DNA of 59,728 bases from a virus (lineage: Duplodnaviria; Caudoviricetes), in IMG/VR virus record IMGVR_UViG_3300009104_000024, positions 1 through 59,728 of that record. One strand, written 5' to 3'. A program made the position numbers and the translations under genes. The notes beneath the pieces were generated by a model that was given only the letters and a program-made list of their open reading frames with translations, was not told where the DNA came from and did not search any database. Position 1 is the first letter of the stretch. Each line of letters starts with the position of its first letter. Shown here piece after piece: positions 1 to 59,728 of the stretch.

Positions 1-230
1 TATTAAGTAACCCCCCCTTTTATATATAAAGACCCAGGATTCCTAGACCCCCATATTATTTTTTTTAAAAAACTATTGCTTTTTTTGTGAAGGGGGTGCA
101 ATATGTTAAAATCTTGTAGTTCCTATACCTAGTAATTATTACTTAATAAGTAAATACCTAATATATTAGGTACTTATTAAAGATTTTATTTAAGAAGTAT
201 TTATTAAATAAGTATATACTATCTATATGT

Positions 231-1727
231 ATGAATAAAAAAGTTCTTAGTAAGGTAAAGAATTTATCTCCTGTTCAGAAACAAGAGTTATTGTCTTTAC
301 TTGAAGAATTAGAACAAGCCAAGAATAGAGAGAAATGCCACGATGATTTTATGACCTTTGTTGGGGAGATGTGGTCAGCTTTTATTCATGGTAAACACCA
401 CGAAATAATGGCTGATGCGTTTGAGAGGGTCGCTAAAGGCGATTTAAAGCGTTTAATCATCAATATGCCTCCTAGACACACTAAGAGTGAGTTTGCTTCT
501 TATTTGCTTCCTGCGTGGTTTCTAGGTAAATACCCAGATAAGAAGATAATTCAGACTGCTCACACGGCTGAATTAGCTGTAGGCTTTGGTAGGAAGGTTA
601 GAAACCTAGTAAATAGCAAAGATTATAAAGAAGTCTTTCCAGATGTTAGCTTACAATCTGATAGCAAAGCAGCAGGTAGGTGGAATACAAACAAAGGTGG
701 CGAATACTTTGCGATAGGTGTGGGTGGTGCAGTAACTGGTAAAGGTGCTGACCTCCTAATCATTGATGACCCACATTCAGAACAAGAAGGTGCAAGTGCC
801 GACATAAACGTATTCAATAGAACATACGAGTGGTACACATCAGGTCCAAGACAGCGTTTGCAACCAAATGGTTCTATCGTTGTGGTAATGACAAGGTGGC
901 ACAATAAAGATTTAACTGGTCAGGTAGTAGATGCCAGCATAAAACGTGGTGGTGCTGACCAATGGGAAGTAATAGAACTTCCTGCCATTATGCCTTCAGG
1001 TAATCCTTTGTGGGCAGAATTTTGGAAAATGGAAGAATTACAGGCTTTGAAAGCCGAGCTACCCAATAGTAAGTGGATGGCTCAATACCAGCAAGACCCT
1101 ACTTCAGAAGAAGGAGCGTTGGTTAAAAGAGAATGGTGGCAGGTTTGGCAAGGCAGAGAGCCACCTCAATGCGAGTTTGTTATCCAATCTTGGGATACGG
1201 CTTTTATGAAGAATCAAAGAGCTGACTATTCTGCTTGCACTACCTGGGGTGTCTTCTATAGAGAAGATGATGACGGAATGCTAGCACCTAACCTTATACT
1301 GTTAGATGCCTATAAAGAGCGTTTAGAGTTTCCAGATTTAAAGAAAATGGCTTTTGAGAAGTACAATGCTTATAAGCCTGATGCGTTCATTGTGGAAGCA
1401 AAAGCAGCAGGTATGCCTTTAATCTTTGAATTAAGGGCAATAGGAATACCAGTACAAGAATACACTCCTAGCAGAGGAAATGATAAGATATCAAGGGTAA
1501 ACGCTGTATCTGATTTATTTGCTTCAGGTGTAGTTTGGGCTCCAGAAACACGCTGGGCAGAAGAAACAATAGAAGAGTTTGCTGGATTTCCAAATATGGA
1601 ACATGACGATTTAGTTGATAGCACCACGCAAGCTCTGTTAAGATTCAGACAAGGTGGTTTTATTTCATTGCATTCTGACGAAGAAGATGAGCCTTTGGAA
1701 CATAACCGAATTGCAAATTATTATTAA
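231..1727 (+). CDS. terL: Terminase large subunit
   Basis: Walker A-like PPRHTKS, Walker B LLIIDD, coupling motif MTRW, C-terminal RNase H-like nuclease (SWDTA...HDDLVD). Confidence 0.95.
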   Translation: MNKKVLSKVKNLSPVQKQELLSLLEELEQAKNREKCHDDFMTFVGEMWSAFIHGKHHEIMADAFERVAKGDLKRLIINMPPRHTKSEFASYLLPAWFLGKYPDKKIIQTAHTAELAVGFGRKVRNLVNSKDYKEVFPDVSLQSDSKAAGRWNTNKGGEYFAIGVGGAVTGKGADLLIIDDPHSEQEGASADINVFNRTYEWYTSGPRQRLQPNGSIVVVMTRWHNKDLTGQVVDASIKRGGADQWEVIELPAIMPSGNPLWAEFWKMEELQALKAELPNSKWMAQYQQDPTSEEGALVKREWWQVWQGREPPQCEFVIQSWDTAFMKNQRADYSACTTWGVFYREDDDGMLAPNLILLDAYKERLEFPDLKKMAFEKYNAYKPDAFIVEAKAAGMPLIFELRAIGIPVQEYTPSRGNDKISRVNAVSDLFASGVVWAPETRWAEETIEEFAGFPNMEHDDLVDSTTQALLRFRQGGFISLHSDEEDEPLEHNRIANYY

Positions 1728-1743
1728 GGTATAAAATGAAAAC

Positions 1744-4224
1744 ATGGCGATAGAAAGAAAACCAGCTACACCTATAGATGGTACTATAGAACAAGAACCT
1801 GAAGAAGAACTTACGATTGCTATTGAAAACCCTGAATCAGTCTCTATAGATACTGACGATGGTGGCATGATAATCGACTTTGATCCTAACGCCAAAGAGG
1901 TTGGCGATGAGGATTTTGATTCTAATTTAGCTGAGTTCATGGAAGACCAGAAATTAAGTGAACTAGGTAACGAATTAATAAGTGCTTATAACGGAGATAA
2001 AGAATCACGTTCTGAATGGGAAGAGACTTATACTAAAGGACTAGATCAGCTAGGATTAAAAATAGAAGAAAGAACACAACCTTGGTCTGGTGCTTGTGGA
2101 GTATTTCACCCAATGCTTTCAGAGGCAGTAATACGTTTTCAGTCACAATCAATAACGGAAATGTTTCCAGCTCAAGGACCTGTAAGAACAAAAATAGTTG
2201 GCAAAATTACTGACGATAAAGAAAAACAGGCACAAAGAGTAGAAGATTACTTAAACTACTTACTGACGTATGAAATGTCAGAATATAGAACTGAAACAGA
2301 AAAGATGTTGTTTTCATTGCCTTTAGCTGGTTCAGCTTTCCGAAAAGTTTACTTTGACCCCAGTTTAGATAGACCTAGTTCTATATTCGTTCCAGCAGAA
2401 GATGTAGTAGTTAATTATGGTGCTAGCGATTTAGAAACTTGTGAACGTGCTACTCATGTAATGCGTAAATCTTCTAATACAATTAGAAAGATGCAAGTCA
2501 ATGGTTTCTATAGAGATGTGGAGTTACCTGAAGGTTCGCAGAATATCTCCGATATTACGAAGAAATACAATGATATAACAGGAGAACAAGACACTTATAA
2601 CTACGATCAAAGCCATACTATCCTAGAAATGCAGGTAGATTTGGACTTAGAAGGGTTTGAAGACACAGATGAACAAGGAGAACAAACAGGTATAGCTATA
2701 CCATACGTTGTCACTATTGATTGTCCTAGTGGAGTTATACTAAGTATTCGTAGAAATTATTACCAAGATGATGTCAAGAAGATTAGAAGAATGCACTTTG
2801 TTCATTATCAATATCTACCAGGATTAGGATTTTATGGGTTTGGTTTAATACATATGGTAGGTGGTTTAGCTAAATCAGCTACGTCTATACTAAGACAACT
2901 TGTAGATGCAGGAACATTATCTAATCTTCCTGGTGGTTTAAAAGCAAGAGGCTTGCGTATAAAAGGCGATGATACCCCAATAATGCCTGGAGAGTTTAGA
3001 GATGTTGATGTGCCAGGTGGTGCTATTCGAGATAATATAACTTTCTTACCATACAAAGAACCATCAGGAACTCTTTATCAGCTATTACAGAACATAGTAG
3101 AAGAAGGTAGGCGTTTTGCTAGCATATCTGACATGAAGATATCTGACATGAATAACCAAGCTCCTGTAGGAACAACACTTGCATTACTTGAACGAAATCA
3201 AAAGGTTATGAGTGCAGTACAAGCTAGACTCCATGCTTCTATGAGAAAAGAATTTGATATCTTAGTAGGTATAGTTAAAGACTTTACTGAGCCTGCATAT
3301 CCTTATGAAATGGATGAGGAAGAATATATTAAAGCTGAAGATTTTGATAATAGAGTTGATATATTGCCTGTATCAGACCCGAATGCAGCAACTATGGCTC
3401 AAAGGATAATGCAATATCAAGCTGCTATGCAATTAGCACAATCATCTCCTGAAATGTATAACTTACCAGAATTACATAGACAGATGTTAGAAGTATTGGG
3501 CATAGAAGATGTTGATGCAATTGTGCCTGACGGAAATGATATTAAACCTGTTGATCCTATTACAGCAGTACAAAATTTAATCAATGGGAAACCTGTTAAA
3601 GCATTTATAGAGCAAGACCATGAAGCACATATAGAGACCTTACTTTCAACTCAACAAAATCCTGAAATAATGCAGATTGTTGAACAGAGTCCTAAAGCAC
3701 CAATAATACTTGCAGCAGCATCCGACTATGTTAATCAACATCTAACAATGTTATTTAGAAAACAAGTTGAACAAGAAATGGGTATAGAGCTTCCACCTGA
3801 AGGTGAACCTTTACCAGCAGACGTTGAAAAACGTATTTCAACACTTGTAGCAGAAGCAGCACAAAGAGTTGCTGGTACATCGCAACAAAGAGCTGAACAA
3901 GAAAGGATAGAAGAACAACAGAAAGACCCACTTATTCAAATGAAAGAAAGAGAGGTTGCTGTTAAAGAGGCTGAAGTTCAGCGTAAGGCTGCTGAAGGTC
4001 AAGGCAGATTACAGCTTGATGCAGTAAAAGCAGCTAGTAGAGATGAACTGGAAAAAGAAAGATTGAAGTCTCAAAATGAATTAGCTGGTATAAAAGTTGG
4101 TCAACAAATTGCAAGCGATTTGCAAGAAAATGAACAAGAAAATAAGAAACAAAAAAGAGAAGATTACAAGTTAGGGCTTGACATTGGAATAGATTTAGCT
4201 AAAGATATCAATAAGAATGAGTAA
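1744..4224 (+). CDS. Portal protein
   Basis: 826 aa directly after terL; podovirus portal-like motifs (GSAFRKVYFD, GFYGFGLIH) and long helical C-terminus. Confidence 0.88.
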   Translation: MAIERKPATPIDGTIEQEPEEELTIAIENPESVSIDTDDGGMIIDFDPNAKEVGDEDFDSNLAEFMEDQKLSELGNELISAYNGDKESRSEWEETYTKGLDQLGLKIEERTQPWSGACGVFHPMLSEAVIRFQSQSITEMFPAQGPVRTKIVGKITDDKEKQAQRVEDYLNYLLTYEMSEYRTETEKMLFSLPLAGSAFRKVYFDPSLDRPSSIFVPAEDVVVNYGASDLETCERATHVMRKSSNTIRKMQVNGFYRDVELPEGSQNISDITKKYNDITGEQDTYNYDQSHTILEMQVDLDLEGFEDTDEQGEQTGIAIPYVVTIDCPSGVILSIRRNYYQDDVKKIRRMHFVHYQYLPGLGFYGFGLIHMVGGLAKSATSILRQLVDAGTLSNLPGGLKARGLRIKGDDTPIMPGEFRDVDVPGGAIRDNITFLPYKEPSGTLYQLLQNIVEEGRRFASISDMKISDMNNQAPVGTTLALLERNQKVMSAVQARLHASMRKEFDILVGIVKDFTEPAYPYEMDEEEYIKAEDFDNRVDILPVSDPNAATMAQRIMQYQAAMQLAQSSPEMYNLPELHRQMLEVLGIEDVDAIVPDGNDIKPVDPITAVQNLINGKPVKAFIEQDHEAHIETLLSTQQNPEIMQIVEQSPKAPIILAAASDYVNQHLTMLFRKQVEQEMGIELPPEGEPLPADVEKRISTLVAEAAQRVAGTSQQRAEQERIEEQQKDPLIQMKEREVAVKEAEVQRKAAEGQGRLQLDAVKAASRDELEKERLKSQNELAGIKVGQQIASDLQENEQENKKQKREDYKLGLDIGIDLAKDINKNE

Positions 4225-4420
4225 TGATATCACACAGCTATCACTTTCAGAACATATGAAATTGAAGTTGCGTGGTATGATGAATGAACACGCTGATCAT
4301 ATAGCTTCAGGTGCTTGCAAAGATTATAGTGAGTATCAGAAGATGACTGGCGTTATCGAGGGTTTAGCCCTCGCAGAGCGAGAACTTCTAGATTATGTCG
4401 AAAGAGTTCTCACAGAATAG
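4217..4420 (+). CDS. Small head-module hypothetical protein
   Basis: Overlaps portal stop; helical, YSEYQKMTGVIEGL. Confidence 0.7.
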   Translation: MSNDITQLSLSEHMKLKLRGMMNEHADHIASGACKDYSEYQKMTGVIEGLALAERELLDYVERVLTE

Positions 4421-4450
4421 GAACTCGACTCCTTAAAGTCGTGCAATAAT

Positions 4451-4852
4451 ATGAGTAAAGCTGAAGTAAAGATACCAGAGCCAGAAAGTGTTGAAACACC
4501 CAAGATTGATGTAGATGTTAAAAGTCAACTGCCTGAACCTAAAGGTTGGAAGATTTTAATTGCTATGCCAAAGGCGGATGAGAAAACTGATGGTGGTATT
4601 GTTAAAGCTTCCCAAACCATGAAAGACGAAGAAGTAAGTAATATTTGCGGATACGTTATAAAGTTAGGACCTGAGTGTTATAAAGATACCAATAGATTTC
4701 CGAGTGGACCTTGGTGTCAATCAGGTGATTGGGTTGTATTTCGTGCTTACTCTGGCACTCGCATGAAAATGTACGGACAAGAGTTTCGCTTAATTAATGA
4801 CGATACTGTAGAAGCAGTAGTAGATGACCCAACAGGAGTGGTTAGAGCATGA
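4451..4852 (+). CDS. groES: GroES-like co-chaperonin
   Basis: P-x-GWKILI, mobile loop EKTDGGIV, GDWVVF..YSGT, INDDTVEAVV follow the Cpn10 pattern. Confidence 0.9.
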   Translation: MSKAEVKIPEPESVETPKIDVDVKSQLPEPKGWKILIAMPKADEKTDGGIVKASQTMKDEEVSNICGYVIKLGPECYKDTNRFPSGPWCQSGDWVVFRAYSGTRMKMYGQEFRLINDDTVEAVVDDPTGVVRA

Positions 4853-5868
4853 GTGAAACAGAAATAATAAACGAAGAACCTAATATTCCAGAAAGAGTTC
4901 CTCAATCACAAGAGGATAAATTTTTTGGCAAACATACGGAAATTGACAACGAAATACCTGAAGGCTTAGAGGTTGAGGTAATTAATGATATTCCTATAGA
5001 AGATCGTAGACCAGAGAGAGAAGATGATTCTTCTCCTGATATTGACGAAGAAGCCTTAGATAAAGAAATAGCCGATTACAGCGATAGAGCTGGAAAAAGA
5101 ATAGCTAAAATTAAATACGAATATCACGAAGAGCGTAGAGCAAAAGAAGCTGCAACACGAGAATCTCAAGAAGCAGTACAACGCTTACAAACATTAATGT
5201 CTGAAAATCAGCGATTGCAGGCTATGGTTGCCCAAGGTGGAGAAGTCTTAAATAAACAAGCACATAACAATGCTTTGTGGGCAAAACAAAATGCACAAGA
5301 AGCATTTAAAAAAGCTTACGAAGAAGGCAATGCTGATGAAATGACTAAGGCTCAAGAGTTATTATCAAAAGCTACATTAGCTGAACAACAATCACCTAAT
5401 ATGGCTGCAAGCCTTCAACAACAAATTGCACAAAATTTACCTGAAGCACAAATACCAGCACGAGAACAACTCGATCCTGATATGCAAGAGTGGTCATCTA
5501 AAAATCCTTGGTTTATGAGCACAGTACCCGAACACAAAGAAATGACATCTTATGCTTTTACAATAGATACAAGATTACGCAATCAAAAAATACTGCCTGA
5601 AGAAAATCCAAAGGCATATTATGAAGAAGTAGATAAAGCTATGCGTAGAGAATACCCCAGTTTCTTTGGTGTATCTTCTGAAGAGGTAGGAATACCTGAA
5701 GAAGAAACATCAAAACGACAACCTTCAACAGTTGTTGCATCCGCAACGAGGGATAGCGGAAACAAAAAACCCACGCAAATCCGTCTTACTCAGACACAAG
5801 TTAAGCTAGCTCGCCAACTTGGAATTAGTCCTGAGCAATACGCAAATCAATTATTAAAGGAGACTTAA
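4849..5868 (+). CDS. Putative scaffolding protein
   Basis: Acidic coiled-coil protein between portal and capsid; short C-terminal helix ARQLGISPEQYA. Confidence 0.65.
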   Translation: MSETEIINEEPNIPERVPQSQEDKFFGKHTEIDNEIPEGLEVEVINDIPIEDRRPEREDDSSPDIDEEALDKEIADYSDRAGKRIAKIKYEYHEERRAKEAATRESQEAVQRLQTLMSENQRLQAMVAQGGEVLNKQAHNNALWAKQNAQEAFKKAYEEGNADEMTKAQELLSKATLAEQQSPNMAASLQQQIAQNLPEAQIPAREQLDPDMQEWSSKNPWFMSTVPEHKEMTSYAFTIDTRLRNQKILPEENPKAYYEEVDKAMRREYPSFFGVSSEEVGIPEEETSKRQPSTVVASATRDSGNKKPTQIRLTQTQVKLARQLGISPEQYANQLLKET

Positions 5869-5869
5869 T

Positions 5870-6391
5870 ATGTCAGAAGAAAATAATAACACTAATGAAG
5901 TGGAGGCAGTTTCTACTGATACTCCTGTAGACCAAGAGCGTACTCCTAGAGAGACAGAAAGCCGAGAGGCTACTCAGCACACAGAAAGCTGGGAAAATCC
6001 TACTAATTTACCTACCCCAACACCTCAAGAAGGCTGGGTTTTTAGGTACATCAGAACAGCCTTATTAGGTCAAGCTGATAATCCTAATGTATCCAGACGT
6101 TTTCGTGAAGGGTGGATTCCATGCGAACTTCAAGATCATCCTGAACTTCAAATTACCATGATGGACCACGGCTCTGAATGGGCAAAAAAGGGAAATATAG
6201 AAATTGGTGGGCAATTATTATGCAAAATGCCAGCAGAAAAGGCGAAAGCTAGAGATGAACATTTCGGAAGAATGGCACAATCTCAAATGGAATCTGTTGA
6301 TAATGTATATTTTAAAGATCAGGATAATAGAATGGCGACCAAACAAGTGTTTGAGCGTAATTCTAAAACAACTTTTGGCAAAGATTCTTAG
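5870..6391 (+). CDS. Head-module hypothetical protein
   Basis: AAGGAG RBS; 173-aa ORF in head operon. Confidence 0.7.
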   Translation: MSEENNNTNEVEAVSTDTPVDQERTPRETESREATQHTESWENPTNLPTPTPQEGWVFRYIRTALLGQADNPNVSRRFREGWIPCELQDHPELQITMMDHGSEWAKKGNIEIGGQLLCKMPAEKAKARDEHFGRMAQSQMESVDNVYFKDQDNRMATKQVFERNSKTTFGKDS

Positions 6392-6427
6392 AATCTTTAA
6401 TAATTAATTTAATTTAAGGAGACAATT

Positions 6428-7015
6428 ATGTCATCTAGTGCAACTCCTCACGGAGCTAGACCAGTTGGAACAGTTGTTGGAAGCCCTTATCAAGGAAAAG
6501 TTACTCACTACAAAATTAAAAATGCGTATGGAACTTCTATATTCTATGGCGATTTTGTAAAGTGGGGTGATGACAACCCTAATACCACTATTCAAAAAGA
6601 TACTGGTACTACGGCTTGTACCCCTATTGGCGTTTTTCTTGGCTGTGCTTACACTGACCCTACTACTGGTCAATTCACACCCAATCAATATTTCCCAGCT
6701 TCAACTGCTGCGGATGATATTGTTGCGTATGTTGCCACTGATCCTTACATTGTTATGCAAATGCAATGCGATGGTGCTGCTGACCAAGACGATCTTGGAA
6801 AGAATTGTGCTGTTGTTCAAACCGCAGGTAGCACAGCAATCGGAACAAGCAAAAATTCGGTTGATATATCTACTGTAGCAACCACTAACACATTACCTGT
6901 GAAAATCATCGATTTTGTTGATGGTCCAGATAGTGCAGTTGGTGATTCCTATACAGATGTATTGGTAATGTTTAACGTAGGGCATCAATTGCTCAACACA
7001 ACAGGTATTGGTTAA
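6428..7015 (+). CDS. Putative capsid decoration/minor capsid protein
   Basis: AAGGAG RBS; beta-rich, immediately before major capsid gene. Confidence 0.6.
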   Translation: MSSSATPHGARPVGTVVGSPYQGKVTHYKIKNAYGTSIFYGDFVKWGDDNPNTTIQKDTGTTACTPIGVFLGCAYTDPTTGQFTPNQYFPASTAADDIVAYVATDPYIVMQMQCDGAADQDDLGKNCAVVQTAGSTAIGTSKNSVDISTVATTNTLPVKIIDFVDGPDSAVGDSYTDVLVMFNVGHQLLNTTGIG

Positions 7016-7026
7016 GGAGTACAATT

Positions 7027-7941
7027 ATGGCAGCTATATCAAGAGCTAATGAGCTCAAGCAGCTTCTCCCAGGACTTAATGCCCTGTTTGGAGAGGAATA
7101 CAATAACTACGAGAATGAGCATGAAGAAATCTATGTAACTGAGAACTCTGAAAGAAGTTTTGAAGAGGAACTCAAGTTATCAGGTTTTGGAGCTGCTCCA
7201 GTAAAAGATGAAGGTTCGGCTATCAATTACGATACTGCACAAGAATCTTTTGTGGCTCGTTACACACACGAAACAATAGCTATGGGCTATTCAATCACAG
7301 AAGAAGCTATGGAGGATAACCTCTATGTTTCTCTCTCTGGTAGATATACTAAAGCTTTGGCTCGTGCAATGGCTTACACAAAACAAGTTAAAGGAGCGTA
7401 TCCATTAAACAATGGATTCTCAACTACTTTTTCTTCAGGTGATGGTGTTGCTTTATTTAGCACAGCTCACCCACTTGTAAGTGGTGGAACTAACAGCAAT
7501 AGACCTTCTTCAGGTGCTGACTTGAATGAAACATCTTTAGAAGATGCAATTATTCAAATCAGTAAATATACTGATGAAAGAGGTCTTAAAATTGCAGCTA
7601 GACCAAGAAAACTAATAGTACCAACTGATCTTCAGTTTGTTGCTACTAGACTATTGCAAAGTGACTACAGAGTCGGTACTGCTGACAATGATGTTAATGC
7701 AATCAAAACAAATGGCGTGATCCCAGAAGGCTACGCAGTTAATCATTATTTAACTGATACTAATGCTTTCTTCATCACAACAGATGTACCTGATGGCATG
7801 AAGCATTTCGTCAGAGCACCAATGACTACATCTATGGATGGTGACTTTGATACTGGTAATGTTAGATACAAAGCTAGAGAAAGATATTCCTTTGGAGTAT
7901 CTGATCCACTAGGTATCTTCGGATCACCAGGTAGTTCGTAA
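7027..7941 (+). CDS. Major capsid protein (Mu gpT-like)
   Basis: 304 aa, AAGGAG RBS, PRKLIVP and YKARERYSFG motifs, followed by strong terminator. Confidence 0.88.
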   Translation: MAAISRANELKQLLPGLNALFGEEYNNYENEHEEIYVTENSERSFEEELKLSGFGAAPVKDEGSAINYDTAQESFVARYTHETIAMGYSITEEAMEDNLYVSLSGRYTKALARAMAYTKQVKGAYPLNNGFSTTFSSGDGVALFSTAHPLVSGGTNSNRPSSGADLNETSLEDAIIQISKYTDERGLKIAARPRKLIVPTDLQFVATRLLQSDYRVGTADNDVNAIKTNGVIPEGYAVNHYLTDTNAFFITTDVPDGMKHFVRAPMTTSMDGDFDTGNVRYKARERYSFGVSDPLGIFGSPGSS

Positions 7942-7948
7942 GAACTTT

Positions 7949-7981
7949 AAGGGAGACTCTTTATGGGTCTCCCTTTTTTTT
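7949..7981 (+). terminator. Intrinsic terminator after capsid gene
   Basis: AAGGGAGACTC-TTTAT-GGGTCTCCCTT hairpin followed by T tract. Confidence 0.9.
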
Positions 7982-7983
7982 AT

Positions 7984-8043
7984 CTAGGGATTTTTTTTAA
8001 TTTGTCTATCAACTGCCCTAGCAGACTTGCCAAGATGATAGAC
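7984..8043 (+). ncRNA. Pseudoknotted RNA element downstream of capsid gene (candidate Mu-gpT-DE motif)
   Basis: Interleaved pairings CTAGGG 7984-89/CCCTAG 8016-21 and GTCTATCA 8004-11/TGATAGAC 8036-43; family name inferred from location only. Confidence 0.65.
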
Positions 8044-8063
8044 TTTTTCCTTTAGGAGGAAAT

Positions 8064-8621
8064 ATGGCTAACACAACTTTTAATGGTCCAGTTAGATCAG
8101 AAGGCGGATTTGAACAAATCAGCAAGAGCTCTAGCACAGGAGCAGTAACAACTAATTTAGATGTAGATACAAGTGGTAATTTAGTTACTACAGGTTATGT
8201 ATCTTCTTATGATAATGTTGTTTCAATTGAAGATGCTACTTATTCAGTAGAGTCAACTCAATCTGGAGCAGTATTTACTCTAAATAGAGCAGGAGGTATT
8301 GTAGTAACATTACCTACAGCAGCAGCAGGTTTACAATATACATTTATTGTAGGCACAACTTTCACAGGTGCAGGACAAATCAATACAGACAATTCCAGTG
8401 ACTTATTCTCTGGTTTTGCTACGATCTTTGATCCAGCAACTGCAACCGATAACAACACTTTCATTCCTGATGCCAGTGATGACGATACTATTGATTTAGG
8501 AACGGCAGCTCAGGGTTGGCTTGTAGGCGGAATTATCCGTTTAAAAGCAACCACAGCAGCAGTATGGCACTGTGAAGCCTTTCTTCATGGTGATGGTACA
8601 CTAGCTACTCCATTCGAGTAA
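8064..8621 (+). CDS. Virion structural protein (capsid fibre/decoration-like)
   Basis: AGGAGG RBS; Thr/Gly/Ser-rich beta protein. Confidence 0.65.
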   Translation: MANTTFNGPVRSEGGFEQISKSSSTGAVTTNLDVDTSGNLVTTGYVSSYDNVVSIEDATYSVESTQSGAVFTLNRAGGIVVTLPTAAAGLQYTFIVGTTFTGAGQINTDNSSDLFSGFATIFDPATATDNNTFIPDASDDDTIDLGTAAQGWLVGGIIRLKATTAAVWHCEAFLHGDGTLATPFE

Positions 8622-8632
8622 GGGGGTAACTA

Positions 8633-9040
8633 ATGGCTGATGCAGTAACTTCACAAACCATCATTGATGGTGAAAGAAACTGTATTATGAAGTTTACCAA
8701 TGTCAGCGATGGCACAGGCGAATCAGCAGTAGCTAAAGTAGATGTTTCTGCTTTAACTTCTAACTCTGAAGGAGTTTCTTGCTCTGAAGTAAGAGTAATG
8801 AGGGTTAGCCATGCCATTGTTGGTATGTCGGTTCAATTGTTTCTTAATGCAACAAGCAATGTTTTACTTATGGAACTAGCTGAAAGCAGTAATGGGCATA
8901 TGGACTTTAAGGATTTCGGTGGTATTCCTAATAATGCAGGGAGTGGTAAAAATGGAGACATCCTTTTTACTACTAAAGGTCACAGTTCAGGAGATACTTA
9001 TTCCATAGTTTTAGAAATGGTAAAAGTATATTCTGATTAA
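8633..9040 (+). CDS. Virion structural protein
   Basis: Position and composition. Confidence 0.6.
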   Translation: MADAVTSQTIIDGERNCIMKFTNVSDGTGESAVAKVDVSALTSNSEGVSCSEVRVMRVSHAIVGMSVQLFLNATSNVLLMELAESSNGHMDFKDFGGIPNNAGSGKNGDILFTTKGHSSGDTYSIVLEMVKVYSD

Positions 9041-9052
9041 TTTGGAGAAATT

Positions 9053-9370
9053 ATGGCTAAAAAACAATATGTAATTTCAGAAACTGGTGAATTCCCAGCA
9101 CAATATAAAGTTCTTAAATTGGATGATGACGGAATCTATAGACCTGTATTTGGTCCTGATCCTGACTTGGAAGATGCAGAACGTAAGTGCGATGAGATGA
9201 ATGGTGAAAGGGCTAAAAATGATAAAGGTCATTTTATAGCTGACGATCCATCTACGCCTGATGTTAATGAAGCTTATGTTGGTGGTAAAGCACCAAAGAA
9301 AAAAGCTGCTAAAAAAGCACCAGCTAAGAAGAAAGCACCAGCTAAGAAAAAATCTGTTAAAAAGAAATAA
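9053..9370 (+). CDS. Hypothetical protein with Lys/Ala-rich histone-like tail
   Basis: GGAG RBS; C-terminal KKAPAKKKAPAKKK repeats. Confidence 0.75.
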   Translation: MAKKQYVISETGEFPAQYKVLKLDDDGIYRPVFGPDPDLEDAERKCDEMNGERAKNDKGHFIADDPSTPDVNEAYVGGKAPKKKAAKKAPAKKKAPAKKKSVKKK

Positions 9371-9442
9371 TTTTAACCTAGTATGTTTATAATGCCTTGT
9401 TAGTTCAAGGTATTATAGATGTATGCAATTTAAGGAAAAACT

Positions 9443-9607
9443 ATGAGTAAAGGACTTGGTAGAAATACTAGATTTAAACAAAAAAATAAAAAAGTTGCCA
9501 GTAAAGGCAAAAAATCTTATATGGGCGGAGGAGCTACCGAAGTAGGTAAGCAAGCTCAATCTTATAAGGAATATGTCAAAAAAACATTTGGCGGTGGCAA
9601 AACTTAA
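9443..9607 (+). CDS. Small basic protein (54 aa, not in ORF track)
   Basis: AAGGA RBS; [17 protein letters not shown]...FGGGKT*. Confidence 0.7.
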
Positions 9608-9609
9608 TC

Positions 9610-9738
9610 ATGCCTCTTTCAGTAGGTCGTTCTAGAAAAGTAATTAGTAAGAATATTTCTAAATTAATTAAAGAAGGAACACCAAAGAAACAAGCTGTTG
9701 CTATAGCTTTAGATAAAGCAGGGAAGAAAAAGAAATGA
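9610..9738 (+). CDS. Small basic protein (42 aa, not in ORF track)
   Basis: [42 protein letters not shown], tightly packed between neighbours. Confidence 0.75.
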
Positions 9739-9848
9739 CTACTAAAAAAAAGAACAGAGTTACAGTTGCACCTGCATCAAAAAGAAATAAAAAAATACAG
9801 ACTACTAAATCTGGTATAACAATAACTAGAGTTAAAAAGGATAAATAA
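9735..9848 (+). CDS. Small basic protein (37 aa, not in ORF track)
   Basis: ATGA overlap at start and TAATG overlap with next gene. Confidence 0.6.
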
Positions 9849-10546
9849 TGGCTACAAGTGGAACTACATCATTTACCTTAGATATAAGCGATATAATGGA
9901 AGAAGCTTATGATCTTTGTGGTCTAGAATTACGTTCTGGCTATAGTTATCGTGGTGCTAAGAGAGCATTAAATCTTGTTTTTCTAGAATGGCAGAATAAA
10001 GGATTAAATCTTTGGACTATAGAGCAAGGAACAGCAACAATGACTGCTGGTACAAGTAGTTATACAGCAGATTCAAGTGCTTTAGATATAGTTGATGTTT
10101 TCGTCAGAACTGATGCTGGCAATACAAGCAAACAGTTTGATCAAAGGTTAAATCGTATTTCTAGAACTGAATATAATCATCAGGCTAATAAGTTAGTGCA
10201 AGCTAAACCAACACAATTTTATGTAGATAAGGATAATGATGCAGTCAAAATAGTGGTTTGGTCTGTTCCAGATGCAGCAGATACTTATACGTTAGTTTAC
10301 GATTACGTTAAAAAAATAGAAGATGTTGGAACTATTGCTAGCAATAATGCTGATGTGCCAACAAGATATCTTCCTTGTTTAACATATGCTTTGGCATATA
10401 ACATTGCTTGTAAATCACCTGAAGCACAGAATAGAATCCCTATGATAAAACAAAGATATGATGAGCTTTGGAGAGATGTAAGTGATGCTGATAGAGAAAA
10501 AGCAGCAGTTAGATTTGTTCCTGATTTATCTATAAGTGGTTATTAA
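9848..10546 (+). CDS. Head-tail adaptor / neck protein
   Basis: Size, position and RALNLVFLEWQNKGLNLWT motif typical of podovirus adaptors. Confidence 0.65.
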   Translation: MATSGTTSFTLDISDIMEEAYDLCGLELRSGYSYRGAKRALNLVFLEWQNKGLNLWTIEQGTATMTAGTSSYTADSSALDIVDVFVRTDAGNTSKQFDQRLNRISRTEYNHQANKLVQAKPTQFYVDKDNDAVKIVVWSVPDAADTYTLVYDYVKKIEDVGTIASNNADVPTRYLPCLTYALAYNIACKSPEAQNRIPMIKQRYDELWRDVSDADREKAAVRFVPDLSISGY

Positions 10547-10887
10547 TGGCATACGCAAAAGCAAGCAAGGCATTAGGGCAATGTGATCGTTGTGGGTTTT
10601 CTTATAAACTCAATACTTTGCAGTATCAAATAGAAGATAGTAAAAGAAATGGATTACGAGTTTGTTATGATTGTTTAGATGAAGACCAACCTCAATTAAA
10701 ATTAGGTGAAGTAGACACATCTGATCCACAAAATTTATACAACGCAAGAGTGGATACAGGTAAGGCAAGTTCTACAACATATGCTGCTTTTGACCCTATT
10801 GGAGGAGGTGTTACTGAATTTGGTTCTTCAACAATGGGTTTAGATATTAAAGGCGAAGTTGGTAAATTAACAGTGAGTACAGAATGA
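10546..10887 (+). CDS. Hypothetical protein with CxxC..CxxC zinc motif
   Basis: CDRC and CYDC; translationally coupled. Confidence 0.7.
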   Translation: MAYAKASKALGQCDRCGFSYKLNTLQYQIEDSKRNGLRVCYDCLDEDQPQLKLGEVDTSDPQNLYNARVDTGKASSTTYAAFDPIGGGVTEFGSSTMGLDIKGEVGKLTVSTE

Positions 10888-11528
10888 GTTGGACATACAC
10901 GACATTAAAATCGGCTATACAAGATTATACGCAAAATACTGAATCAACTTTTGTAGCTGATTTAGGAACTATTATTAAACAGGCAGAAGATAGAATAGTT
11001 AAATCTGTCGAATTGCCTAATTTTAGAAAAAATGTAACTGGTTCATTAACAAGTGGCAATCAGTATTTATCAACACCATCTGATTATTTATATCCTTTTT
11101 CTTTAGCAGTCTTAGATAGCGATAGTGCATACACTTATCTTTTGAGCACAGACGTAAGTTTTATAAGAGAAGCATATCCATCAGCTTCTTCTACAGGAGT
11201 GCCAAAACACTATGCACAGTTTGACGATAATACTTTTATTGTTGGACCTACACCTAATGCAAATTTAACTGCTGAATTGCACTATTATTATATTCCACAA
11301 TCAATAACAGAATCATCTGACGGCACTAGCTGGTTAGGAACAAATGCTCCAGAATTATTATTATACGGAAGTTTATTAGAAGCTTATACATTTATGAAAG
11401 GTGAGCCTGACATAATGGTCAATTATGAAAAAAGATTCCAGGAAGCATTACAAAGACTTACTTTATTATCTGATGGATATAATAGAAAAGATGCTTATAG
11501 GGATGGTCAAAGAAAACTAGATGTCTAA
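10884..11528 (+). CDS. Putative adaptor / tail tubular protein
   Basis: Position; adaptor-like motifs (GVPKHYA, PELLLYGSL). Confidence 0.6.
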   Translation: MSWTYTTLKSAIQDYTQNTESTFVADLGTIIKQAEDRIVKSVELPNFRKNVTGSLTSGNQYLSTPSDYLYPFSLAVLDSDSAYTYLLSTDVSFIREAYPSASSTGVPKHYAQFDDNTFIVGPTPNANLTAELHYYYIPQSITESSDGTSWLGTNAPELLLYGSLLEAYTFMKGEPDIMVNYEKRFQEALQRLTLLSDGYNRKDAYRDGQRKLDV

Positions 11529-12258
11529 TGATTCCATAACAACGCTAGAAGGCAAAAATATTGCAATTGTAGCTATGGGTCAAAGTCAAATAGATTTTCA
11601 TCTTTCACAGACACATAGCGTTGAATTTGACGAAGTTTGGGCTATTAATGCAATGATAGGAGTTCTACCTAATATAGACAGGGCTTTTATATTAGACCCA
11701 ATGAGTAGATTTTTAGACACAGAAGATGCTGGCACAATGACTTCAATGATGAGAAATAAACTGCCATTAGTTGATTATCCTATTTATTCTTGTGAATTAG
11801 ATGAAAGAGTACCTGCTGTGGAAGAATATCCTTTAAAACAAATAATTAAATATTCTAGAAGTGCTTACTTAAATAATACAGTAGCTTATGCAATAGCTTA
11901 TGCTTTATGGAGTAAAGTAAAACAAATATCTATTTTTGGTGTAGATTTTACTTATCAAACTAATATGCACTTTGCAGAAGCTGGAAGAGGATGTGTAGAA
12001 TTTTGGATCGGAAAATGTATTAATCAAGGTATAAAAGTGGGGATAGCACCACGATCATCTCTTTTAGATACAGATGTAGACACAAAAAATAAACTATATG
12101 GATATCATAGACTGAATAATCCACAAGTTACTTTCCAAGATAATTATGGCAATATAAATGTTTGTAAATGGTCTGATATGCAACAAACTGAAATAAAAAA
12201 ACCAATAGGTATAATAGGTAGAGAAGATTTAAAACCAGTAGAGCCAAAGGAATATTAA
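11521..12258 (+). CDS. Rossmann-like enzyme, possibly glycosyltransferase-like
   Basis: IAIVAMGQS, VWAIN, ISIFGVDF motifs; function inferred. Confidence 0.5.
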   Translation: MSNDSITTLEGKNIAIVAMGQSQIDFHLSQTHSVEFDEVWAINAMIGVLPNIDRAFILDPMSRFLDTEDAGTMTSMMRNKLPLVDYPIYSCELDERVPAVEEYPLKQIIKYSRSAYLNNTVAYAIAYALWSKVKQISIFGVDFTYQTNMHFAEAGRGCVEFWIGKCINQGIKVGIAPRSSLLDTDVDTKNKLYGYHRLNNPQVTFQDNYGNINVCKWSDMQQTEIKKPIGIIGREDLKPVEPKEY

Positions 12259-12548
12259 TGCAAACAGATAAATTTGAATTATCAATAGGTGATTTAGGAG
12301 TAACTACTACTCATAATAGAGGTCATTCTGTTGAAGAATTAGCTGAAATGGCTACAAATAAACTAATTTCTATAAGTGATGACGCTGATCCTATGGTAAA
12401 AGCACAGGCTCACGCATTTAGAGATAGATGTAAATGGATCATTCAATTCTATGTAAATGAAGGAATAAAAAACCACATTTGCACAGTATGTAATGAATTA
12501 GAAAAACAAGGTCATAAAGACCTATCAAATATAATAAGGAGACTATAA
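12258..12548 (+). CDS. Hypothetical protein
   Basis: Coupled ORF with AAGGA RBS. Confidence 0.7.
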   Translation: MQTDKFELSIGDLGVTTTHNRGHSVEELAEMATNKLISISDDADPMVKAQAHAFRDRCKWIIQFYVNEGIKNHICTVCNELEKQGHKDLSNIIRRL

Positions 12549-12979
12549 TGGCAATTACACAAGCAATGTGTACTTCTTTTAAAAGTGAACTTTTACAGGC
12601 AGTACATAATTTTAAAGCTTCTGGAGGTAACTCTTTTAAGCTGGCTTTATACACAAGTTCTGCAACTATGACTGCAGCTACTACAGCGTATAGCACAAAC
12701 CAAGAAGCATCAGGAACAAACTATACTGCGGGTGGAGCGGCATTAACAAATGTTAATCCAACTACTTCTGGAACTACTGCGTTTACAGATTTTTCTGATT
12801 TGACTTTTGGTACAGCTACCATCACTGCTAGAGGTTGTATGATTTACAACGATACAGCATCTGGTGATCCAGCAGTAGCAGTATTTGATTTTGGTGCAGA
12901 TAAAACATCTACAGCAGGATCATTTACTATTACTTTTCCTACTGCTGATGCTTCAAACGCTGTTATTAGAATAGCTTAA
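12548..12979 (+). CDS. Virion/tail structural protein
   Basis: AAGGAG RBS; Ala/Thr-rich beta protein before fibre genes. Confidence 0.65.
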   Translation: MAITQAMCTSFKSELLQAVHNFKASGGNSFKLALYTSSATMTAATTAYSTNQEASGTNYTAGGAALTNVNPTTSGTTAFTDFSDLTFGTATITARGCMIYNDTASGDPAVAVFDFGADKTSTAGSFTITFPTADASNAVIRIA

Positions 12980-12991
12980 AGGAATTAGCCA

Positions 12992-13654
12992 ATGGCTAAT
13001 ATAACAGGCTGGGGTCGAGGCACTTGGGGTCAACTTACATGGGGTGAACCCATCCCCGTTGAACTCACGGGTCTTGCAGGAACTTCAGCATTAGGGTCTT
13101 TAGCAATAACGGCAGATGCTAATGTAGCAGAGACAGGGGTTGCAGCAACTGGAGCTTTAGGTACTGAAACTGTAACAGGTATTGCTAATGTTTTTCCTAC
13201 TACTGTAGTAGGAACTACTGCATTAGGCTCAGAAACAGTTAGTGGAGATGCTAATGTAGCAGAGACAGGATTAGCAGGAACAGGAGCTGTTGGAACTATA
13301 CTAGCTGCTGGTTTTGCAATTACTGGTGTTAGTGGTACTGCGTCTACTGTTGGACTTGGCGATGAAACTGTAACAGGTGATGCTAATGTTTATCCTACAA
13401 ATGTAGTAGGAACAACAGCTTTAGGTAGCATAAGCTTAGTAACTGTAAATATAATTGCAGTTACACTAGGAGCAGCAACAGGATCAGTAGGAAGCCTTAG
13501 TATAACAGCTCACGCAAATATCTATCCCACAGGAGTAGAAGGTATAGGTAGAATTACTAATCTTTTAGTTTGGGGTTTAATAGATGATTCACAAACACCA
13601 AACTATTCAACAATTTCTACAACTCAATCTCCTGATTGGAGCGAAGTGGCATAA
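12992..13654 (+). CDS. Tail-associated protein with Gly/Thr/Val repeats
   Basis: Recurring GTTALGSETVxGDANV-type units. Confidence 0.65.
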   Translation: MANITGWGRGTWGQLTWGEPIPVELTGLAGTSALGSLAITADANVAETGVAATGALGTETVTGIANVFPTTVVGTTALGSETVSGDANVAETGLAGTGAVGTILAAGFAITGVSGTASTVGLGDETVTGDANVYPTNVVGTTALGSISLVTVNIIAVTLGAATGSVGSLSITAHANIYPTGVEGIGRITNLLVWGLIDDSQTPNYSTISTTQSPDWSEVA

Positions 13655-13685
13655 TAATATATAATTTTTTACAAGAGGAAAATAA

Positions 13686-15830
13686 ATGGCAAGTACATAC
13701 GTTAATGATCTAAGACTCAATGAAATGGCGACAGGTGATGCGTCAGGAACTTGGGGTACGACTACAAATACAAACTTAGAATTAATCGCAGAAGCTTTTA
13801 GTTATGGCACAGAAGCTATAACTACAAACGCTGACACACACACAACCACAATAGCAGATGGAGCAACTGATCCTGGTAGGTCTATGTTCCTTAAATACAC
13901 AGGTGCATTAGATTCTGCCTGTACTGTTACTATTGGACCTAATACAGTTTCAAAGATGTGGTTTATAGAAAACGCTACTACAGGTTCACAAAACTTAGTT
14001 ATTAGTCAAGGCACAGGTGCAAACATAACCATACCTGCTGGCGATACTAAAATTATTTATGCTGATGGTGCAGGTGCTGGTGGTGCTATGGTAGATGCAC
14101 TAGCTAGTATTTCTGCTGTTGATTTAAAAGTACAAGACGATTTAACAGTTACAGATGATGTAACTATAGGTGGTGATATAGACGTAGATGGCACAACTAA
14201 CCTAGATGTCGTAGATATAGACGGAGCTGTAGATATGGCTTCAACGCTAACATTAGCAGGAAATGCTGATTTTAACGGAGATTTAGATGTTGATGGCACT
14301 AGCAATTTAGATGTTGTTGATATTGACGGAGCTGTTGATATGGCTTCTACCTTAACCCTAGCTGGTAATGCAGACTTCAACGGAGATTTAGACGTAGACG
14401 GCACTAGCAATCTAGACGTTGTTGACATTGATGGTGCTGTGGATATGGCTTCTACATTAGCAGTAACAGGTATAGTTACACTAACTGACGACCTTATTAT
14501 TGGTGATGGCAAAACTATTGGCTCTGCATCAGATGTAGATGCTATGACTATTGCTTCTAATGGACAAGTAACATTTACACAAACACTTATTGGTACTGCT
14601 TTAGATATTTCAGGTGATGTAGATGTTGATGGAACACTAGAAACAGACAATTTAACAATCGGTAGTGCACAAGGTAGTGATGGACAAGTATTAACTTCAA
14701 CAGGAAGTGGGGTAGGTTGGGAAGACGCTGCTAGTGGTGGTGTGTCAGGACTAACAGGTTTAGTAGAAAATAATTCAATCTGGCTTGGTGATGACCCGTC
14801 AAGCACAACAGATACAGCTAGTTATAATGTAGCCCTCGGCACAACGGCTTTAGATGCTATAACGACTGCTGATAATTGCACAGCTATTGGTTATGCTGCT
14901 TTAGGAGCAAACACCACGGGGGCAGATAACGTAGCCGTTGGCTCAAGTGCTTTGTCAGCAGCAACTACAAGAGTAAATCTGACTGCTGTTGGTTTTGAAG
15001 CAGGTAAAGTAACCGAAGGTGCTTATGCTGGTAATAGTGTGTTTGTTGGTTATCAAGCTGGTGCAGCAGTAACAAACGCAGGAAACCTTATTTGTATAGG
15101 TTCAGGTGCTGCTGATACCGAAACAACAGGAAATGACTCTATATATATTGGCAAGGTCAGCAATGGTGGTAATAGTGCTTCAAATTCACAAAATACAGCA
15201 CTCGGTAATGAAACAATGGCAGCAGCCTCCGCAGGATATGGAAATACTGCAATCGGTTTCCAAGCTTTGAACGACCATACTTCTGGCATAAGCAATACTT
15301 GTGTAGGAAGAGAAGCGGGAGATAAAATAACCAGTGGTGGTAATAATGTTTGTATTGGTTATGACGCAGGGTCTGATGCTATGGAGAGCATAACAACTGA
15401 CAGTAATAATGTAATTATTGGTAATAACAGCATAAATAATGCAGAAGTAAAAGTAGACTGGACTGTAGGTTCTGATGAAAGAGATAAAACAGATATAGAA
15501 AATTTACCTAATAATGCAGGTTTAAATTTTGTTAATCAACTAAGACCAGTTACTTATGTTTGGGATAATAGAAGTAATTATTATAAACCTACAGATGAAA
15601 ACTTTGGCGAAAGAGACCACTCTAAAAAATCAACTACAAAACAAGTAGGTTTTATAGCCCAAGAAGTTAAAGCTATAGAAGAATCAATAGGCTGGACAGA
15701 TGACCATATTGTTAATACAAGCAATGAACAATCTTATAAATTAATGTATAGCCAAGTAATACCTATGCTAACTAAAGCAATACAAGAACTTTCAGCGAAA
15801 GTTGAAGAATTAGAAAATAAAGGAGAATAA
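13686..15830 (+). CDS. Tail fibre with C-terminal intramolecular chaperone (peptidase S74-like)
   Basis: NTAIG-type beta repeats; SDERDKTDI...LRPVTY...GFIAQEV...C-terminal coiled coil. Confidence 0.88.
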   Translation: MASTYVNDLRLNEMATGDASGTWGTTTNTNLELIAEAFSYGTEAITTNADTHTTTIADGATDPGRSMFLKYTGALDSACTVTIGPNTVSKMWFIENATTGSQNLVISQGTGANITIPAGDTKIIYADGAGAGGAMVDALASISAVDLKVQDDLTVTDDVTIGGDIDVDGTTNLDVVDIDGAVDMASTLTLAGNADFNGDLDVDGTSNLDVVDIDGAVDMASTLTLAGNADFNGDLDVDGTSNLDVVDIDGAVDMASTLAVTGIVTLTDDLIIGDGKTIGSASDVDAMTIASNGQVTFTQTLIGTALDISGDVDVDGTLETDNLTIGSAQGSDGQVLTSTGSGVGWEDAASGGVSGLTGLVENNSIWLGDDPSSTTDTASYNVALGTTALDAITTADNCTAIGYAALGANTTGADNVAVGSSALSAATTRVNLTAVGFEAGKVTEGAYAGNSVFVGYQAGAAVTNAGNLICIGSGAADTETTGNDSIYIGKVSNGGNSASNSQNTALGNETMAAASAGYGNTAIGFQALNDHTSGISNTCVGREAGDKITSGGNNVCIGYDAGSDAMESITTDSNNVIIGNNSINNAEVKVDWTVGSDERDKTDIENLPNNAGLNFVNQLRPVTYVWDNRSNYYKPTDENFGERDHSKKSTTKQVGFIAQEVKAIEESIGWTDDHIVNTSNEQSYKLMYSQVIPMLTKAIQELSAKVEELENKGE
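14172..14459 (+). repeat. 105-bp (35-aa) tandem repeat in tail fibre, about 2.7 copies
   Basis: GDLDVDGTSNLDVVDIDGAVDMASTLTLAGNADFN units start at 14172, 14277, 14382. Confidence 0.9.
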
Positions 15831-15831
15831 T

Positions 15832-16101
15832 ATGTCAGCAGAATTTCCACTATCAAAATGGTATGCGTTAGCCGATGATTGTGCAGCTTTAATTAATGGT
15901 GTAGTAGCTGGAACTTGGGATATGTCTCAATGTGCTAGTGGACAAACACAAGCTGATTATACGGATTATGTAAAAAGAACAACTGATTCATTGGGGCAAA
16001 TACTTAAGAAGCCTGAAGTAGTGGCTGATAGTTCAACAGATAAATCATCTTACATAACAACTATTGCTGCTGGCGATAACTATGTAGAAACTCATTCATA
16101 A
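15832..16101 (+). CDS. Hypothetical protein (fibre-associated)
   Basis: AAGGAG RBS, directly after fibre. Confidence 0.7.
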   Translation: MSAEFPLSKWYALADDCAALINGVVAGTWDMSQCASGQTQADYTDYVKRTTDSLGQILKKPEVVADSSTDKSSYITTIAAGDNYVETHS

Positions 16102-16114
16102 CAAGGAGAAAAAT

Positions 16115-16270
16115 ATGGCAGTAACTAAAACATTAACTAACGCTATTTCTTTTGAAAAGGATAGTAAAGTTGAAAAGTGGGATGTTGTGTTTGCTAGTCA
16201 AGTAGATTCAGTTATTACAAATCCGCCAACAGTAAGCACAGCAGACGCAGATTTTAACGTACCTAGTTAA
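16115..16270 (+). CDS. Small hypothetical protein (51 aa, not in ORF track)
   Basis: AAGGAG RBS; MAVTKTLTNAISFEKD...FNVPS*; TAATG overlap with next gene. Confidence 0.7.
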   Translation: MAVTKTLTNAISFEKDSKVEKWDVVFASQVDSVITNPPTVSTADADFNVPS

Positions 16271-17001
16271 TGGCTGAAGTAACAGTACATAATATGCCTA
16301 GTGTTTTTGTCATGGAGACACAAATGCCAGAAGGTATGGTTGAGGATTTGAATGATTATCTTGATGAATACGTTGAAGATGAAAATAAAAAATCTTTAGC
16401 AGATACTTTGGTTGGGCAAATAACACAAGGCGAACAGTTATTGATGGATAATAATGAACCTAGATTAAAAGAATACAATCAACTTATAAGTTCGCTAGGA
16501 GCAGATTATATAAACTTCTTTTCACAACAAACGGGCACAAGGTTAAAAGCACCTAAAGCAGTAGCTATAGATGAAACTTGGTCAGTACACAGCTATGAAG
16601 GCGACTACAATCCTATACACGATCACGGCACTAAAACCATTATGGGTATATCCACTACTGCTTGGACCAAAGTACCACAACAAATACTAGATCAACCGAC
16701 TGCTGCATCAGGTAATTATTCTTTATACAAAGCATCTGGTGATTGTGATGGTTACATAGCTTTTAATTATGGTTTGAATCAATTAATGGACACAGATAGA
16801 CTGCGACCACCGCAGTCTTTTGTAATGCAACCACAAGTAGGGAAGTTGTTGGTTTTTCCTTCTTGGTTGCAACACATGGTATATCCTTTTAAGGGAGAGG
16901 GCGAAAGAAGAACTGTTGCTTCCAACCTTAATTGTTGGGATATGCAAGAACAACCAACAGAAACAGAAACAGAAGGAGAAGAAAATGGAAATGATAGTTA
17001 A
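16270..17001 (+). CDS. 2OG-Fe(II) oxygenase superfamily protein
   Basis: YNPIHDH, LLVFPSWLQHMV and RRTVASN motifs. Confidence 0.85.
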   Translation: MAEVTVHNMPSVFVMETQMPEGMVEDLNDYLDEYVEDENKKSLADTLVGQITQGEQLLMDNNEPRLKEYNQLISSLGADYINFFSQQTGTRLKAPKAVAIDETWSVHSYEGDYNPIHDHGTKTIMGISTTAWTKVPQQILDQPTAASGNYSLYKASGDCDGYIAFNYGLNQLMDTDRLRPPQSFVMQPQVGKLLVFPSWLQHMVYPFKGEGERRTVASNLNCWDMQEQPTETETEGEENGNDS

Positions 17002-17161
17002 TGCAATAACTGGGATAACCATAATTGTAACTGTTGCTAGTTTAATAGCAGCTTCAACACCAACACCTGTCGATGATAAATGGATTGGTAAATTGTATAA
17101 ATTACTAGATTTGCTAGCATTAAATATTGGTAAAGCTAAAGATAAAGCAATTAAAAAATAA
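16985..17161 (+). CDS. Small membrane protein, possible holin
   Basis: AAGGAG RBS before ATG 16985; hydrophobic helix then TPTPVDD, basic tail. Confidence 0.55.
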   Translation: MEMIVNAITGITIIVTVASLIAASTPTPVDDKWIGKLYKLLDLLALNIGKAKDKAIKK

Positions 17162-17344
17162 ATGGCAACTGCAAAAGATGCTCTTAATGCCATAGAATCA
17201 CATGAAAGAGAATGTAAACTCTTATATAAGAGTATTGATGCCAGGTTAGAAGCTGGTTCAAAAAGGTTTGACAAGCTAGAAGTAATGCTTTGGGCTGTTT
17301 ATCCTTTTATCGTAGCATCAGTTGTAGTTGCTAAATTTATATAA
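17162..17344 (+). CDS. Small coiled-coil protein with C-terminal transmembrane helix
   Basis: HERECKLLY...MLWAVYPFIVASVVV. Confidence 0.65.
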   Translation: MATAKDALNAIESHERECKLLYKSIDARLEAGSKRFDKLEVMLWAVYPFIVASVVVAKFI

Positions 17345-17375
17345 ATAAGTCAAAAATAACAAAAGGATATAGTTA

Positions 17376-17795
17376 ATGTATGAGTATGCTTGTAAAGTTG
17401 AAAGAGTTGTCGATGGTGACACTGTGGATGTTGTATTGGACCTTGGGTTTGATATTCTTCATAAGTGTCGTGTTCGTTTATATGGTATTGATACTCCCGA
17501 ATCACGCACTCGTAACTTGGATGAGAAAGCTAGAGGAAAAATGGCTGGAGCTTTCTTAAAAGATGCTATAGATACAGGAAAAAAGGTAGTAATCCAAACT
17601 AAGCTAAAAGATTCTAGAGGTAAATTTGGTAGAGTTTTAGGTAATATAATTGTAGATGGAAAAAATATTAACCAGTCAATGATAGACAACTATCACGCTG
17701 CTGCTTACTTTGGACAAAGTAAAGAAGCAATTGAAGCAGTGCATGATTCAAATAGAACAAGACTTATAGAGTTAGGATTATTTAAACCTGTTTAA
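17376..17795 (+). CDS. Thermonuclease (SNase) family nuclease
   Basis: VVDGDTV, VRLYGIDTPE, GKFGRVLG. Confidence 0.9.
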   Translation: MYEYACKVERVVDGDTVDVVLDLGFDILHKCRVRLYGIDTPESRTRNLDEKARGKMAGAFLKDAIDTGKKVVIQTKLKDSRGKFGRVLGNIIVDGKNINQSMIDNYHAAAYFGQSKEAIEAVHDSNRTRLIELGLFKPV

Positions 17796-17809
17796 TTTGG
17801 GAAATATAT

Positions 17810-18199
17810 ATGAATGACAGTTCAGGCAGATTTGGTGGAGACATGGATAGAAATGAGGTCGAAATTGATCTCAATAAATTTATGGAATTATTACAAGAAC
17901 AATCCAGATTAAAGGATAGAATAAGAGAGTTAGAAGATGAAGGAACTAAAAACCCTCATCAAAAATGGATATTTTTAGCACAAGCAGTAGATTCATGGAG
18001 AATATTTCCAAGAGCATTTTTAACAGTGTATATCTTCTTGCTTTATTACACTGTCATGTGGTTTATGGAATTGGAAGCACCTAGTTTTGAACAATCAGGT
18101 TTAATCTCTATTGTCGTGGGTGCAGGTGCAGCTTGGTTTGGTCTTTATGCAGGAACTTCAGGTTCATCTAAAAGTTTTAAAGGTGAAAAAGATAAATAA
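17810..18199 (+). CDS. Membrane protein with two TM helices
   Basis: DSWRIFPRAFLTVYIFLLY and LISIVVGAGAAWFGLY. Confidence 0.7.
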   Translation: MNDSSGRFGGDMDRNEVEIDLNKFMELLQEQSRLKDRIRELEDEGTKNPHQKWIFLAQAVDSWRIFPRAFLTVYIFLLYYTVMWFMELEAPSFEQSGLISIVVGAGAAWFGLYAGTSGSSKSFKGEKDK

Positions 18200-19338
18200 T
18201 GAAAAAGGATATTTACAAATTAATTCTTTTTGGATTAGTGTTTTTTAATGTTAATCTTTACGCTGATGCACCAGATCAGACTGGAACAGGATGTGCTAAT
18301 GGTACGCAATATTGTGAAAATAATAATTTAAATACCACAAATACTACGACTACAAATAATACAAACTCGAACACAAACACAAACACAAACACAAACTCGA
18401 ACACAAACACAAACACAAACACAAACACTACGACTGCAACAAATACTAATACTTCGACTTCAACTGCAACTAACTCGAACACAAACGTAAATACTTCGAC
18501 AGCTACGAATACAAATGTAAATACAACAACAGCTAATTCAACAGCTACAACAAGTAATACAAACGCAAACACTAATGTTAATACTTCGACATCAACATCT
18601 GAATCGACAGTAAATTCAACAGTAAATCAAACTGTTAATAACACTAGCACTACTGATAATACAAATACGAATGTAAACACTTCAACATCTACAAGTAACA
18701 ACACAAACGTAAACAAGAACGAAAGTAAGTCTGAATCAAACGTACAAACAAACAACGTAAACGAAAACAACAATAACACTAAATCAGACAATACAAATAG
18801 AAATATAAATGAGTCAAATTCAACTCAAACTATTAACCAAAATATTAAAACCGAAGCACCACCAGCTTCTGCTATCGCACCAAGTATCATGTCTTATTCA
18901 CAAGACCTTTGTACTGTTGGCAGATCAGGAGCATTTCAAGGACAAGTCTTTGGTATATCTGGCGGAAGAACAGTTACAGACGAAAATTGCGAAAGATTAA
19001 AATTAAGTAAATATATCTATGATATGGGTATGAAAGTTGCAGCAGTTTCTGTACTTTGCCAAGATACTAGGGTGTTCCAAGCAATGGAAATGGCAGGCAC
19101 TCCATGTCCTTATATGGGAAAAATAGGTAAAGAAGCTTCCGAAGGTTGGAAAAATAATCCTTCACAAAGACCTGATGCAAAAGAATATAAAGCTAATTGG
19201 ATAAAAAACTGTAAAAAAGGGTTAAACCCCAACGATACAGGATATAACAAAGATGTTGTAAGTGGTGTAAGAAAGGTTTTTACTAAGAAGAAAAAATCCA
19301 CCAAACAGTGTAAAAAAGAATGGAACAATGCCACATAA
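18199..19338 (+). CDS. Secreted Asn/Thr-rich protein with Cys-containing C-terminal domain
   Basis: Signal-peptide-like N-terminus, long N/T low-complexity tract, Cys-rich C-terminal part. Confidence 0.75.
   Translation: MKKDIYKLILFGLVFFNVNLYADAPDQTGTGCANGTQYCENNNLNTTNTTTTNNTNSNTNTNTNTNSNTNTNTNTNTTTATNTNTSTSTATNSNTNVNTSTATNTNVNTTTANSTATTSNTNANTNVNTSTSTSESTVNSTVNQTVNNTSTTDNTNTNVNTSTSTSNNTNVNKNESKSESNVQTNNVNENNNNTKSDNTNRNINESNSTQTINQNIKTEAPPASAIAPSIMSYSQDLCTVGRSGAFQGQVFGISGGRTVTDENCERLKLSKYIYDMGMKVAAVSVLCQDTRVFQAMEMAGTPCPYMGKIGKEASEGWKNNPSQRPDAKEYKANWIKNCKKGLNPNDTGYNKDVVSGVRKVFTKKKKSTKQCKKEWNNAT
18361..18428 (+). repeat. (ACAAAC)n coding microsatellite
   Basis: Hexamer array with 30-bp higher-order duplication encoding NTNTNT. 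Confidence 0.9.
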
Positions 19339-21649
19339 AGATGAATGGCAAACTCTATGTTTTACTGCAAGTTTAGTTTTATCAGCAATCTTTGCATTAG
19401 GTGTTAATCAGCTTAAAGCTGAATATATTTATGAAGCTAATCAACCTTTATACCATTTACAAACGAATGCTAATAATTATGAAGGAGAGTTAGCTTACTC
19501 AATTTCAGATGATGGAGTTTCTCCCGCTATAGATTTATCTTTTAATTTTACTTTCTATGGAGAAACATTTAGTCAAGCTAGAATAGCAACTAATGGTTGT
19601 TTGCATTTTAAAACCACTGGTTCGTATTGTAATGACTACACTCCAGACCCAATAACAGGACAGCATACTTATACACTATATCCATTTTGGACAGACTTAA
19701 TTAGAGATAACAACTCAAGAATAAAGTCTTGGGGTGATTCTTCTAAGATGATATTTGGTTGGTACGATCTTAGAGAATACAACAGAAGCAATACAGATAA
19801 TAGTTTTGAAGTAATACTTTGGGCTAATAATACTTTTGAATACAGATATGGTGGCTTAAACGTAATTAACCACGATGTGTTAATAGGAGAGATTGGTAGC
19901 GGAACGTCAGAAAGCTATACTTATTTATACCATGACGAATGTAGCACAGGCACAACTAATTCTAGTTCTTGCGTAAATACTAATTGGAATAGCACTTCAT
20001 CTAATACATTATTAGAAAATGGTGGTTCTCTATATGGAGTGGGAACAGGTAATGCTATAGATTGCAGTGACCCTTTAAATAATGAATCTTGTTCAGGATA
20101 TGCAGCAGCTTACCTAACTCAACAATGTAACCTTACTCAACTTTATAGCGAATCTTGTCCTAATTATTGGGCAGCCTATGACGACCAACAATGTGATGAA
20201 GACCCACAGTATGCTCCTTTCTGTGCAGGTTACACACAAGAGGCATCAGTGGCTTACTATATAGAAGAAGAATTTGATTATGGTTATCAAGATGATATGC
20301 AGGGTGGAAACTTTAGTTTTGATGATGACTTTGGTTATGGAGAAGATATTTTTTCTTACATAGAAGAATTTGATTTTGAGCCAAACGAAGAAATATTAGT
20401 ATTTGAGTATGAAGAAGTTTTTATTGAGTTCGATTTTCAAGAACCTTTTTCAGAAGATATAGACCCTTTACCAGACTTTAATGTTATAGACGCTATCTAT
20501 GATATTCAAGTATTTGATGAACCTGAGTTTCTATTATCCCATAATGAATTTGAAAGAAATGATGTAATTACTATAAACCCAAGTGAGGAACTTATAGAAG
20601 AATTTATATTACAAGAAACTGTTTTAGTAGAAGATTTTGAACAGATTAATACTTTTATAGAGTTTGAAACCATTGAGGAATTAGAAGAATGGTTTGAAGA
20701 AGAAATTAGAGAAGAAATAGCAGAAGAAACAGAAGAAGCTGAAGAAGAACTTTATGCTGAAGAAGAAGTTTTTGAAGAAGAAGTGGTAGAAGAAATATTT
20801 GAAGAAATAGAGGAACAATTTGAGGAAGAAGAAAGAGTAGCTTTAGAGGAAAGGGAAGAAGAGGTTTTAGAGGAAGATGAGGTTGAATTAGTTGCTGAAG
20901 AGAGAACATCAAGAAGTGGAATAACTTCAACTATGTTAAATGTTGTTGGACAATCTATAAGAACAGCATCTAGCAGCAATACATCTTCTAGTAGTTCTTC
21001 TGGGGGTTATTCAAGTGGAAGTAATAGTGGTGGAAATTCTAGTAGTGTAAACAGTAGTGCTGTTAATTCTTCTGTTACAGGTGGTGGAATAAGTACAAGC
21101 AGTTCACCAAGTATGTCTGACCAAATAGCTTCTGCTAATGTGCAAACAAACACTATTCTTTCTTTAAGCCAAGACACAAGCAGTATGTCAGGGGGAAGCT
21201 CTCAAACAGTTAGTAGTGTTTCTACAGTTATAACGCCTATGCCAACATTTGATAATAACCCACAAGTAGTTATGGCAGATGTTCAGGTTCAGAATATGCA
21301 AGGTGAGATAGATACAGCAGTATCAGGAGTTATGACAGCTAGTGAAGCAGATCAAATAGCTGACGAAATTATTGCCAATAATATAAAAGAACAACAAGAA
21401 CAGGCAGAAAGTGAGCAACAAGAAACAGGACAATACGCAGACGAATCAACATTAATAGCTTATTTAGGTTATGTACCAGCATTTGAAGTATATAAGACTT
21501 ATGAAATACCTAAACAAGAAACTTGGTATCAATCTAGAGATATTTATAATGATATAAATATAAGTGATAATGTTAATGCTTTTTATAGTTTAGCAAGCAA
21601 TAATATAAGTTTAATGAATAATATGATTGGACAACAACCTAATTTATAG
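19328..21649 (+). CDS. Large secreted protein: nidogen-like domain, Cys repeats, Glu-rich and Ser-rich tracts
   Basis: Signal-like N-terminus; FNFTFYG, LYPFWTDL, SFEVIL motifs resemble NIDO; domain call by eye. Confidence 0.65.
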   Translation: MPHKDEWQTLCFTASLVLSAIFALGVNQLKAEYIYEANQPLYHLQTNANNYEGELAYSISDDGVSPAIDLSFNFTFYGETFSQARIATNGCLHFKTTGSYCNDYTPDPITGQHTYTLYPFWTDLIRDNNSRIKSWGDSSKMIFGWYDLREYNRSNTDNSFEVILWANNTFEYRYGGLNVINHDVLIGEIGSGTSESYTYLYHDECSTGTTNSSSCVNTNWNSTSSNTLLENGGSLYGVGTGNAIDCSDPLNNESCSGYAAAYLTQQCNLTQLYSESCPNYWAAYDDQQCDEDPQYAPFCAGYTQEASVAYYIEEEFDYGYQDDMQGGNFSFDDDFGYGEDIFSYIEEFDFEPNEEILVFEYEEVFIEFDFQEPFSEDIDPLPDFNVIDAIYDIQVFDEPEFLLSHNEFERNDVITINPSEELIEEFILQETVLVEDFEQINTFIEFETIEELEEWFEEEIREEIAEETEEAEEELYAEEEVFEEEVVEEIFEEIEEQFEEEERVALEEREEEVLEEDEVELVAEERTSRSGITSTMLNVVGQSIRTASSSNTSSSSSSGGYSSGSNSGGNSSSVNSSAVNSSVTGGGISTSSSPSMSDQIASANVQTNTILSLSQDTSSMSGGSSQTVSSVSTVITPMPTFDNNPQVVMADVQVQNMQGEIDTAVSGVMTASEADQIADEIIANNIKEQQEQAESEQQETGQYADESTLIAYLGYVPAFEVYKTYEIPKQETWYQSRDIYNDINISDNVNAFYSLASNNISLMNNMIGQQPNL

Positions 21650-21658
21650 GAGAATGAT

Positions 21659-22003
21659 ATGGATTGGTTTCAAAATAAAACAACGCAATTAATAGCTTTA
21701 GTATCGATTGTAGGTACTTTGGCTGGTTTTGGTTACACAGGAGCTACTTACGTTAATCGTTTAGAAAATCTTGAAGCTAAAATAGGTGGTTTAGGTGAGA
21801 CAGAAGATGCTCAACAAGCCATTGAAGAACGCTTTGCCAGTATAGAAACTCAAGTTACATATTTAGAAAAACAAATAAACAGTATAAAAATACCTGACAA
21901 TAGCGATATGCAAGCTTCTGTTGCTTCATTAACTAGCGATGTTGAAAGAATTTGGATTGAATTAGATAAGCTAGAAGATAGTAAAAATCCTTTAGCTAAC
22001 TAA
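21659..22003 (+). CDS. Membrane-anchored coiled-coil protein
   Basis: AGGAG RBS; N-terminal TM helix. Confidence 0.7.
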   Translation: MDWFQNKTTQLIALVSIVGTLAGFGYTGATYVNRLENLEAKIGGLGETEDAQQAIEERFASIETQVTYLEKQINSIKIPDNSDMQASVASLTSDVERIWIELDKLEDSKNPLAN

Positions 22004-22234
22004 ATGGCAATAAAATTAAAATTAGTTTTAAACTGGTTTGTAGATTTATTTAAAACCAGATACAAAATAACAGTATCTTTTAATAAAGAATATGGAGATG
22101 CTGATGATAAAATTTATATAACAAAAAAAATTATTACTAAAAAAGAAAAACATTTAAAGTTTAAAGATGAAAATAATAATTTAATTGAATATAGAAGTGC
22201 ATCAGGTCTTAATTATATTATAGAGGATGTGTAA
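22004..22234 (+). CDS. Hypothetical protein
   Basis: Coupled ORF. Confidence 0.6.
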   Translation: MAIKLKLVLNWFVDLFKTRYKITVSFNKEYGDADDKIYITKKIITKKEKHLKFKDENNNLIEYRSASGLNYIIEDV

Positions 22235-22629
22235 TGAATCAAGCATTAGCAGGAATAATAATAGTATTAGGATTTCTAACTTATTATTTATACAATCAAA
22301 ATCAAATACTTACAGCTAATAACATGGCATTAGAAGGTGCTATAGCTACACAAGAAGAAGCCATACAAAGTTTGCAAGATGACTTTGAGTTACAAACCAC
22401 ACAATTAAATGAACTTAATTTAAAAAGTCAGGCTGCTCAAAGAGAGTTAAATAGATATACACAGTTTATACAAAACTACGAGTTAGCAGCTAAAATACTT
22501 GCAGACCCTGTAGAAATGCAAAGGAAAATAAATAATGGAACTAAACACATTATGGAAGACATTGAGAAAATCAGCGTTACAATTGATAGTCTTGATGACG
22601 ATATGCAGTTGCAGTCTTATTCCAACTAA
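22234..22629 (+). CDS. Putative inner-membrane spanin (Rz-like)
   Basis: N-terminal TM plus coiled coil; overlaps a downstream lipoprotein; next to lysozyme. Confidence 0.65.
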   Translation: MNQALAGIIIVLGFLTYYLYNQNQILTANNMALEGAIATQEEAIQSLQDDFELQTTQLNELNLKSQAAQRELNRYTQFIQNYELAAKILADPVEMQRKINNGTKHIMEDIEKISVTIDSLDDDMQLQSYSN

Positions 22630-22924
22630 ACAAATAGAAATATCTGCAAAACCTCTAGAGCGTAAAATTGCTCATCCTGTTATGCCAAGAGAAATAGATT
22701 TGCATGAACCTATGTGGATTACTATTACACCTGAGAATGTAGATGAGCAGTTAGCAAAAATAGAAAAACAAGAAGGTGAATTAGTTTTTCTGGCTATGAC
22801 AATACCTGACTATGAGGTAATGGCATATAATATGCAGGAGTTAAAGAGGTATATAACTGAATTAAAAGAAGTTGTTGTTTATTACAAAACAGTAACAACA
22901 CCTAAATCTAAAACAGGGGATTAA
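22535..22924 (+). CDS. Putative outer-membrane spanin lipoprotein (Rz1-like)
   Basis: Hydrophobic stretch ending in ICSC lipobox-like motif; overlaps Rz-like gene. Confidence 0.6.
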   Translation: MELNTLWKTLRKSALQLIVLMTICSCSLIPTKQIEISAKPLERKIAHPVMPREIDLHEPMWITITPENVDEQLAKIEKQEGELVFLAMTIPDYEVMAYNMQELKRYITELKEVVVYYKTVTTPKSKTGD

Positions 22925-22926
22925 AA

Positions 22927-23370
22927 ATGAATATATCAAGAGAAGGAATAGCTTTAATTAAAAAATTTGAAGGCTGTGAGCTACAGGCATATAAATGTCC
23001 AGCTGGTGTATGGACTATAGGTTATGGACACACAAAAGATGTGAAAGAAGGTGACAGAATAAATAAGGATGAAGCTAATCATTTGTTGGAAGAAGAAATG
23101 ATAGAGTATGAGAGCTATGTAAATGACATGGTTGATGTTGAGCTCAATCAAAATCAATTTGATTCGTTGTGTTCGTTTTGCTACAACTTGGGTCCACATA
23201 ACCTCAAATCATCTACACTTTTAAAAGTTTTGAATGACAAGAAATATCACGAAGTTCCTGCACAAATTAAAAGATGGAACAAAGCTGGAGGAAAGGTTTT
23301 AGATGGTTTAGTAAAAAGAAGAGAGGCTGAAGCTCTTTTGTTTGAAGGCAAAGAATGGATTGAGGTTTAA
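22927..23370 (+). CDS. Endolysin, GH24 lysozyme
   Basis: IKKFEG..L.AY.CPAG.WTIGYGH, NQFDSL, GLVKRREAE. Confidence 0.93.
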   Translation: MNISREGIALIKKFEGCELQAYKCPAGVWTIGYGHTKDVKEGDRINKDEANHLLEEEMIEYESYVNDMVDVELNQNQFDSLCSFCYNLGPHNLKSSTLLKVLNDKKYHEVPAQIKRWNKAGGKVLDGLVKRREAEALLFEGKEWIEV

Positions 23371-23371
23371 T

Positions 23372-25243
23372 ATGCCTTTAGCTAAATATGTTTTTAAACC
23401 AGGAATAAATAAGGAAGGAACTAACTACTCAAATGAAGGTGGTTGGTTTGATGCTGATAAAGTAAGATTCCGTAAAGGCAAACCTGAAAGAATAGGTGGA
23501 TGGACAAAGTTTTCTACAGATGATTTTATAGGAACTTGTAGAAAATTATATCCGTATAAAGCAACAAGTGGTGAAAACTATGTAATTTTAGGAACACACC
23601 AAAAATTATATGTTTTAAATGGTTTTAATTATTACGATATAACACCTATAAGAGCAACAACTTCTGCTGGAGATGTTACTTTTTCTGCGAGTAATGGCAG
23701 TTCAACGATAACTGTAACCGATACAAGTCATGGTGCAGTAACGGGAGATTTTGTTACTTTTAGTGGTGCTGCTACTTTAGGAGGATTGGTTACTGCTACT
23801 GTATTAAATCAAGAATATCAAATAGATTTAGTCACCTCAGCGAATGCTTATACAATAACAGCTAAAGATACTTCTGATGCCACAGTTACAGCGAATGCGA
23901 GTGATTCAGGTAATGGCGGTAGTTCTGTAGTAGGTGCTTACCAAATTAATTCAGGTCTAGACGTTTATGTAAGAAGCACAGGCTGGGGTGTAAATACTTG
24001 GGGAGCAGGTGCATGGGGTGAAGAATCTGATTTATCTTTAACTAATCAATTAAGATTATGGTCTATAGATAATTTTGGTGATGACACTATAGCAGCTCCT
24101 AGAGGGGGTGCTTTGTATTTTTGGGATAAATCAGATGGTTTAACTACAAGAGCAGTTGCTTTATCAGCAGAATCAGGTGCTAGCGATGTGCCAACAATTT
24201 GTTTGCAAGTTATGACATCAGATGTTGATAAGCACGTTATCGCTTTTGGTTCTAACCCTATAGGAAGTTCTGCTATTGATCCTTTATTAGTTAGATTTTC
24301 AGATAGAGAAAGTGCAGTAGATTGGACTCCTACAGCTACTAATCAAGCGGGTGGTGTGCAGTTGTCACAAGGTTCTACAATAATAAGTGCATTAAGAACA
24401 AGACAAGAAATACTTATATGGACAGATGCAGGTATTGTTTCTATGCGTTTTGTTGGAGAGCCTTTTATATTTAGTTTTACAGAAGTAGCTGAAGGTGTAA
24501 GTTTAATATCGCCTAATGCTGCAACAAATGCCAATAATAGAGTGTATTTTATGGATCGCAGTGGTTTTCATGTCTATTCAGGAACATCACAAAGATTGCC
24601 TTGTACTGTGTTAGATTATGTTTTATCTGATTTAAACCAAGACCAGTCTCACAAAGTTTTTGCTGGTTCAAATGAAGGGGTTAATGAGGTTATATGGTTC
24701 TATCCTTCAGGCACTAATACAGAAATAGACAAATATGTTTTGTTTAATTACTTAGAAAATACTTGGTCAATTGGTACAACATCAGATAACTTTGTTAGAA
24801 CTGCATGGAATGAAGCATCTATATATGAGAATCCAATAGCAGCTAGCAAAAATAGCAGCACAGTAAATACAAATTATATATATAACCATGAAGTAGGTCA
24901 TGGAGATGGTAATGATGCTTTTACTGCCTATATAGAATCAAGTGATTTTGATTTAGCTCCTGATGGAGAAAACTTTACTTTTATATCTAAGTTAATACCT
25001 GATATAGAATTTAGAAATCAACAATCAACAAGTGATACTGTTACTTTTACAATAAAAGGCAGAGATTATCCTTTGCAAGATTTGTCTACTTTACAAACTA
25101 TAAATGTAACTCCAGCTTCTACTTTTGAAAATACTAGAGCTAGGAGTAGACAAGCAGCTATGCGTATATCTAATTCATCTAGTGATTATGGTTGGCGATT
25201 AGGTGATTTAAGGTTAGAAATTAGACCAGATGGGAAAAGATAA
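23372..25243 (+). CDS. Tail nozzle / DNA stabilisation protein (P22 gp10-like)
   Basis: About 620 aa, beta-propeller-like, precedes ejection proteins; GAGG RBS favours ATG 23372. Confidence 0.7.
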   Translation: MPLAKYVFKPGINKEGTNYSNEGGWFDADKVRFRKGKPERIGGWTKFSTDDFIGTCRKLYPYKATSGENYVILGTHQKLYVLNGFNYYDITPIRATTSAGDVTFSASNGSSTITVTDTSHGAVTGDFVTFSGAATLGGLVTATVLNQEYQIDLVTSANAYTITAKDTSDATVTANASDSGNGGSSVVGAYQINSGLDVYVRSTGWGVNTWGAGAWGEESDLSLTNQLRLWSIDNFGDDTIAAPRGGALYFWDKSDGLTTRAVALSAESGASDVPTICLQVMTSDVDKHVIAFGSNPIGSSAIDPLLVRFSDRESAVDWTPTATNQAGGVQLSQGSTIISALRTRQEILIWTDAGIVSMRFVGEPFIFSFTEVAEGVSLISPNAATNANNRVYFMDRSGFHVYSGTSQRLPCTVLDYVLSDLNQDQSHKVFAGSNEGVNEVIWFYPSGTNTEIDKYVLFNYLENTWSIGTTSDNFVRTAWNEASIYENPIAASKNSSTVNTNYIYNHEVGHGDGNDAFTAYIESSDFDLAPDGENFTFISKLIPDIEFRNQQSTSDTVTFTIKGRDYPLQDLSTLQTINVTPASTFENTRARSRQAAMRISNSSSDYGWRLGDLRLEIRPDGKR

Positions 25244-25446
25244 TGGCTGATATCAAAACGATAGCATTACCAGCAGTAAATTTAGATTATGATGCTAATA
25301 ATGAAGCTGTTACACGCAGAACTATTGAACAAGCGATAGAAGATATAAATGTTAAGATAACAAACATACAAAGGATGCAATCAACAGTTACAAGTAAAGC
25401 TTCTAAACGACATCAATTTTTATTAATGGGGTTAAAACATGGCTGA
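25243..25446 (+). CDS. Hypothetical virion protein
   Basis: Coupled ORF. Confidence 0.65.
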   Translation: MADIKTIALPAVNLDYDANNEAVTRRTIEQAIEDINVKITNIQRMQSTVTSKASKRHQFLLMGLKHG

Positions 25447-25777
25447 TAGCTTAAAAGTATTAGGTCAATTAGACCCTGCTGCAACAACTGTAACTACGCT
25501 TTATACAGTGCCAGATATGACGCAGACCACAATTAGTTCTATTATGGCAGCAAACAGAACAGGTTCAGCCATAACATTTAGACTAAGTGTTCATGTGGCT
25601 GGAGCAGGTGCAGATGATAAACAGTATTTATACTATGACAAATCAGTTGCAGCTAATGATTCATTGGCTATAGTTATAGGTATAACACTTAATCAAACAG
25701 ATGTATTAAAGGTTTATACAAGTGCGGTTGATATGAGTTTTAATGCCTTTGGTTGCGAAACTAAAGAGGAAAGATAA
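25439..25777 (+). CDS. Hypothetical virion protein
   Basis: Coupled beta-rich ORF. Confidence 0.65.
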   Translation: MADSLKVLGQLDPAATTVTTLYTVPDMTQTTISSIMAANRTGSAITFRLSVHVAGAGADDKQYLYYDKSVAANDSLAIVIGITLNQTDVLKVYTSAVDMSFNAFGCETKEER

Positions 25778-28700
25778 ATGGCAAATGAAAATGATACTTT
25801 AAAAACTTTTACTCCTTCAGTTGATGAAGGATTGTTTGATGTTAGTCCACAACTAACATTAGATGCTCTTTCAGGTATTTTAAATCCTTTTTCAAGACAA
25901 AACACTTTTAGAACACCTGCTAGAGAAGAAGATATAAGGAAAGAACTTAAATCTTCTCATATACCTGAATTTACAGATTTTCTTTTAAAAGGCGGTACTA
26001 GAGGTGTTGGCACAGATGATTTAGATAAAACTTATGCTAAAACAGATAATCCTTTAATTAAACAAGCTATTTTACGAGGAGATGATTTTGTTACAGGTAA
26101 TATTATAAGAAATAATTTTTATGGTCTTGATCTTGATGATAGAAATTTAATTTCTCAAGCGTATGTTATAAATGCTAGATTTAATCCTTTTAGTTCATTA
26201 GGTAAAACAAAAAAAGGTGAAGAAGTACCAAAAAATATAATAGCAGAATTTAATAAATTAAAAAAAGGTAAAAAAGATTTTGATGCTGGCAATATAACGG
26301 AAGAACAATATGAAACTATAAAAGGTAAATCTTATAGAAACCTTACAGAAAATATTAGTAAAGAAGCAAGTATGTCTTTATTTAAAGACCCAAGATCAAT
26401 GGAATCTATTCCTTTCAATGACCCTTATGCAGGTAAACCAAAATCAAGAAAAGCAGCTATAGAAGCAGGAATAGGTCCATTTGAACAAGGTTTTAGTGGT
26501 TTAAGGGCATATGATTTATCTCCATTAGAAGAATTACAATTAAAATCTAAGTATGGGTTTTCTCCTGAAGTGCCAAGTTATTTAGGTCCTCGTACTGGTA
26601 CTAATTATGTGCCAACCAAAAATCAAGAAAGGTTTAGAGTTATACCTCAAAGAAGTAAAGAAGGTTATGAAGGTTTTGAACCAGAAAGAAGAATAGACAG
26701 ATTGGAAGATTTTGTTTCTATGGAAGATTCTAATATGTTAAGTGGACCTGAAGGAGTTTATTATAATCCTGAAACAAAACAATTTTTAAGAGGAGAAACT
26801 ACATATGGTGAACCTCCTGTTTTACAAGGTTACAAATATGATCCAAGACTTATAGAATTAATGCAAATGCAAAGAAGTCCAGCTTTTGCAGAACAGTTTA
26901 AAAATAATGGCGGTTTAACACAATTAGCAAAAGGTGGAACTATGGATATACAACAACAAACTAAAAACGTAGCAGCACAAGGTCGTTATGGTGACTCTAT
27001 GCTTTTGCACGTTAATCCAGCAGAGGTAAAAGGATTAGCGTCAGCTATGCCTATAACAGTCAATCCACAAACAGGACAACCAGAAGCATTCTTACCTTTT
27101 CTAGCACCTTTATTAGGAAGTTGGGCTGGAAGTGCTTTATTAGGTGCAGGAACAGCAGCAGGATTAAGTACAGCAGCAGCAGCAGGTATTGGTGCAGGTC
27201 TAGCACAAACAGCAGTTACAGGTGATATTAAAGAAGGATTAAAAGCAGGTCTTATGGCAGGTTTTGGGTCAAAAATTCTTGGAGAAGCTGGAGCAGAACA
27301 AACAGGAGCACTAGAGGGAGCGGAAGCAACAAAACAGATATCATCAGCACACACACAAAACCTTTTAAAAGACCCTAAACTTACACAACCAGGTGAGCTT
27401 CTAGCTGGTCAAATAGGACCACCACCACCTGTTTTAAATGAATTAGGAAATGTTGAATTAAGTAATTTAATGGCAGATGCACAGAATCGTATAGGTGAGA
27501 GAGCACTAGGAGCTTCTTCTAAATTCTTAGAAGGCAATCCTTCAAACATAGATTCATTGAGAACTGCTTTTGCAGACCCAACAGGTGGTTATAATGTAGG
27601 GCAAGGACTTTCTAATATTGGTTCAGCAGCCATGAATGACCCATTAGCATTAGCTGCACTAGGAACTACTGGAACAATGTATGGCATGGATATGATGCAA
27701 GCTGATTACGAAGAACAAATGCGTAGAATTGAAGAAGAAAGGTTAGAAAGAAAAAGACAAAATGAATTGATGAATCCTGAACCTATACTTTTCTCAGCAG
27801 AAGGAGGAATAACTGGTTACGATCTTGGAGGCATGGTAAGAAGTAAATTTGGTGACTTGCCTGATAATATAGGTGGAGAATTGCCACAAATTTATGCTCC
27901 AGCAAGACAACCTTATCAAATTAATCCTGATTTTATGCCTGGTTTTTCACCTGAAACTATGTATTTTAATCCAGCCACAATATCAGCTCCTGCGTCAGGT
28001 TTACAAGCAGGTGCACCTTCAATAGGAGTAGATACATATGAAGGCTCTAAAGGCGGTTATGGAGGCAGACAGGCTTATATAGCTCCACAAGTATCTATTG
28101 ACCCATATGCTGCTTATACAGGTGAAGCACCAGAAGGATTAAAATTTGGTAAACAACCTAGACCTGTATTTGTAGGACCTGAATTACCAGACCAAGGACT
28201 TGTAAATCCAGGAATACCTGATTTTGATGGACCTGTTGGATTAGGTGGAAGAATAGGTATTCCTAATATAGGAAACTTAGATATGCAATCAATAATAGAT
28301 AGTCTTGACCAATATAATATTCCTGAAAGAGAAATTGGTTTAGGTGAGTTTATGAATCAACAAATTACACCATATCTTGATAATACTATGAATATTGCAC
28401 CTACTTTAGAAGTTGCTCCTAAACTAACTGACATGAGCGAAGACGATCTTCAACCTTTTATTGACGCAAGAAATGAAGCTGGAGGAACGGACAATATGTC
28501 AAGAAGTGTAGAGAATTTCTTACTTAGGTCAACTACTAGACTTTTAGAAAATGCAGGAATGATTCCTCCTTATGAAGATTCCGCTAATAAATATCCCATA
28601 AATACAACTAAATCCGCAGACGTTGTGCAACCTCGTACTCTTGGTAAACAACTACTACCAGGCACAGACAATGGAATAGATATTTCTCAATATTTAGGTG

Positions 28701-29710
28701 GTGATAATAGAGAAGATACATTAAAAGGCTTACAAGGTATTTTTGGTCCACAAGTAGAAGCTGGTAAACCTGAAGCTTTAATTGACCGAAATAATTTAAT
28801 TGAATATATGAAAAATCAAGGGCTTGAACCTGATTTTGCAAGTGGTGGCGATACTGGTTTATTTAGTGATCCTGTATTACTTCCTCCTACTATGCCTATG
28901 ACTGCTCCAGTAGCTCCTTTTGGAGTTAATCCTATGCCAGTAGATATAATGCCAATTCCTGCTTCTTCAAATCCAAATATTGAACCTTATACTCTAGGCT
29001 TTGTTTCTCCTCCTGATCCTGTTATTGCTCCTCCTCTTTCTCCTATTCCTGTTCCTACTGAAGCAGGAGCACTTGCTTCTGATTTAACTCCTGCTCCTGT
29101 TCTTACTCCTGTGATTGCTCCTGCTTCTAATTATGTGGGTGGTTTTAATCCTGCTTCTACTCCTGATATTCCTGTTGAACTATCATCTGTTATAAAACAA
29201 AATTTAGAAGATTTAAAAGAATCAGAACCTGATTTTGCAGGTGGTGGAAAAACTTTATCTAAAATGGGATATCAAGAAGGTGGTATGACAGATATGATGA
29301 GTGACCCTTTAACTCAAGAAGTTGCTAGGTTTATTTTGGGTGAATCTGATAATGAAGAAGCTTTAAATATGTTTTTAACTAAGTATGGAAATGAAGCCTT
29401 TATGGAACTTAGAGAAGCTGTATTGCAATCTATAGTTCCAGGTGCTCAAACAGAAGGTTTAATTGCAGGCGATGGCGAAGGTGGAATGGATGATGACCTC
29501 AGAGGAATGATAGGGAATAAAGAAAAAATAGCCGTATCTCAAGACGAATTTATAGTTCCTGCTGATGTAGTATCTATGTTAGGAGATGGTAGTTCAAATG
29601 CTGGTTCTCAAGAACTCTACGACATGATGGATAGAGTTAGACAAACTAAAACAGGAACTACTAAACAAGCACCTAGATTAGCTAATGCAGGAGGACTATT
29701 GCCAGCATGA
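25778..29710 (+). CDS. Internal virion / ejection protein, modular
   Basis: 1310 aa; Gly/Ala hydrophobic segment, recurrent xxGG linkers, C-terminal DEFIVPADVVS motif. Confidence 0.65.
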   Translation: MANENDTLKTFTPSVDEGLFDVSPQLTLDALSGILNPFSRQNTFRTPAREEDIRKELKSSHIPEFTDFLLKGGTRGVGTDDLDKTYAKTDNPLIKQAILRGDDFVTGNIIRNNFYGLDLDDRNLISQAYVINARFNPFSSLGKTKKGEEVPKNIIAEFNKLKKGKKDFDAGNITEEQYETIKGKSYRNLTENISKEASMSLFKDPRSMESIPFNDPYAGKPKSRKAAIEAGIGPFEQGFSGLRAYDLSPLEELQLKSKYGFSPEVPSYLGPRTGTNYVPTKNQERFRVIPQRSKEGYEGFEPERRIDRLEDFVSMEDSNMLSGPEGVYYNPETKQFLRGETTYGEPPVLQGYKYDPRLIELMQMQRSPAFAEQFKNNGGLTQLAKGGTMDIQQQTKNVAAQGRYGDSMLLHVNPAEVKGLASAMPITVNPQTGQPEAFLPFLAPLLGSWAGSALLGAGTAAGLSTAAAAGIGAGLAQTAVTGDIKEGLKAGLMAGFGSKILGEAGAEQTGALEGAEATKQISSAHTQNLLKDPKLTQPGELLAGQIGPPPPVLNELGNVELSNLMADAQNRIGERALGASSKFLEGNPSNIDSLRTAFADPTGGYNVGQGLSNIGSAAMNDPLALAALGTTGTMYGMDMMQADYEEQMRRIEEERLERKRQNELMNPEPILFSAEGGITGYDLGGMVRSKFGDLPDNIGGELPQIYAPARQPYQINPDFMPGFSPETMYFNPATISAPASGLQAGAPSIGVDTYEGSKGGYGGRQAYIAPQVSIDPYAAYTGEAPEGLKFGKQPRPVFVGPELPDQGLVNPGIPDFDGPVGLGGRIGIPNIGNLDMQSIIDSLDQYNIPEREIGLGEFMNQQITPYLDNTMNIAPTLEVAPKLTDMSEDDLQPFIDARNEAGGTDNMSRSVENFLLRSTTRLLENAGMIPPYEDSANKYPINTTKSADVVQPRTLGKQLLPGTDNGIDISQYLGGDNREDTLKGLQGIFGPQVEAGKPEALIDRNNLIEYMKNQGLEPDFASGGDTGLFSDPVLLPPTMPMTAPVAPFGVNPMPVDIMPIPASSNPNIEPYTLGFVSPPDPVIAPPLSPIPVPTEAGALASDLTPAPVLTPVIAPASNYVGGFNPASTPDIPVELSSVIKQNLEDLKESEPDFAGGGKTLSKMGYQEGGMTDMMSDPLTQEVARFILGESDNEEALNMFLTKYGNEAFMELREAVLQSIVPGAQTEGLIAGDGEGGMDDDLRGMIGNKEKIAVSQDEFIVPADVVSMLGDGSSNAGSQELYDMMDRVRQTKTGTTKQAPRLANAGGLLPA

Positions 29711-30180
29711 ATGAGCCAGCAATGAATCAAGAAGCTTCAGGTATTTATGAAATATCTTTAGTTCCAATAGAACAAATGCCTTTAATTTGGTCACAAGTTG
29801 AAGGATTTTTAAAAAAATCTGCTAAAAGATCAGGTGGCAGAACAAGAATTGAAGATATTTATTATGATTTAATAAATAACCAATCTCAATTATGGATAAT
29901 ATTTGATACAGGAGATTTAAAAATAAATGGAGTACAGATAACTTTATTTAATGATTATCCAACTGGTAAAAGAATGCTTAATCTTGAGCATACATCAGGC
30001 AAAAATATGCAAGATTGGGTCGAAGAAGGTATAGAAGTAATGATGAAATTTGCCAAATCTAATGGATGTGAAGGATTAGAAGGTATGGGTCGTCATGGTC
30101 AATGGAATTGGGTCAAAAACAAAAGAGGCTGGAAGAAGCCTGCAACATTTTACGAATATATATTTGAGGATGATAAATGA
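29707..30180 (+). CDS. Hypothetical protein, possibly GNAT-like
   Basis: FAKSNGCEGLEGMGRHG motif; among ejection genes. Confidence 0.5.
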   Translation: MNEPAMNQEASGIYEISLVPIEQMPLIWSQVEGFLKKSAKRSGGRTRIEDIYYDLINNQSQLWIIFDTGDLKINGVQITLFNDYPTGKRMLNLEHTSGKNMQDWVEEGIEVMMKFAKSNGCEGLEGMGRHGQWNWVKNKRGWKKPATFYEYIFEDDK

Positions 30181-31373
30181 AAAAATTTAAAGGTGGTGGT
30201 GGAAGTTCTGCACCAACAGAACAAACTGTATATAGCACAGACTTACCTGAATACGTTGAGCCGTATTTTAAACGGCTATTGCAACGTGGAGAGGCTGAAT
30301 CATTACAAGGATACACTCCTTATGGGGGTCAAAGGCTATCTTATTTTTCACCTGATGAATTAACCAGTCAGGCAATGACTAGAGGTTTTGCAACTGCTGG
30401 TACTCCACAACAATTTACAGATGCAGCAGCAAGATATGGTGACACACAAGGCTATGCTCCACAATATCAAGCAGGACAATTTGACCCTGGTTATACAGCA
30501 AGGACTAGAGATTCAGGTTATCAAGCTGGACAGGTTGGTCCATCTTATGCACCTATAAACTATGAACAAAACATACAAAGGTTTATGTCACCTTATCAGC
30601 AGAATGTTATAGACGTAGAAAAACGTGAAGCTATGCGTCAATCTGACATAATGGGCAAAGGTATAGGTGATGCAGCTACAGCTCAAGGTGGTTTAGGTGG
30701 TTACAGAGAGGCTATACAACAAGCAGAGCGAGAGCGTAATTTAGGACAGCAACTAGGTGATATACAAACTAGAGGCAGTCAAGCAGCATTCCAATCAGCT
30801 CAACAACAATTAGCAGCAGAAAGAGCTGCTGGTTTAGGTGCAGCTCAATTTGGATTGCAACAATATGGAGCAGGACAACAGGCTCAACAAACACAAGAAC
30901 AGTTAATGCAGTCTGCTATGCTAGCAGGTGAACAGGCAAGAATAGATGCAGCTAAACTTGGATTGACAGCTCAACAACAAGAGGAAGCAGCAAGACAACA
31001 ACAAGAAAAGTTTGGTCAAAGTGCTTATGATTTATCTAATCGTTATAACTTAGCTGCTGCACAAGGATTAATGGGTGCAGGTCAAACTATTGGTCAGGAT
31101 GCTTTATCTAGAATAGCTGCATTACAAGGAATAGGTTCACAGCAAAGAGCATTGAGTCAGGCTAGTATGGATATGGGTTATGAAGACTTTATGCGTCAAA
31201 GAGATTATGCCCAAAATAGACTTGGTATGTTTAGCAATATATTAAGAGGTGTTCCAGCAACTCCACAACAAACAGTTAGTCAATTTCAACAACAACCTGG
31301 ATTATTTCAACAAGCTATAGGAGCTGGTTTAACTGGTTTAGGATTATATAGAGGATTTGGAGGCGGAGGATAA
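30177..31373 (+). CDS. DNA ejection / internal virion protein
   Basis: Gln/Ala/Gly-rich helical protein, FMSPYQQNV motif, C-terminal glycine zipper. Confidence 0.7.
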   Translation: MKKFKGGGGSSAPTEQTVYSTDLPEYVEPYFKRLLQRGEAESLQGYTPYGGQRLSYFSPDELTSQAMTRGFATAGTPQQFTDAAARYGDTQGYAPQYQAGQFDPGYTARTRDSGYQAGQVGPSYAPINYEQNIQRFMSPYQQNVIDVEKREAMRQSDIMGKGIGDAATAQGGLGGYREAIQQAERERNLGQQLGDIQTRGSQAAFQSAQQQLAAERAAGLGAAQFGLQQYGAGQQAQQTQEQLMQSAMLAGEQARIDAAKLGLTAQQQEEAARQQQEKFGQSAYDLSNRYNLAAAQGLMGAGQTIGQDALSRIAALQGIGSQQRALSQASMDMGYEDFMRQRDYAQNRLGMFSNILRGVPATPQQTVSQFQQQPGLFQQAIGAGLTGLGLYRGFGGGG

Positions 31374-31374
31374 T

Positions 31375-32829
31375 ATGGCAAATTTAGTACAATTAGCAAA
31401 TGAATTAGAGTATGTGCCTAAAATGCAATTGGCAGAAATGGCTCAAGACCCTAATAATAGATTTCCACAATACTTAGTCTTGTCAGAAATACAAAGACGA
31501 ACTTTAAATGAAAGGGCTTATGCAGCAGCACAACCTCAACCTACTACTACAGTAGCAGAAGAAGTGGTGCAAAATTTTGTGCAGCCCAAGGGTTTGCAAG
31601 CAGGTATACCTTCTGAATCAGCTCCAACTGATGCTTTCTCTTCAGAGTCTATGGGTATGCCTGCCTCTGCTCCTATGCAACAACCAATGCAACCTCCTAT
31701 GGCTATGGCTTCTGGTGGTTTAACTGGTTATGCCAATCAAGGTAGAACTGCTTTGCCTGGAGTTTTACCAAGTTTAACTCCATATGCAGCATCTGAAGCC
31801 GAAGAATACGAAGAAGATGCTAATTCGTTAAAAGAAAGTTTTAAAAATTCCTTTCTTATGGATGCGTTAGTAAATTACATGATGCAGCAGCCTGCAGTTT
31901 CGTCAAGTCTTGATGCAACCATGGCTCTTCATAATATTAAAAAAGATGTTGAAGAATCTGATTATTCAGGACCTACAGGTGCTCAAATTGGAGGAGGTTT
32001 ACTTGCATTAGCAAGTGTAATACCTCATACAAGAAGGATTAAAGCAGCTGGGAAGTGGGGGAAAAATTTATATGAAAAAACAATAAAACCTTTTATGAAA
32101 AAACGATATGGAGCACAACCTGCATCATACCAATACACATCAGGTGTTAATCCTATTGTTGGCTCACAGGTTGCTGGATATACACCTAAAATGAGTGCTT
32201 TGAGAAAAACATTATTAGGAACAGGAGAAGGTAGATTTATTTCTTCAGCACTTCCTATAACGGCTGGCGGATATCTTATGTCAGGTTATAACCCTTTCAG
32301 CAGTGAAACAGGAGAAAATAAAGAACAAACTGAACTGACAAAAGAACAAAAAGATTATATAAAGATGTTGCAAGAAATAGAGTTAGCTAATGCAAAAGCC
32401 TCGCAAGAAAAATCTAAAAAAGGTTTAGATGGTGCTTTTAGTCCTACTGACCTTATACAATTAGGTGGTACTGTTATGGGTGCTAGAAATATAAGTGAGT
32501 TAGGACAAGGTATAGCTGGTGTAGCTGGTATAGCTTCTGAAAGAAAAACTAGAGCAGAAGAAGTTGAAATAAATAAAAGACTTAGAGAAGCACAAATAAG
32601 TCAATTAGAAACAGAGACAGCTTTATTGCCAGATAAACAACTTGCTGACGAAATAGAAGGTGTTACTGCTGCTATTAAACAGGCAGAGGAAGGTGGTGCT
32701 GATGAAGAAAGAATTGCTGAATTAAGACAATATTTACAATATTTACTACAACAACAAGCTATGGCTCGTGGCTATAATCCACAAGCTATGTCTGGCACAA
32801 ATCAAAGTCTTATAGCTTCATATACTTAA
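31375..32829 (+). CDS. Internal virion protein
   Basis: GGAGG RBS before ATG 31375; helical, MASGG motif. Confidence 0.6.
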   Translation: MANLVQLANELEYVPKMQLAEMAQDPNNRFPQYLVLSEIQRRTLNERAYAAAQPQPTTTVAEEVVQNFVQPKGLQAGIPSESAPTDAFSSESMGMPASAPMQQPMQPPMAMASGGLTGYANQGRTALPGVLPSLTPYAASEAEEYEEDANSLKESFKNSFLMDALVNYMMQQPAVSSSLDATMALHNIKKDVEESDYSGPTGAQIGGGLLALASVIPHTRRIKAAGKWGKNLYEKTIKPFMKKRYGAQPASYQYTSGVNPIVGSQVAGYTPKMSALRKTLLGTGEGRFISSALPITAGGYLMSGYNPFSSETGENKEQTELTKEQKDYIKMLQEIELANAKASQEKSKKGLDGAFSPTDLIQLGGTVMGARNISELGQGIAGVAGIASERKTRAEEVEINKRLREAQISQLETETALLPDKQLADEIEGVTAAIKQAEEGGADEERIAELRQYLQYLLQQQAMARGYNPQAMSGTNQSLIASYT

Positions 32830-32830
32830 T

Positions 32831-35800
32831 ATGCAAAAAGTTAATCTGCCTGACGGAAGAACATTAAAAATTCCTAACGATTTATCTGCTGAAAAGCGAG
32901 ATGAGTTAGCTAATGCAGTTAAAGCAGAATATAACATTGACATTAATGAAGGTTCTTTAGGTGAATGGTTAATAGATAAACCTAAATCAGTAGTTAGAGG
33001 ATTATCGCAAATGATACCTACAGGAGTAAAAGGTATTGCTGGTTTAACATTAGGAAGCGATAGCGATATAGTTAAAGGCATATCTGATTATCAAAGATAT
33101 ATTGCTACAGAATCGCCATTAGCATCTGACCCTAAATATAGAGATACATTTGGAACAAAACTTTCTGAAGGTGCTGGTTCATTAATTGGTTTTGGTGGAC
33201 TTTCGTATGCAGGTAGAAGATTAGCAGCTAAGGGTGTATTGAGTGATAAAGCAGGTCGTTTTGGTGTTCCTGGTTCATTAGCTGTACCTATGGGCATGGG
33301 TGAACAAGTAGATAGATTGGAGCAATCTAGAGCGTTGGGAGAAGAATCACCAGGTTTTTTAGCTGAAAAAACAGCCATTCTTGCTGGTGGTGTTATAGGT
33401 TTAAGTGAATTAGCACCTTTAGAAAGATTGTTTAGAGGCATTCCCAAAAATGCTTTAAAGAATCCTACAGTACAACAGTTACTTAATACACGATTAAGGT
33501 CAGCGATAGCAACAGGAACTGCTGAAGCTATTCAAGAAGCTGGAGCTGGTGTATTACAAAACTTAACAGCAGCAGGATTATATAGTGATGAAATACCTAT
33601 ATTTGATAGTGCATTAGAAGAGTTTACTATTGGTGGCATTTTAGGAGCAAGTGCTGATTTACTTGTTAATAGTCTTGCCAACAGAAGAAGTATTAGCAGT
33701 CAGCAATTAAGGGATGCAGAAACGAAAGCTAGAGACAATAGAACTAGTCTTCAATCACAAGATAAATTTGCTAGAGCACAAGAGCAAGGAATGGTTGAAG
33801 AGTATCAAGAACCTATTATAAAAGAAAAACCTGAAATAGATGTTCCAGCTATTGTTGATGTAGCTCCACCTGATTTAGGAGTAATAGAAAATCCTGATGG
33901 TCAATTTTCAGTTGTTGATTATAACGACTTAGAAAATCCTATACTAAGCTCACACGCTACCGAAGTTGATGCTCTATTAGAAAAAAATAATCAACAAACA
34001 AATTACGAAAGGAAAGTTTTACAAGTACAAGTTGATAATGACACATACATGATGGGAATGCCTGATAGCGATTCAGCTAAAACATTAGGTAGAACTGTTC
34101 TTGACCCTAACATTACGCAAATAAATTTATCTACTTTAATAGGATATGATTCTTCTATTTCAGAAGATTTAAAAAAAGAATTAAATAAAGAAAAATCTGC
34201 CACATATCCAGCACAGCCATATAGGCAGATGCTTGAAAATAAAAGAAAGAATTTAGAAAAAACTGCTAAATATTTAGAAAGTAAAGGTTTAGATTTAAAA
34301 AGTAGTTTTTCAATGCCTGAAGCTAAAAAAGTTTTAAAGCCTAAAGACTATAATCTAATGTTAGAAAGTTTTGCTAATCATGCTTTTACTGCTTCTGAAA
34401 AAGCAGGTGAACCTTCTATAAGAGAAGATAAATTAGATGTAACAATAAAGAATATTAAAGCTATTGCTGAATCTAAAAATATAGAATTAGACTTTAAAGA
34501 CCCAGCAGTTCGTTATGCAGCAAAACAATGGACAGGTTTTGAAGATATACCTAAAACAAGAAACAGAGGTGCTAAAGAACTTTTCTTAGCCAGAATACAT
34601 TCTCTTCCTGCATTTAATAGTAAAACTAAATTTCCTGATTTTAGACCTAGAGCTTACACAGGTGTAGACATGGCTAACTTTGTGGCTTCTGCACAAGACA
34701 TACAATTTACTGATGCTGACTTATTGGTAGCTGGTCCTGAAAGTATTAGAAATAAACCAGAAAATGTTAAACAATTTTTAAATGATTTAATTGAAAGTGG
34801 TAGAGCTAAAAAAATAAAAAACACAAATAAATATGAATTAACTGATGACTTTGAATACACAGTCGCCAGAAGACAAGAAGGGTTTAATGAAACACCAGAT
34901 GAATTTCGTGCAAGATTAGAAAGAGATAGGTCATTAGGTAAAAATAAATTATCTGATGAAGCTATAGATAGTCTTGTTGCGTCTGAAGAAGTAAGGCAAG
35001 AAAAGGTATTGCCACCAAAAGAAATTGAGAAAAAACTTATAGACTTTAATGAAACAATTGAAGAAGGTCGTACAAATAAATTTGCTAAAGAGTTAAGGAA
35101 AAAACTAAATAAAGTAGGATTAAGAGACACAGGTATAGTTGTTAGTAATGATATTTTATCTACTACTACATTAGCCGAAACTGAAACTGGACAAATAATA
35201 TTTGACCCTAGAAAAACTAGAGAAACTGCTACAGAAGGTGCAGTAGAAGGAGAATACGATAGAGATACAGACATTATTTTCTTATCGCTTAACTCTGTAA
35301 ATCCTGATGGCACAGCTACTGATGAACAAATACTACAAAGGTTAGATAAGATTCTTGACCATGAAATGATTCATGCGTTTAGAAAGAAAGATTTAATTAC
35401 TGAAAAGGAATATCAATATTTAAGAAACGAAGTTAAACGTAAAAAAGTTCCTACTGAATATGATGCTTCCAGCAAGAATGAAACTTTTTACACTAGAAGT
35501 CAAAGAATTAATAGTGGCATGGTACGACAAGCCACATCAGAAGGTAGGGCAAAAGAAGAAATAGAAGAATTTTTAGTAGAAGAAGCTATAGCTGAAATGT
35601 ATAGAGCCAGGGAGTTCAAACCTGTTACACCAAAATCTAAAGGCATATTAAATAGAATAGTTGAGTTCTTTAAATCTATGGGTCAAGCCATGCGTGTATC
35701 AGGCTACAGAGATTCTTCTGAAATATTTGCTGATATAGAAAGAGGTAAAGTAGGAGCTAGAGAAAGAGGACAAATACGAACCTTGCAAGAGCTAGATAAA

Positions 35801-38800
35801 ATATCTATGGCTAGAGAACAAGGTATTGTTGGTGGGTTAGGCATAACGCCTTCTGCTGTGCCTGAAGAACCTCGTGGTGAGGATAAATTAGATACTTCTG
35901 ACCCTCAATCAATAGCAGATGAATGGGGTGAAGGTGTTTTAATTACTCCAACTGTATCTTTTAATGATGTTAAATCAGATACAGACCCTATAACAGGTGT
36001 TACGTTGCCTTTGGAAGCTAGACAAAGAGGGGGTTTATACAATAAATGGGAATTAACACCAGAAGAATATGAAGCTGATAGAAAACAAATTTTAGATGAA
36101 TTTTATAGACCAACTGGTATTGGTGATGGAATTGAAAATATTAAAAGTATAGAAGTATTAAAGTGGCTTAGTAAAAATGGACCAACAGAAGATTATAGAG
36201 TTATTGCCAATAGACTATTAGTTCAACAAAGAAAATTAAAAAGAATAGTTGGCATTGAGGGATACTTTGCAATATTTAATGATGAACACGGAGGAAAACA
36301 AAGATTTATTGGTAAAGGTACGGATTACCAAAGTTTTCTTGGTGTTTCATATGCACCTTTTTTAAATGATGGTAGTTATAATGTTAAAGATTATAATCCT
36401 TATGGCGATAGCAAATTAGTACAACAAGTATATTTAAAAGATACCTCTTACACATCTTCACCAGGTCATAATGGTGTAAGTTTTGATACTATGTTGCACG
36501 AATTAGTGCATCAAACTACACAAGCTGCTACTAATTTTTATAGAGGTAGTAGAGCAACTGAACAATCTAAAAAACTTGTAAAAGATTTAGAAGAAGTTAG
36601 AAAAGAATTAATAAAAGAAATTGAAAAAAGAACTGACACTAAAGGTTCTATTGTTGAGGGTCAATATGTCAATGAAGATGCTGAAAATAAATTAAAGAGT
36701 GAATTTGGACAAGACGGAGCAGCAAAAATAGTATATGCAGCAAGTAAAATACAAGAAACTTTAGCAGTTGGATTTACTAATAGATATGCTCAAGACTTTA
36801 TGGATAGTATTCCATATAAAGGAACTAAAAAAACTTTATGGGATAAGTTTACTGAATCAATAAGAAAGCTATTAAGTTTACCTGCTAAAACTAATAGTTT
36901 ATTTTCTGAATTTTTAAGGATAAGTGGAAAATTAACAAATTTATCTAACGCACAATTAGAAGAACTAAATAGAGTTGGTGCTGATTATGATTATGGTCCA
37001 CCTGTTGCTAGCCTTGAAATGTCCGACCCTTCTATAGAATCAGAACTTTCTGATTTAAGAAGAGAACTATATGATGCAGAAAGTTTAGAGTCTGCCGATA
37101 GAGGTTATGTAGATGTAGAGGTAGGCAATCGTAATATGAGAAGAGTACAAAATATAAGAAATAAAATTGAAAGACTTGAAGAACAATTAAAACGAGAAGC
37201 AGAATTAAAACAACCAGTCACACCAGAACAGTTGCCTTTATTTAGTAGAACTCAAAAAGATGAGAAAAAAATAAGAACTATAGCTAGAGAAAATAGAAAA
37301 AGATTAAAGGAAGAATACAAAAATGATCCTGATGCTGTAGATGAAATTATTAAAGAATTTGAAGGCGAAGAATTATTTAGTGATGGTAGTGGTTTTATAG
37401 AAGGAATTACTACAAATAGAGGATATATGGATGACATTCCCTTGTCTTTTTCTTCTGAAAGATTATCTAAAAAAGTATTAGAAGATTATGGTTATGAAGA
37501 AATATTTGAAGGAGAAATGTCATCAGAGTTAAGAGATAAAGATAATCAACAAAATTATTATGTAGATTTAGGACAGAATAAATTTAGAGTTTACTTTAAT
37601 CGTTATGGTAATAAAAGAAACCAAGCGACTATTACTAATCCTACTTTAGATGAGTTAATGAATGAATCATGGTTTGAAAAAGAACGTAGGTCTTCTGACA
37701 TTCCTTTATTTAGTAGAGGACCTAGAGATGAATCGTCAGGTCATTTAGCTGATTATGTGCCTGCAGAATATGGTCCACCTGCACATCAACTAGATATAGT
37801 ATATGGCGATGAAAAAACAAAAGATGGTTATTATCCAGTTAGTTATGGTTTTACATATCCTAAAACTTCTCCAGATTATAGAACAAGAGAATTTACAGTT
37901 TATAGCACAGCTAGAACACCACTAGAACAACAAGAAGAGCGTGAGTTTATAAATAAACTTATGGAAATAAGAGGCAATCCAAATGCAGAAATAACTATGT
38001 ATCAAGCTGCACCACAAAGAGATTTAAGAGAAGGAGATTTAATAACTCCATTTTTAAGTGAAGCTGAAGCTCTTGTAGAAGATTCTAAAGTTACACAACA
38101 AGAAATTAGAGAAGCAGATAGAGCTAGAAGAAGGCAAGAACAGATAGATAAAAAAGGTGCTGTAGATTTACAACAAGAAAGATTGTTTAATCAAATGGAA
38201 GGAATATCAGATATTCTTGGTAGACCTGAAGTTACTCCATCAACAATACATACTTTTAAATTAAAAGCAGGAGATGTTCGTTGGGATGGTAATAATGGTT
38301 GGGCAAGATGGGGTTACTTCCCAAGAATAAAAGCTGTAGAAGATTTACCTTTATTTAGTAGAGCTGCCACAGATACTAAGCCTCCATATATGGACTTTAA
38401 TCGTAAACAGATTAGGAATTTTAGTAGTAATAAAGTTGGTTTTTATGATGGAGTAGAAATACCTTTAACTCATGTTGCACGAATGCGAGTTGAAGATTTT
38501 TTAAAACTTACTACAGCCAATCAAGAGGTAATTGATAATATAATAACAGGAGGTCCAACAGTTGCTTTATCTTCAGAGCCTATGGGCTTACTTCCAGCTT
38601 CTATAAGAAATCCTGATGCTATATTTGACTCAGAAATAGCAGATACTGCAATAATTCCTTCATTACCAAATTTAGAAATTAGAGGAAATGGTCAAGTAAT
38701 TAGCCATGAAGGCAGACATAGAGTTGCATTAATAGGACAAGGAGGTGGTAGAACTGTTCCTGTATTTATAAATTTTCCTGAAGGTAATGTAGAACAAAAT

Positions 38801-41800
38801 ATACCTAATCCTAGTGGTCAAACTTTACAAGAACAAGGTGTTACTTTTTTAAGAAATCAGGAATTTAATAACTTTACTGTTCCTATAAATAGGTTAGGAG
38901 AAATTGCACCTTTACATAGAGATAGTGCCCAAACTAAAGATAAATTAGATTATGCAGTAGAGATTGCTAGTCAGCCTGACTTACTTGCACCCTCTGGAAA
39001 TATACCTTTATTTTCTAGGCAATCTAAAACACCTTCAATAAAAGAACTTCCTGGAGAAGTTTCTGAGTATCGTGATAATTACAATATAACAGATACAGAA
39101 TTACTAAATGCTATAGAAGCTACAGAAATGAGCAGAAAATCAGGAACAAGAGAAAATCCTGGTCAGTTAGATACTACTATAGTAGAAATATTTGAAAACA
39201 ATCCCAACCTTTTAGAAGCTAGTAAAAACTTTCTTAGAAAGTTTACTAATAAAAAAGGTAACTTAATTGTATACAGAGCTTTAAATATACCTGCCTCTAT
39301 GCGTATAAAAAACTATGGGCAGTTTCCTCAAGATATTTACGCAAGTGCAACTATAGACCATAGAGAAGCTAAACAAATAGCAAGTAGTGTAGAAATAAGG
39401 TCAAGAGCTAAAGAAGAAGCACAATCAGAAATACTTAGATTTGAAGTGCCAATGGATAGAGTAAAAGCTTATGTTCCATCTTTAATAGTGGCTGGTAGAG
39501 AGCGATTAATAGAGATGAAAGAACAAGAATTTATTGATGCAGGGATAGAAAGTGAAATGGATGAAGACTTTAATCCTGATGAATATAATGACTACACTAG
39601 AGAACAATACATAGAAGAATATGAAAATGATTTAGATGCTTCTATAGATGAAGCTGAAGTTTTAGTTGACTTACGAGGAATCAAACCAACTTATCAGTAC
39701 ACACCTGGTAGTGGTATAACAGGTAGAGAACCATCTATAACTAGAGATATACCTTTATTCTCAAGAGCCAGAAGATTTACAGGTGAAGCTAATACACAAG
39801 AAAAAGTAGCATTACAAAAGTCTACAGAAATAATTGAAGATTTTGTAAAGAAAACTCCTAGAGGTGAAATACCTTTATACAATACAAATGCCTCTGATGT
39901 TGCTTTAAAAGCTGCGTATGACTATATAAATGACCCTAGTGCTCCTACTATAAATGAACTTCCTAATTACTCTAGAGTTGAAAAAGAAATACCTGAAGAT
40001 TTACAAGGTGTAGTTAATAGAGGTGGGTATGTTGCTCCAAGGAAGCCTTGGTATGAAAGATTAATTAGTGATGTTTCTGACCCTGTAACTAATATTAGAA
40101 AGTTTTTTAAAGATACAAGACAAAACTATATTGATAAGTTAGATAAAGTAGAAAAGAAAATAGCACAAGGAAGTGAAGAGTTTGAAGAAGTAAGACTTTT
40201 AAATAATATAGCCGACACCTCTGCTATAGCTGCATTAAGAATGGCTGATAAAGCTAGAGGTATATTTCAAGGTATGCTTACAAGAGGATTTGCTACAGAT
40301 GTTATTGACGGAGAAGCTGCATTAACAACTACTGAAGAACTAGAAATAGATACAGTATATAACCCATACATTGATGGCGATACAGGTACTGGTGGTTTAT
40401 TACAAATTACTGCTCCTTTATTTTCTGACCCATTAGTAGATTTAGAAGGAATATTTGGAACATATGCCAAATTAAAAAGAGTTCAAGGATTTCAAAAACA
40501 AAATAGACAAGTTGAATCCCCTTTTACACAACAAGATTTAGAATTTATAAATAATATTGAAGCTAACTATCAAGTTGTTGTTGAGGTATATAACAACTAT
40601 CAAAAATGGAACAATAAATTAGTAGACTTTGCACAAGCTAAAGGCTTATTAAATGAAGCACAAGCTACAAAATGGAGAGAAGAATCAACTTACTATCCTT
40701 TTTATAGAGATATGGTTGAAGAAGAGGGTATAACTGCACCAAGAATAGGTGGTGGTTCTTTACCTAATAACCCATTAAATTTAAAACTTAAAGGTTCTGA
40801 AGCAGAAATAAATGTTTCTCCATTAGAAGCTATAGCAAGAAACTCTTTGTCTATTCTTACTGCTTCCATGAAAAATGACGGAGCAACAAAGTTAATAGAA
40901 AGTTTAGCAATTATGGGTGAAGCAGAATACATCACCCCACAACAATTAAAAAATAAACAAGGTGCAAAAACTATATTTGTTTTTGAAAATGGATTTAAAA
41001 AACACTACAACATAGAAGACCCTGATTTATTCCATAGTATCAGAGCATTAGGTGGAGCAGAAGTTGGATTTATAACTAAACTTTTAGCTATGCCAGCTAC
41101 GTTATTAAGAGATACAGTAACTCGTGACCCTGGATTTATAGCAGTAAACTTACTTAGAGATACGCTATCTGCAACTGTAACATCAGGTGTTAATTTATCA
41201 TCACCTTTTACAGGTGGTGATGGATTTGTGCCAATGATAGATACCATTAAAAATATGTTTGGCGACATGACAGACTTAGAAAAGTTTGGTGTTATTGGTG
41301 GATATGATTTCGCTAATGACGAAGGTGATGTTGTTGACTATATGGCACGAATAAGAAGACAACAAGGTCTTACGGCTAACAATGGTATGTCAGCAGAAAA
41401 AGCTTTCTTTTATGTTTGGGATGGTCTTGGTGGACTAACAACAAAATCTGATGGAGCTACTCGTAAAGGTGTGTTTGATGCAGTTTATAAACGCATGAAA
41501 AACACTATTGATGAAAGAACAGGTGAAGTTTACACAGATGCAGCAGCACAATCAGAAGCAGCTTTTCAATCCTTAGAGGTTATAAACTTTGGTCGTAGAG
41601 GACTATCACCAATGTTTAGAGTTATTACGTCTGCAATACCTTTTTTAAACGCTAGAATACAAGGTCTTGACGTTATATACAGGTCATTTAGAGGAACGTA
41701 TTCAGCACAAGATAAACTACAAGAAGGTGAAACTTTAGATGAATTAAAGAACAGAATAATGCGAAGAACTGCATTGAGAGGTGGAACTATTATGGCTTCT

Positions 41801-42781
41801 ACCTTAATTTACTATCTATTAGTTAGTGATACAGAAGAATACAAGGAAGCCAAGAGAGAACTAAGAGATGACAATTGGTTGATACCAACTCCATTTGATT
41901 ACACATTAAAAGTTCCTATTCCTTTTGAGATTGGAATGATGTTTAAGGCACTACCTGAGAGGTTCATAGACCTCGTTCTAGGAGAGAAAGTGTTAGGACT
42001 AAAGGAATCAGTAGAGAAAGACCCTATCGAGTCTATAAGGAGGCAATTAGGAACTTCTGCAAACATACCTTTCTTATCAGGTGACATCAGCATACAAGCA
42101 TTAAAGCCTATTTTTGAAGCTACAATTAATAGAAATTCTTTTACAGGTCAAGAAATTGTTCCTTACTATAAGCTGAAGAGAGAGCCAGGTTATCAAGCAT
42201 CTCCACAAACTAATGAACTAGCTAGAGTTATCGGTGAAGCCTTAAATATTTCACCAACTAAAATTGAGCACGTTATCAATGGATATACAGGAACACTCGG
42301 AGGTTATGTGTTGGATATTGTGGATTCACTAACTAGAACTGCAACAGGTTCTCCATACATACCAAATAATATTTTTAGTAACCCAACTAACTTTGCCCAA
42401 TACCCATTAATTAAAAGACTGGTCGTGGATAATAAAAAAATGGGAGGGTTGCAACAACAGTTCTATGAACTTAGAGGTGAGGTAGATAGAGCCGTTACGA
42501 CTATGAATAGTCTTAAACAAGAAAAAAGGTTTGATGAACTCAGAGCTTATAAGTCTGATGTAAAAGGCTTAATGAATGTCAAAGGCAGAGTAAGAGCAAT
42601 GGAAAGATACTTGGACAATTGGAGGAAGAGAAGAGATAGATTGATGCGTAGGACTGATATATCGGTTATGGTTAAAGCAGAAATGATTCAAGACTTAGAA
42701 GCAGAAAGAGATAAGCGTTTAGCGTTTATACCTGAACTAAGGAAGAAAGCTAACGTGCCTATCCTCCAGGGAGGACTGTAA
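32831..42781 (+). CDS. Large polyvalent protein (ejected): two zincin motifs, ART-like and ParB-like modules, LPD38-like C-terminus
   Basis: HEMIH (35360) and HELVH (36497); HEGRHR; VYRAL..SAT..EAEV; repeated PLFSR linkers; domain names inferred by eye. Confidence 0.75.
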   Translation: MQKVNLPDGRTLKIPNDLSAEKRDELANAVKAEYNIDINEGSLGEWLIDKPKSVVRGLSQMIPTGVKGIAGLTLGSDSDIVKGISDYQRYIATESPLASDPKYRDTFGTKLSEGAGSLIGFGGLSYAGRRLAAKGVLSDKAGRFGVPGSLAVPMGMGEQVDRLEQSRALGEESPGFLAEKTAILAGGVIGLSELAPLERLFRGIPKNALKNPTVQQLLNTRLRSAIATGTAEAIQEAGAGVLQNLTAAGLYSDEIPIFDSALEEFTIGGILGASADLLVNSLANRRSISSQQLRDAETKARDNRTSLQSQDKFARAQEQGMVEEYQEPIIKEKPEIDVPAIVDVAPPDLGVIENPDGQFSVVDYNDLENPILSSHATEVDALLEKNNQQTNYERKVLQVQVDNDTYMMGMPDSDSAKTLGRTVLDPNITQINLSTLIGYDSSISEDLKKELNKEKSATYPAQPYRQMLENKRKNLEKTAKYLESKGLDLKSSFSMPEAKKVLKPKDYNLMLESFANHAFTASEKAGEPSIREDKLDVTIKNIKAIAESKNIELDFKDPAVRYAAKQWTGFEDIPKTRNRGAKELFLARIHSLPAFNSKTKFPDFRPRAYTGVDMANFVASAQDIQFTDADLLVAGPESIRNKPENVKQFLNDLIESGRAKKIKNTNKYELTDDFEYTVARRQEGFNETPDEFRARLERDRSLGKNKLSDEAIDSLVASEEVRQEKVLPPKEIEKKLIDFNETIEEGRTNKFAKELRKKLNKVGLRDTGIVVSNDILSTTTLAETETGQIIFDPRKTRETATEGAVEGEYDRDTDIIFLSLNSVNPDGTATDEQILQRLDKILDHEMIHAFRKKDLITEKEYQYLRNEVKRKKVPTEYDASSKNETFYTRSQRINSGMVRQATSEGRAKEEIEEFLVEEAIAEMYRAREFKPVTPKSKGILNRIVEFFKSMGQAMRVSGYRDSSEIFADIERGKVGARERGQIRTLQELDKISMAREQGIVGGLGITPSAVPEEPRGEDKLDTSDPQSIADEWGEGVLITPTVSFNDVKSDTDPITGVTLPLEARQRGGLYNKWELTPEEYEADRKQILDEFYRPTGIGDGIENIKSIEVLKWLSKNGPTEDYRVIANRLLVQQRKLKRIVGIEGYFAIFNDEHGGKQRFIGKGTDYQSFLGVSYAPFLNDGSYNVKDYNPYGDSKLVQQVYLKDTSYTSSPGHNGVSFDTMLHELVHQTTQAATNFYRGSRATEQSKKLVKDLEEVRKELIKEIEKRTDTKGSIVEGQYVNEDAENKLKSEFGQDGAAKIVYAASKIQETLAVGFTNRYAQDFMDSIPYKGTKKTLWDKFTESIRKLLSLPAKTNSLFSEFLRISGKLTNLSNAQLEELNRVGADYDYGPPVASLEMSDPSIESELSDLRRELYDAESLESADRGYVDVEVGNRNMRRVQNIRNKIERLEEQLKREAELKQPVTPEQLPLFSRTQKDEKKIRTIARENRKRLKEEYKNDPDAVDEIIKEFEGEELFSDGSGFIEGITTNRGYMDDIPLSFSSERLSKKVLEDYGYEEIFEGEMSSELRDKDNQQNYYVDLGQNKFRVYFNRYGNKRNQATITNPTLDELMNESWFEKERRSSDIPLFSRGPRDESSGHLADYVPAEYGPPAHQLDIVYGDEKTKDGYYPVSYGFTYPKTSPDYRTREFTVYSTARTPLEQQEEREFINKLMEIRGNPNAEITMYQAAPQRDLREGDLITPFLSEAEALVEDSKVTQQEIREADRARRRQEQIDKKGAVDLQQERLFNQMEGISDILGRPEVTPSTIHTFKLKAGDVRWDGNNGWARWGYFPRIKAVEDLPLFSRAATDTKPPYMDFNRKQIRNFSSNKVGFYDGVEIPLTHVARMRVEDFLKLTTANQEVIDNIITGGPTVALSSEPMGLLPASIRNPDAIFDSEIADTAIIPSLPNLEIRGNGQVISHEGRHRVALIGQGGGRTVPVFINFPEGNVEQNIPNPSGQTLQEQGVTFLRNQEFNNFTVPINRLGEIAPLHRDSAQTKDKLDYAVEIASQPDLLAPSGNIPLFSRQSKTPSIKELPGEVSEYRDNYNITDTELLNAIEATEMSRKSGTRENPGQLDTTIVEIFENNPNLLEASKNFLRKFTNKKGNLIVYRALNIPASMRIKNYGQFPQDIYASATIDHREAKQIASSVEIRSRAKEEAQSEILRFEVPMDRVKAYVPSLIVAGRERLIEMKEQEFIDAGIESEMDEDFNPDEYNDYTREQYIEEYENDLDASIDEAEVLVDLRGIKPTYQYTPGSGITGREPSITRDIPLFSRARRFTGEANTQEKVALQKSTEIIEDFVKKTPRGEIPLYNTNASDVALKAAYDYINDPSAPTINELPNYSRVEKEIPEDLQGVVNRGGYVAPRKPWYERLISDVSDPVTNIRKFFKDTRQNYIDKLDKVEKKIAQGSEEFEEVRLLNNIADTSAIAALRMADKARGIFQGMLTRGFATDVIDGEAALTTTEELEIDTVYNPYIDGDTGTGGLLQITAPLFSDPLVDLEGIFGTYAKLKRVQGFQKQNRQVESPFTQQDLEFINNIEANYQVVVEVYNNYQKWNNKLVDFAQAKGLLNEAQATKWREESTYYPFYRDMVEEEGITAPRIGGGSLPNNPLNLKLKGSEAEINVSPLEAIARNSLSILTASMKNDGATKLIESLAIMGEAEYITPQQLKNKQGAKTIFVFENGFKKHYNIEDPDLFHSIRALGGAEVGFITKLLAMPATLLRDTVTRDPGFIAVNLLRDTLSATVTSGVNLSSPFTGGDGFVPMIDTIKNMFGDMTDLEKFGVIGGYDFANDEGDVVDYMARIRRQQGLTANNGMSAEKAFFYVWDGLGGLTTKSDGATRKGVFDAVYKRMKNTIDERTGEVYTDAAAQSEAAFQSLEVINFGRRGLSPMFRVITSAIPFLNARIQGLDVIYRSFRGTYSAQDKLQEGETLDELKNRIMRRTALRGGTIMASTLIYYLLVSDTEEYKEAKRELRDDNWLIPTPFDYTLKVPIPFEIGMMFKALPERFIDLVLGEKVLGLKESVEKDPIESIRRQLGTSANIPFLSGDISIQALKPIFEATINRNSFTGQEIVPYYKLKREPGYQASPQTNELARVIGEALNISPTKIEHVINGYTGTLGGYVLDIVDSLTRTATGSPYIPNNIFSNPTNFAQYPLIKRLVVDNKKMGGLQQQFYELRGEVDRAVTTMNSLKQEKRFDELRAYKSDVKGLMNVKGRVRAMERYLDNWRKRRDRLMRRTDISVMVKAEMIQDLEAERDKRLAFIPELRKKANVPILQGGL

Positions 42782-43102
42782 CTCTTTTATTAGCTTCTCT
42801 TCCTTCAAAGGTTTTAGTTTAAAGAAGTCTTTGTGTTCAGGGTTATAAGCGATAAATGTGCGAGCATAGAAGCATATGTAGTCATTACTTATCTTGAACT
42901 CACCTCCGTTAGTCTCTATCTCCCTGTTCCACCTTATGCGATTGATTATCGCCCAATGAGAGTAATGCTTTCTACCTGTAGCGATAGCTTCTAAAGTGTA
43001 CTCTTCAAACTTCTCATAGACTTGTGGGTTAGCGTTGTGCCAATCCCAAAAGTCTCTCTTCCTTTTCTGCAAATCATCTTTTAATTGTTCAACTAACATC
43101 AT
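42737..43102 (-). CDS. Conserved phage hypothetical protein
   Basis: GAGGAG RBS; WHNANPQVY...RIRW...FYAR. Confidence 0.75.
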   Translation of the reverse strand: MMLVEQLKDDLQKRKRDFWDWHNANPQVYEKFEEYTLEAIATGRKHYSHWAIINRIRWNREIETNGGEFKISNDYICFYARTFIAYNPEHKDFFKLKPLKEEKLIKELQSSLEDRHVSFLP

Positions 43103-43322
43103 AGTCATACTCCTCATTCAAGAAAATAGGTTGGTCTTTGCTTACAGTAGATAAAATTGCGTTAAAATACATATAATCCAAAGCCTCCTCTCTAGTCATT
43201 CCGTCACGTTCAATTAGTATATCCACGCATTTTTCAAAAGAATAAATAAGACGTTCTTCCTGAACTGCCATATCGTAGGTCTGTCCTATTATTGCTTTAT
43301 CAAATCCTTCTGCTTTTAACAT
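43089..43322 (-). CDS. Conserved phage hypothetical protein
   Basis: AEGFDKAIIG...IYSFEKC...GMTREEA. Confidence 0.7.
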   Translation of the reverse strand: MLKAEGFDKAIIGQTYDMAVQEERLIYSFEKCVDILIERDGMTREEALDYMYFNAILSTVSKDQPIFLNEEYDYDVS

Positions 43323-43729
43323 ATTTCTTTTATCGTTAATCTGCAACGAGGGTTTTCTTTATCCACCCCTCCATACACATAAGTTATAGATTTAATTTGT
43401 TTAGAACTATCATCTTCTAAGATTCCAACTTTCACCAAAGCATCACAAGTAAACTTGTCTATAATAGAACAAGGATTACTCACATCTACTCTTCGATTAC
43501 TCTTGGCATAATAAACGTATTCCAAATCCACAGGATTATCAAAACGAGGTATGTCATCCCATTTCTCTTTGATGAATAAATTCTTAATCATTTCTACCAA
43601 GTCATCTGAATAAGTTTTCTTTGCAATAGATAAAACCCTGTAATGAGCGTTCCTGTAATTGTTAAGATTCAAAATAAACTTCTTCTTTTTAGAATAAAAA
43701 ACCTCTAAAGGCAGTATTAAAGTTACCAT
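43316..43729 (-). CDS. rusA: RusA-like Holliday junction resolvase
   Basis: RRVDVSN...DAL...GILEDDS catalytic pattern. Confidence 0.8.
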   Translation of the reverse strand: MVTLILPLEVFYSKKKKFILNLNNYRNAHYRVLSIAKKTYSDDLVEMIKNLFIKEKWDDIPRFDNPVDLEYVYYAKSNRRVDVSNPCSIIDKFTCDALVKVGILEDDSSKQIKSITYVYGGVDKENPRCRLTIKEIC

Positions 43730-43789
43730 CTCAGCTCCTGCTGGAAAAAAATATTCCTAGTCGCCAGAAAAAACAGCAAGTTTCTTGCA

Positions 43790-44047
43790 CTAAAAAAAAA
43801 TATAGTCATTTAATTTGTCCTTTATATGTTGTGGTAGAAACTCATATAAATGTGGTTTATCTTCTACTAATTTATTAACAGTATTGTAAGAATAGTAAGT
43901 GTGAAATTTGTTTTTAGCGTACTCTCTAATTATTTCTTTTTGTTCATCACTCAATATCCAATTTTTACTCAATAACATTTCTATCTTTTTTTCATAAATA
44001 GAAGACATGTGACAAGCCGTCTTGTGAGACAATCTAACTGTACTCAT
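43790..44047 (-). CDS. Hypothetical protein
   Basis: Coupled ORF. Confidence 0.6.
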   Translation of the reverse strand: MSTVRLSHKTACHMSSIYEKKIEMLLSKNWILSDEQKEIIREYAKNKFHTYYSYNTVNKLVEDKPHLYEFLPQHIKDKLNDYIFF

Positions 44048-44361
44048 TACGATAATTTAAAAAGGATATCATTTAGTTTTTTTGTGTATAGCCATTCCTT
44101 AAACATTTCTATTTCTTCATCTGTAAATTCCTCTAATGGGTTAACAGTTAAGTCATCTACTGTTTTAATTGTTTCTTCTATCCAGTTTTTTAAATTAGTA
44201 TGATTTTTATTGTTTAACCTAGTTCTTTTTTTATTAACAAATTCTCGGATTGCTCGGTCACTTATATTGCCACAATGTTTACTGATTGAAGATGCAGTAA
44301 AACCATGCTCTTTAAGTTTTTTTAAATCTTTACGCATCTGTATAGCTTCAATTTCTTTCAT
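44047..44361 (-). CDS. Putative HTH DNA-binding protein
   Basis: FTASSISKHCGNISDRAIREFV resembles an XRE-type HTH. Confidence 0.55.
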   Translation of the reverse strand: MKEIEAIQMRKDLKKLKEHGFTASSISKHCGNISDRAIREFVNKKRTRLNNKNHTNLKNWIEETIKTVDDLTVNPLEEFTDEEIEMFKEWLYTKKLNDILFKLS

Positions 44362-44558
44362 TTTTTCTTCTTTTCTAATTTGTTTCTAATTTTATTCAGT
44401 TCATAATTTTCTTTATTCTGCATATAAATCAAGGCTCTTGTAACTTGCTCTCGTAGTCTTTGTTGGTCTTCTCTGGTCGGTATTGAACATGTATCACATT
44501 TACATATGGGTATAGCTGTAGTTCCTATTTGCGGAGGATCATATTTAATACACTTCAT
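44358..44558 (-). CDS. Small Cys-containing hypothetical protein
   Basis: ATGA-coupled, CKCDTC. Confidence 0.55.
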   Translation of the reverse strand: MKCIKYDPPQIGTTAIPICKCDTCSIPTREDQQRLREQVTRALIYMQNKENYELNKIRNKLEKKKK

Positions 44559-44860
44559 TTTTTTTCTCCAATTAATTCTTCAACTTGAGATAACAGTTCT
44601 TGTTCTGTTCCGTATCTCCTCTCAAACTCTTTCTTCCAGGGATGCCTACTCACCCACAAGCCATTAAATGTTCCTTCTCTATGATGCCTATAACATAAAG
44701 GCAAAACCTTGAAGTGTGCGTTCTCCTTAGTCTTGCCTTCTATATGGTGTATATCACAAGGCACAAAGTCGTTACCCTGATTCTTACAAACAATGCACCC
44801 TAATTGACTAACCTTGTCCATATGCCTTTTCTCTTTAGCAGTAGGGTTTCTTCCTTTCAT
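44555..44860 (-). CDS. HNH-type nuclease (Ref/DUF968-like)
   Basis: GCIVC...IHH...LPLC..HH...YGTEQELL. Confidence 0.8.
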   Translation of the reverse strand: MKGRNPTAKEKRHMDKVSQLGCIVCKNQGNDFVPCDIHHIEGKTKENAHFKVLPLCYRHHREGTFNGLWVSRHPWKKEFERRYGTEQELLSQVEELIGEKK

Positions 44861-45192
44861 GCACCATATCTAGCTTGTTCTTTCCTAGCTGATACTTGTT
44901 TAGTTCTCCACTCCTCAAAACCTACCTCTAATCCTTTCAGATTCACCTTTAGAGCAGATAAAGTTCCTTTAGCCACACCTACCCTCAATCTAGCTTGATA
45001 TAACTCCTCAGAGGCTTCTGCGTAGGTTTCCTGTGCTGATGTTGTTTTGATGCCCTCACCTAAAGCCTTTAGCTTTAACTGTGCTTGTAGTTTCTTTACT
45101 TCTGCTTCGCACTTGTAAACCTCATACTCAGTCTTTTCCATTGTCGGAGCAAGACTCCTGATTTGGTGCATCCAAGTTTCTTGTTGTTCCAT
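44857..45192 (-). CDS. Coiled-coil hypothetical protein
   Basis: GGGAG RBS, coupled ORF. Confidence 0.7.
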   Translation of the reverse strand: MEQQETWMHQIRSLAPTMEKTEYEVYKCEAEVKKLQAQLKLKALGEGIKTTSAQETYAEASEELYQARLRVGVAKGTLSALKVNLKGLEVGFEEWRTKQVSARKEQARYGA

Positions 45193-45197
45193 AATTT

Positions 45198-45344
45198 CTA
45201 CTCCCTTAATTTCTCACGACTAGGAATATTTTTCTCAGGATACCTTTTCCTCCTGGGATATTTTTTTTTCCTTTGGAAAATTCGGTCAAAGTTTTCTTCA
45301 AACTTATCCCTATCTTTTGTTCTATCTTTACTTCCTTTGCTCAA
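45198..45344 (-). CDS. Small basic protein (48 aa, TTG start, not in ORF track)
   Basis: AGGTG RBS; MSKGSKDRTKDRDKFEENFDRIF...; fills the gap exactly. Confidence 0.6.
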   Translation of the reverse strand: MSKGSKDRTKDRDKFEENFDRIFQRKKKYPRRKRYPEKNIPSREKLRE

Positions 45345-45529
45345 AATATATCACCTAATTTTTCCAACAAAGGTTTATTTCCGTATTGTTCACTAAAGAT
45401 TCTTCTTCCTATAGTTATAGAATGTGGTTCTTCATTGTTTTCTCTTTTCTCTTTTTCGTTCATTCGATACCACCTGTTAAAATTATCTTCGTAAGAAGCC
45501 TTATCGTTATATTCAAATATTTCACTCAT
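45341..45529 (-). CDS. Hypothetical protein
   Basis: GGGGAG RBS, ATGA coupling. Confidence 0.7.
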   Translation of the reverse strand: MSEIFEYNDKASYEDNFNRWYRMNEKEKRENNEEPHSITIGRRIFSEQYGNKPLLEKLGDIF

Positions 45530-45810
45530 TTCTCCCCCCTTATTTCTACAATTTCATCAACTATTCTTTTGAGTTTTCCAAACGTACTGTGCAATTCATT
45601 AGAATAATTATCAGAATTTATTTGAAAACCATTATCTGAAGCGTTAGATTCATGTTCAATACAGTAATCTAACCTGTTCACTATATCTTTTATTTTATCC
45701 TTGATGTCTTTTAGCCTACATTCAGGACACCCATAGCCTTTTAAATGTTCTTCAGGTGTGCATAAAAAATCACCATGTTGAGGACACCCAATCGTTGTGT
45801 CCTCATCCAT
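45526..45810 (-). CDS. Zinc-ribbon protein (start uncertain)
   Basis: CPQHGDF..TP..HL.G.GCPEC motif. Confidence 0.6.
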   Translation of the reverse strand: MDEDTTIGCPQHGDFLCTPEEHLKGYGCPECRLKDIKDKIKDIVNRLDYCIEHESNASDNGFQINSDNYSNELHSTFGKLKRIVDEIVEIRGEK

Positions 45811-45826
45811 AATGATATATTTGTCG

Positions 45827-46150
45827 CTAAAATGGGATATCGTCATCTGATAATTCAGGTGTTTCTTCAACAACAGGAGTTATAGGCTTCTCCCTTTTTT
45901 GTTCAGGTATATCCATTCTTGTATAAAAATATTTATTACCTTTCTTAGAAAGGTTATCCCATAAAGCCACCCTTACTTTAACTCCCCCCTCTTCTTCTAC
46001 CTCTCCATTTTTCATCTTATCTACTATTTCTTTCAATAAAGGTTTAGAGATTTCAATGCTTCCTGTAAAGTCGGGTTGTTTAGTTCCTGATTCTTTATAG
46101 TTATTTGGATATATTGCTCCACTTGATTGTGGTTTATCTTCGTATGCCAT
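45827..46150 (-). CDS. ssb: Single-stranded DNA-binding protein
   Basis: QPDFTG OB-fold-like core; C-terminal DDDIPF tail. Confidence 0.8.
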   Translation of the reverse strand: MAYEDKPQSSGAIYPNNYKESGTKQPDFTGSIEISKPLLKEIVDKMKNGEVEEEGGVKVRVALWDNLSKKGNKYFYTRMDIPEQKREKPITPVVEETPELSDDDIPF

Positions 46151-46151
46151 T

Positions 46152-46853
46152 TTATTTCACCTCCTCAGATGTTTCTTTAGCTTTTAAATTTTCAACTAAC
46201 TGTGTAGCTAGTTTGTCTAGTCTTTCTTTCTGTTCAGGAAACCTTTCTTTCAGAACACTTATTGATTCAGCGTTTGACTTGTATTGTTTCTTAACATCAT
46301 CAGGAGTCTCGGCTAATCCTGAAACAGATTTAATAAAACCTTCAACAAAAACATTCGCCCATGCTTCATCAAAATCTGCTACTTTATCTTCTTCGCCTGG
46401 TTCTTCCTTCTTAGGTTCAGGCTTCTTTCCAACAGGCTTCTCTTCTTTAGCATCAGCATCAGGCAAGTCTTCACCCGCATAAATGTAATGCCCTAAACCC
46501 CACATACCTAAACACTTAGTAAGACACCTCATCTTAGAAGTGTTTACTTGAAATGAATTAGGATTGATTACAGGTTGGTTCTTATGGTTCATTATGGGTA
46601 GCCACATTTCCCTAACAAGATCACCTATTGAAACTCTACACCTAACTTCACACGTTCCGTCAGGCAAGGTAACAAAAGGAACATGGTTATCATCCTCATA
46701 GAAACTATACTTAGCTTCAGGATAATGCTCCATTAATATACCCCATGCCCATGCCCAAGAAAGATAAGTTAGTTTCATCTTCTTCTCTGTATGATCAGAT
46801 ACATCTACCTTAGATAAAGTATCCCATACATCCTTATAAGTTAAATCAGCCAT
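46152..46853 (-). CDS. Single-strand annealing protein (Sak3/DUF1071-like)
   Basis: LTYLSWAWAW, MWLPIM, RCLTKCL..GLG.YIYAGEDLP. Confidence 0.85.
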   Translation of the reverse strand: MADLTYKDVWDTLSKVDVSDHTEKKMKLTYLSWAWAWGILMEHYPEAKYSFYEDDNHVPFVTLPDGTCEVRCRVSIGDLVREMWLPIMNHKNQPVINPNSFQVNTSKMRCLTKCLGMWGLGHYIYAGEDLPDADAKEEKPVGKKPEPKKEEPGEEDKVADFDEAWANVFVEGFIKSVSGLAETPDDVKKQYKSNAESISVLKERFPEQKERLDKLATQLVENLKAKETSEEVK

Positions 46854-47206
46854 TACGCTACCTCCTTAATATATTTATTTATGTTCTTTTTATTAGGCTC
46901 AAAGTTCCCTTGTGCATCAGCTATAATATTTTCTAGCTTCCACCCTCCAAGATGTTTTACTAATACCTCATATTCTTTCTTTGTTAATTGTTGGATGTTG
47001 CATATAGTCACAATCCTACAATCACTCCACCACCAACCATCATCGTCTTGGTCTATATAACCAAATTGCCATGCAAGGAAGCAGACTTCCCAAAAGTTTT
47101 TATTTTCGTTTAGTTCTTCAAAAGTCATTTCAGTTTCAACAGGAACGTGATCGTAGTATTCATGTTCACCATCCCTGTTCTTGTCCATTATTAAAAAGTA
47201 ATTCAT
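46853..47206 (-). CDS. Hypothetical protein
   Basis: Coupled at both ends. Confidence 0.65.
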   Translation of the reverse strand: MNYFLIMDKNRDGEHEYYDHVPVETEMTFEELNENKNFWEVCFLAWQFGYIDQDDDGWWWSDCRIVTICNIQQLTKKEYEVLVKHLGGWKLENIIADAQGNFEPNKKNINKYIKEVA

Positions 47207-47973
47207 TATTCACCCACCTCACTAGGGTCATAGTTTTTAGTTAGTTTCCAATATGTTAATAAAGCATTAAACATATCCTTGTGTTTGGAATGAGTCTCTT
47301 CATCCCATACATGACAAGCTATTAAACTTGTGTCCTCCCTATCAACAAAGATAGAAATTCTTTCTGCCTTATCAAACCCACATCCTTGAACGTAGGCTGA
47401 TAACTGCATACCATGTTCGTCAAAAACCAATCTCTTAGGGTCTTTGCCTCTAAGGTCATCTTTGGTTTTAAAATCTATAAATATTCCACTCTCGGAATAC
47501 AAGTCTATCTTCCCCCCATAACCTTCTTTAGCACAAAAGGAATCCTCTGCTATCCAGGTCTCTAAAGGGTAATGTGTATCTAACCAATCAAGTATAGCTA
47601 AATATGAATCTGATTCTTTTCCTGATGCAAAACCTTCTTCAATCTCGTAGTGTATTTCACTACCTCTCTCTGCTGATTTTTGCCCTACTAATTTTGAATG
47701 CTCTCTGCATCTTCTAACGTATTCATCTATGGTTTCATCAGACTCTATATTCAAAACCATTGCTGATTTAATTCCTTCTTTTATTTTCCATTCTTCCAAT
47801 CCTGGTTTTGCAGACACACCAATAATGCCTGTGACTGAAGGAACAAGTCCTAGCTTTCGTGCATCAGCTAATGTTGTATTTCTTTCCTTACCATTTGCAC
47901 CAACAATGGTATACATAGGCTCACCTTCTTGTGTGTACCAATGCCCTGATTCTGAAGTGTGTTTATCTGTCAT
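47206..47973 (-). CDS. PD-(D/E)xK exonuclease
   Basis: PSVTGI, RGSEIH, GKIDL, IDFKT, MQLSAY motifs. Confidence 0.85.
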   Translation of the reverse strand: MTDKHTSESGHWYTQEGEPMYTIVGANGKERNTTLADARKLGLVPSVTGIIGVSAKPGLEEWKIKEGIKSAMVLNIESDETIDEYVRRCREHSKLVGQKSAERGSEIHYEIEEGFASGKESDSYLAILDWLDTHYPLETWIAEDSFCAKEGYGGKIDLYSESGIFIDFKTKDDLRGKDPKRLVFDEHGMQLSAYVQGCGFDKAERISIFVDREDTSLIACHVWDEETHSKHKDMFNALLTYWKLTKNYDPSEVGE

Positions 47974-48232
47974 CTTCACTCTCCCATTTTTTAATTTGCT
48001 CAAGTAAAGCATTAGCAGACTCGACTCTACCTTCTATGATGTCGTCTGTTCCGTCTGTGCATTTAGGTCGTAAACCACCTTCATACTCATTAATAACTTC
48101 CTGTCCTTCTGCTTCTTGCTCTAGCCATTCAGTTATTTTGTCTAATATATCATTGAGATAGAACACTTGATTCCTCAAGTCATTTATCTCGTTATCCATT
48201 AGTTTCATTTCATGTTTACTCATATTCTCCAC
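47963..48232 (-). CDS. Hypothetical protein
   Basis: Overlapping operon ORF. Confidence 0.65.
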   Translation of the reverse strand: MENMSKHEMKLMDNEINDLRNQVFYLNDILDKITEWLEQEAEGQEVINEYEGGLRPKCTDGTDDIIEGRVESANALLEQIKKWESEDDR

Positions 48233-48462
48233 ACTCCTACACCTTCATCTTGGGTTAGGACACGGAATCTAAAGTCAGGGTTTTTGTGTGTGTATCTAAG
48301 ACAATAGTTTCTGATTATCTTAATCTCTTGACGTATCTTGCTCTTGGGTAGTTCAATCATTATATGGTCTCCCTTCTTCATCTGCTCCAAAGGTAAGTCA
48401 TACTTTCTAGGCTTGCCTCTACCTACAGGTAAGGGAATGCCTTCTTTAATTTCAAACTTCAT
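48220..48462 (-). CDS. Small putative DNA-binding protein
   Basis: AGGAG RBS; GIPLP..GKPRKY...GVGVWRI. Confidence 0.7.
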   Translation of the reverse strand: MKFEIKEGIPLPVGRGKPRKYDLPLEQMKKGDHIMIELPKSKIRQEIKIIRNYCLRYTHKNPDFRFRVLTQDEGVGVWRI

Positions 48463-48504
48463 TTTTTACTCCTGATAGCTCCAACTATTTATGATGTATT
48501 AGTG

Positions 48505-48549
48505 ATGATAACATGAGGTCTTGCTAATGTGCAAGTAATGATTTATAGT
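48505..48549. promoter_or_regulatory. Overlapping divergent sigma70-type promoters
   Basis: Minus: TTGCAC(48534-29)-18-TATCAT(48510-05); plus: TTGCTA(48521-26)-17-TATAGT(48544-49). Confidence 0.65.
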
Positions 48550-48555
48550 TTCTGC

Positions 48556-48831
48556 ATGGAGAGAAACTTAGTGATTTTAGATTCTTTAATAGTCAAACAA
48601 GCTGTTAGAGATGTCGCTAGTAAAGACGTTAATACATCTAAAAAAGCACTCTTCTACTTTACCTCAAAAGACTTTAAAAATCTATGCCAAAGAAATAAAA
48701 TTGACGTAGATAAAATTCTTTTGAGCATAAAGGCATTGAATGAATATCCCTTATTGTCACGAAAAAAATTATCTAATGACATAGCAAAAGTTATAGATGA
48801 ATGTTTTGTGGAAGAGGTATTTAGTAAGTAG
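48556..48831 (+). CDS. Hypothetical protein (possibly leaderless)
   Basis: ATG 48556 lies 7 nt after the predicted -10. Confidence 0.6.
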   Translation: MERNLVILDSLIVKQAVRDVASKDVNTSKKALFYFTSKDFKNLCQRNKIDVDKILLSIKALNEYPLLSRKKLSNDIAKVIDECFVEEVFSK

Positions 48832-48892
48832 AAATACTTACTAAGATTTAATAATAAGTATTTACTAAATATAGTAAGTATAAATAACTATA

Positions 48893-50683
48893 ATGGAGAA
48901 AAGTATGCTAAGTCAAGAGCAACAGGAAAAAAATGATATAAGGAATCATATCAATCACAATCCTAAAACTAACAATCAAGCACACGGACAATACAAAATA
49001 ACTTGTCCTAATTGTCAGAGAGAAAGAACAAAGAACAAAGGTGACACACCTTTATCAGTTAATATAAATTCAGAGACTATTGTTTATCATTGTCATCATT
49101 GTGGCATTCAAGGAGCAATGTCTAAATCCCAGGGAGCAACAATGAAAGTAGTTAAAACAGAATCAAAACCAGTAAAAGAAATATCAGTTCCTCCAATAGA
49201 TAAGAAAGGAAAGGCTTCTCAATGGCTGAAAGATAGAGGAATTAGTGTAGAAGTAGCTGAAATGTCAGGTTGCACTCTAACAGAGAAAAATAAAAAACCA
49301 GTCATAGGATTTACATTTGAAAAAGATAGCAAAGCGATAGCAGTTAAGTGGAGAACTTGTAACGGAGAAAAAAGTTATTGGTGGGATAATTCCGCTTCTC
49401 GTCTATGGGGTCGTCAAGTTTACAATGACAGTTTACCTACAGTTGAATCAACAATAGTGATTACAGAAGGCGAATTAGATATGCTTGCAATCAAGGAAGC
49501 GTTTAAAGACCATGCCAACATAGATGTATATAGCGTTCCCAATGGAGCACCAAACAAGATAACAGAGAACAAGATAGACCCTTCTGAAGAAGGAAGATTT
49601 AAGTATATATGGGAAGATAGACACCTTTTTGAAGGAGTAGATAGGGTAGTTTTAGCTACAGATGACGATAAGAACGGAGAGATATTGGCTTCAGAGTTGT
49701 CCAGGAGACTCAATAAAGCTAGATGTTATATTGTTGATTATAAAGGGCATAAGGATGCGAATGAGTTATTAGTTGAGTCAGATGCAGAAACAGTCAGACA
49801 TCAGGTTTTAAATGCAGAGCCTGTTCCTCTTCACGGATTAAACAACATAGACTTTTATGCAGATGAATTTCAAAGTTTGTATGACCAAGGACACCCCAAA
49901 GGCATATCAACAGGGTTTGATTCAGTTGATAAGCTATTTTCTTTGCAAACAGGCTACTTAACTGTAGTTACAGGCTATCCTGGTGACGGAAAGAGTATAT
50001 TTTTAGACAATATTATTATAAATGCCTGTAAAAATTATGGTTGGAAGGCTACCTATTGCAGTTTTGAAAAACCTCCTACGCTTCATGCCGTTCAATTGGC
50101 TCAAATCATAACTTCTAAGCCATTTTTTTCTGGACTGAACCAAAGAATGACACAGGAAGAGAAAGACTATGCACAGAAATTTATAAACGACCATATACTT
50201 TTTCAAGACTATCAAGACGGAGGTATGCCTACGATAGAATCTATCTTAGAAAAGAATGCACAGAGTATTATGAGGACAGGTAGTAGAATACTTGTCATAG
50301 ACCCCTTTAACTTTGTTCAAACAAACGATAAGTATGCTTTAGAAACAGATATGGTTAGTGATATGCTTACGAAAGTTCAGCTTCATTGTAAGCAATATGA
50401 TTGTCTTTGTTTCTTTGTCGCACACCCCACGAAACCACAGATGCGTGACGGAAAAAAGAATATTGTCACAGGAGTTGATGTTGCAAAGTCTATGGCATTC
50501 TTCTCTAAATGTGACACAGGGTTGACAGTTTACAGAGGAGAAGGCACAGTAGATATACATTGTTGGAAAGCAAGGTGGCAATGGCAATCTTCTTTAGGAG
50601 TTGCTAGCTTAACTTTTAACCCTGTTAATAACAGATATGCAGAAGCACAACAAATCAAAGACGACTACGATTGGGAGTTCTGA
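48893..50683 (+). CDS. Primase-helicase (T7 gp4/Twinkle-like)
   Basis: CPNC..CHHC zinc finger, TOPRIM ITEGELD and DDDKNG, Walker A GYPGDGKS, LVIDP, VAHP. Confidence 0.92.
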   Translation: MEKSMLSQEQQEKNDIRNHINHNPKTNNQAHGQYKITCPNCQRERTKNKGDTPLSVNINSETIVYHCHHCGIQGAMSKSQGATMKVVKTESKPVKEISVPPIDKKGKASQWLKDRGISVEVAEMSGCTLTEKNKKPVIGFTFEKDSKAIAVKWRTCNGEKSYWWDNSASRLWGRQVYNDSLPTVESTIVITEGELDMLAIKEAFKDHANIDVYSVPNGAPNKITENKIDPSEEGRFKYIWEDRHLFEGVDRVVLATDDDKNGEILASELSRRLNKARCYIVDYKGHKDANELLVESDAETVRHQVLNAEPVPLHGLNNIDFYADEFQSLYDQGHPKGISTGFDSVDKLFSLQTGYLTVVTGYPGDGKSIFLDNIIINACKNYGWKATYCSFEKPPTLHAVQLAQIITSKPFFSGLNQRMTQEEKDYAQKFINDHILFQDYQDGGMPTIESILEKNAQSIMRTGSRILVIDPFNFVQTNDKYALETDMVSDMLTKVQLHCKQYDCLCFFVAHPTKPQMRDGKKNIVTGVDVAKSMAFFSKCDTGLTVYRGEGTVDIHCWKARWQWQSSLGVASLTFNPVNNRYAEAQQIKDDYDWEF

Positions 50684-51185
50684 TACACCAATTCATGTTA
50701 ATGATGTTGGCAGTCCACATCTGCACAAACATCACGAAGTAGTAATAAGAGTATTCAATAATACTAGAGTTGGCAGAGCAGTTGTTCTTGACCAACATTT
50801 AATAGATGTTTTGTTTCATAAAGATTTATTAGATACTAGACAACACAATGTCTGCGATAAGTATTTAGGAATAATTTCTAAATCAGGATGTTTTGCCCAA
50901 TCAAGTTCTGCCGTCAGCGAAAAAATATTTACGACTGGTAGCAGGAAAACAGGCACTATACCCCAAGCCTGTATTCTTCTTGGTGTGCAAAAGAACATAA
51001 AAAATATATGTGGAAATAAAAAAGAAGGTATTTTTTGGAAGTTGATGACTGAAAATCCAAATAGAATCAATCACTTAGAGTTAAGTGTAATTAAAGAATG
51101 TGCTGATGCACTTCTAACTTATTGGTATATCAGTCCTGAAAGTCCAGTTTCTTTGTTTCAGCAATCCCTGTTAAACCCTTCGTAA
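50637..51185 (+). CDS. Hypothetical protein
   Basis: 182-aa ORF overlapping helicase end. Confidence 0.6.
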   Translation: MQKHNKSKTTTIGSSDTPIHVNDVGSPHLHKHHEVVIRVFNNTRVGRAVVLDQHLIDVLFHKDLLDTRQHNVCDKYLGIISKSGCFAQSSSAVSEKIFTTGSRKTGTIPQACILLGVQKNIKNICGNKKEGIFWKLMTENPNRINHLELSVIKECADALLTYWYISPESPVSLFQQSLLNPS

Positions 51186-51453
51186 TAGGAGTAGTTTCAC
51201 TTGTAATACTGCCTGAATAAATCTCCTTACCTATCTGTTCAGACATATCTTCTTCTAATCCTACTGCTTCTTTTGACTCTTTCATAAGCCTGTTCACTTC
51301 AGAAATTTGTTGAAGCGACAAGCCTTTCTCTTCAGCCAGGGTATGTATCATATGAATAATCTGCTTGTTTAAAGAACGACTTTCTTTTTTTGCCAGTTCG
51401 TGTGCAAGGTCGTATGTTTCTTGCGAACATCTAATGAATAGACTTTTGCTCAT
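51130..51453 (-). CDS. Arc-like ribbon-helix-helix regulator
   Basis: LFIRCSQETYDLAHELAKKESRSLNKQI. Confidence 0.8.
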   Translation of the reverse strand: MSKSLFIRCSQETYDLAHELAKKESRSLNKQIIHMIHTLAEEKGLSLQQISEVNRLMKESKEAVGLEEDMSEQIGKEIYSGSITSETTPITKGLTGIAETKKLDFQD

Positions 51454-51766
51454 CTTTTATATCCTCGTTTAATTCATCTTCGTAAACTATCACAGGTGAT
51501 TCTTGCACCTCGGCAATAGCTACACTCTCTCGACCTACTTGATAGAACCTATCTTCTTCTAATTGACGTATGGCAGATTCTAATAGCCACTCGTTTGAGG
51601 TTATCAAAGGGTCATCTAATAATGAAATAGCAAAACTTAAAGCATCCATTTCGGTATCAAAAACCCAAACTAAATGAACCCACTTAGCACTACTCTCTTG
51701 TGAGAAAACATTCTTAGGGTCTGGAATATCTAATTGGTATGTGTGTCTTACTACTGCAAACATCAT
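51431..51766 (-). CDS. Hypothetical protein
   Basis: ORF with TATAAT just upstream of the start codons. Confidence 0.65.
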   Translation of the reverse strand: MMFAVVRHTYQLDIPDPKNVFSQESSAKWVHLVWVFDTEMDALSFAISLLDDPLITSNEWLLESAIRQLEEDRFYQVGRESVAIAEVQESPVIVYEDELNEDIKDEQKSIH

Positions 51767-51890
51767 TACATTATAGGCAAAATGCTATCAAATTGAAAGC
51801 CACATGAAAAATTCTCAGTAGCTCACATCCATACGGAAAAAAAATATTTATGCGACTGGTATTTTGAGCTACGCCAGTAAACTGCTTCTA

Positions 51891-51906
51891 CGTTTCATGT
51901 GAAACA
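51891..51906. promoter_or_regulatory. parS-like palindrome
   Basis: CGTTTCATGTGAAACA, 14/16 to TGTTTCACGTGAAACA. Confidence 0.7.
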
Positions 51907-51949
51907 TAGACTATCTTAAACGACTATCTTATACGATAAAAAAATGGAT

Positions 51950-51988
51950 AAAAAAAAGGGATGAGTTCTAGGAAAACCCACCCCTTTT
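51950..51988 (-). terminator. Intrinsic terminator
   Basis: AAAAGGGGUGGGUU/AACUCAUCCCUUUU stem with G-U pairs only on minus strand, then U tract. Confidence 0.75.
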
Positions 51989-52042
51989 AACATCTACTAA
52001 CTAGACATGGAGGTTATCTTGTTCTAAGTCTTAACAAGATAT
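51950..52042 (-). ncRNA. Candidate ~90-nt sRNA with anti-Shine-Dalgarno seed
   Basis: Promoter TTGCAT-17-TACAGT (52075-52047), 5' hairpin, AACCUCCAUG, terminator 51988-51950; no ORF. Confidence 0.6.
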
Positions 52043-52078
52043 AAATACTGTAATACTTTCGATTGCATAATGCAAGTG

Positions 52079-52110
52079 TTATCCACAAGTTATTCACACA
52101 GTTATCCACA
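52079..52110 (+). promoter_or_regulatory. Three head-to-tail DnaA boxes
   Basis: TTATCCACA 52079, TTATTCACA 52090, TTATCCACA 52102. Confidence 0.85.
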
Positions 52111-52160
52111 GGTTTTCCAGACTCATCCATAAAAATAAATATTCCTAGTTTTTTGCACGC

Positions 52161-52208
52161 CCACTATATCTTGTGTTGATTAGTTGAGAACACCACTAGA
52201 TATAGACG
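52161..52208. promoter_or_regulatory. Tandem NrdR boxes
   Basis: CCACTATATCTTGTGT (52161) and CCACTAGATATAGACG (52193) fit acaCwAtATaTwGtgt; 32-bp spacing. Confidence 0.75.
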
Positions 52209-52338
52209 GAGGACTTCCTGCGACTGGGAAAATATTTCCCTGGGAGCTACAACAGCTCATCAAAACGTAGCAGTAGGTTAGGTTTCAGATTTCCTACAGG
52301 TAATTTTATCTACCTGTAGTATTTGCTTTTTTCAGACC

Positions 52339-52381
52339 AAAAAAAAAGGCAACAACCACTTATTAAAGTAGTTATTGCCTT
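52339..52381 (-). terminator. Intrinsic terminator closing the leftward early operon
   Basis: 16-bp stem fully paired on minus strand plus U tract. Confidence 0.85.
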
Positions 52382-52426
52382 ATTTATTTTAAAGTTAATT
52401 GTTATGAACCCATTGATGAATTTTAT

Positions 52427-52732
52427 TCATATACGTTCCTCCCTTAATTCACACTCTTCTCTAGTACGAATAAAGGCTAGTCTCCTTGCCCTGGTCATTT
52501 CTATAGAATCCTTAGATTCAAACCTCTCAGGATAAAGTTTATCTAACCACCTTTCGACTACGAATATATTTTCGTTATAGAAACTTAGTAAATCAAAGAA
52601 TTCAGCAGACTTACTGCTTGGCTCACCTGATAATTCCTCAATATTAGTGCCTATAATTTTAGTGTAGATATTAGAGTTAATATCTATAAGAGCCTTCAAA
52701 GACTCCTCAAGAATTTCTTTACTCATCATCAT
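52427..52732 (-). CDS. Hypothetical protein
   Basis: AAGGAG RBS before ATG ATG ATG. Confidence 0.65.
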   Translation of the reverse strand: MMMSKEILEESLKALIDINSNIYTKIIGTNIEELSGEPSSKSAEFFDLLSFYNENIFVVERWLDKLYPERFESKDSIEMTRARRLAFIRTREECELREERI

Positions 52733-52973
52733 CACTCCTTGGAAATGCTTGTATGTCGTCAGGTTCAATATCACAACCTGATATACCAAATTCATGACAA
52801 AGTTCGTAATATGGGTCTCGACAAGTTGCAAAAATATCAGCTTGTCTTTCCCAGTCAAAATTTTCTTCTGCTACGTTTAAAGCCTCATTAAGTTCACTTG
52901 CCTCAACAACTTGTGTGAAGATAGCATTATCTTTGTTGGTTTTTATAACCAACCATTCTGTTTTATTACTCAT
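52719..52973 (-). CDS. Hypothetical acidic protein
   Basis: GGAGG RBS. Confidence 0.75.
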   Translation of the reverse strand: MSNKTEWLVIKTNKDNAIFTQVVEASELNEALNVAEENFDWERQADIFATCRDPYYELCHEFGISGCDIEPDDIQAFPRSDDDE

Positions 52974-53004
52974 AATTTTTCCTCCATTTTAAGTAATAGT
53001 TAGT

Positions 53005-53066
53005 AAAACTAATTTCGACCCTTTTGGGTCATCATCAGGGAAAATACACATTTTCCGATTAGTTTT
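53005..53066 (-). ncRNA. Type III hammerhead ribozyme (extra U after A9)
   Basis: AAAACUAAUC^GGAAAA-UGUGUA-UUUUCC-CUGAUGA-U-GACCC-AAAA-GGGUC-GAAA-UUAGUUUU. Confidence 0.88.
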
Positions 53067-53161
53067 TGTAAATTGAACCTCCACACTTCGTTTCTTAGAG
53101 CGAAACTGAAGGCAAGTTGACCTGGGATATCTCCCAAATCAACCTACCCTTAGAATCGTTT

Positions 53162-54412
53162 CTATGCTACGAGACTATTCTTATCCACATAAATAACTTC
53201 ACCAAAAGGTAAATTATTAGAATAAGAACTTTCCTCCGTAACGCACCATATAACAGGAACTTCAGGCTGAACGTCAGCATCAACCAATCCGAATCCGTCT
53301 GTAAAATAAACGAATGCTTTTACATCCTGGACTTCATCCGAATAATCATTGAAGAGATTAAAAGGAGGATTAAATTCTGTTCCTCCTCCTCCTCTAGCTT
53401 CAAGTTTTACCTCTTCGCCCTGGTCAAGTTCATACACATCCCACCATTCACCATTAGAATTTTTTCTTACGACTGTATCGCAATAACAAACTCTAATTTT
53501 TTCTAAACCACACGATTCAGCCATTGAAATAATTTCAGTAGTGAATATGTTTAGTTCGTCTTGGTCAATTGAACAAGATGTATCTATGGCTATAGCTAAC
53601 TCACCTCCCTGGGAAGATTTAACTTTACTAGGTAAATATAAATTTCTCCAGGTATGACGTTTATTAGGTCTCGCCCACGTTCTATCGTCAGCCATAGAAC
53701 TTGAAAGAAAATCGCTTAACAGTTCATGCCAGTTAAAATTGATTTCCTGTAATTCTTGCATTCTGCGACCTATCGCAGAGCCTGAATCACTTCCTATAGA
53801 TTTCTCCAGTTTGTCAGCTTTAGATACTGCATTCCTGATTTCAGTTTGAAGATCAGACAATTCTGAATCACCTAAAGGTTTTCCTTCTTCGTCTTGAGCC
53901 TGTATGACTTCACCTACTGGCACAGGAAGTTCATCCCATTCAGTAGAGGAAACGTCTATCCCCTCACCTTCATGTCCTGTAATATCATCTACAGTATCTT
54001 GTAAAGAATCATCATCTTCTGCCAAAATTTGATACACCTTTTCAGCAGTCATACCTCTATATTTATTATCAAGTAAACCACCTTCAGGTAATTTCATTCC
54101 TAAATCCCACCTAAGATAAGCATTAATTATATAGTCAGTTGCGTAATTCCATAGAACGTGATGCCTACTACTTCCTTTTCGCAAGGGATGTTCCCATATG
54201 ACGTGGCTAGCTTCGTGAACTAAGACTGCTTGTAATTCCTTAACAGAAATACTTTTGACAAAATCTTTATTCCAAAAAATTCTTTGTCCGTCAGTAGCTA
54301 ACGTATCAAAAGAAGCATCTTCAACCAGTTCTAAGTTGAGCAACATTGAAGCCATACCAATATTACCCTTCATTAGTTTTGCTCTAGCTTTTATAAGTTT
54401 TTGTTCAGTCAT
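53162..54412 (-). CDS. VWA domain protein with N-terminal metallopeptidase (DUF2201-like)
   Basis: ATDG, HEASH, WNYATD; MIDAS-like DTSCS, GGGGT, YFTDG; GGAGG RBS before ATG 54412. Confidence 0.88.
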   Translation of the reverse strand: MTEQKLIKARAKLMKGNIGMASMLLNLELVEDASFDTLATDGQRIFWNKDFVKSISVKELQAVLVHEASHVIWEHPLRKGSSRHHVLWNYATDYIINAYLRWDLGMKLPEGGLLDNKYRGMTAEKVYQILAEDDDSLQDTVDDITGHEGEGIDVSSTEWDELPVPVGEVIQAQDEEGKPLGDSELSDLQTEIRNAVSKADKLEKSIGSDSGSAIGRRMQELQEINFNWHELLSDFLSSSMADDRTWARPNKRHTWRNLYLPSKVKSSQGGELAIAIDTSCSIDQDELNIFTTEIISMAESCGLEKIRVCYCDTVVRKNSNGEWWDVYELDQGEEVKLEARGGGGTEFNPPFNLFNDYSDEVQDVKAFVYFTDGFGLVDADVQPEVPVIWCVTEESSYSNNLPFGEVIYVDKNSLVA

Positions 54413-55358
54413 CTTTACCTCCAAAAGCCTTATTAAAGAAACTTCCTTTAAGGTCTCCTACAGAACTTTCTAAATCATCTGCAACCTTCTTTCGTTTAGC
54501 TTCTCCCAATTCAGTTTCATCTCTAAGAGAATCATAAGAATTGATTGAGGCAAAAACAGAAACAAGACTTTGATGAGCATTAGATATGTCTGCATCATTC
54601 CCTAAAATGTCAGAGTTAATTGAGGGAAGCATATCAATAGACTGTTTTAATTTCTCAAAACTGGTCTTATGAAATGTTTCACCATTCTTTAACTTATCGA
54701 CAATATGATTTACTTGTTCAAGTAAAGCCTCAACAGTAACCTTAAAAACATTTCTTACATTGTTTGCAAGTCTGTTTTCAGTCTCTTGTTGAATGCTAGC
54801 TTTCATTTTGTCAGAGACATTTAAACGAATATCAGAAGATTTAGTTATGTCCTGAATTAGTTCTTTCTTAAAATCAAAAACAAATTTGCTTCTAAGTTTT
54901 TCAACGTCAGGATAATCTTCTTCATTAAATGCAGAGCCTAATTTTCTTTCAGCTACAGAAACAAAAGAATCATAATTTTCAAGAAAACTTTCTGCTTCCT
55001 CAAAAAAATCATCTTTAGCTTCTTGCATTTTCTCGTCTAGCAAATCTAATTGTGTACTTGGACACAATCTCCACCCACTAGTGCTAGTTGAATCAGAATC
55101 CGATTCACTATCGCTCCAGGGAACAGTTAAAGCATAATAGTATTCTCTACGAATCCTATTCGTTATACGTCTGAATATCTTATTAATATTCTCTCCGTAC
55201 ATATGCTTAGAAACGTGCAATGTTCTTTCATCTGCACCTACGTTACTTTCTAACCCTTCTCGTAAACTTTTATCTACCTTAATACCACTAGGATGTTTAA
55301 CAGTTAAACTAACCAGTAATGCTTGTTTAGATAAAAGGTTTTTATTATTTTTATTCAT
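54405..55358 (-). CDS. Helical hypothetical protein (DUF3150-like)
   Basis: GGAGG RBS; between ATPase and VWA genes; family call inferred. Confidence 0.6.
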   Translation of the reverse strand: MNKNNKNLLSKQALLVSLTVKHPSGIKVDKSLREGLESNVGADERTLHVSKHMYGENINKIFRRITNRIRREYYYALTVPWSDSESDSDSTSTSGWRLCPSTQLDLLDEKMQEAKDDFFEEAESFLENYDSFVSVAERKLGSAFNEEDYPDVEKLRSKFVFDFKKELIQDITKSSDIRLNVSDKMKASIQQETENRLANNVRNVFKVTVEALLEQVNHIVDKLKNGETFHKTSFEKLKQSIDMLPSINSDILGNDADISNAHQSLVSVFASINSYDSLRDETELGEAKRKKVADDLESSVGDLKGSFFNKAFGGKDD

Positions 55359-55385
55359 AAACCCTCCAGTCTATATTATTAATAA

Positions 55386-55448
55386 TCTGTTTCGCATGAC
55401 CCATAAATGAACAGGTCGCTCTTCAGTATGGTTAATTCCATATACAGA
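55386..55448 (-). ncRNA. Type III hammerhead ribozyme (canonical core)
   Basis: UCUGUA^UAUGG-AAUUAA-CCAUA-CUGAAGA-GCGACC...GGUC(AU)GC-GAAA-CAGA. Confidence 0.9.
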
Positions 55449-55475
55449 AAAAAACGGAGGGCATTTCTGCCCTCC
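55448..55475 (-). terminator. Intrinsic terminator abutting hammerhead
   Basis: GGAGGGCA-GAAA-UGCCCUCC-G-U7. Confidence 0.8.
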
Positions 55476-55481
55476 ATAATT

Positions 55482-56570
55482 TTATACCTCTAAGTCTTGA
55501 TGCTTAACTTTGAACTCATTGAAAGTTGTTGTTTCAACAAGTTCAGTTCTTGCATTGATTAGAGAACGAACAAAAAATACTTCGTATTCAGGAGTTGGAA
55601 ATTGCTCTATATATTTCAGAGCATTTTCAAAATAACTTTCAACCAAAGAATCGCTAACTTCTTTAATTACAGTTATCAGCGCAACGACTGTAGCAAAATA
55701 TATTCCGTTCTGTTTTTTCTTATCCTTAGCCTTTTCAGGAGAATCAATTTTCCCCTCACAAATTTTTTGCAAGTCAGGAACATCTTCTTTGAGTTGCAAG
55801 AAAGATGCAAATTCAATTGATGCAGTTTCGCCTACATTAATGTCTGCGAATTTCTGTATAAATGAATTTTCAGGATTAGTCTTTAAAGTGCTAGACAATC
55901 TTGTCCAGGAACGAGGGCAAGGCTGAGGAGCAATGACTTTAGGATCAAAAACATTCAACCAGTTAGGCTGATAATTTAAGAATCCTAAAATGTCAGGATG
56001 AACATCATTCTTGACTGCCCAATTGAACCAGTCGTTAGAATCGTGAACGAACTCAATCATTGCACACCTGGAATAGCAATGAGAAGGAATCTTATTAGAC
56101 CCCGCCCTATCGCTAGCCTTATTGGAAGCACAAACAATTACCCAATTACCTTTTCCATTTTCAGGAGTTGGTAATTCATAATCTCCTATTCTTTTCTCAT
56201 ACATAAGTTGAGATAGAACAGTTTGCATTGAATGGTGAGACTGCCCAAATTCATCCAGGAAAAGCATACCTTCTCCACTAACAGGAAGATTACCTAAAAA
56301 GGCTCTCTTCTGTTTGCCTTCCTCAATATAAGGAATGCCTGATAGGTCATAAGACTCATACAAACTACTTCTAAAATCTATCCAACCATATTCTTTTGCA
56401 GTTGGATTGACTTTATCTGTAACCACTTTTCTTCCTTCAGCCAAGATGTCTCGCACCTCTTCGACTATTGCAGACTTTCCAATACCAGTTCCTCCTAAAA
56501 GGAATGGCGTATTGTTAGCCTTTATTTCGCATTGCATCATATACAACGCTTCACTAGGTTTATATTTCAT
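55482..56570 (-). CDS. MoxR-like AAA+ ATPase
   Basis: GGTGIGKS Walker A, LFLDE Walker B, ASN sensor, PRSW. Confidence 0.9.
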   Translation of the reverse strand: MKYKPSEALYMMQCEIKANNTPFLLGGTGIGKSAIVEEVRDILAEGRKVVTDKVNPTAKEYGWIDFRSSLYESYDLSGIPYIEEGKQKRAFLGNLPVSGEGMLFLDEFGQSHHSMQTVLSQLMYEKRIGDYELPTPENGKGNWVIVCASNKASDRAGSNKIPSHCYSRCAMIEFVHDSNDWFNWAVKNDVHPDILGFLNYQPNWLNVFDPKVIAPQPCPRSWTRLSSTLKTNPENSFIQKFADINVGETASIEFASFLQLKEDVPDLQKICEGKIDSPEKAKDKKKQNGIYFATVVALITVIKEVSDSLVESYFENALKYIEQFPTPEYEVFFVRSLINARTELVETTTFNEFKVKHQDLEV

Positions 56571-56616
56571 TTTACCTCCATGAAATAATTATAGTTAAGT
56601 TAGCAGAAATGCTAAC

Positions 56617-56696
56617 ACCAATAGAAAACCTTTTTACAGGCTAGAGATACCTCTATTTAATTTCTTTCGTATTGTTTCAAATACTCTTCAGTTGGT
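56617..56696 (-). ncRNA. Type I hammerhead ribozyme with branched stem III
   Basis: ACCAA-CUGAAGA-GUAUU-UGAAAC-AAUAC-GAAA-GAAA...two hairpins...UUUCUA^UUGGU. Confidence 0.85.
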
Positions 56697-56718
56697 TTAA
56701 TAAACAATATTGAATGCC

Positions 56719-56922
56719 TTATTTAAAATGTAAAAAATTTCTCAACATTGCCCTGTTTCCCTCCCAATCTTCAAAATCCTCTAATTGAAATTCTTTTGCT
56801 ATGTCTAAAGCAGTCAACATTCTTTTGACCGAGGACTTGTTCCATTTTTTGTAATAATTTCTTTCAAGTGTAATTCTTACACCTGTGTCGATAATATCTT
56901 TTTCAATTAAATTTCTAGCCAT
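56719..56922 (-). CDS. Hypothetical protein
   Basis: AAGGAG RBS. Confidence 0.75.
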   Translation of the reverse strand: MARNLIEKDIIDTGVRITLERNYYKKWNKSSVKRMLTALDIAKEFQLEDFEDWEGNRAMLRNFLHFK

Positions 56923-56959
56923 TAGCCTTTCTCCTTATTAATATTTTTTTTTCGATAAT

Positions 56960-57014
56960 TAGTTTCTTGAACCCTATAATTAGGATTCTCTTCAGCACGT
57001 TAATTCGTGGACTA
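56960..57014 (-). ncRNA. Type III hammerhead ribozyme (AA insertion before G12)
   Basis: UAGUC^CACG-AAUUAA-CGUG-CUGAAGA-GAAUCCUA-AUUA-UAGGGUUC-AA-GAAA-CUA. Confidence 0.8.
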
Positions 57015-57088
57015 TCTTATTCAACGACTATCTCAAACAATTTTAAAAATAAAAAAAATAATAAAAAAAAATACAAAAAAAAAGAAAC

Positions 57089-57120
57089 AAAAAAAATGCT
57101 ACTCCGTTAAGAGTAGCATT
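57089..57120 (-). terminator. Intrinsic terminator
   Basis: AAUGCUACUC-UUAACG-GAGUAGCAUU then long U-rich tract. Confidence 0.85.
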
Positions 57121-57131
57121 AATTTCCTCCT

Positions 57132-57533
57132 CTATTTATCTAACCATCCTTCCTGGATAGCTTCGTATTTAGCAAGTGAAATATCCCCACTTCCAAAAGT
57201 TATACAATCCAAGTCAACGTGATAATTAATTGCAGTATCAGAATCTATAACCAGGCTTTTATCTTTAAAATTTAAAACCTGGTTGTAGTTCTTTTGCTGA
57301 ATTGAAATAGGATAAGAAAGAATTTCAAACAGGGAATTTAATCTTTCCCTGGTTGTCCTTGTTGTCCATCCACACAAAGAAAAAGATAATATCTTTCCGT
57401 TATGGTCGTTATCCCAATTAGCGATTTTATGACCATGCAGATAATATCCAAACTCATCTGTATGTGTGTTGGAAATAGTTTTAGTTCTCCTATCTCTAAA
57501 CGCAGAAGCAATAACCCTAGATATATTTCTCAT
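57132..57533 (-). CDS. Conserved phage hypothetical protein
   Basis: GAGGAG RBS; LHGHKIA...GWTTRTTRERLN. Confidence 0.8.
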   Translation of the reverse strand: MRNISRVIASAFRDRRTKTISNTHTDEFGYYLHGHKIANWDNDHNGKILSFSLCGWTTRTTRERLNSLFEILSYPISIQQKNYNQVLNFKDKSLVIDSDTAINYHVDLDCITFGSGDISLAKYEAIQEGWLDK

Positions 57534-57721
57534 TAGGTTTTCTCCTCATAAATACAAGCATAAGCTTCCTCAATTTCAAAATCATCAAGGCTTTCAGGCT
57601 CGTTGCCTTCTGCTACTCTCCATTCATTATGGTCTACTAACCATTTATCTAAATTGTTAGTAGTAGCTACATAGTCACGATTGCCACAGCCGTCATGCCA
57701 ATAAATATTAAATATTTCCAT
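57533..57721 (-). CDS. Hypothetical acidic protein
   Basis: GAGGAG RBS, TAATG coupling. Confidence 0.7.
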   Translation of the reverse strand: MEIFNIYWHDGCGNRDYVATTNNLDKWLVDHNEWRVAEGNEPESLDDFEIEEAYACIYEEKT

Positions 57722-57978
57722 TAGCAAGACTCCTCTATGAATTGAATCAGTTCCTCCAGTTCTTCAGTTCGCTGAATCTCGTCAGGTAAACCTTTAAACT
57801 TTGGAAAGAAATTTTCTAACGCTCCCTGGATAAGAGTTATTTCAGATTCTGTAAAAATCTCATTCAAGTCAACTGCATCCCTATAAGTGTTCGCTTCTTC
57901 CTCAATCGCTTCTTCAAGTTCTTTTGGAATTGATACACTAGCAGTAATACTGCCATTTTCATGGTGTACTATTTTCAT
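57721..57978 (-). CDS. Hypothetical acidic protein
   Basis: GAGGG RBS, ATGA coupling. Confidence 0.7.
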   Translation of the reverse strand: MKIVHHENGSITASVSIPKELEEAIEEEANTYRDAVDLNEIFTESEITLIQGALENFFPKFKGLPDEIQRTEELEELIQFIEESC

Positions 57979-58238
57979 ATTTCCCTCGCTTCTAGTTCTT
58001 CCATAAATTCCCAATCTTCATCATACAACTGATTAATTCTTTCATAATCAACTATGAATTTATGAAGTGTTATTGTTCTGTTATAACCATCTACAATGGT
58101 ATTGCCTTCCTCTCCACTAGGTTTAAAAATCCCAGTATCTAAAAAGTTATTCACATAGTATCTGCCTACACTTCCCTCTAACTGTAAAAATAATCCACTA
58201 TTAACATTTTCTAAATGATTTTCATAAAACTCACTCAT
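57975..58238 (-). CDS. Hypothetical acidic protein
   Basis: GAGGG RBS, ATGA coupling; flanked by 20-bp direct repeats. Confidence 0.7.
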   Translation of the reverse strand: MSEFYENHLENVNSGLFLQLEGSVGRYYVNNFLDTGIFKPSGEEGNTIVDGYNRTITLHKFIVDYERINQLYDEDWEFMEELEAREI

Positions 58239-58468
58239 ATTTCCCTCGCTTCTATTTCATCCTCATCTTTTTTAGAGACAAGAAAATCAGATTCAACAAG
58301 TTGCTCAAGAATATCTTCAGGCATTTCTGCTAGAACCCTTGTAACCTCATTAATCATAAAAGCATAAAGACTATAATCCAAGTCTCTAAATCTTGCACAA
58401 AGTCTGTAATGCAATAAATCCAATGGGGATAATTTTATACTTATAGTTTTCGTTTTTTCTTTATTCAT
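58235..58468 (-). CDS. Hypothetical protein, first gene of leftward operon
   Basis: GGAGG RBS before ATG 58468 (MNKEKTK); the longer GTG extension runs through the ribozyme. Confidence 0.7.
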   Translation of the reverse strand: MNKEKTKTISIKLSPLDLLHYRLCARFRDLDYSLYAFMINEVTRVLAEMPEDILEQLVESDFLVSKKDEDEIEAREI

Positions 58469-58474
58469 AATATA

Positions 58475-58633
58475 GACCCTCCAGTCTGTTTCGTTTTTAA
58501 AATTGGCTAGAGGCAATAAACTTAGATTTGTCTTAACAATGCACGTTTTATATTCGTAGGCATTGACCACATAAATTTATTACCTCACTCATTCAGCTAA
58601 CAGAAGCCACCTGTTAGGACATTGGAGGATGTC
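58475..58633 (-). ncRNA. Extended type III hammerhead-like ribozyme (CUGAAUGA core) sequestering an RBS
   Basis: UGUC^CUAACAG-GUGGCUU-CUGUUAG-CUGAAUGA-GU...15-bp stem...AC-GAAA-CA; CCUCCA pairs with UGGAGG. Confidence 0.72.
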
Positions 58634-58906
58634 ACTACTGTCCGATTATCGTTAACGCCTCCCCAACTTAGATTGTGTTGGTTCTTTGGGTACGCATTTT
58701 GTTTTGAAGCTTTACTTCTATCTTCGTGGGTAATTCTTGAGACCCTCATCTTCAGTTAAGCCCTGTCACGACCTGAAGCACTATCTTGTTCTACTCTATA
58801 AAACCTCCATTGGTTTAATTGAATATTTAATAATACAGGAACACACCATAATAGCTAGCATAATGTGAGCATTACATAACCAGGGAAAAAGGAACATAAT
58901 GCAAGC

Positions 58907-59395
58907 ATGAAGGAAAATAAAAAAACCAGTCTCAAAATTGTTGGGAAGGAAGACGACCTAACAATTAAACAAAGAAAATTCGTTGATGCAATTGTTAAAG
59001 GGACTTACCCCACATATAAAGAAGCCTACTTCAATAGCTATGATGTTAAGCCTAACAAGAATGGAAGCATACCTAAATGGGTAGAAGTAGAAGCCAGTAG
59101 ACTACTTAGCACTAACCCTAAGATAACCCAAAGTATCAGGAAGGCATTAGAGAGGAAGGAGGATCATGCAGTTGCTTCAAGCATACGGACAAGGAGTTAC
59201 GTTCTTGAGAGACTATATAAAGAATCTACTGAAGCAGATACGTCAGCATCTAAAATTAGAGCATTAGAGCTGTTAGGCAAAAGTGTGGCATTGTTTAGTG
59301 ATGTAGTAGAGACAAAAGAAGCACGAGCAAGCACGGACATAGAAGCAGATATAGAGGAAAAGATTAATACCCTGTTAGATAGCCAGGAAGATTAA
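58907..59395 (+). CDS. terS: Terminase small subunit
   Basis: LTIKQRKFV N-terminal HTH, ASRLL, IRALELLGK; precedes terL across the window junction. Confidence 0.8.
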   Translation: MKENKKTSLKIVGKEDDLTIKQRKFVDAIVKGTYPTYKEAYFNSYDVKPNKNGSIPKWVEVEASRLLSTNPKITQSIRKALERKEDHAVASSIRTRSYVLERLYKESTEADTSASKIRALELLGKSVALFSDVVETKEARASTDIEADIEEKINTLLDSQED

Positions 59396-59400
59396 CCAGG

Positions 59401-59460
59401 CATAAGACTATCTTAATCAATTATAAGACTACCTTAATCAATCATAAGACTACCTTAATC
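59401..59460 (+). repeat. 21-bp tandem repeat x3
   Basis: (C/T)ATAAGACTA(T/C)CTTAATCAAT units at 59401, 59422, 59443. Confidence 0.9.
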
Positions 59461-59728
59461 TAGGACTAAATTAATTCATTCCTGGTTGTTCCCTGGACAA
59501 GAGAAATTAACCAGGCGAATTGACCAGGGAGCTACTCCAGGTATTTGACCAGAGCGAAAGATATTCCAGGCGAATTTATACGGATATGTGCGTAGTTGTA
59601 AGGTATTTAAAATTATATAAGTTCTTTTCTTTTCTTGAACCCTACCTTTTTCCTGAGAAAGACTGCTTGACATTAGACCCCCCACCCCCCTGTGTATAAT
59701 TACGTTACTTGACTGACTATAATACATA

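What the first reader, a model, noticed from the sequence alone, without database searches (positions are those of the whole stretch)
58475..58633. Hammerhead whose stem III hides the Shine-Dalgarno: cleavage-activated translation switch
Seen: the 5' strand GAC-AU-CCUCCA-AUGUC pairs with ACA-GAC-UGGAGG-GUC, which contains the SD of the gene at 58468. Cleavage after GUC puts the anti-SD strand on the departing 5' product. The core has an extra nucleotide (CUGAAUGA), stem II is very long, and loop I UGGCU is complementary to AGCCA in a stem II bulge, giving a pseudoknot in place of the usual loop I-II contact. Inference: self-cleavage could act as a timer or switch that turns on translation of the first gene.
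Basis: partly seen in the sequence, partly recalled or inferred. Interest (0 to 1): 0.88.

Follow-up and report, generated by a model that had tools for sequence, protein, structure and literature searches.

The report
Phage hammerhead ribozyme that masks its ribosome site
A marine phage carries a genuine self-cleaving hammerhead RNA just ahead of its first early gene, built so that the ribosome-binding site is paired inside the ribozyme and the masking strand is cut away on cleavage, which offers a concrete, testable job for phage hammerheads.

Summary
On the minus strand, 58633..58475 is a type III hammerhead. It has GUC (cut after C58618), stem I, core CUGAAUGA, a 2-bp stem II carrying a 77-nt inserted hairpin, GAAA, and a stem III whose 3' strand holds the SD (GGAGG 58482-58478) of the ORF starting at 58468.

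Rfam finds nothing here. Relatives give the support:
- 34 distinct close variants show compensatory changes in stem I, in the loop I/AGCCA pseudoknot and in the insert.
- A second clade, in phages whose terminase small subunit is about 63% identical, keeps anti-SD / cut site / core / SD in the same order.
- The extra core base is a polymorphism at N7: U 40, A 23, C 4 and AU 19 of 86 variants.

Two covarying hairpins are new. P0 is the 5' strand folded on itself, pairing the cut-site C and showing the anti-SD in its loop. P4 shows the SD in a loop. Both exclude stem III, so the RNA has two folds.

An energy model of the window's RNA gives SD unpaired at 0.02 or less before cleavage and about 0.99 in the 3' product. 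Cleavage-activated translation is plausible but unproven. In 28 of 67 variants the model does not predict masking. The window holds two more hammerheads.

The parts
58634..58800 (-). Conserved structured leader RNA upstream of the ribozyme. Its 5' limit is uncertain. It would be released, with the anti-SD, as the 5' cleavage product.
   Evidence: RNAalifold on 35 relatives: 21 predicted pairs, 14 with compensatory changes. G-U pairs occur on this strand only. The alignment is shown. No sigma-70-like promoter was found on this strand.
58619..58633 (-). 5' strand of stem III, carrying the anti-SD CCUCCA (58628-58623). Together with C58618 it can also fold alone as hairpin P0 (G58633-C58618 to U58629-A58622), with the anti-SD in the loop.
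   Evidence: Sequence. Twelve distinct P0 types keep the hairpin. At the two variable stem positions 23 of 24 cells are paired, and 0 of 10000 shuffles reached that.
58618..58618 (-). Cleavage-site nucleotide C17 of the GUC triplet. The predicted scissile bond lies between 58618 and 58617.
   Evidence: Position relative to stem I and the core. GUC is invariant in all 34 close variants.
58597..58617 (-). Stem I hairpin (7 bp) with loop I GUGGCUU. UGGCU (58609-58605) is the 5' half of the pseudoknot.
   Evidence: 3 of 7 stem I pairs have changes on both sides (C-G/G-C/U-A, A-U/C-G/U-A, G-C/C-G/A-U) and 100% of cells are paired.
58589..58596 (-). Core strand CUGAAUGA: the consensus CUGANGA with two bases (AU) at position N7.
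   Evidence: Among 86 distinct variants N7 is U in 40, A in 23, C in 4 and AU in 19. Single-base deletions at 58593 or 58591 appear in contigs of public runs.
58493..58588 (-). Stem II. It has a 2-bp base (G58588-C58493, U58587-A58494), a 77-nt inserted hairpin (58586-58510), and a single-stranded stretch that holds the pseudoknot partner.
   Evidence: The insert is absent, about 24-26 nt, or about 77-82 nt in relatives. 4 of the 15 pairs of its basal helix changed on both sides.
58504..58508 (-). AGCCA, the 3' half of the pseudoknot with loop I.
   Evidence: The G-C pair becomes A-U in 6 of 34 variants (UGGC/GCCA to UGAC/GUCA) and U-A becomes G-U in 1. The motif AGCCAAA aligns with the type II hammerhead consensus of Rfam in relative L015.
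58489..58492 (-). Core GAAA (G12 A13 A14 A15.1).
   Evidence: Invariant in all variants.
58475..58488 (-). 3' strand of stem III, containing the Shine-Dalgarno GGAGG (58482-58478). With U58474 it can also fold alone as hairpin P4 (AGACU 58487-58483 with GGUCU 58478-58474, loop GGAG).
   Evidence: Sequence. Energy model. An SD-in-loop hairpin is found in 39 of 42 distinct 3' tails, against 18.7 +/- 3.2 with shuffled flanks and 27 of 62 at the window's GGAG..ATG sites.
58235..58468 (-). First ORF of the minus-strand operon (77 aa, no family match). Its start codon lies 9 nt after the SD.
   Evidence: No Pfam or PHROGs match. Relatives in 6 viral contigs.
55386..55448 (-). Second hammerhead (HH2). 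Predicted cut after A55443, core CUGAAGA. It sits between a terminator-like hairpin and the DUF3150-like gene (ATG 55358).
   Evidence: Own model R1, E = 0.0064. Descriptor hit. Stem I covaries in relatives: UAUGG/CCAUA, UAGGG/CCCUA, UCUGG/CCAGA.
53005..53066 (-). Third hammerhead (HH3), with a canonical core CUGAUGA. Predicted cut after C53057, upstream of the ORF starting at 52973.
   Evidence: Descriptor hit with stems of 7, 5 and 9 bp. All three stems covary in relatives.

Best explanation
This is a real type III hammerhead self-cleaving ribozyme in the 5' untranslated region of the first minus-strand gene of an uncultured marine tailed phage. Loop I and a single-stranded part of stem II form a pseudoknot that holds stems I and II together.

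Stem III is built from an anti-SD segment that lies 5' of the cut site and the gene's own Shine-Dalgarno segment that lies 3' of the ribozyme.

The RNA has two mutually exclusive folds:
- Open fold: the 5' strand forms hairpin P0, which pairs the cut-site C and shows the anti-SD in its loop. The SD sits in the loop of a small hairpin P4. The ribozyme is off.
- Closed fold: anti-SD and SD pair, stem III forms, the SD is masked and the ribozyme is on.

Cleavage after C58618 turns stem III from an intramolecular into an intermolecular helix. The leader, carrying the anti-SD, refolds into P0 and leaves. The mRNA keeps a 5'-OH end, the folded ribozyme body and a permanently unmasked SD.

Shown: the anatomy, the covariation, the two alternative hairpins, the conservation of the layout and the energy estimates.
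Inferred: that the RNA cleaves in vivo, that the 5' product leaves, and that translation rises as a result.

The confidence of 0.5 is for the whole statement, including cleavage-activated translation. That it is a genuine hammerhead I put at about 0.95.
For: Hammerhead identity:
- All core elements are present.
- On 34 distinct relatives 98.1% of cells pair, 10 of 53 pairs have changes on both sides, and 0 of 500 shuffles reach the score. Slid controls pair only 37-44% of cells.
- The pseudoknot pair G-C becomes A-U in 6 variants.
- Short-stem-II relative L015 scores 30.3 bits on Rfam Hammerhead_II (cut-off 37), with AGCCAAA aligned to the consensus.
- Own model R1 finds diverged copies at the same place upstream of the terminase small subunit gene in more distant phages, E from 7e-8 to 0.3.

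SD coupling:
- 67 distinct variants in two clades keep CUCC/CCUC just 5' of GUC and GGAG 3' of GAAAC.
- With a descriptor that does not ask for an SD, 63 of 63 distinct hammerheads in these phages have GGAG/GAGG within 40 nt after GAAA. 52 of 63 then have a start codon 4-13 nt on, and 46 of 63 have the anti-SD.
- The cassette precedes 28 different N-terminal decapeptides in clade A, so it is kept while the gene behind it changes.

Two folds:
- P0: 12 distinct types, 23 of 24 variable cells paired, 0 of 10000 shuffles. The two variable 5' positions are a bulge in the hammerhead fold, so the ribozyme fold does not explain them.
- P4: 39 of 42 tails, against 18.7 +/- 3.2 in shuffles (maximum 27).

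Energetics of the window's RNA:
- SD unpaired probability is 0.02 or less uncleaved at 37 C, and 0.99 for GGAG in the 3' product.
- Net binding of the 23-nt 5' tail is -8.8 kcal/mol at 37 C and -10.3 at 20 C.

The principle works: engineered ribozymes that mask the SD gave 5-fold and about 100-fold more reporter when active than when dead (PMC5052635, passages read).
Against: - No cleavage, RNA ends or translation were observed.
- Rfam's hammerhead models do not hit the window at gathering score, or at E up to 10.
- The window's own core has an extra base. An insertion after A6 was reported to give low activity (PMC3088659, passage read), so this copy may be slow.
- In 28 of 67 variants at 37 C (29 at 20 C), nearly all in the second clade, the energy model does not give 'masked before, open after'. 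The SD is already 0.14-0.89 unpaired in the uncleaved RNA. The model ignores tertiary contacts.
- The SD:anti-SD helix cannot show covariation, because the SD is fixed by the ribosome.
- Stem III pair 16.3-15.3 was a filter of my collection, and pair 16.4-15.4 holds in only 12 of 20 strand combinations.
- HH2, HH3 and the 'clade C' hammerheads sit before an SD without any anti-SD. Masking is therefore not needed for whatever hammerheads do in these phages.
- No promoter was found on this strand, so the length of the 5' product is unknown.
Confidence: 0.5

Rival explanations
1. The hammerhead is real, but its job is plain 5'-end processing. It trims a variable, structured leader off the early mRNA. 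This gives a defined 5'-OH end capped by the folded ribozyme, which insulates and stabilises the message. The same happens at HH2 and HH3, which cut the operon into gene-length pieces. The SD lies in stem III only because the ribozyme abuts the ribosome site and a G+C-rich helix is convenient in an A+T-rich genome.
For: - There are three hammerheads on the same strand of the window, each just before an SD.
- 63 of 63 descriptor hits in the related phages are followed by an SD, but 17 of 63 lack an anti-SD.
- Clustered hammerheads that flank phage genes were described and read as transcript processing (PMC3088659, section 6 read). The 2019 review repeats this as the leading idea (PMC6765202, passage read).
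- In 28 of 67 variants the model predicts little masking.
Against: - It does not explain why a perfect 6-nt complement of the SD is kept in the loop of a covarying hairpin in all 12 5'-strand types.
- It does not explain why the SD itself sits in a covarying hairpin loop.
- For the window's clade the model predicts near-complete masking.
Confidence: 0.25
2. The ribozyme's main product is the leader, not the mRNA. Cleavage releases a structured small RNA of roughly 170 nt. Its 3' end is the blunt hairpin P0, closed by a 2',3'-cyclic phosphate, with CCUCCA in the loop. This RNA acts in trans on SD sequences of host or phage messages, or as a decoy of the 16S rRNA 3' end.
For: - The leader is a conserved RNA with several covarying hairpins: 14 of 21 predicted pairs are compensatory, with G-U pairs on this strand.
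- P0 is conserved by covariation, ends exactly at the cut site, and shows the anti-SD in a 6-nt loop.
Against: - Part of the second clade has an unrelated leader in front of the same ribozyme, so the leader is not a constant partner.
- No target, expression data or known family supports it. Rfam has no match to the leader.
- That C-rich loops of small RNAs bind SDs is recalled knowledge, not tested here.
Confidence: 0.12
3. The arrow runs the other way: translation controls cleavage. A 30S subunit bound to the SD holds the RNA in the open fold (P0 + P4) and blocks the ribozyme. Only untranslated messages cleave, so cleavage marks or retires idle mRNAs, or couples leader release to ribosome availability.
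For: - The two folds are mutually exclusive, and the energy model puts them close to balance in the second clade.
- P4 presents the SD in the open fold.
Against: - In the window's clade the closed fold is strongly favoured.
- The anti-SD is transcribed about 150 nt before the SD, so stem III should form before a ribosome arrives (inference).
- Cleavage leaves an intact, open mRNA, not an obviously doomed one.
Confidence: 0.08
4. The window's copy is an inactive or nearly inactive relic, because of the extra base in CUGAAUGA and the very short stem II. The structure then acts only as a static SD-masking leader.
For: - An insertion after A6 gave low activity in a tested natural hammerhead (PMC3088659, passage read).
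- Rfam models miss the element.
Against: - CUGAAUGA recurs in 19 of 86 distinct variants, in all three clades.
- It coexists with CUGAUGA and CUGAAGA in single public runs, while every other core base stays invariant. That pattern fits a tolerated N7 variant rather than decay.
- Stem II of 1-2 bp is reported as common and active (PMC3088659, sections 6 and 7 read).
Confidence: 0.05

Closest known systems
Type III hammerhead ribozymes (Rfam RF00008, clan CL00010)
   Same: Core CUGANGA...GAAA, a GUC cut site, three helices, and stem III open to the flanks.
   Different: - Loop I pairs with stem II in a Watson-Crick pseudoknot.
- N7 holds two bases.
- Stem II is 2 bp plus a 77-nt insert.
- Stem III is made of anti-SD and SD.
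- Rfam's models do not reach threshold on it.
Pseudoknotted type II hammerheads of bacteria and metagenomes (Rfam RF02276; Perreault et al. 2011, PMC3088659)
   Same: The same pseudoknot logic, and nearly the same letters: loop I UGG(C) with AGCCAAA after stem II. Relative L015 aligns to the model at 30.3 bits. The paper reports pseudoknots in about 40% of hammerheads and shows them to be needed for fast cleavage.
   Different: Circularly permuted. Here stem II is closed, with the AGCCA strand inside its loop, and stem III is open. The score is below the family cut-off of 37.
HHphage of haloviruses HF1/HF2 (Perreault et al. 2011)
   Same: A hammerhead with a core insertion, 13 nt upstream of the start codon of the first ORF of an early polycistronic transcript. 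The mapped 5' end lies within 3 nt of the cut site (passage read).
   Different: It is an archaeal virus. The passages I read describe no pairing of a ribosome site with the ribozyme, and no alternative hairpins.
Engineered SD-masking ribozyme switches (hammerhead aptazymes; twister platforms, Felletti et al. 2016, PMC5052635)
   Same: The SD is sequestered in a ribozyme stem, and cleavage frees it and raises translation. Active constructs gave 5-fold to about 100-fold more than dead ones in E. coli.
   Different: Those are man-made, usually with an aptamer. This one is natural, has no recognisable ligand pocket, and adds product-side hairpins (P0, P4).
RNase III processing of phage early mRNAs (T7, lambda); recalled from memory, not checked here
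   Same: Cleavage in a 5' leader of an early phage message that changes its translation or stability.
   Different: That needs a host protein enzyme. Here the RNA would do it by itself.
glmS ribozyme
   Same: A self-cleaving ribozyme in a bacterial 5' UTR that sets expression of the downstream gene (PMC6765202).
   Different: It is metabolite-dependent, and cleavage lowers expression through decay of the 5'-OH product. The fold is unrelated.

Membership tests
Hammerhead ribozyme | Core strand C3-U4-G5-A6-N7-G8-A9 between stems I and II | tested here: inconclusive
   The window has CUGAAUGA, one base too many at N7. 67 of 86 distinct relatives have the exact 7-nt consensus and 19 have the 8-nt form. 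All other core letters are invariant.
Hammerhead ribozyme | G12-A13-A14 followed by the A15.1-U16.1 pair, with a non-G nucleotide (H17) at the cut site | tested here: met
   GAAA at 58492-58489, A58489 pairing with U58619, and C58618 as H17. Invariant in 34 of 34 variants.
Hammerhead ribozyme | Three helices around the core, supported by covariation | tested here: met
   - Stem I: 3 of 7 pairs are compensatory.
- Stem II base: G-C in 23 and U-A in 24 of the aligned long and medium forms. Short forms use GAU/AUC or AU/AU.
- Stem III: invariant in the close clade. Across clades the proximal pairs change together (UGU/ACA, CAGU/ACUG, UAGU/ACUA, AAGU/ACUU, CUGU/ACAG). Pair 16.3-15.3 was a filter.
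Hammerhead ribozyme | [quoted passage not shown] | tested here: met
   Pseudoknot UGGCU/AGCCA: 94.7% of cells paired, with G-C to A-U in 6 variants. The second clade has complementary loops AAUUAA / UAAUU instead.
Hammerhead ribozyme | Site-specific self-cleavage giving 2',3'-cyclic phosphate and 5'-OH ends | not testable with these tools
   Only assembled contigs of public runs were available. They cannot show RNA ends.
Hammerhead ribozyme | Match to a curated Rfam hammerhead model at its gathering score | tested here: not met
   There is no hit on the window at gathering score or at E up to 10. HH2 and HH3 are not hit at E up to 5. The best relative reaches 30.3 bits against a cut-off of 37. 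This is a limit of the models, not a defining property of the class.
SD-sequestering translational switch (cis-acting 5' UTR element) | The SD is paired with a complementary upstream segment in the favoured fold | tested here: met
   For the window, SD unpaired probability is 0.02 or less at 37 C. The masked-then-open pattern holds for 39 of 67 variants and not for 28.
SD-sequestering translational switch (cis-acting 5' UTR element) | A second state with a free SD, and a trigger that moves the RNA between states | tested here: inconclusive
   The alternative hairpins P0 and P4 are supported by covariation. The 3' product alone has GGAG 0.99 unpaired. That cleavage is the trigger is inferred.
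SD-sequestering translational switch (cis-acting 5' UTR element) | A measured change in translation between the states | not testable with these tools
   This needs reporter or toeprint experiments.

The most novel reading that the evidence does not exclude
A natural, single-use, ribozyme-gated ribosome-binding site. A family of marine phages carries a portable cassette: P0 hairpin with an anti-SD loop, cut site, pseudoknotted hammerhead, and P4 hairpin with an SD loop. The cassette keeps an early message silent until the RNA cuts itself, with no host RNase and no ligand.

The two loop-displayed complementary strands nucleate closing before cleavage and drive product release after it. The recurrent one-base length polymorphism at core position N7, and the 0 to 80-nt inserts in stem II, tune how long the delay lasts. 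The released leader, ending in a cyclic-phosphate-capped hairpin that shows CCUCCA, may in addition act in trans on other SD sequences.
Probability: 0.35. Interest if true: 0.85.

Novelty: new variant of a known kind. Interest (0 to 1): 0.74.

Why it matters
Thousands of hammerheads are known in bacteria and phages, but what they do there is still open. The 2019 review says that 'additional work is needed' and calls most genomically encoded ribozymes functional orphans (PMC6765202, passages read).

This element gives a concrete mechanism that is conserved and easy to test: self-cleavage physically removes the strand that masks the ribosome-binding site. Synthetic biologists invented this design independently, and a natural version has not turned up in my searches of open-access papers and preprints (subscription journals and supplements were not seen).

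The covarying alternative hairpins also show that selection acts on the non-catalytic fold. That is direct evidence for a regulated, or at least two-state, ribozyme rather than a constitutive cutter.

Practically, the family offers natural variants with different N7 and stem II lengths. These could serve as a ready-made series for testing how cleavage rate sets expression timing.

Tried and rejected
**Rfam.** No family reached its gathering score on the whole window. At E up to 10 around the element there was only noise: Clostridium-PBP, MIR5998 and PK-IAV. At E up to 5 around HH2 and HH3 there were only snoRNA-like and other noise hits. I rejected 'no Rfam hit' as evidence against a hammerhead, because the clearly canonical HH3 is missed too.

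**Type II architecture.** I considered this for the element, as Rfam's alignment of L015 suggests. I rejected it: the upstream 'GAAAC' it uses is not conserved (the window has GUUAAC), and the P0 5' arm is preceded by GUG/GCG/GGG, not GAA.

**Upstream GGGGAGG as anti-anti-SD.** I rejected the GGGGAGG at about 58664 for this role because it is not conserved: it reads GUUACUGAU or GGCGAG in relatives.

**Coding readings.** The 50-aa ORF at 58597..58749 and the GTG-extended 111-aa ORF at 58235..58570 were rejected. Relatives carry 2-nt and 21-nt indels in the leader and lack the stem II insert.

**Phage databases and genomes.**
- blastn of the region against GenBank phages found no match.
- The genome-contig scan gave one hit, in a Kribbella contig, with no hammerhead around it.
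- Four GC-rich viral loci (L092, L093, L107, L108) matched the 17-mer but gave no hammerhead parse, and I took them for chance matches. Five metagenome loci (L119, L132, L136, L141, L148) also gave no hammerhead parse and were dropped.
- I thought of an N4-like identity for the phage because of the 3316-aa ORF, but could not support it. Pfam sees only LPD38, and the best phage hits to the AAA protein are 26-27% identical.

**Public runs.**
- Only Logan contigs were served. Two RNA-library runs hold small shares of the sampled words (0.12 and 0.04).
- One RNA-library contig (X2 record 4, 58547-58669) bridges the cut site with more than 31 letters on each side.
- Others stop near it: X1 record 1 at 58625, X1 record 2 starts at 58603, and X3 record 8 and X4 record 17 start at 58618.
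- Contigs cannot show RNA ends and DNA may be present in such libraries, so I draw no conclusion for or against cleavage.

**Alignments.**
- MAFFT misplaced gaps in the arms of the 12 P0 hairpins (A3). I therefore counted P0 pairs with my own end-anchored script instead of the count of structure pairs.
- The model-made alignment A4 was not used for counts. It mixes HH1 with HH2-like hits and misses most of the second clade.

**Limits of my own collections.**
- The collection required GTC at the cut site, a stem I of 4 bp or more, GAAAC, a pair between 16.3 and 15.3, and GGAG within 35 nt. Those features are true by construction in the 86 variants.
- repeats the count without the SD and 16.3 filters, but with stem I of 5 bp or more. 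That drops most second-clade copies, which have a 4-bp stem I.
- The clade C rows (19 variants) were left out of the P0 and SD-masking counts because they have no anti-SD.

**Tools and files.** Supplementary files of papers were not opened. Dataset S1 and Figures S4-S7 of PMC3088659 may already contain members of this family or the A6a example.
Full report
**What the window is.** The window is a complete IMG/VR virus record of 59,728 bases; CheckV rates it 100% complete and IMG/VR found no end repeats. On the plus strand lie a terminase small subunit gene (58907..59395; PHROGs phrog_51 at E = 2.4e-12; Pfam Terminase_2 below its cut-off), a large subunit gene (231..1727, Terminase_6C) and structural genes. 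From 58468 downward on the minus strand runs an operon of small ORFs of unknown function, followed by an AAA_5 ATPase, a DUF3150-like protein, a DUF2201 protein and a primase/helicase region. The finding lies in the 438-base divergent gap between the two. GenBank phages hold nothing similar at the DNA level. The host is unknown. All relatives come from marine viral or metagenome contigs.

**The observation.** Read on the minus strand, the stretch 58633..58475 has every part of a type III hammerhead, in order:
- a 5' strand GAC-AU-CCUCCA-A-UGU;
- C58618 as the cut-site base of a GUC triplet;
- a 7-bp stem I with loop GUGGCUU;
- CUGAAUGA;
- a stem II of two pairs (G-C, U-A) enclosing a 77-nt hairpin and a single-stranded UAGCCAAUUUUAAAA;
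- GAAA;
- a 3' strand CA-GAC-UGGAGG-GUC.

The start codon of the first ORF follows 9 nt after GGAGG. The minimum-energy fold is a three-way junction of this shape (z = -3.44; 1 of 200 shuffles as stable). It pairs GUC with GAC rather than leaving C17 free, as energy models usually do.

**Rfam.** Rfam finds no family in the window at gathering score and no hammerhead at E up to 10. This says little, because it also misses a fully canonical hammerhead elsewhere in the window.

**Relatives, clade A.** The 77-aa protein and the terminase small subunit brought in 86 loci. The exact 3' strand brought in more from viral and metagenome contigs. After removing loci that gave no hammerhead parse, there were 34 distinct versions of the element. 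They fall into three classes by stem II:
- short: CUGAUGA-U-GAU-AGCCAAAUA-AUC-GAAAC, or with only AU/AU as stem II;
- medium: a 24-26-nt hairpin inserted before AGCCA;
- long: 77-82 nt, as in the window.

The 'very long stem II' is therefore an insertion into the loop of a minimal stem II.

On the alignment, with the structure I wrote from the window's sequence:
- 98.1% of cells are standard pairs, against 37-44% when partners are slid by 1-3 columns.
- 10 of 53 pairs changed on both sides, and 0 of 500 column shuffles reached the covariation score.
- Stem I has three compensatory positions out of seven.
- The pseudoknot has G-C replaced by A-U in six sequences (UGGC/GCCA to UGAC/GUCA) and U-A by G-U in one.
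- The basal helix of the inserted hairpin has four compensatory pairs.
- Stem III does not vary in this set. The set was gathered with its 3' strand as the pattern, so this is uninformative.

The short relative L015 aligns to Rfam's type II hammerhead model at 30.3 bits (cut-off 37), with its AGCCAAA on the model's pseudoknot strand. The element looks like a circular permutation of the pseudoknotted type II hammerheads described by Perreault et al. 2011 (PMC3088659; sections 6 and 7 read).

**Relatives, clades B and C.** A covariance model built from the 34 sequences found weaker matches at the same place, 350-500 bases upstream of the terminase gene on the opposite strand, in phages whose terminase small subunit is only about 63% identical (E from 7e-8 to 0.3).

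Their sequences read GGGAC-UG-CUCCAA-CAGUC | CACG-AAUUAA-CGUG - CUGAUGA - GCAUCC-UAAUUAUG-GGAUGC - AA - GAAAC-UG-AC-UUGGAG-GUC ... AUG. This is the same architecture with different letters:
- The proximal stem III pairs change together (UGU/ACA, CAGU/ACUG, UAGU/ACUA, AAGU/ACUU, CUGU/ACAG).
- The tertiary contact is now two complementary loops (AAUUAA with UAAUU).
- The anti-SD (CUCCAA) again lies 5' of the cut, and the SD (UUGGAGG) again lies 3' of GAAAC.

A purpose-written descriptor collected 86 distinct hammerheads from all loci: 34 of clade A, 33 of clade B, and 19 of a third group (clade C). Clade C lies further down the operons and has no anti-SD. That descriptor demanded a GGAG, so I repeated the count without it. 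Of 63 distinct hits (stem I of 5 bp or more), 63 had GGAG/GAGG within 40 nt after GAAA, 52 then had a start codon 4-13 nt on, and 46 had CUCC/CCUC in the 5' strand. In clade A the cassette is followed by 28 different N-terminal decapeptides: the cassette stays while the gene behind it is exchanged.

**The extra core base.** CUGAAUGA is not a private defect of the window. Among the 86 variants N7 is U in 40, A in 23, C in 4 and the dinucleotide AU in 19, spread over all three clades. Contigs of single public runs show the one-base deletions that turn it into CUGAUGA or CUGAAGA (table 4). Perreault et al. report a natural insertion after A6 with low activity (passage read). The window's copy may therefore be slow, but its recurrence argues against a dead copy.

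First, the 5' strand can fold on itself as GACAU-CCUCCA-AUGUC. This is five pairs that include the cut-site C (G58633-C58618), with the anti-SD as the loop. I call it P0.
- RNAalifold predicted it on the leader alignment.
- Across the 67 variants with an anti-SD there are 12 distinct P0 sequences: GACAU/AUGUC, GACUG/CAGUC, GACUA/UAGUC, GACUU/AAGUC, GACUC/GAGUC, GACAC/GUGUC, GGCAGU/ACUGUC, GACUGA/UCAGUC and others.
- At the two variable stem positions 23 of 24 cells pair, and none of 10,000 shuffles reached that.
- In the hammerhead fold those two 5' positions are a bulge, so the ribozyme fold does not explain their covariation. By contrast the hammerhead's own fourth stem III pair holds in only 12 of 20 strand combinations.
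- The 5' arm of P0 copies the ribozyme's 15.1-15.4 strand but lacks G12-A13-A14. P0 is therefore a non-catalytic decoy for the substrate strand.

Second, the SD sits in the loop of a small hairpin, P4. In the window this is AGACU-GGAG-GGUCU. Elsewhere it is UAACC-UUGGAG-GGUUA, AAUAC-UUGGAG-GUAUU, UUAAUC-UAUGGAG-GAUUAA, CUAAC-UAAUGGAG-GUUAG and so on.
- 39 of 42 distinct 3' tails have such a hairpin, against 18.7 +/- 3.2 (maximum 27) when the flanks are shuffled, and 27 of 62 at the window's GGAG..ATG sites, a count that includes the two next to HH1 and HH2.
- The search criterion is loose, hence the high background. The enrichment and the many different stems are still clear.

P0 and stem III exclude each other. 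In the window P4 and stem III overlap as well. The RNA therefore has an open fold (P0 + P4, ribozyme off, SD in a loop) and a closed fold (stem III, ribozyme on, SD paired).

**Energetics (ViennaRNA, no tertiary terms).**
- For the window's RNA the SD is 0.02 or less unpaired in the uncleaved transcript at 37 C (0.06-0.09 at 20 C with the long leader). GGAG is 0.98-1.00 unpaired in the 3' product.
- The 23-nt tail of the 5' product binds the 3' product with a net -8.8 kcal/mol at 37 C and -10.3 at 20 C, once both products' own hairpins are counted. By my rough estimate this means dissociation within seconds to minutes.
- Over all 67 variants, 39 at 37 C (38 at 20 C) go from below 0.1 to above 0.5 unpaired on cleavage. 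All 34 clade A variants do so at 37 C (33 at 20 C).
- In the other 28 (29 at 20 C), nearly all clade B, the model already gives 0.14-0.89 unpaired before cleavage, because P0 + P4 compete well with stem III.

This cuts both ways. It weakens 'the SD is always hidden', and it strengthens 'this is a balanced two-state RNA'.

**Most likely mechanism.** During transcription P0 forms first. When the SD emerges 75-160 nt later it meets the anti-SD displayed in the P0 loop, and stem III zips up. The pseudoknot docks stems I and II, and the RNA cuts after C58618. Stem III is now held between two molecules. Each strand has its own hairpin to fall back into, and the leader leaves with the anti-SD. The message then starts with a 5'-OH and the folded ribozyme body and has an open SD.

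- Shown: the parts, their conservation and covariation, the alternative folds and the energy estimates.
- Inferred: activity, product release and the effect on translation.
- The design is known to work when engineered (PMC5052635, passages read).
- I put this reading at about 0.5.

The rivals are:
- plain end-processing and insulation (0.25), favoured by HH2, HH3 and clade C, which lack an anti-SD;
- biogenesis of a leader small RNA that ends in the P0 hairpin (0.12);
- ribosome occupancy controlling cleavage (0.08);
- an inactive relic (0.05).

**Surroundings.**
- The leader (about 58800-58634) is itself a conserved RNA with several covarying hairpins: 14 of 21 predicted pairs are compensatory, with G-U pairs on the minus strand. 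It has no Rfam match. Part of clade B carries a different leader before the same ribozyme.
- The promoter scan found no sigma-70-like site on this strand, so the true 5' end is unknown.
- The window has two more hammerheads on the same strand. HH2 (55448..55386, cut after A55443) lies between a terminator-like hairpin and the DUF3150-like gene. HH3 (53066..53005, cut after C53057) lies before the ORF at 52973. Both have covariation in relatives.
- This matches the clustered phage hammerheads of Perreault et al..

**Comparison with what is known, and novelty.**
- Already described: hammerheads with pseudoknots, with core insertions, in phage operons, and even one 13 nt before a start codon.
- In the text I could search, the following are not in print: a natural hammerhead whose stem III is the SD/anti-SD duplex, and the conserved product-side hairpins. 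I ran five full-text searches of open-access papers and preprints and read passages of PMC3088659, PMC5737381, PMC12192606 and PMC6765202. Subscription journals and supplements were not covered.
- The 2019 review states that the roles of bacterial hammerheads remain to be defined.

I file the element as a new variant of a known kind, with interest 0.74. It is a true hammerhead, ordinary in chemistry, but it gives an unusually clear and testable link between self-cleavage and translation initiation.

**Not available.** The public runs were served only as contigs, which cannot show RNA ends.

Noticed in passing
window 55386-55448 (-), with the hairpin at 55477-55455: A second hammerhead (HH2: CUGUA|, CUGAAGA, GAAACAG) directly follows a terminator-like hairpin GGAGGGCAGAAAUGCCCUCC plus a U-run. 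It precedes the SD of the DUF3150-like gene. N7 is A, G, C or U in relatives, and stem I covaries. The descending arm CCCUCC of the hairpin is complementary to the downstream SD GGAGGG.
   Followed up: partly
window 53005-53066 (-): A third, fully canonical hammerhead (HH3: AAAACUAAUC|, CUGAUGA-U-GACCC/GGGUC, GAAAUUAGUUUU). All three stems covary in relatives. Rfam misses it even at E up to 5.
   Followed up: partly
window 58634-58800 (-): A conserved structured leader RNA with no Rfam match. Its hairpins have covarying stems and strongly conserved loops (for example GUCGUGACAGGGCUUAA, CACAAGAAUU and AUAGAAGUAAAG), followed by a conserved single-stranded AAAACAAAAUGCGUACC. Its function is unknown. 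Some clade B phages have an unrelated leader instead.
   Followed up: partly
loci such as L002:2432-2526 and L015:940-1035 (clade C hammerheads): The internal hammerheads of related phages have a direct repeat of the substrate strand (AGAUAGUC ... AGAUAGUC|). Their 3' strand ACUAAC can pair either with the substrate (ribozyme on) or with GUUAG after the SD (hairpin with the SD in its loop). This is another two-state arrangement, without an anti-SD.
   Followed up: no
window 58545-58570 (-), inside the stem II insert: The long insert carries a second copy of the pseudoknot partner (UAGCCAAUGCC in most long variants; GGUCAAUGCC in the window, still able to pair with loop I through G-U pairs). 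It could compete with the true AGCCA for loop I.
   Followed up: no
window 58791-58815 (-): A nearly invariant motif AUAGGAGGUUUUAUAGAGUAG (the window reads AAUGGAGG...) lies just upstream of the leader in clade A relatives. It may be a phage-specific promoter or start region. The sigma-70 scan does not call it.
   Followed up: no
window 32831-42781 (+): A 3316-aa ORF whose only Pfam match is LPD38 near its C-terminus. The AAA_5 / DUF3150 / DUF2201 trio at 53162-56570 is flanked and split by the hammerheads.
   Followed up: no
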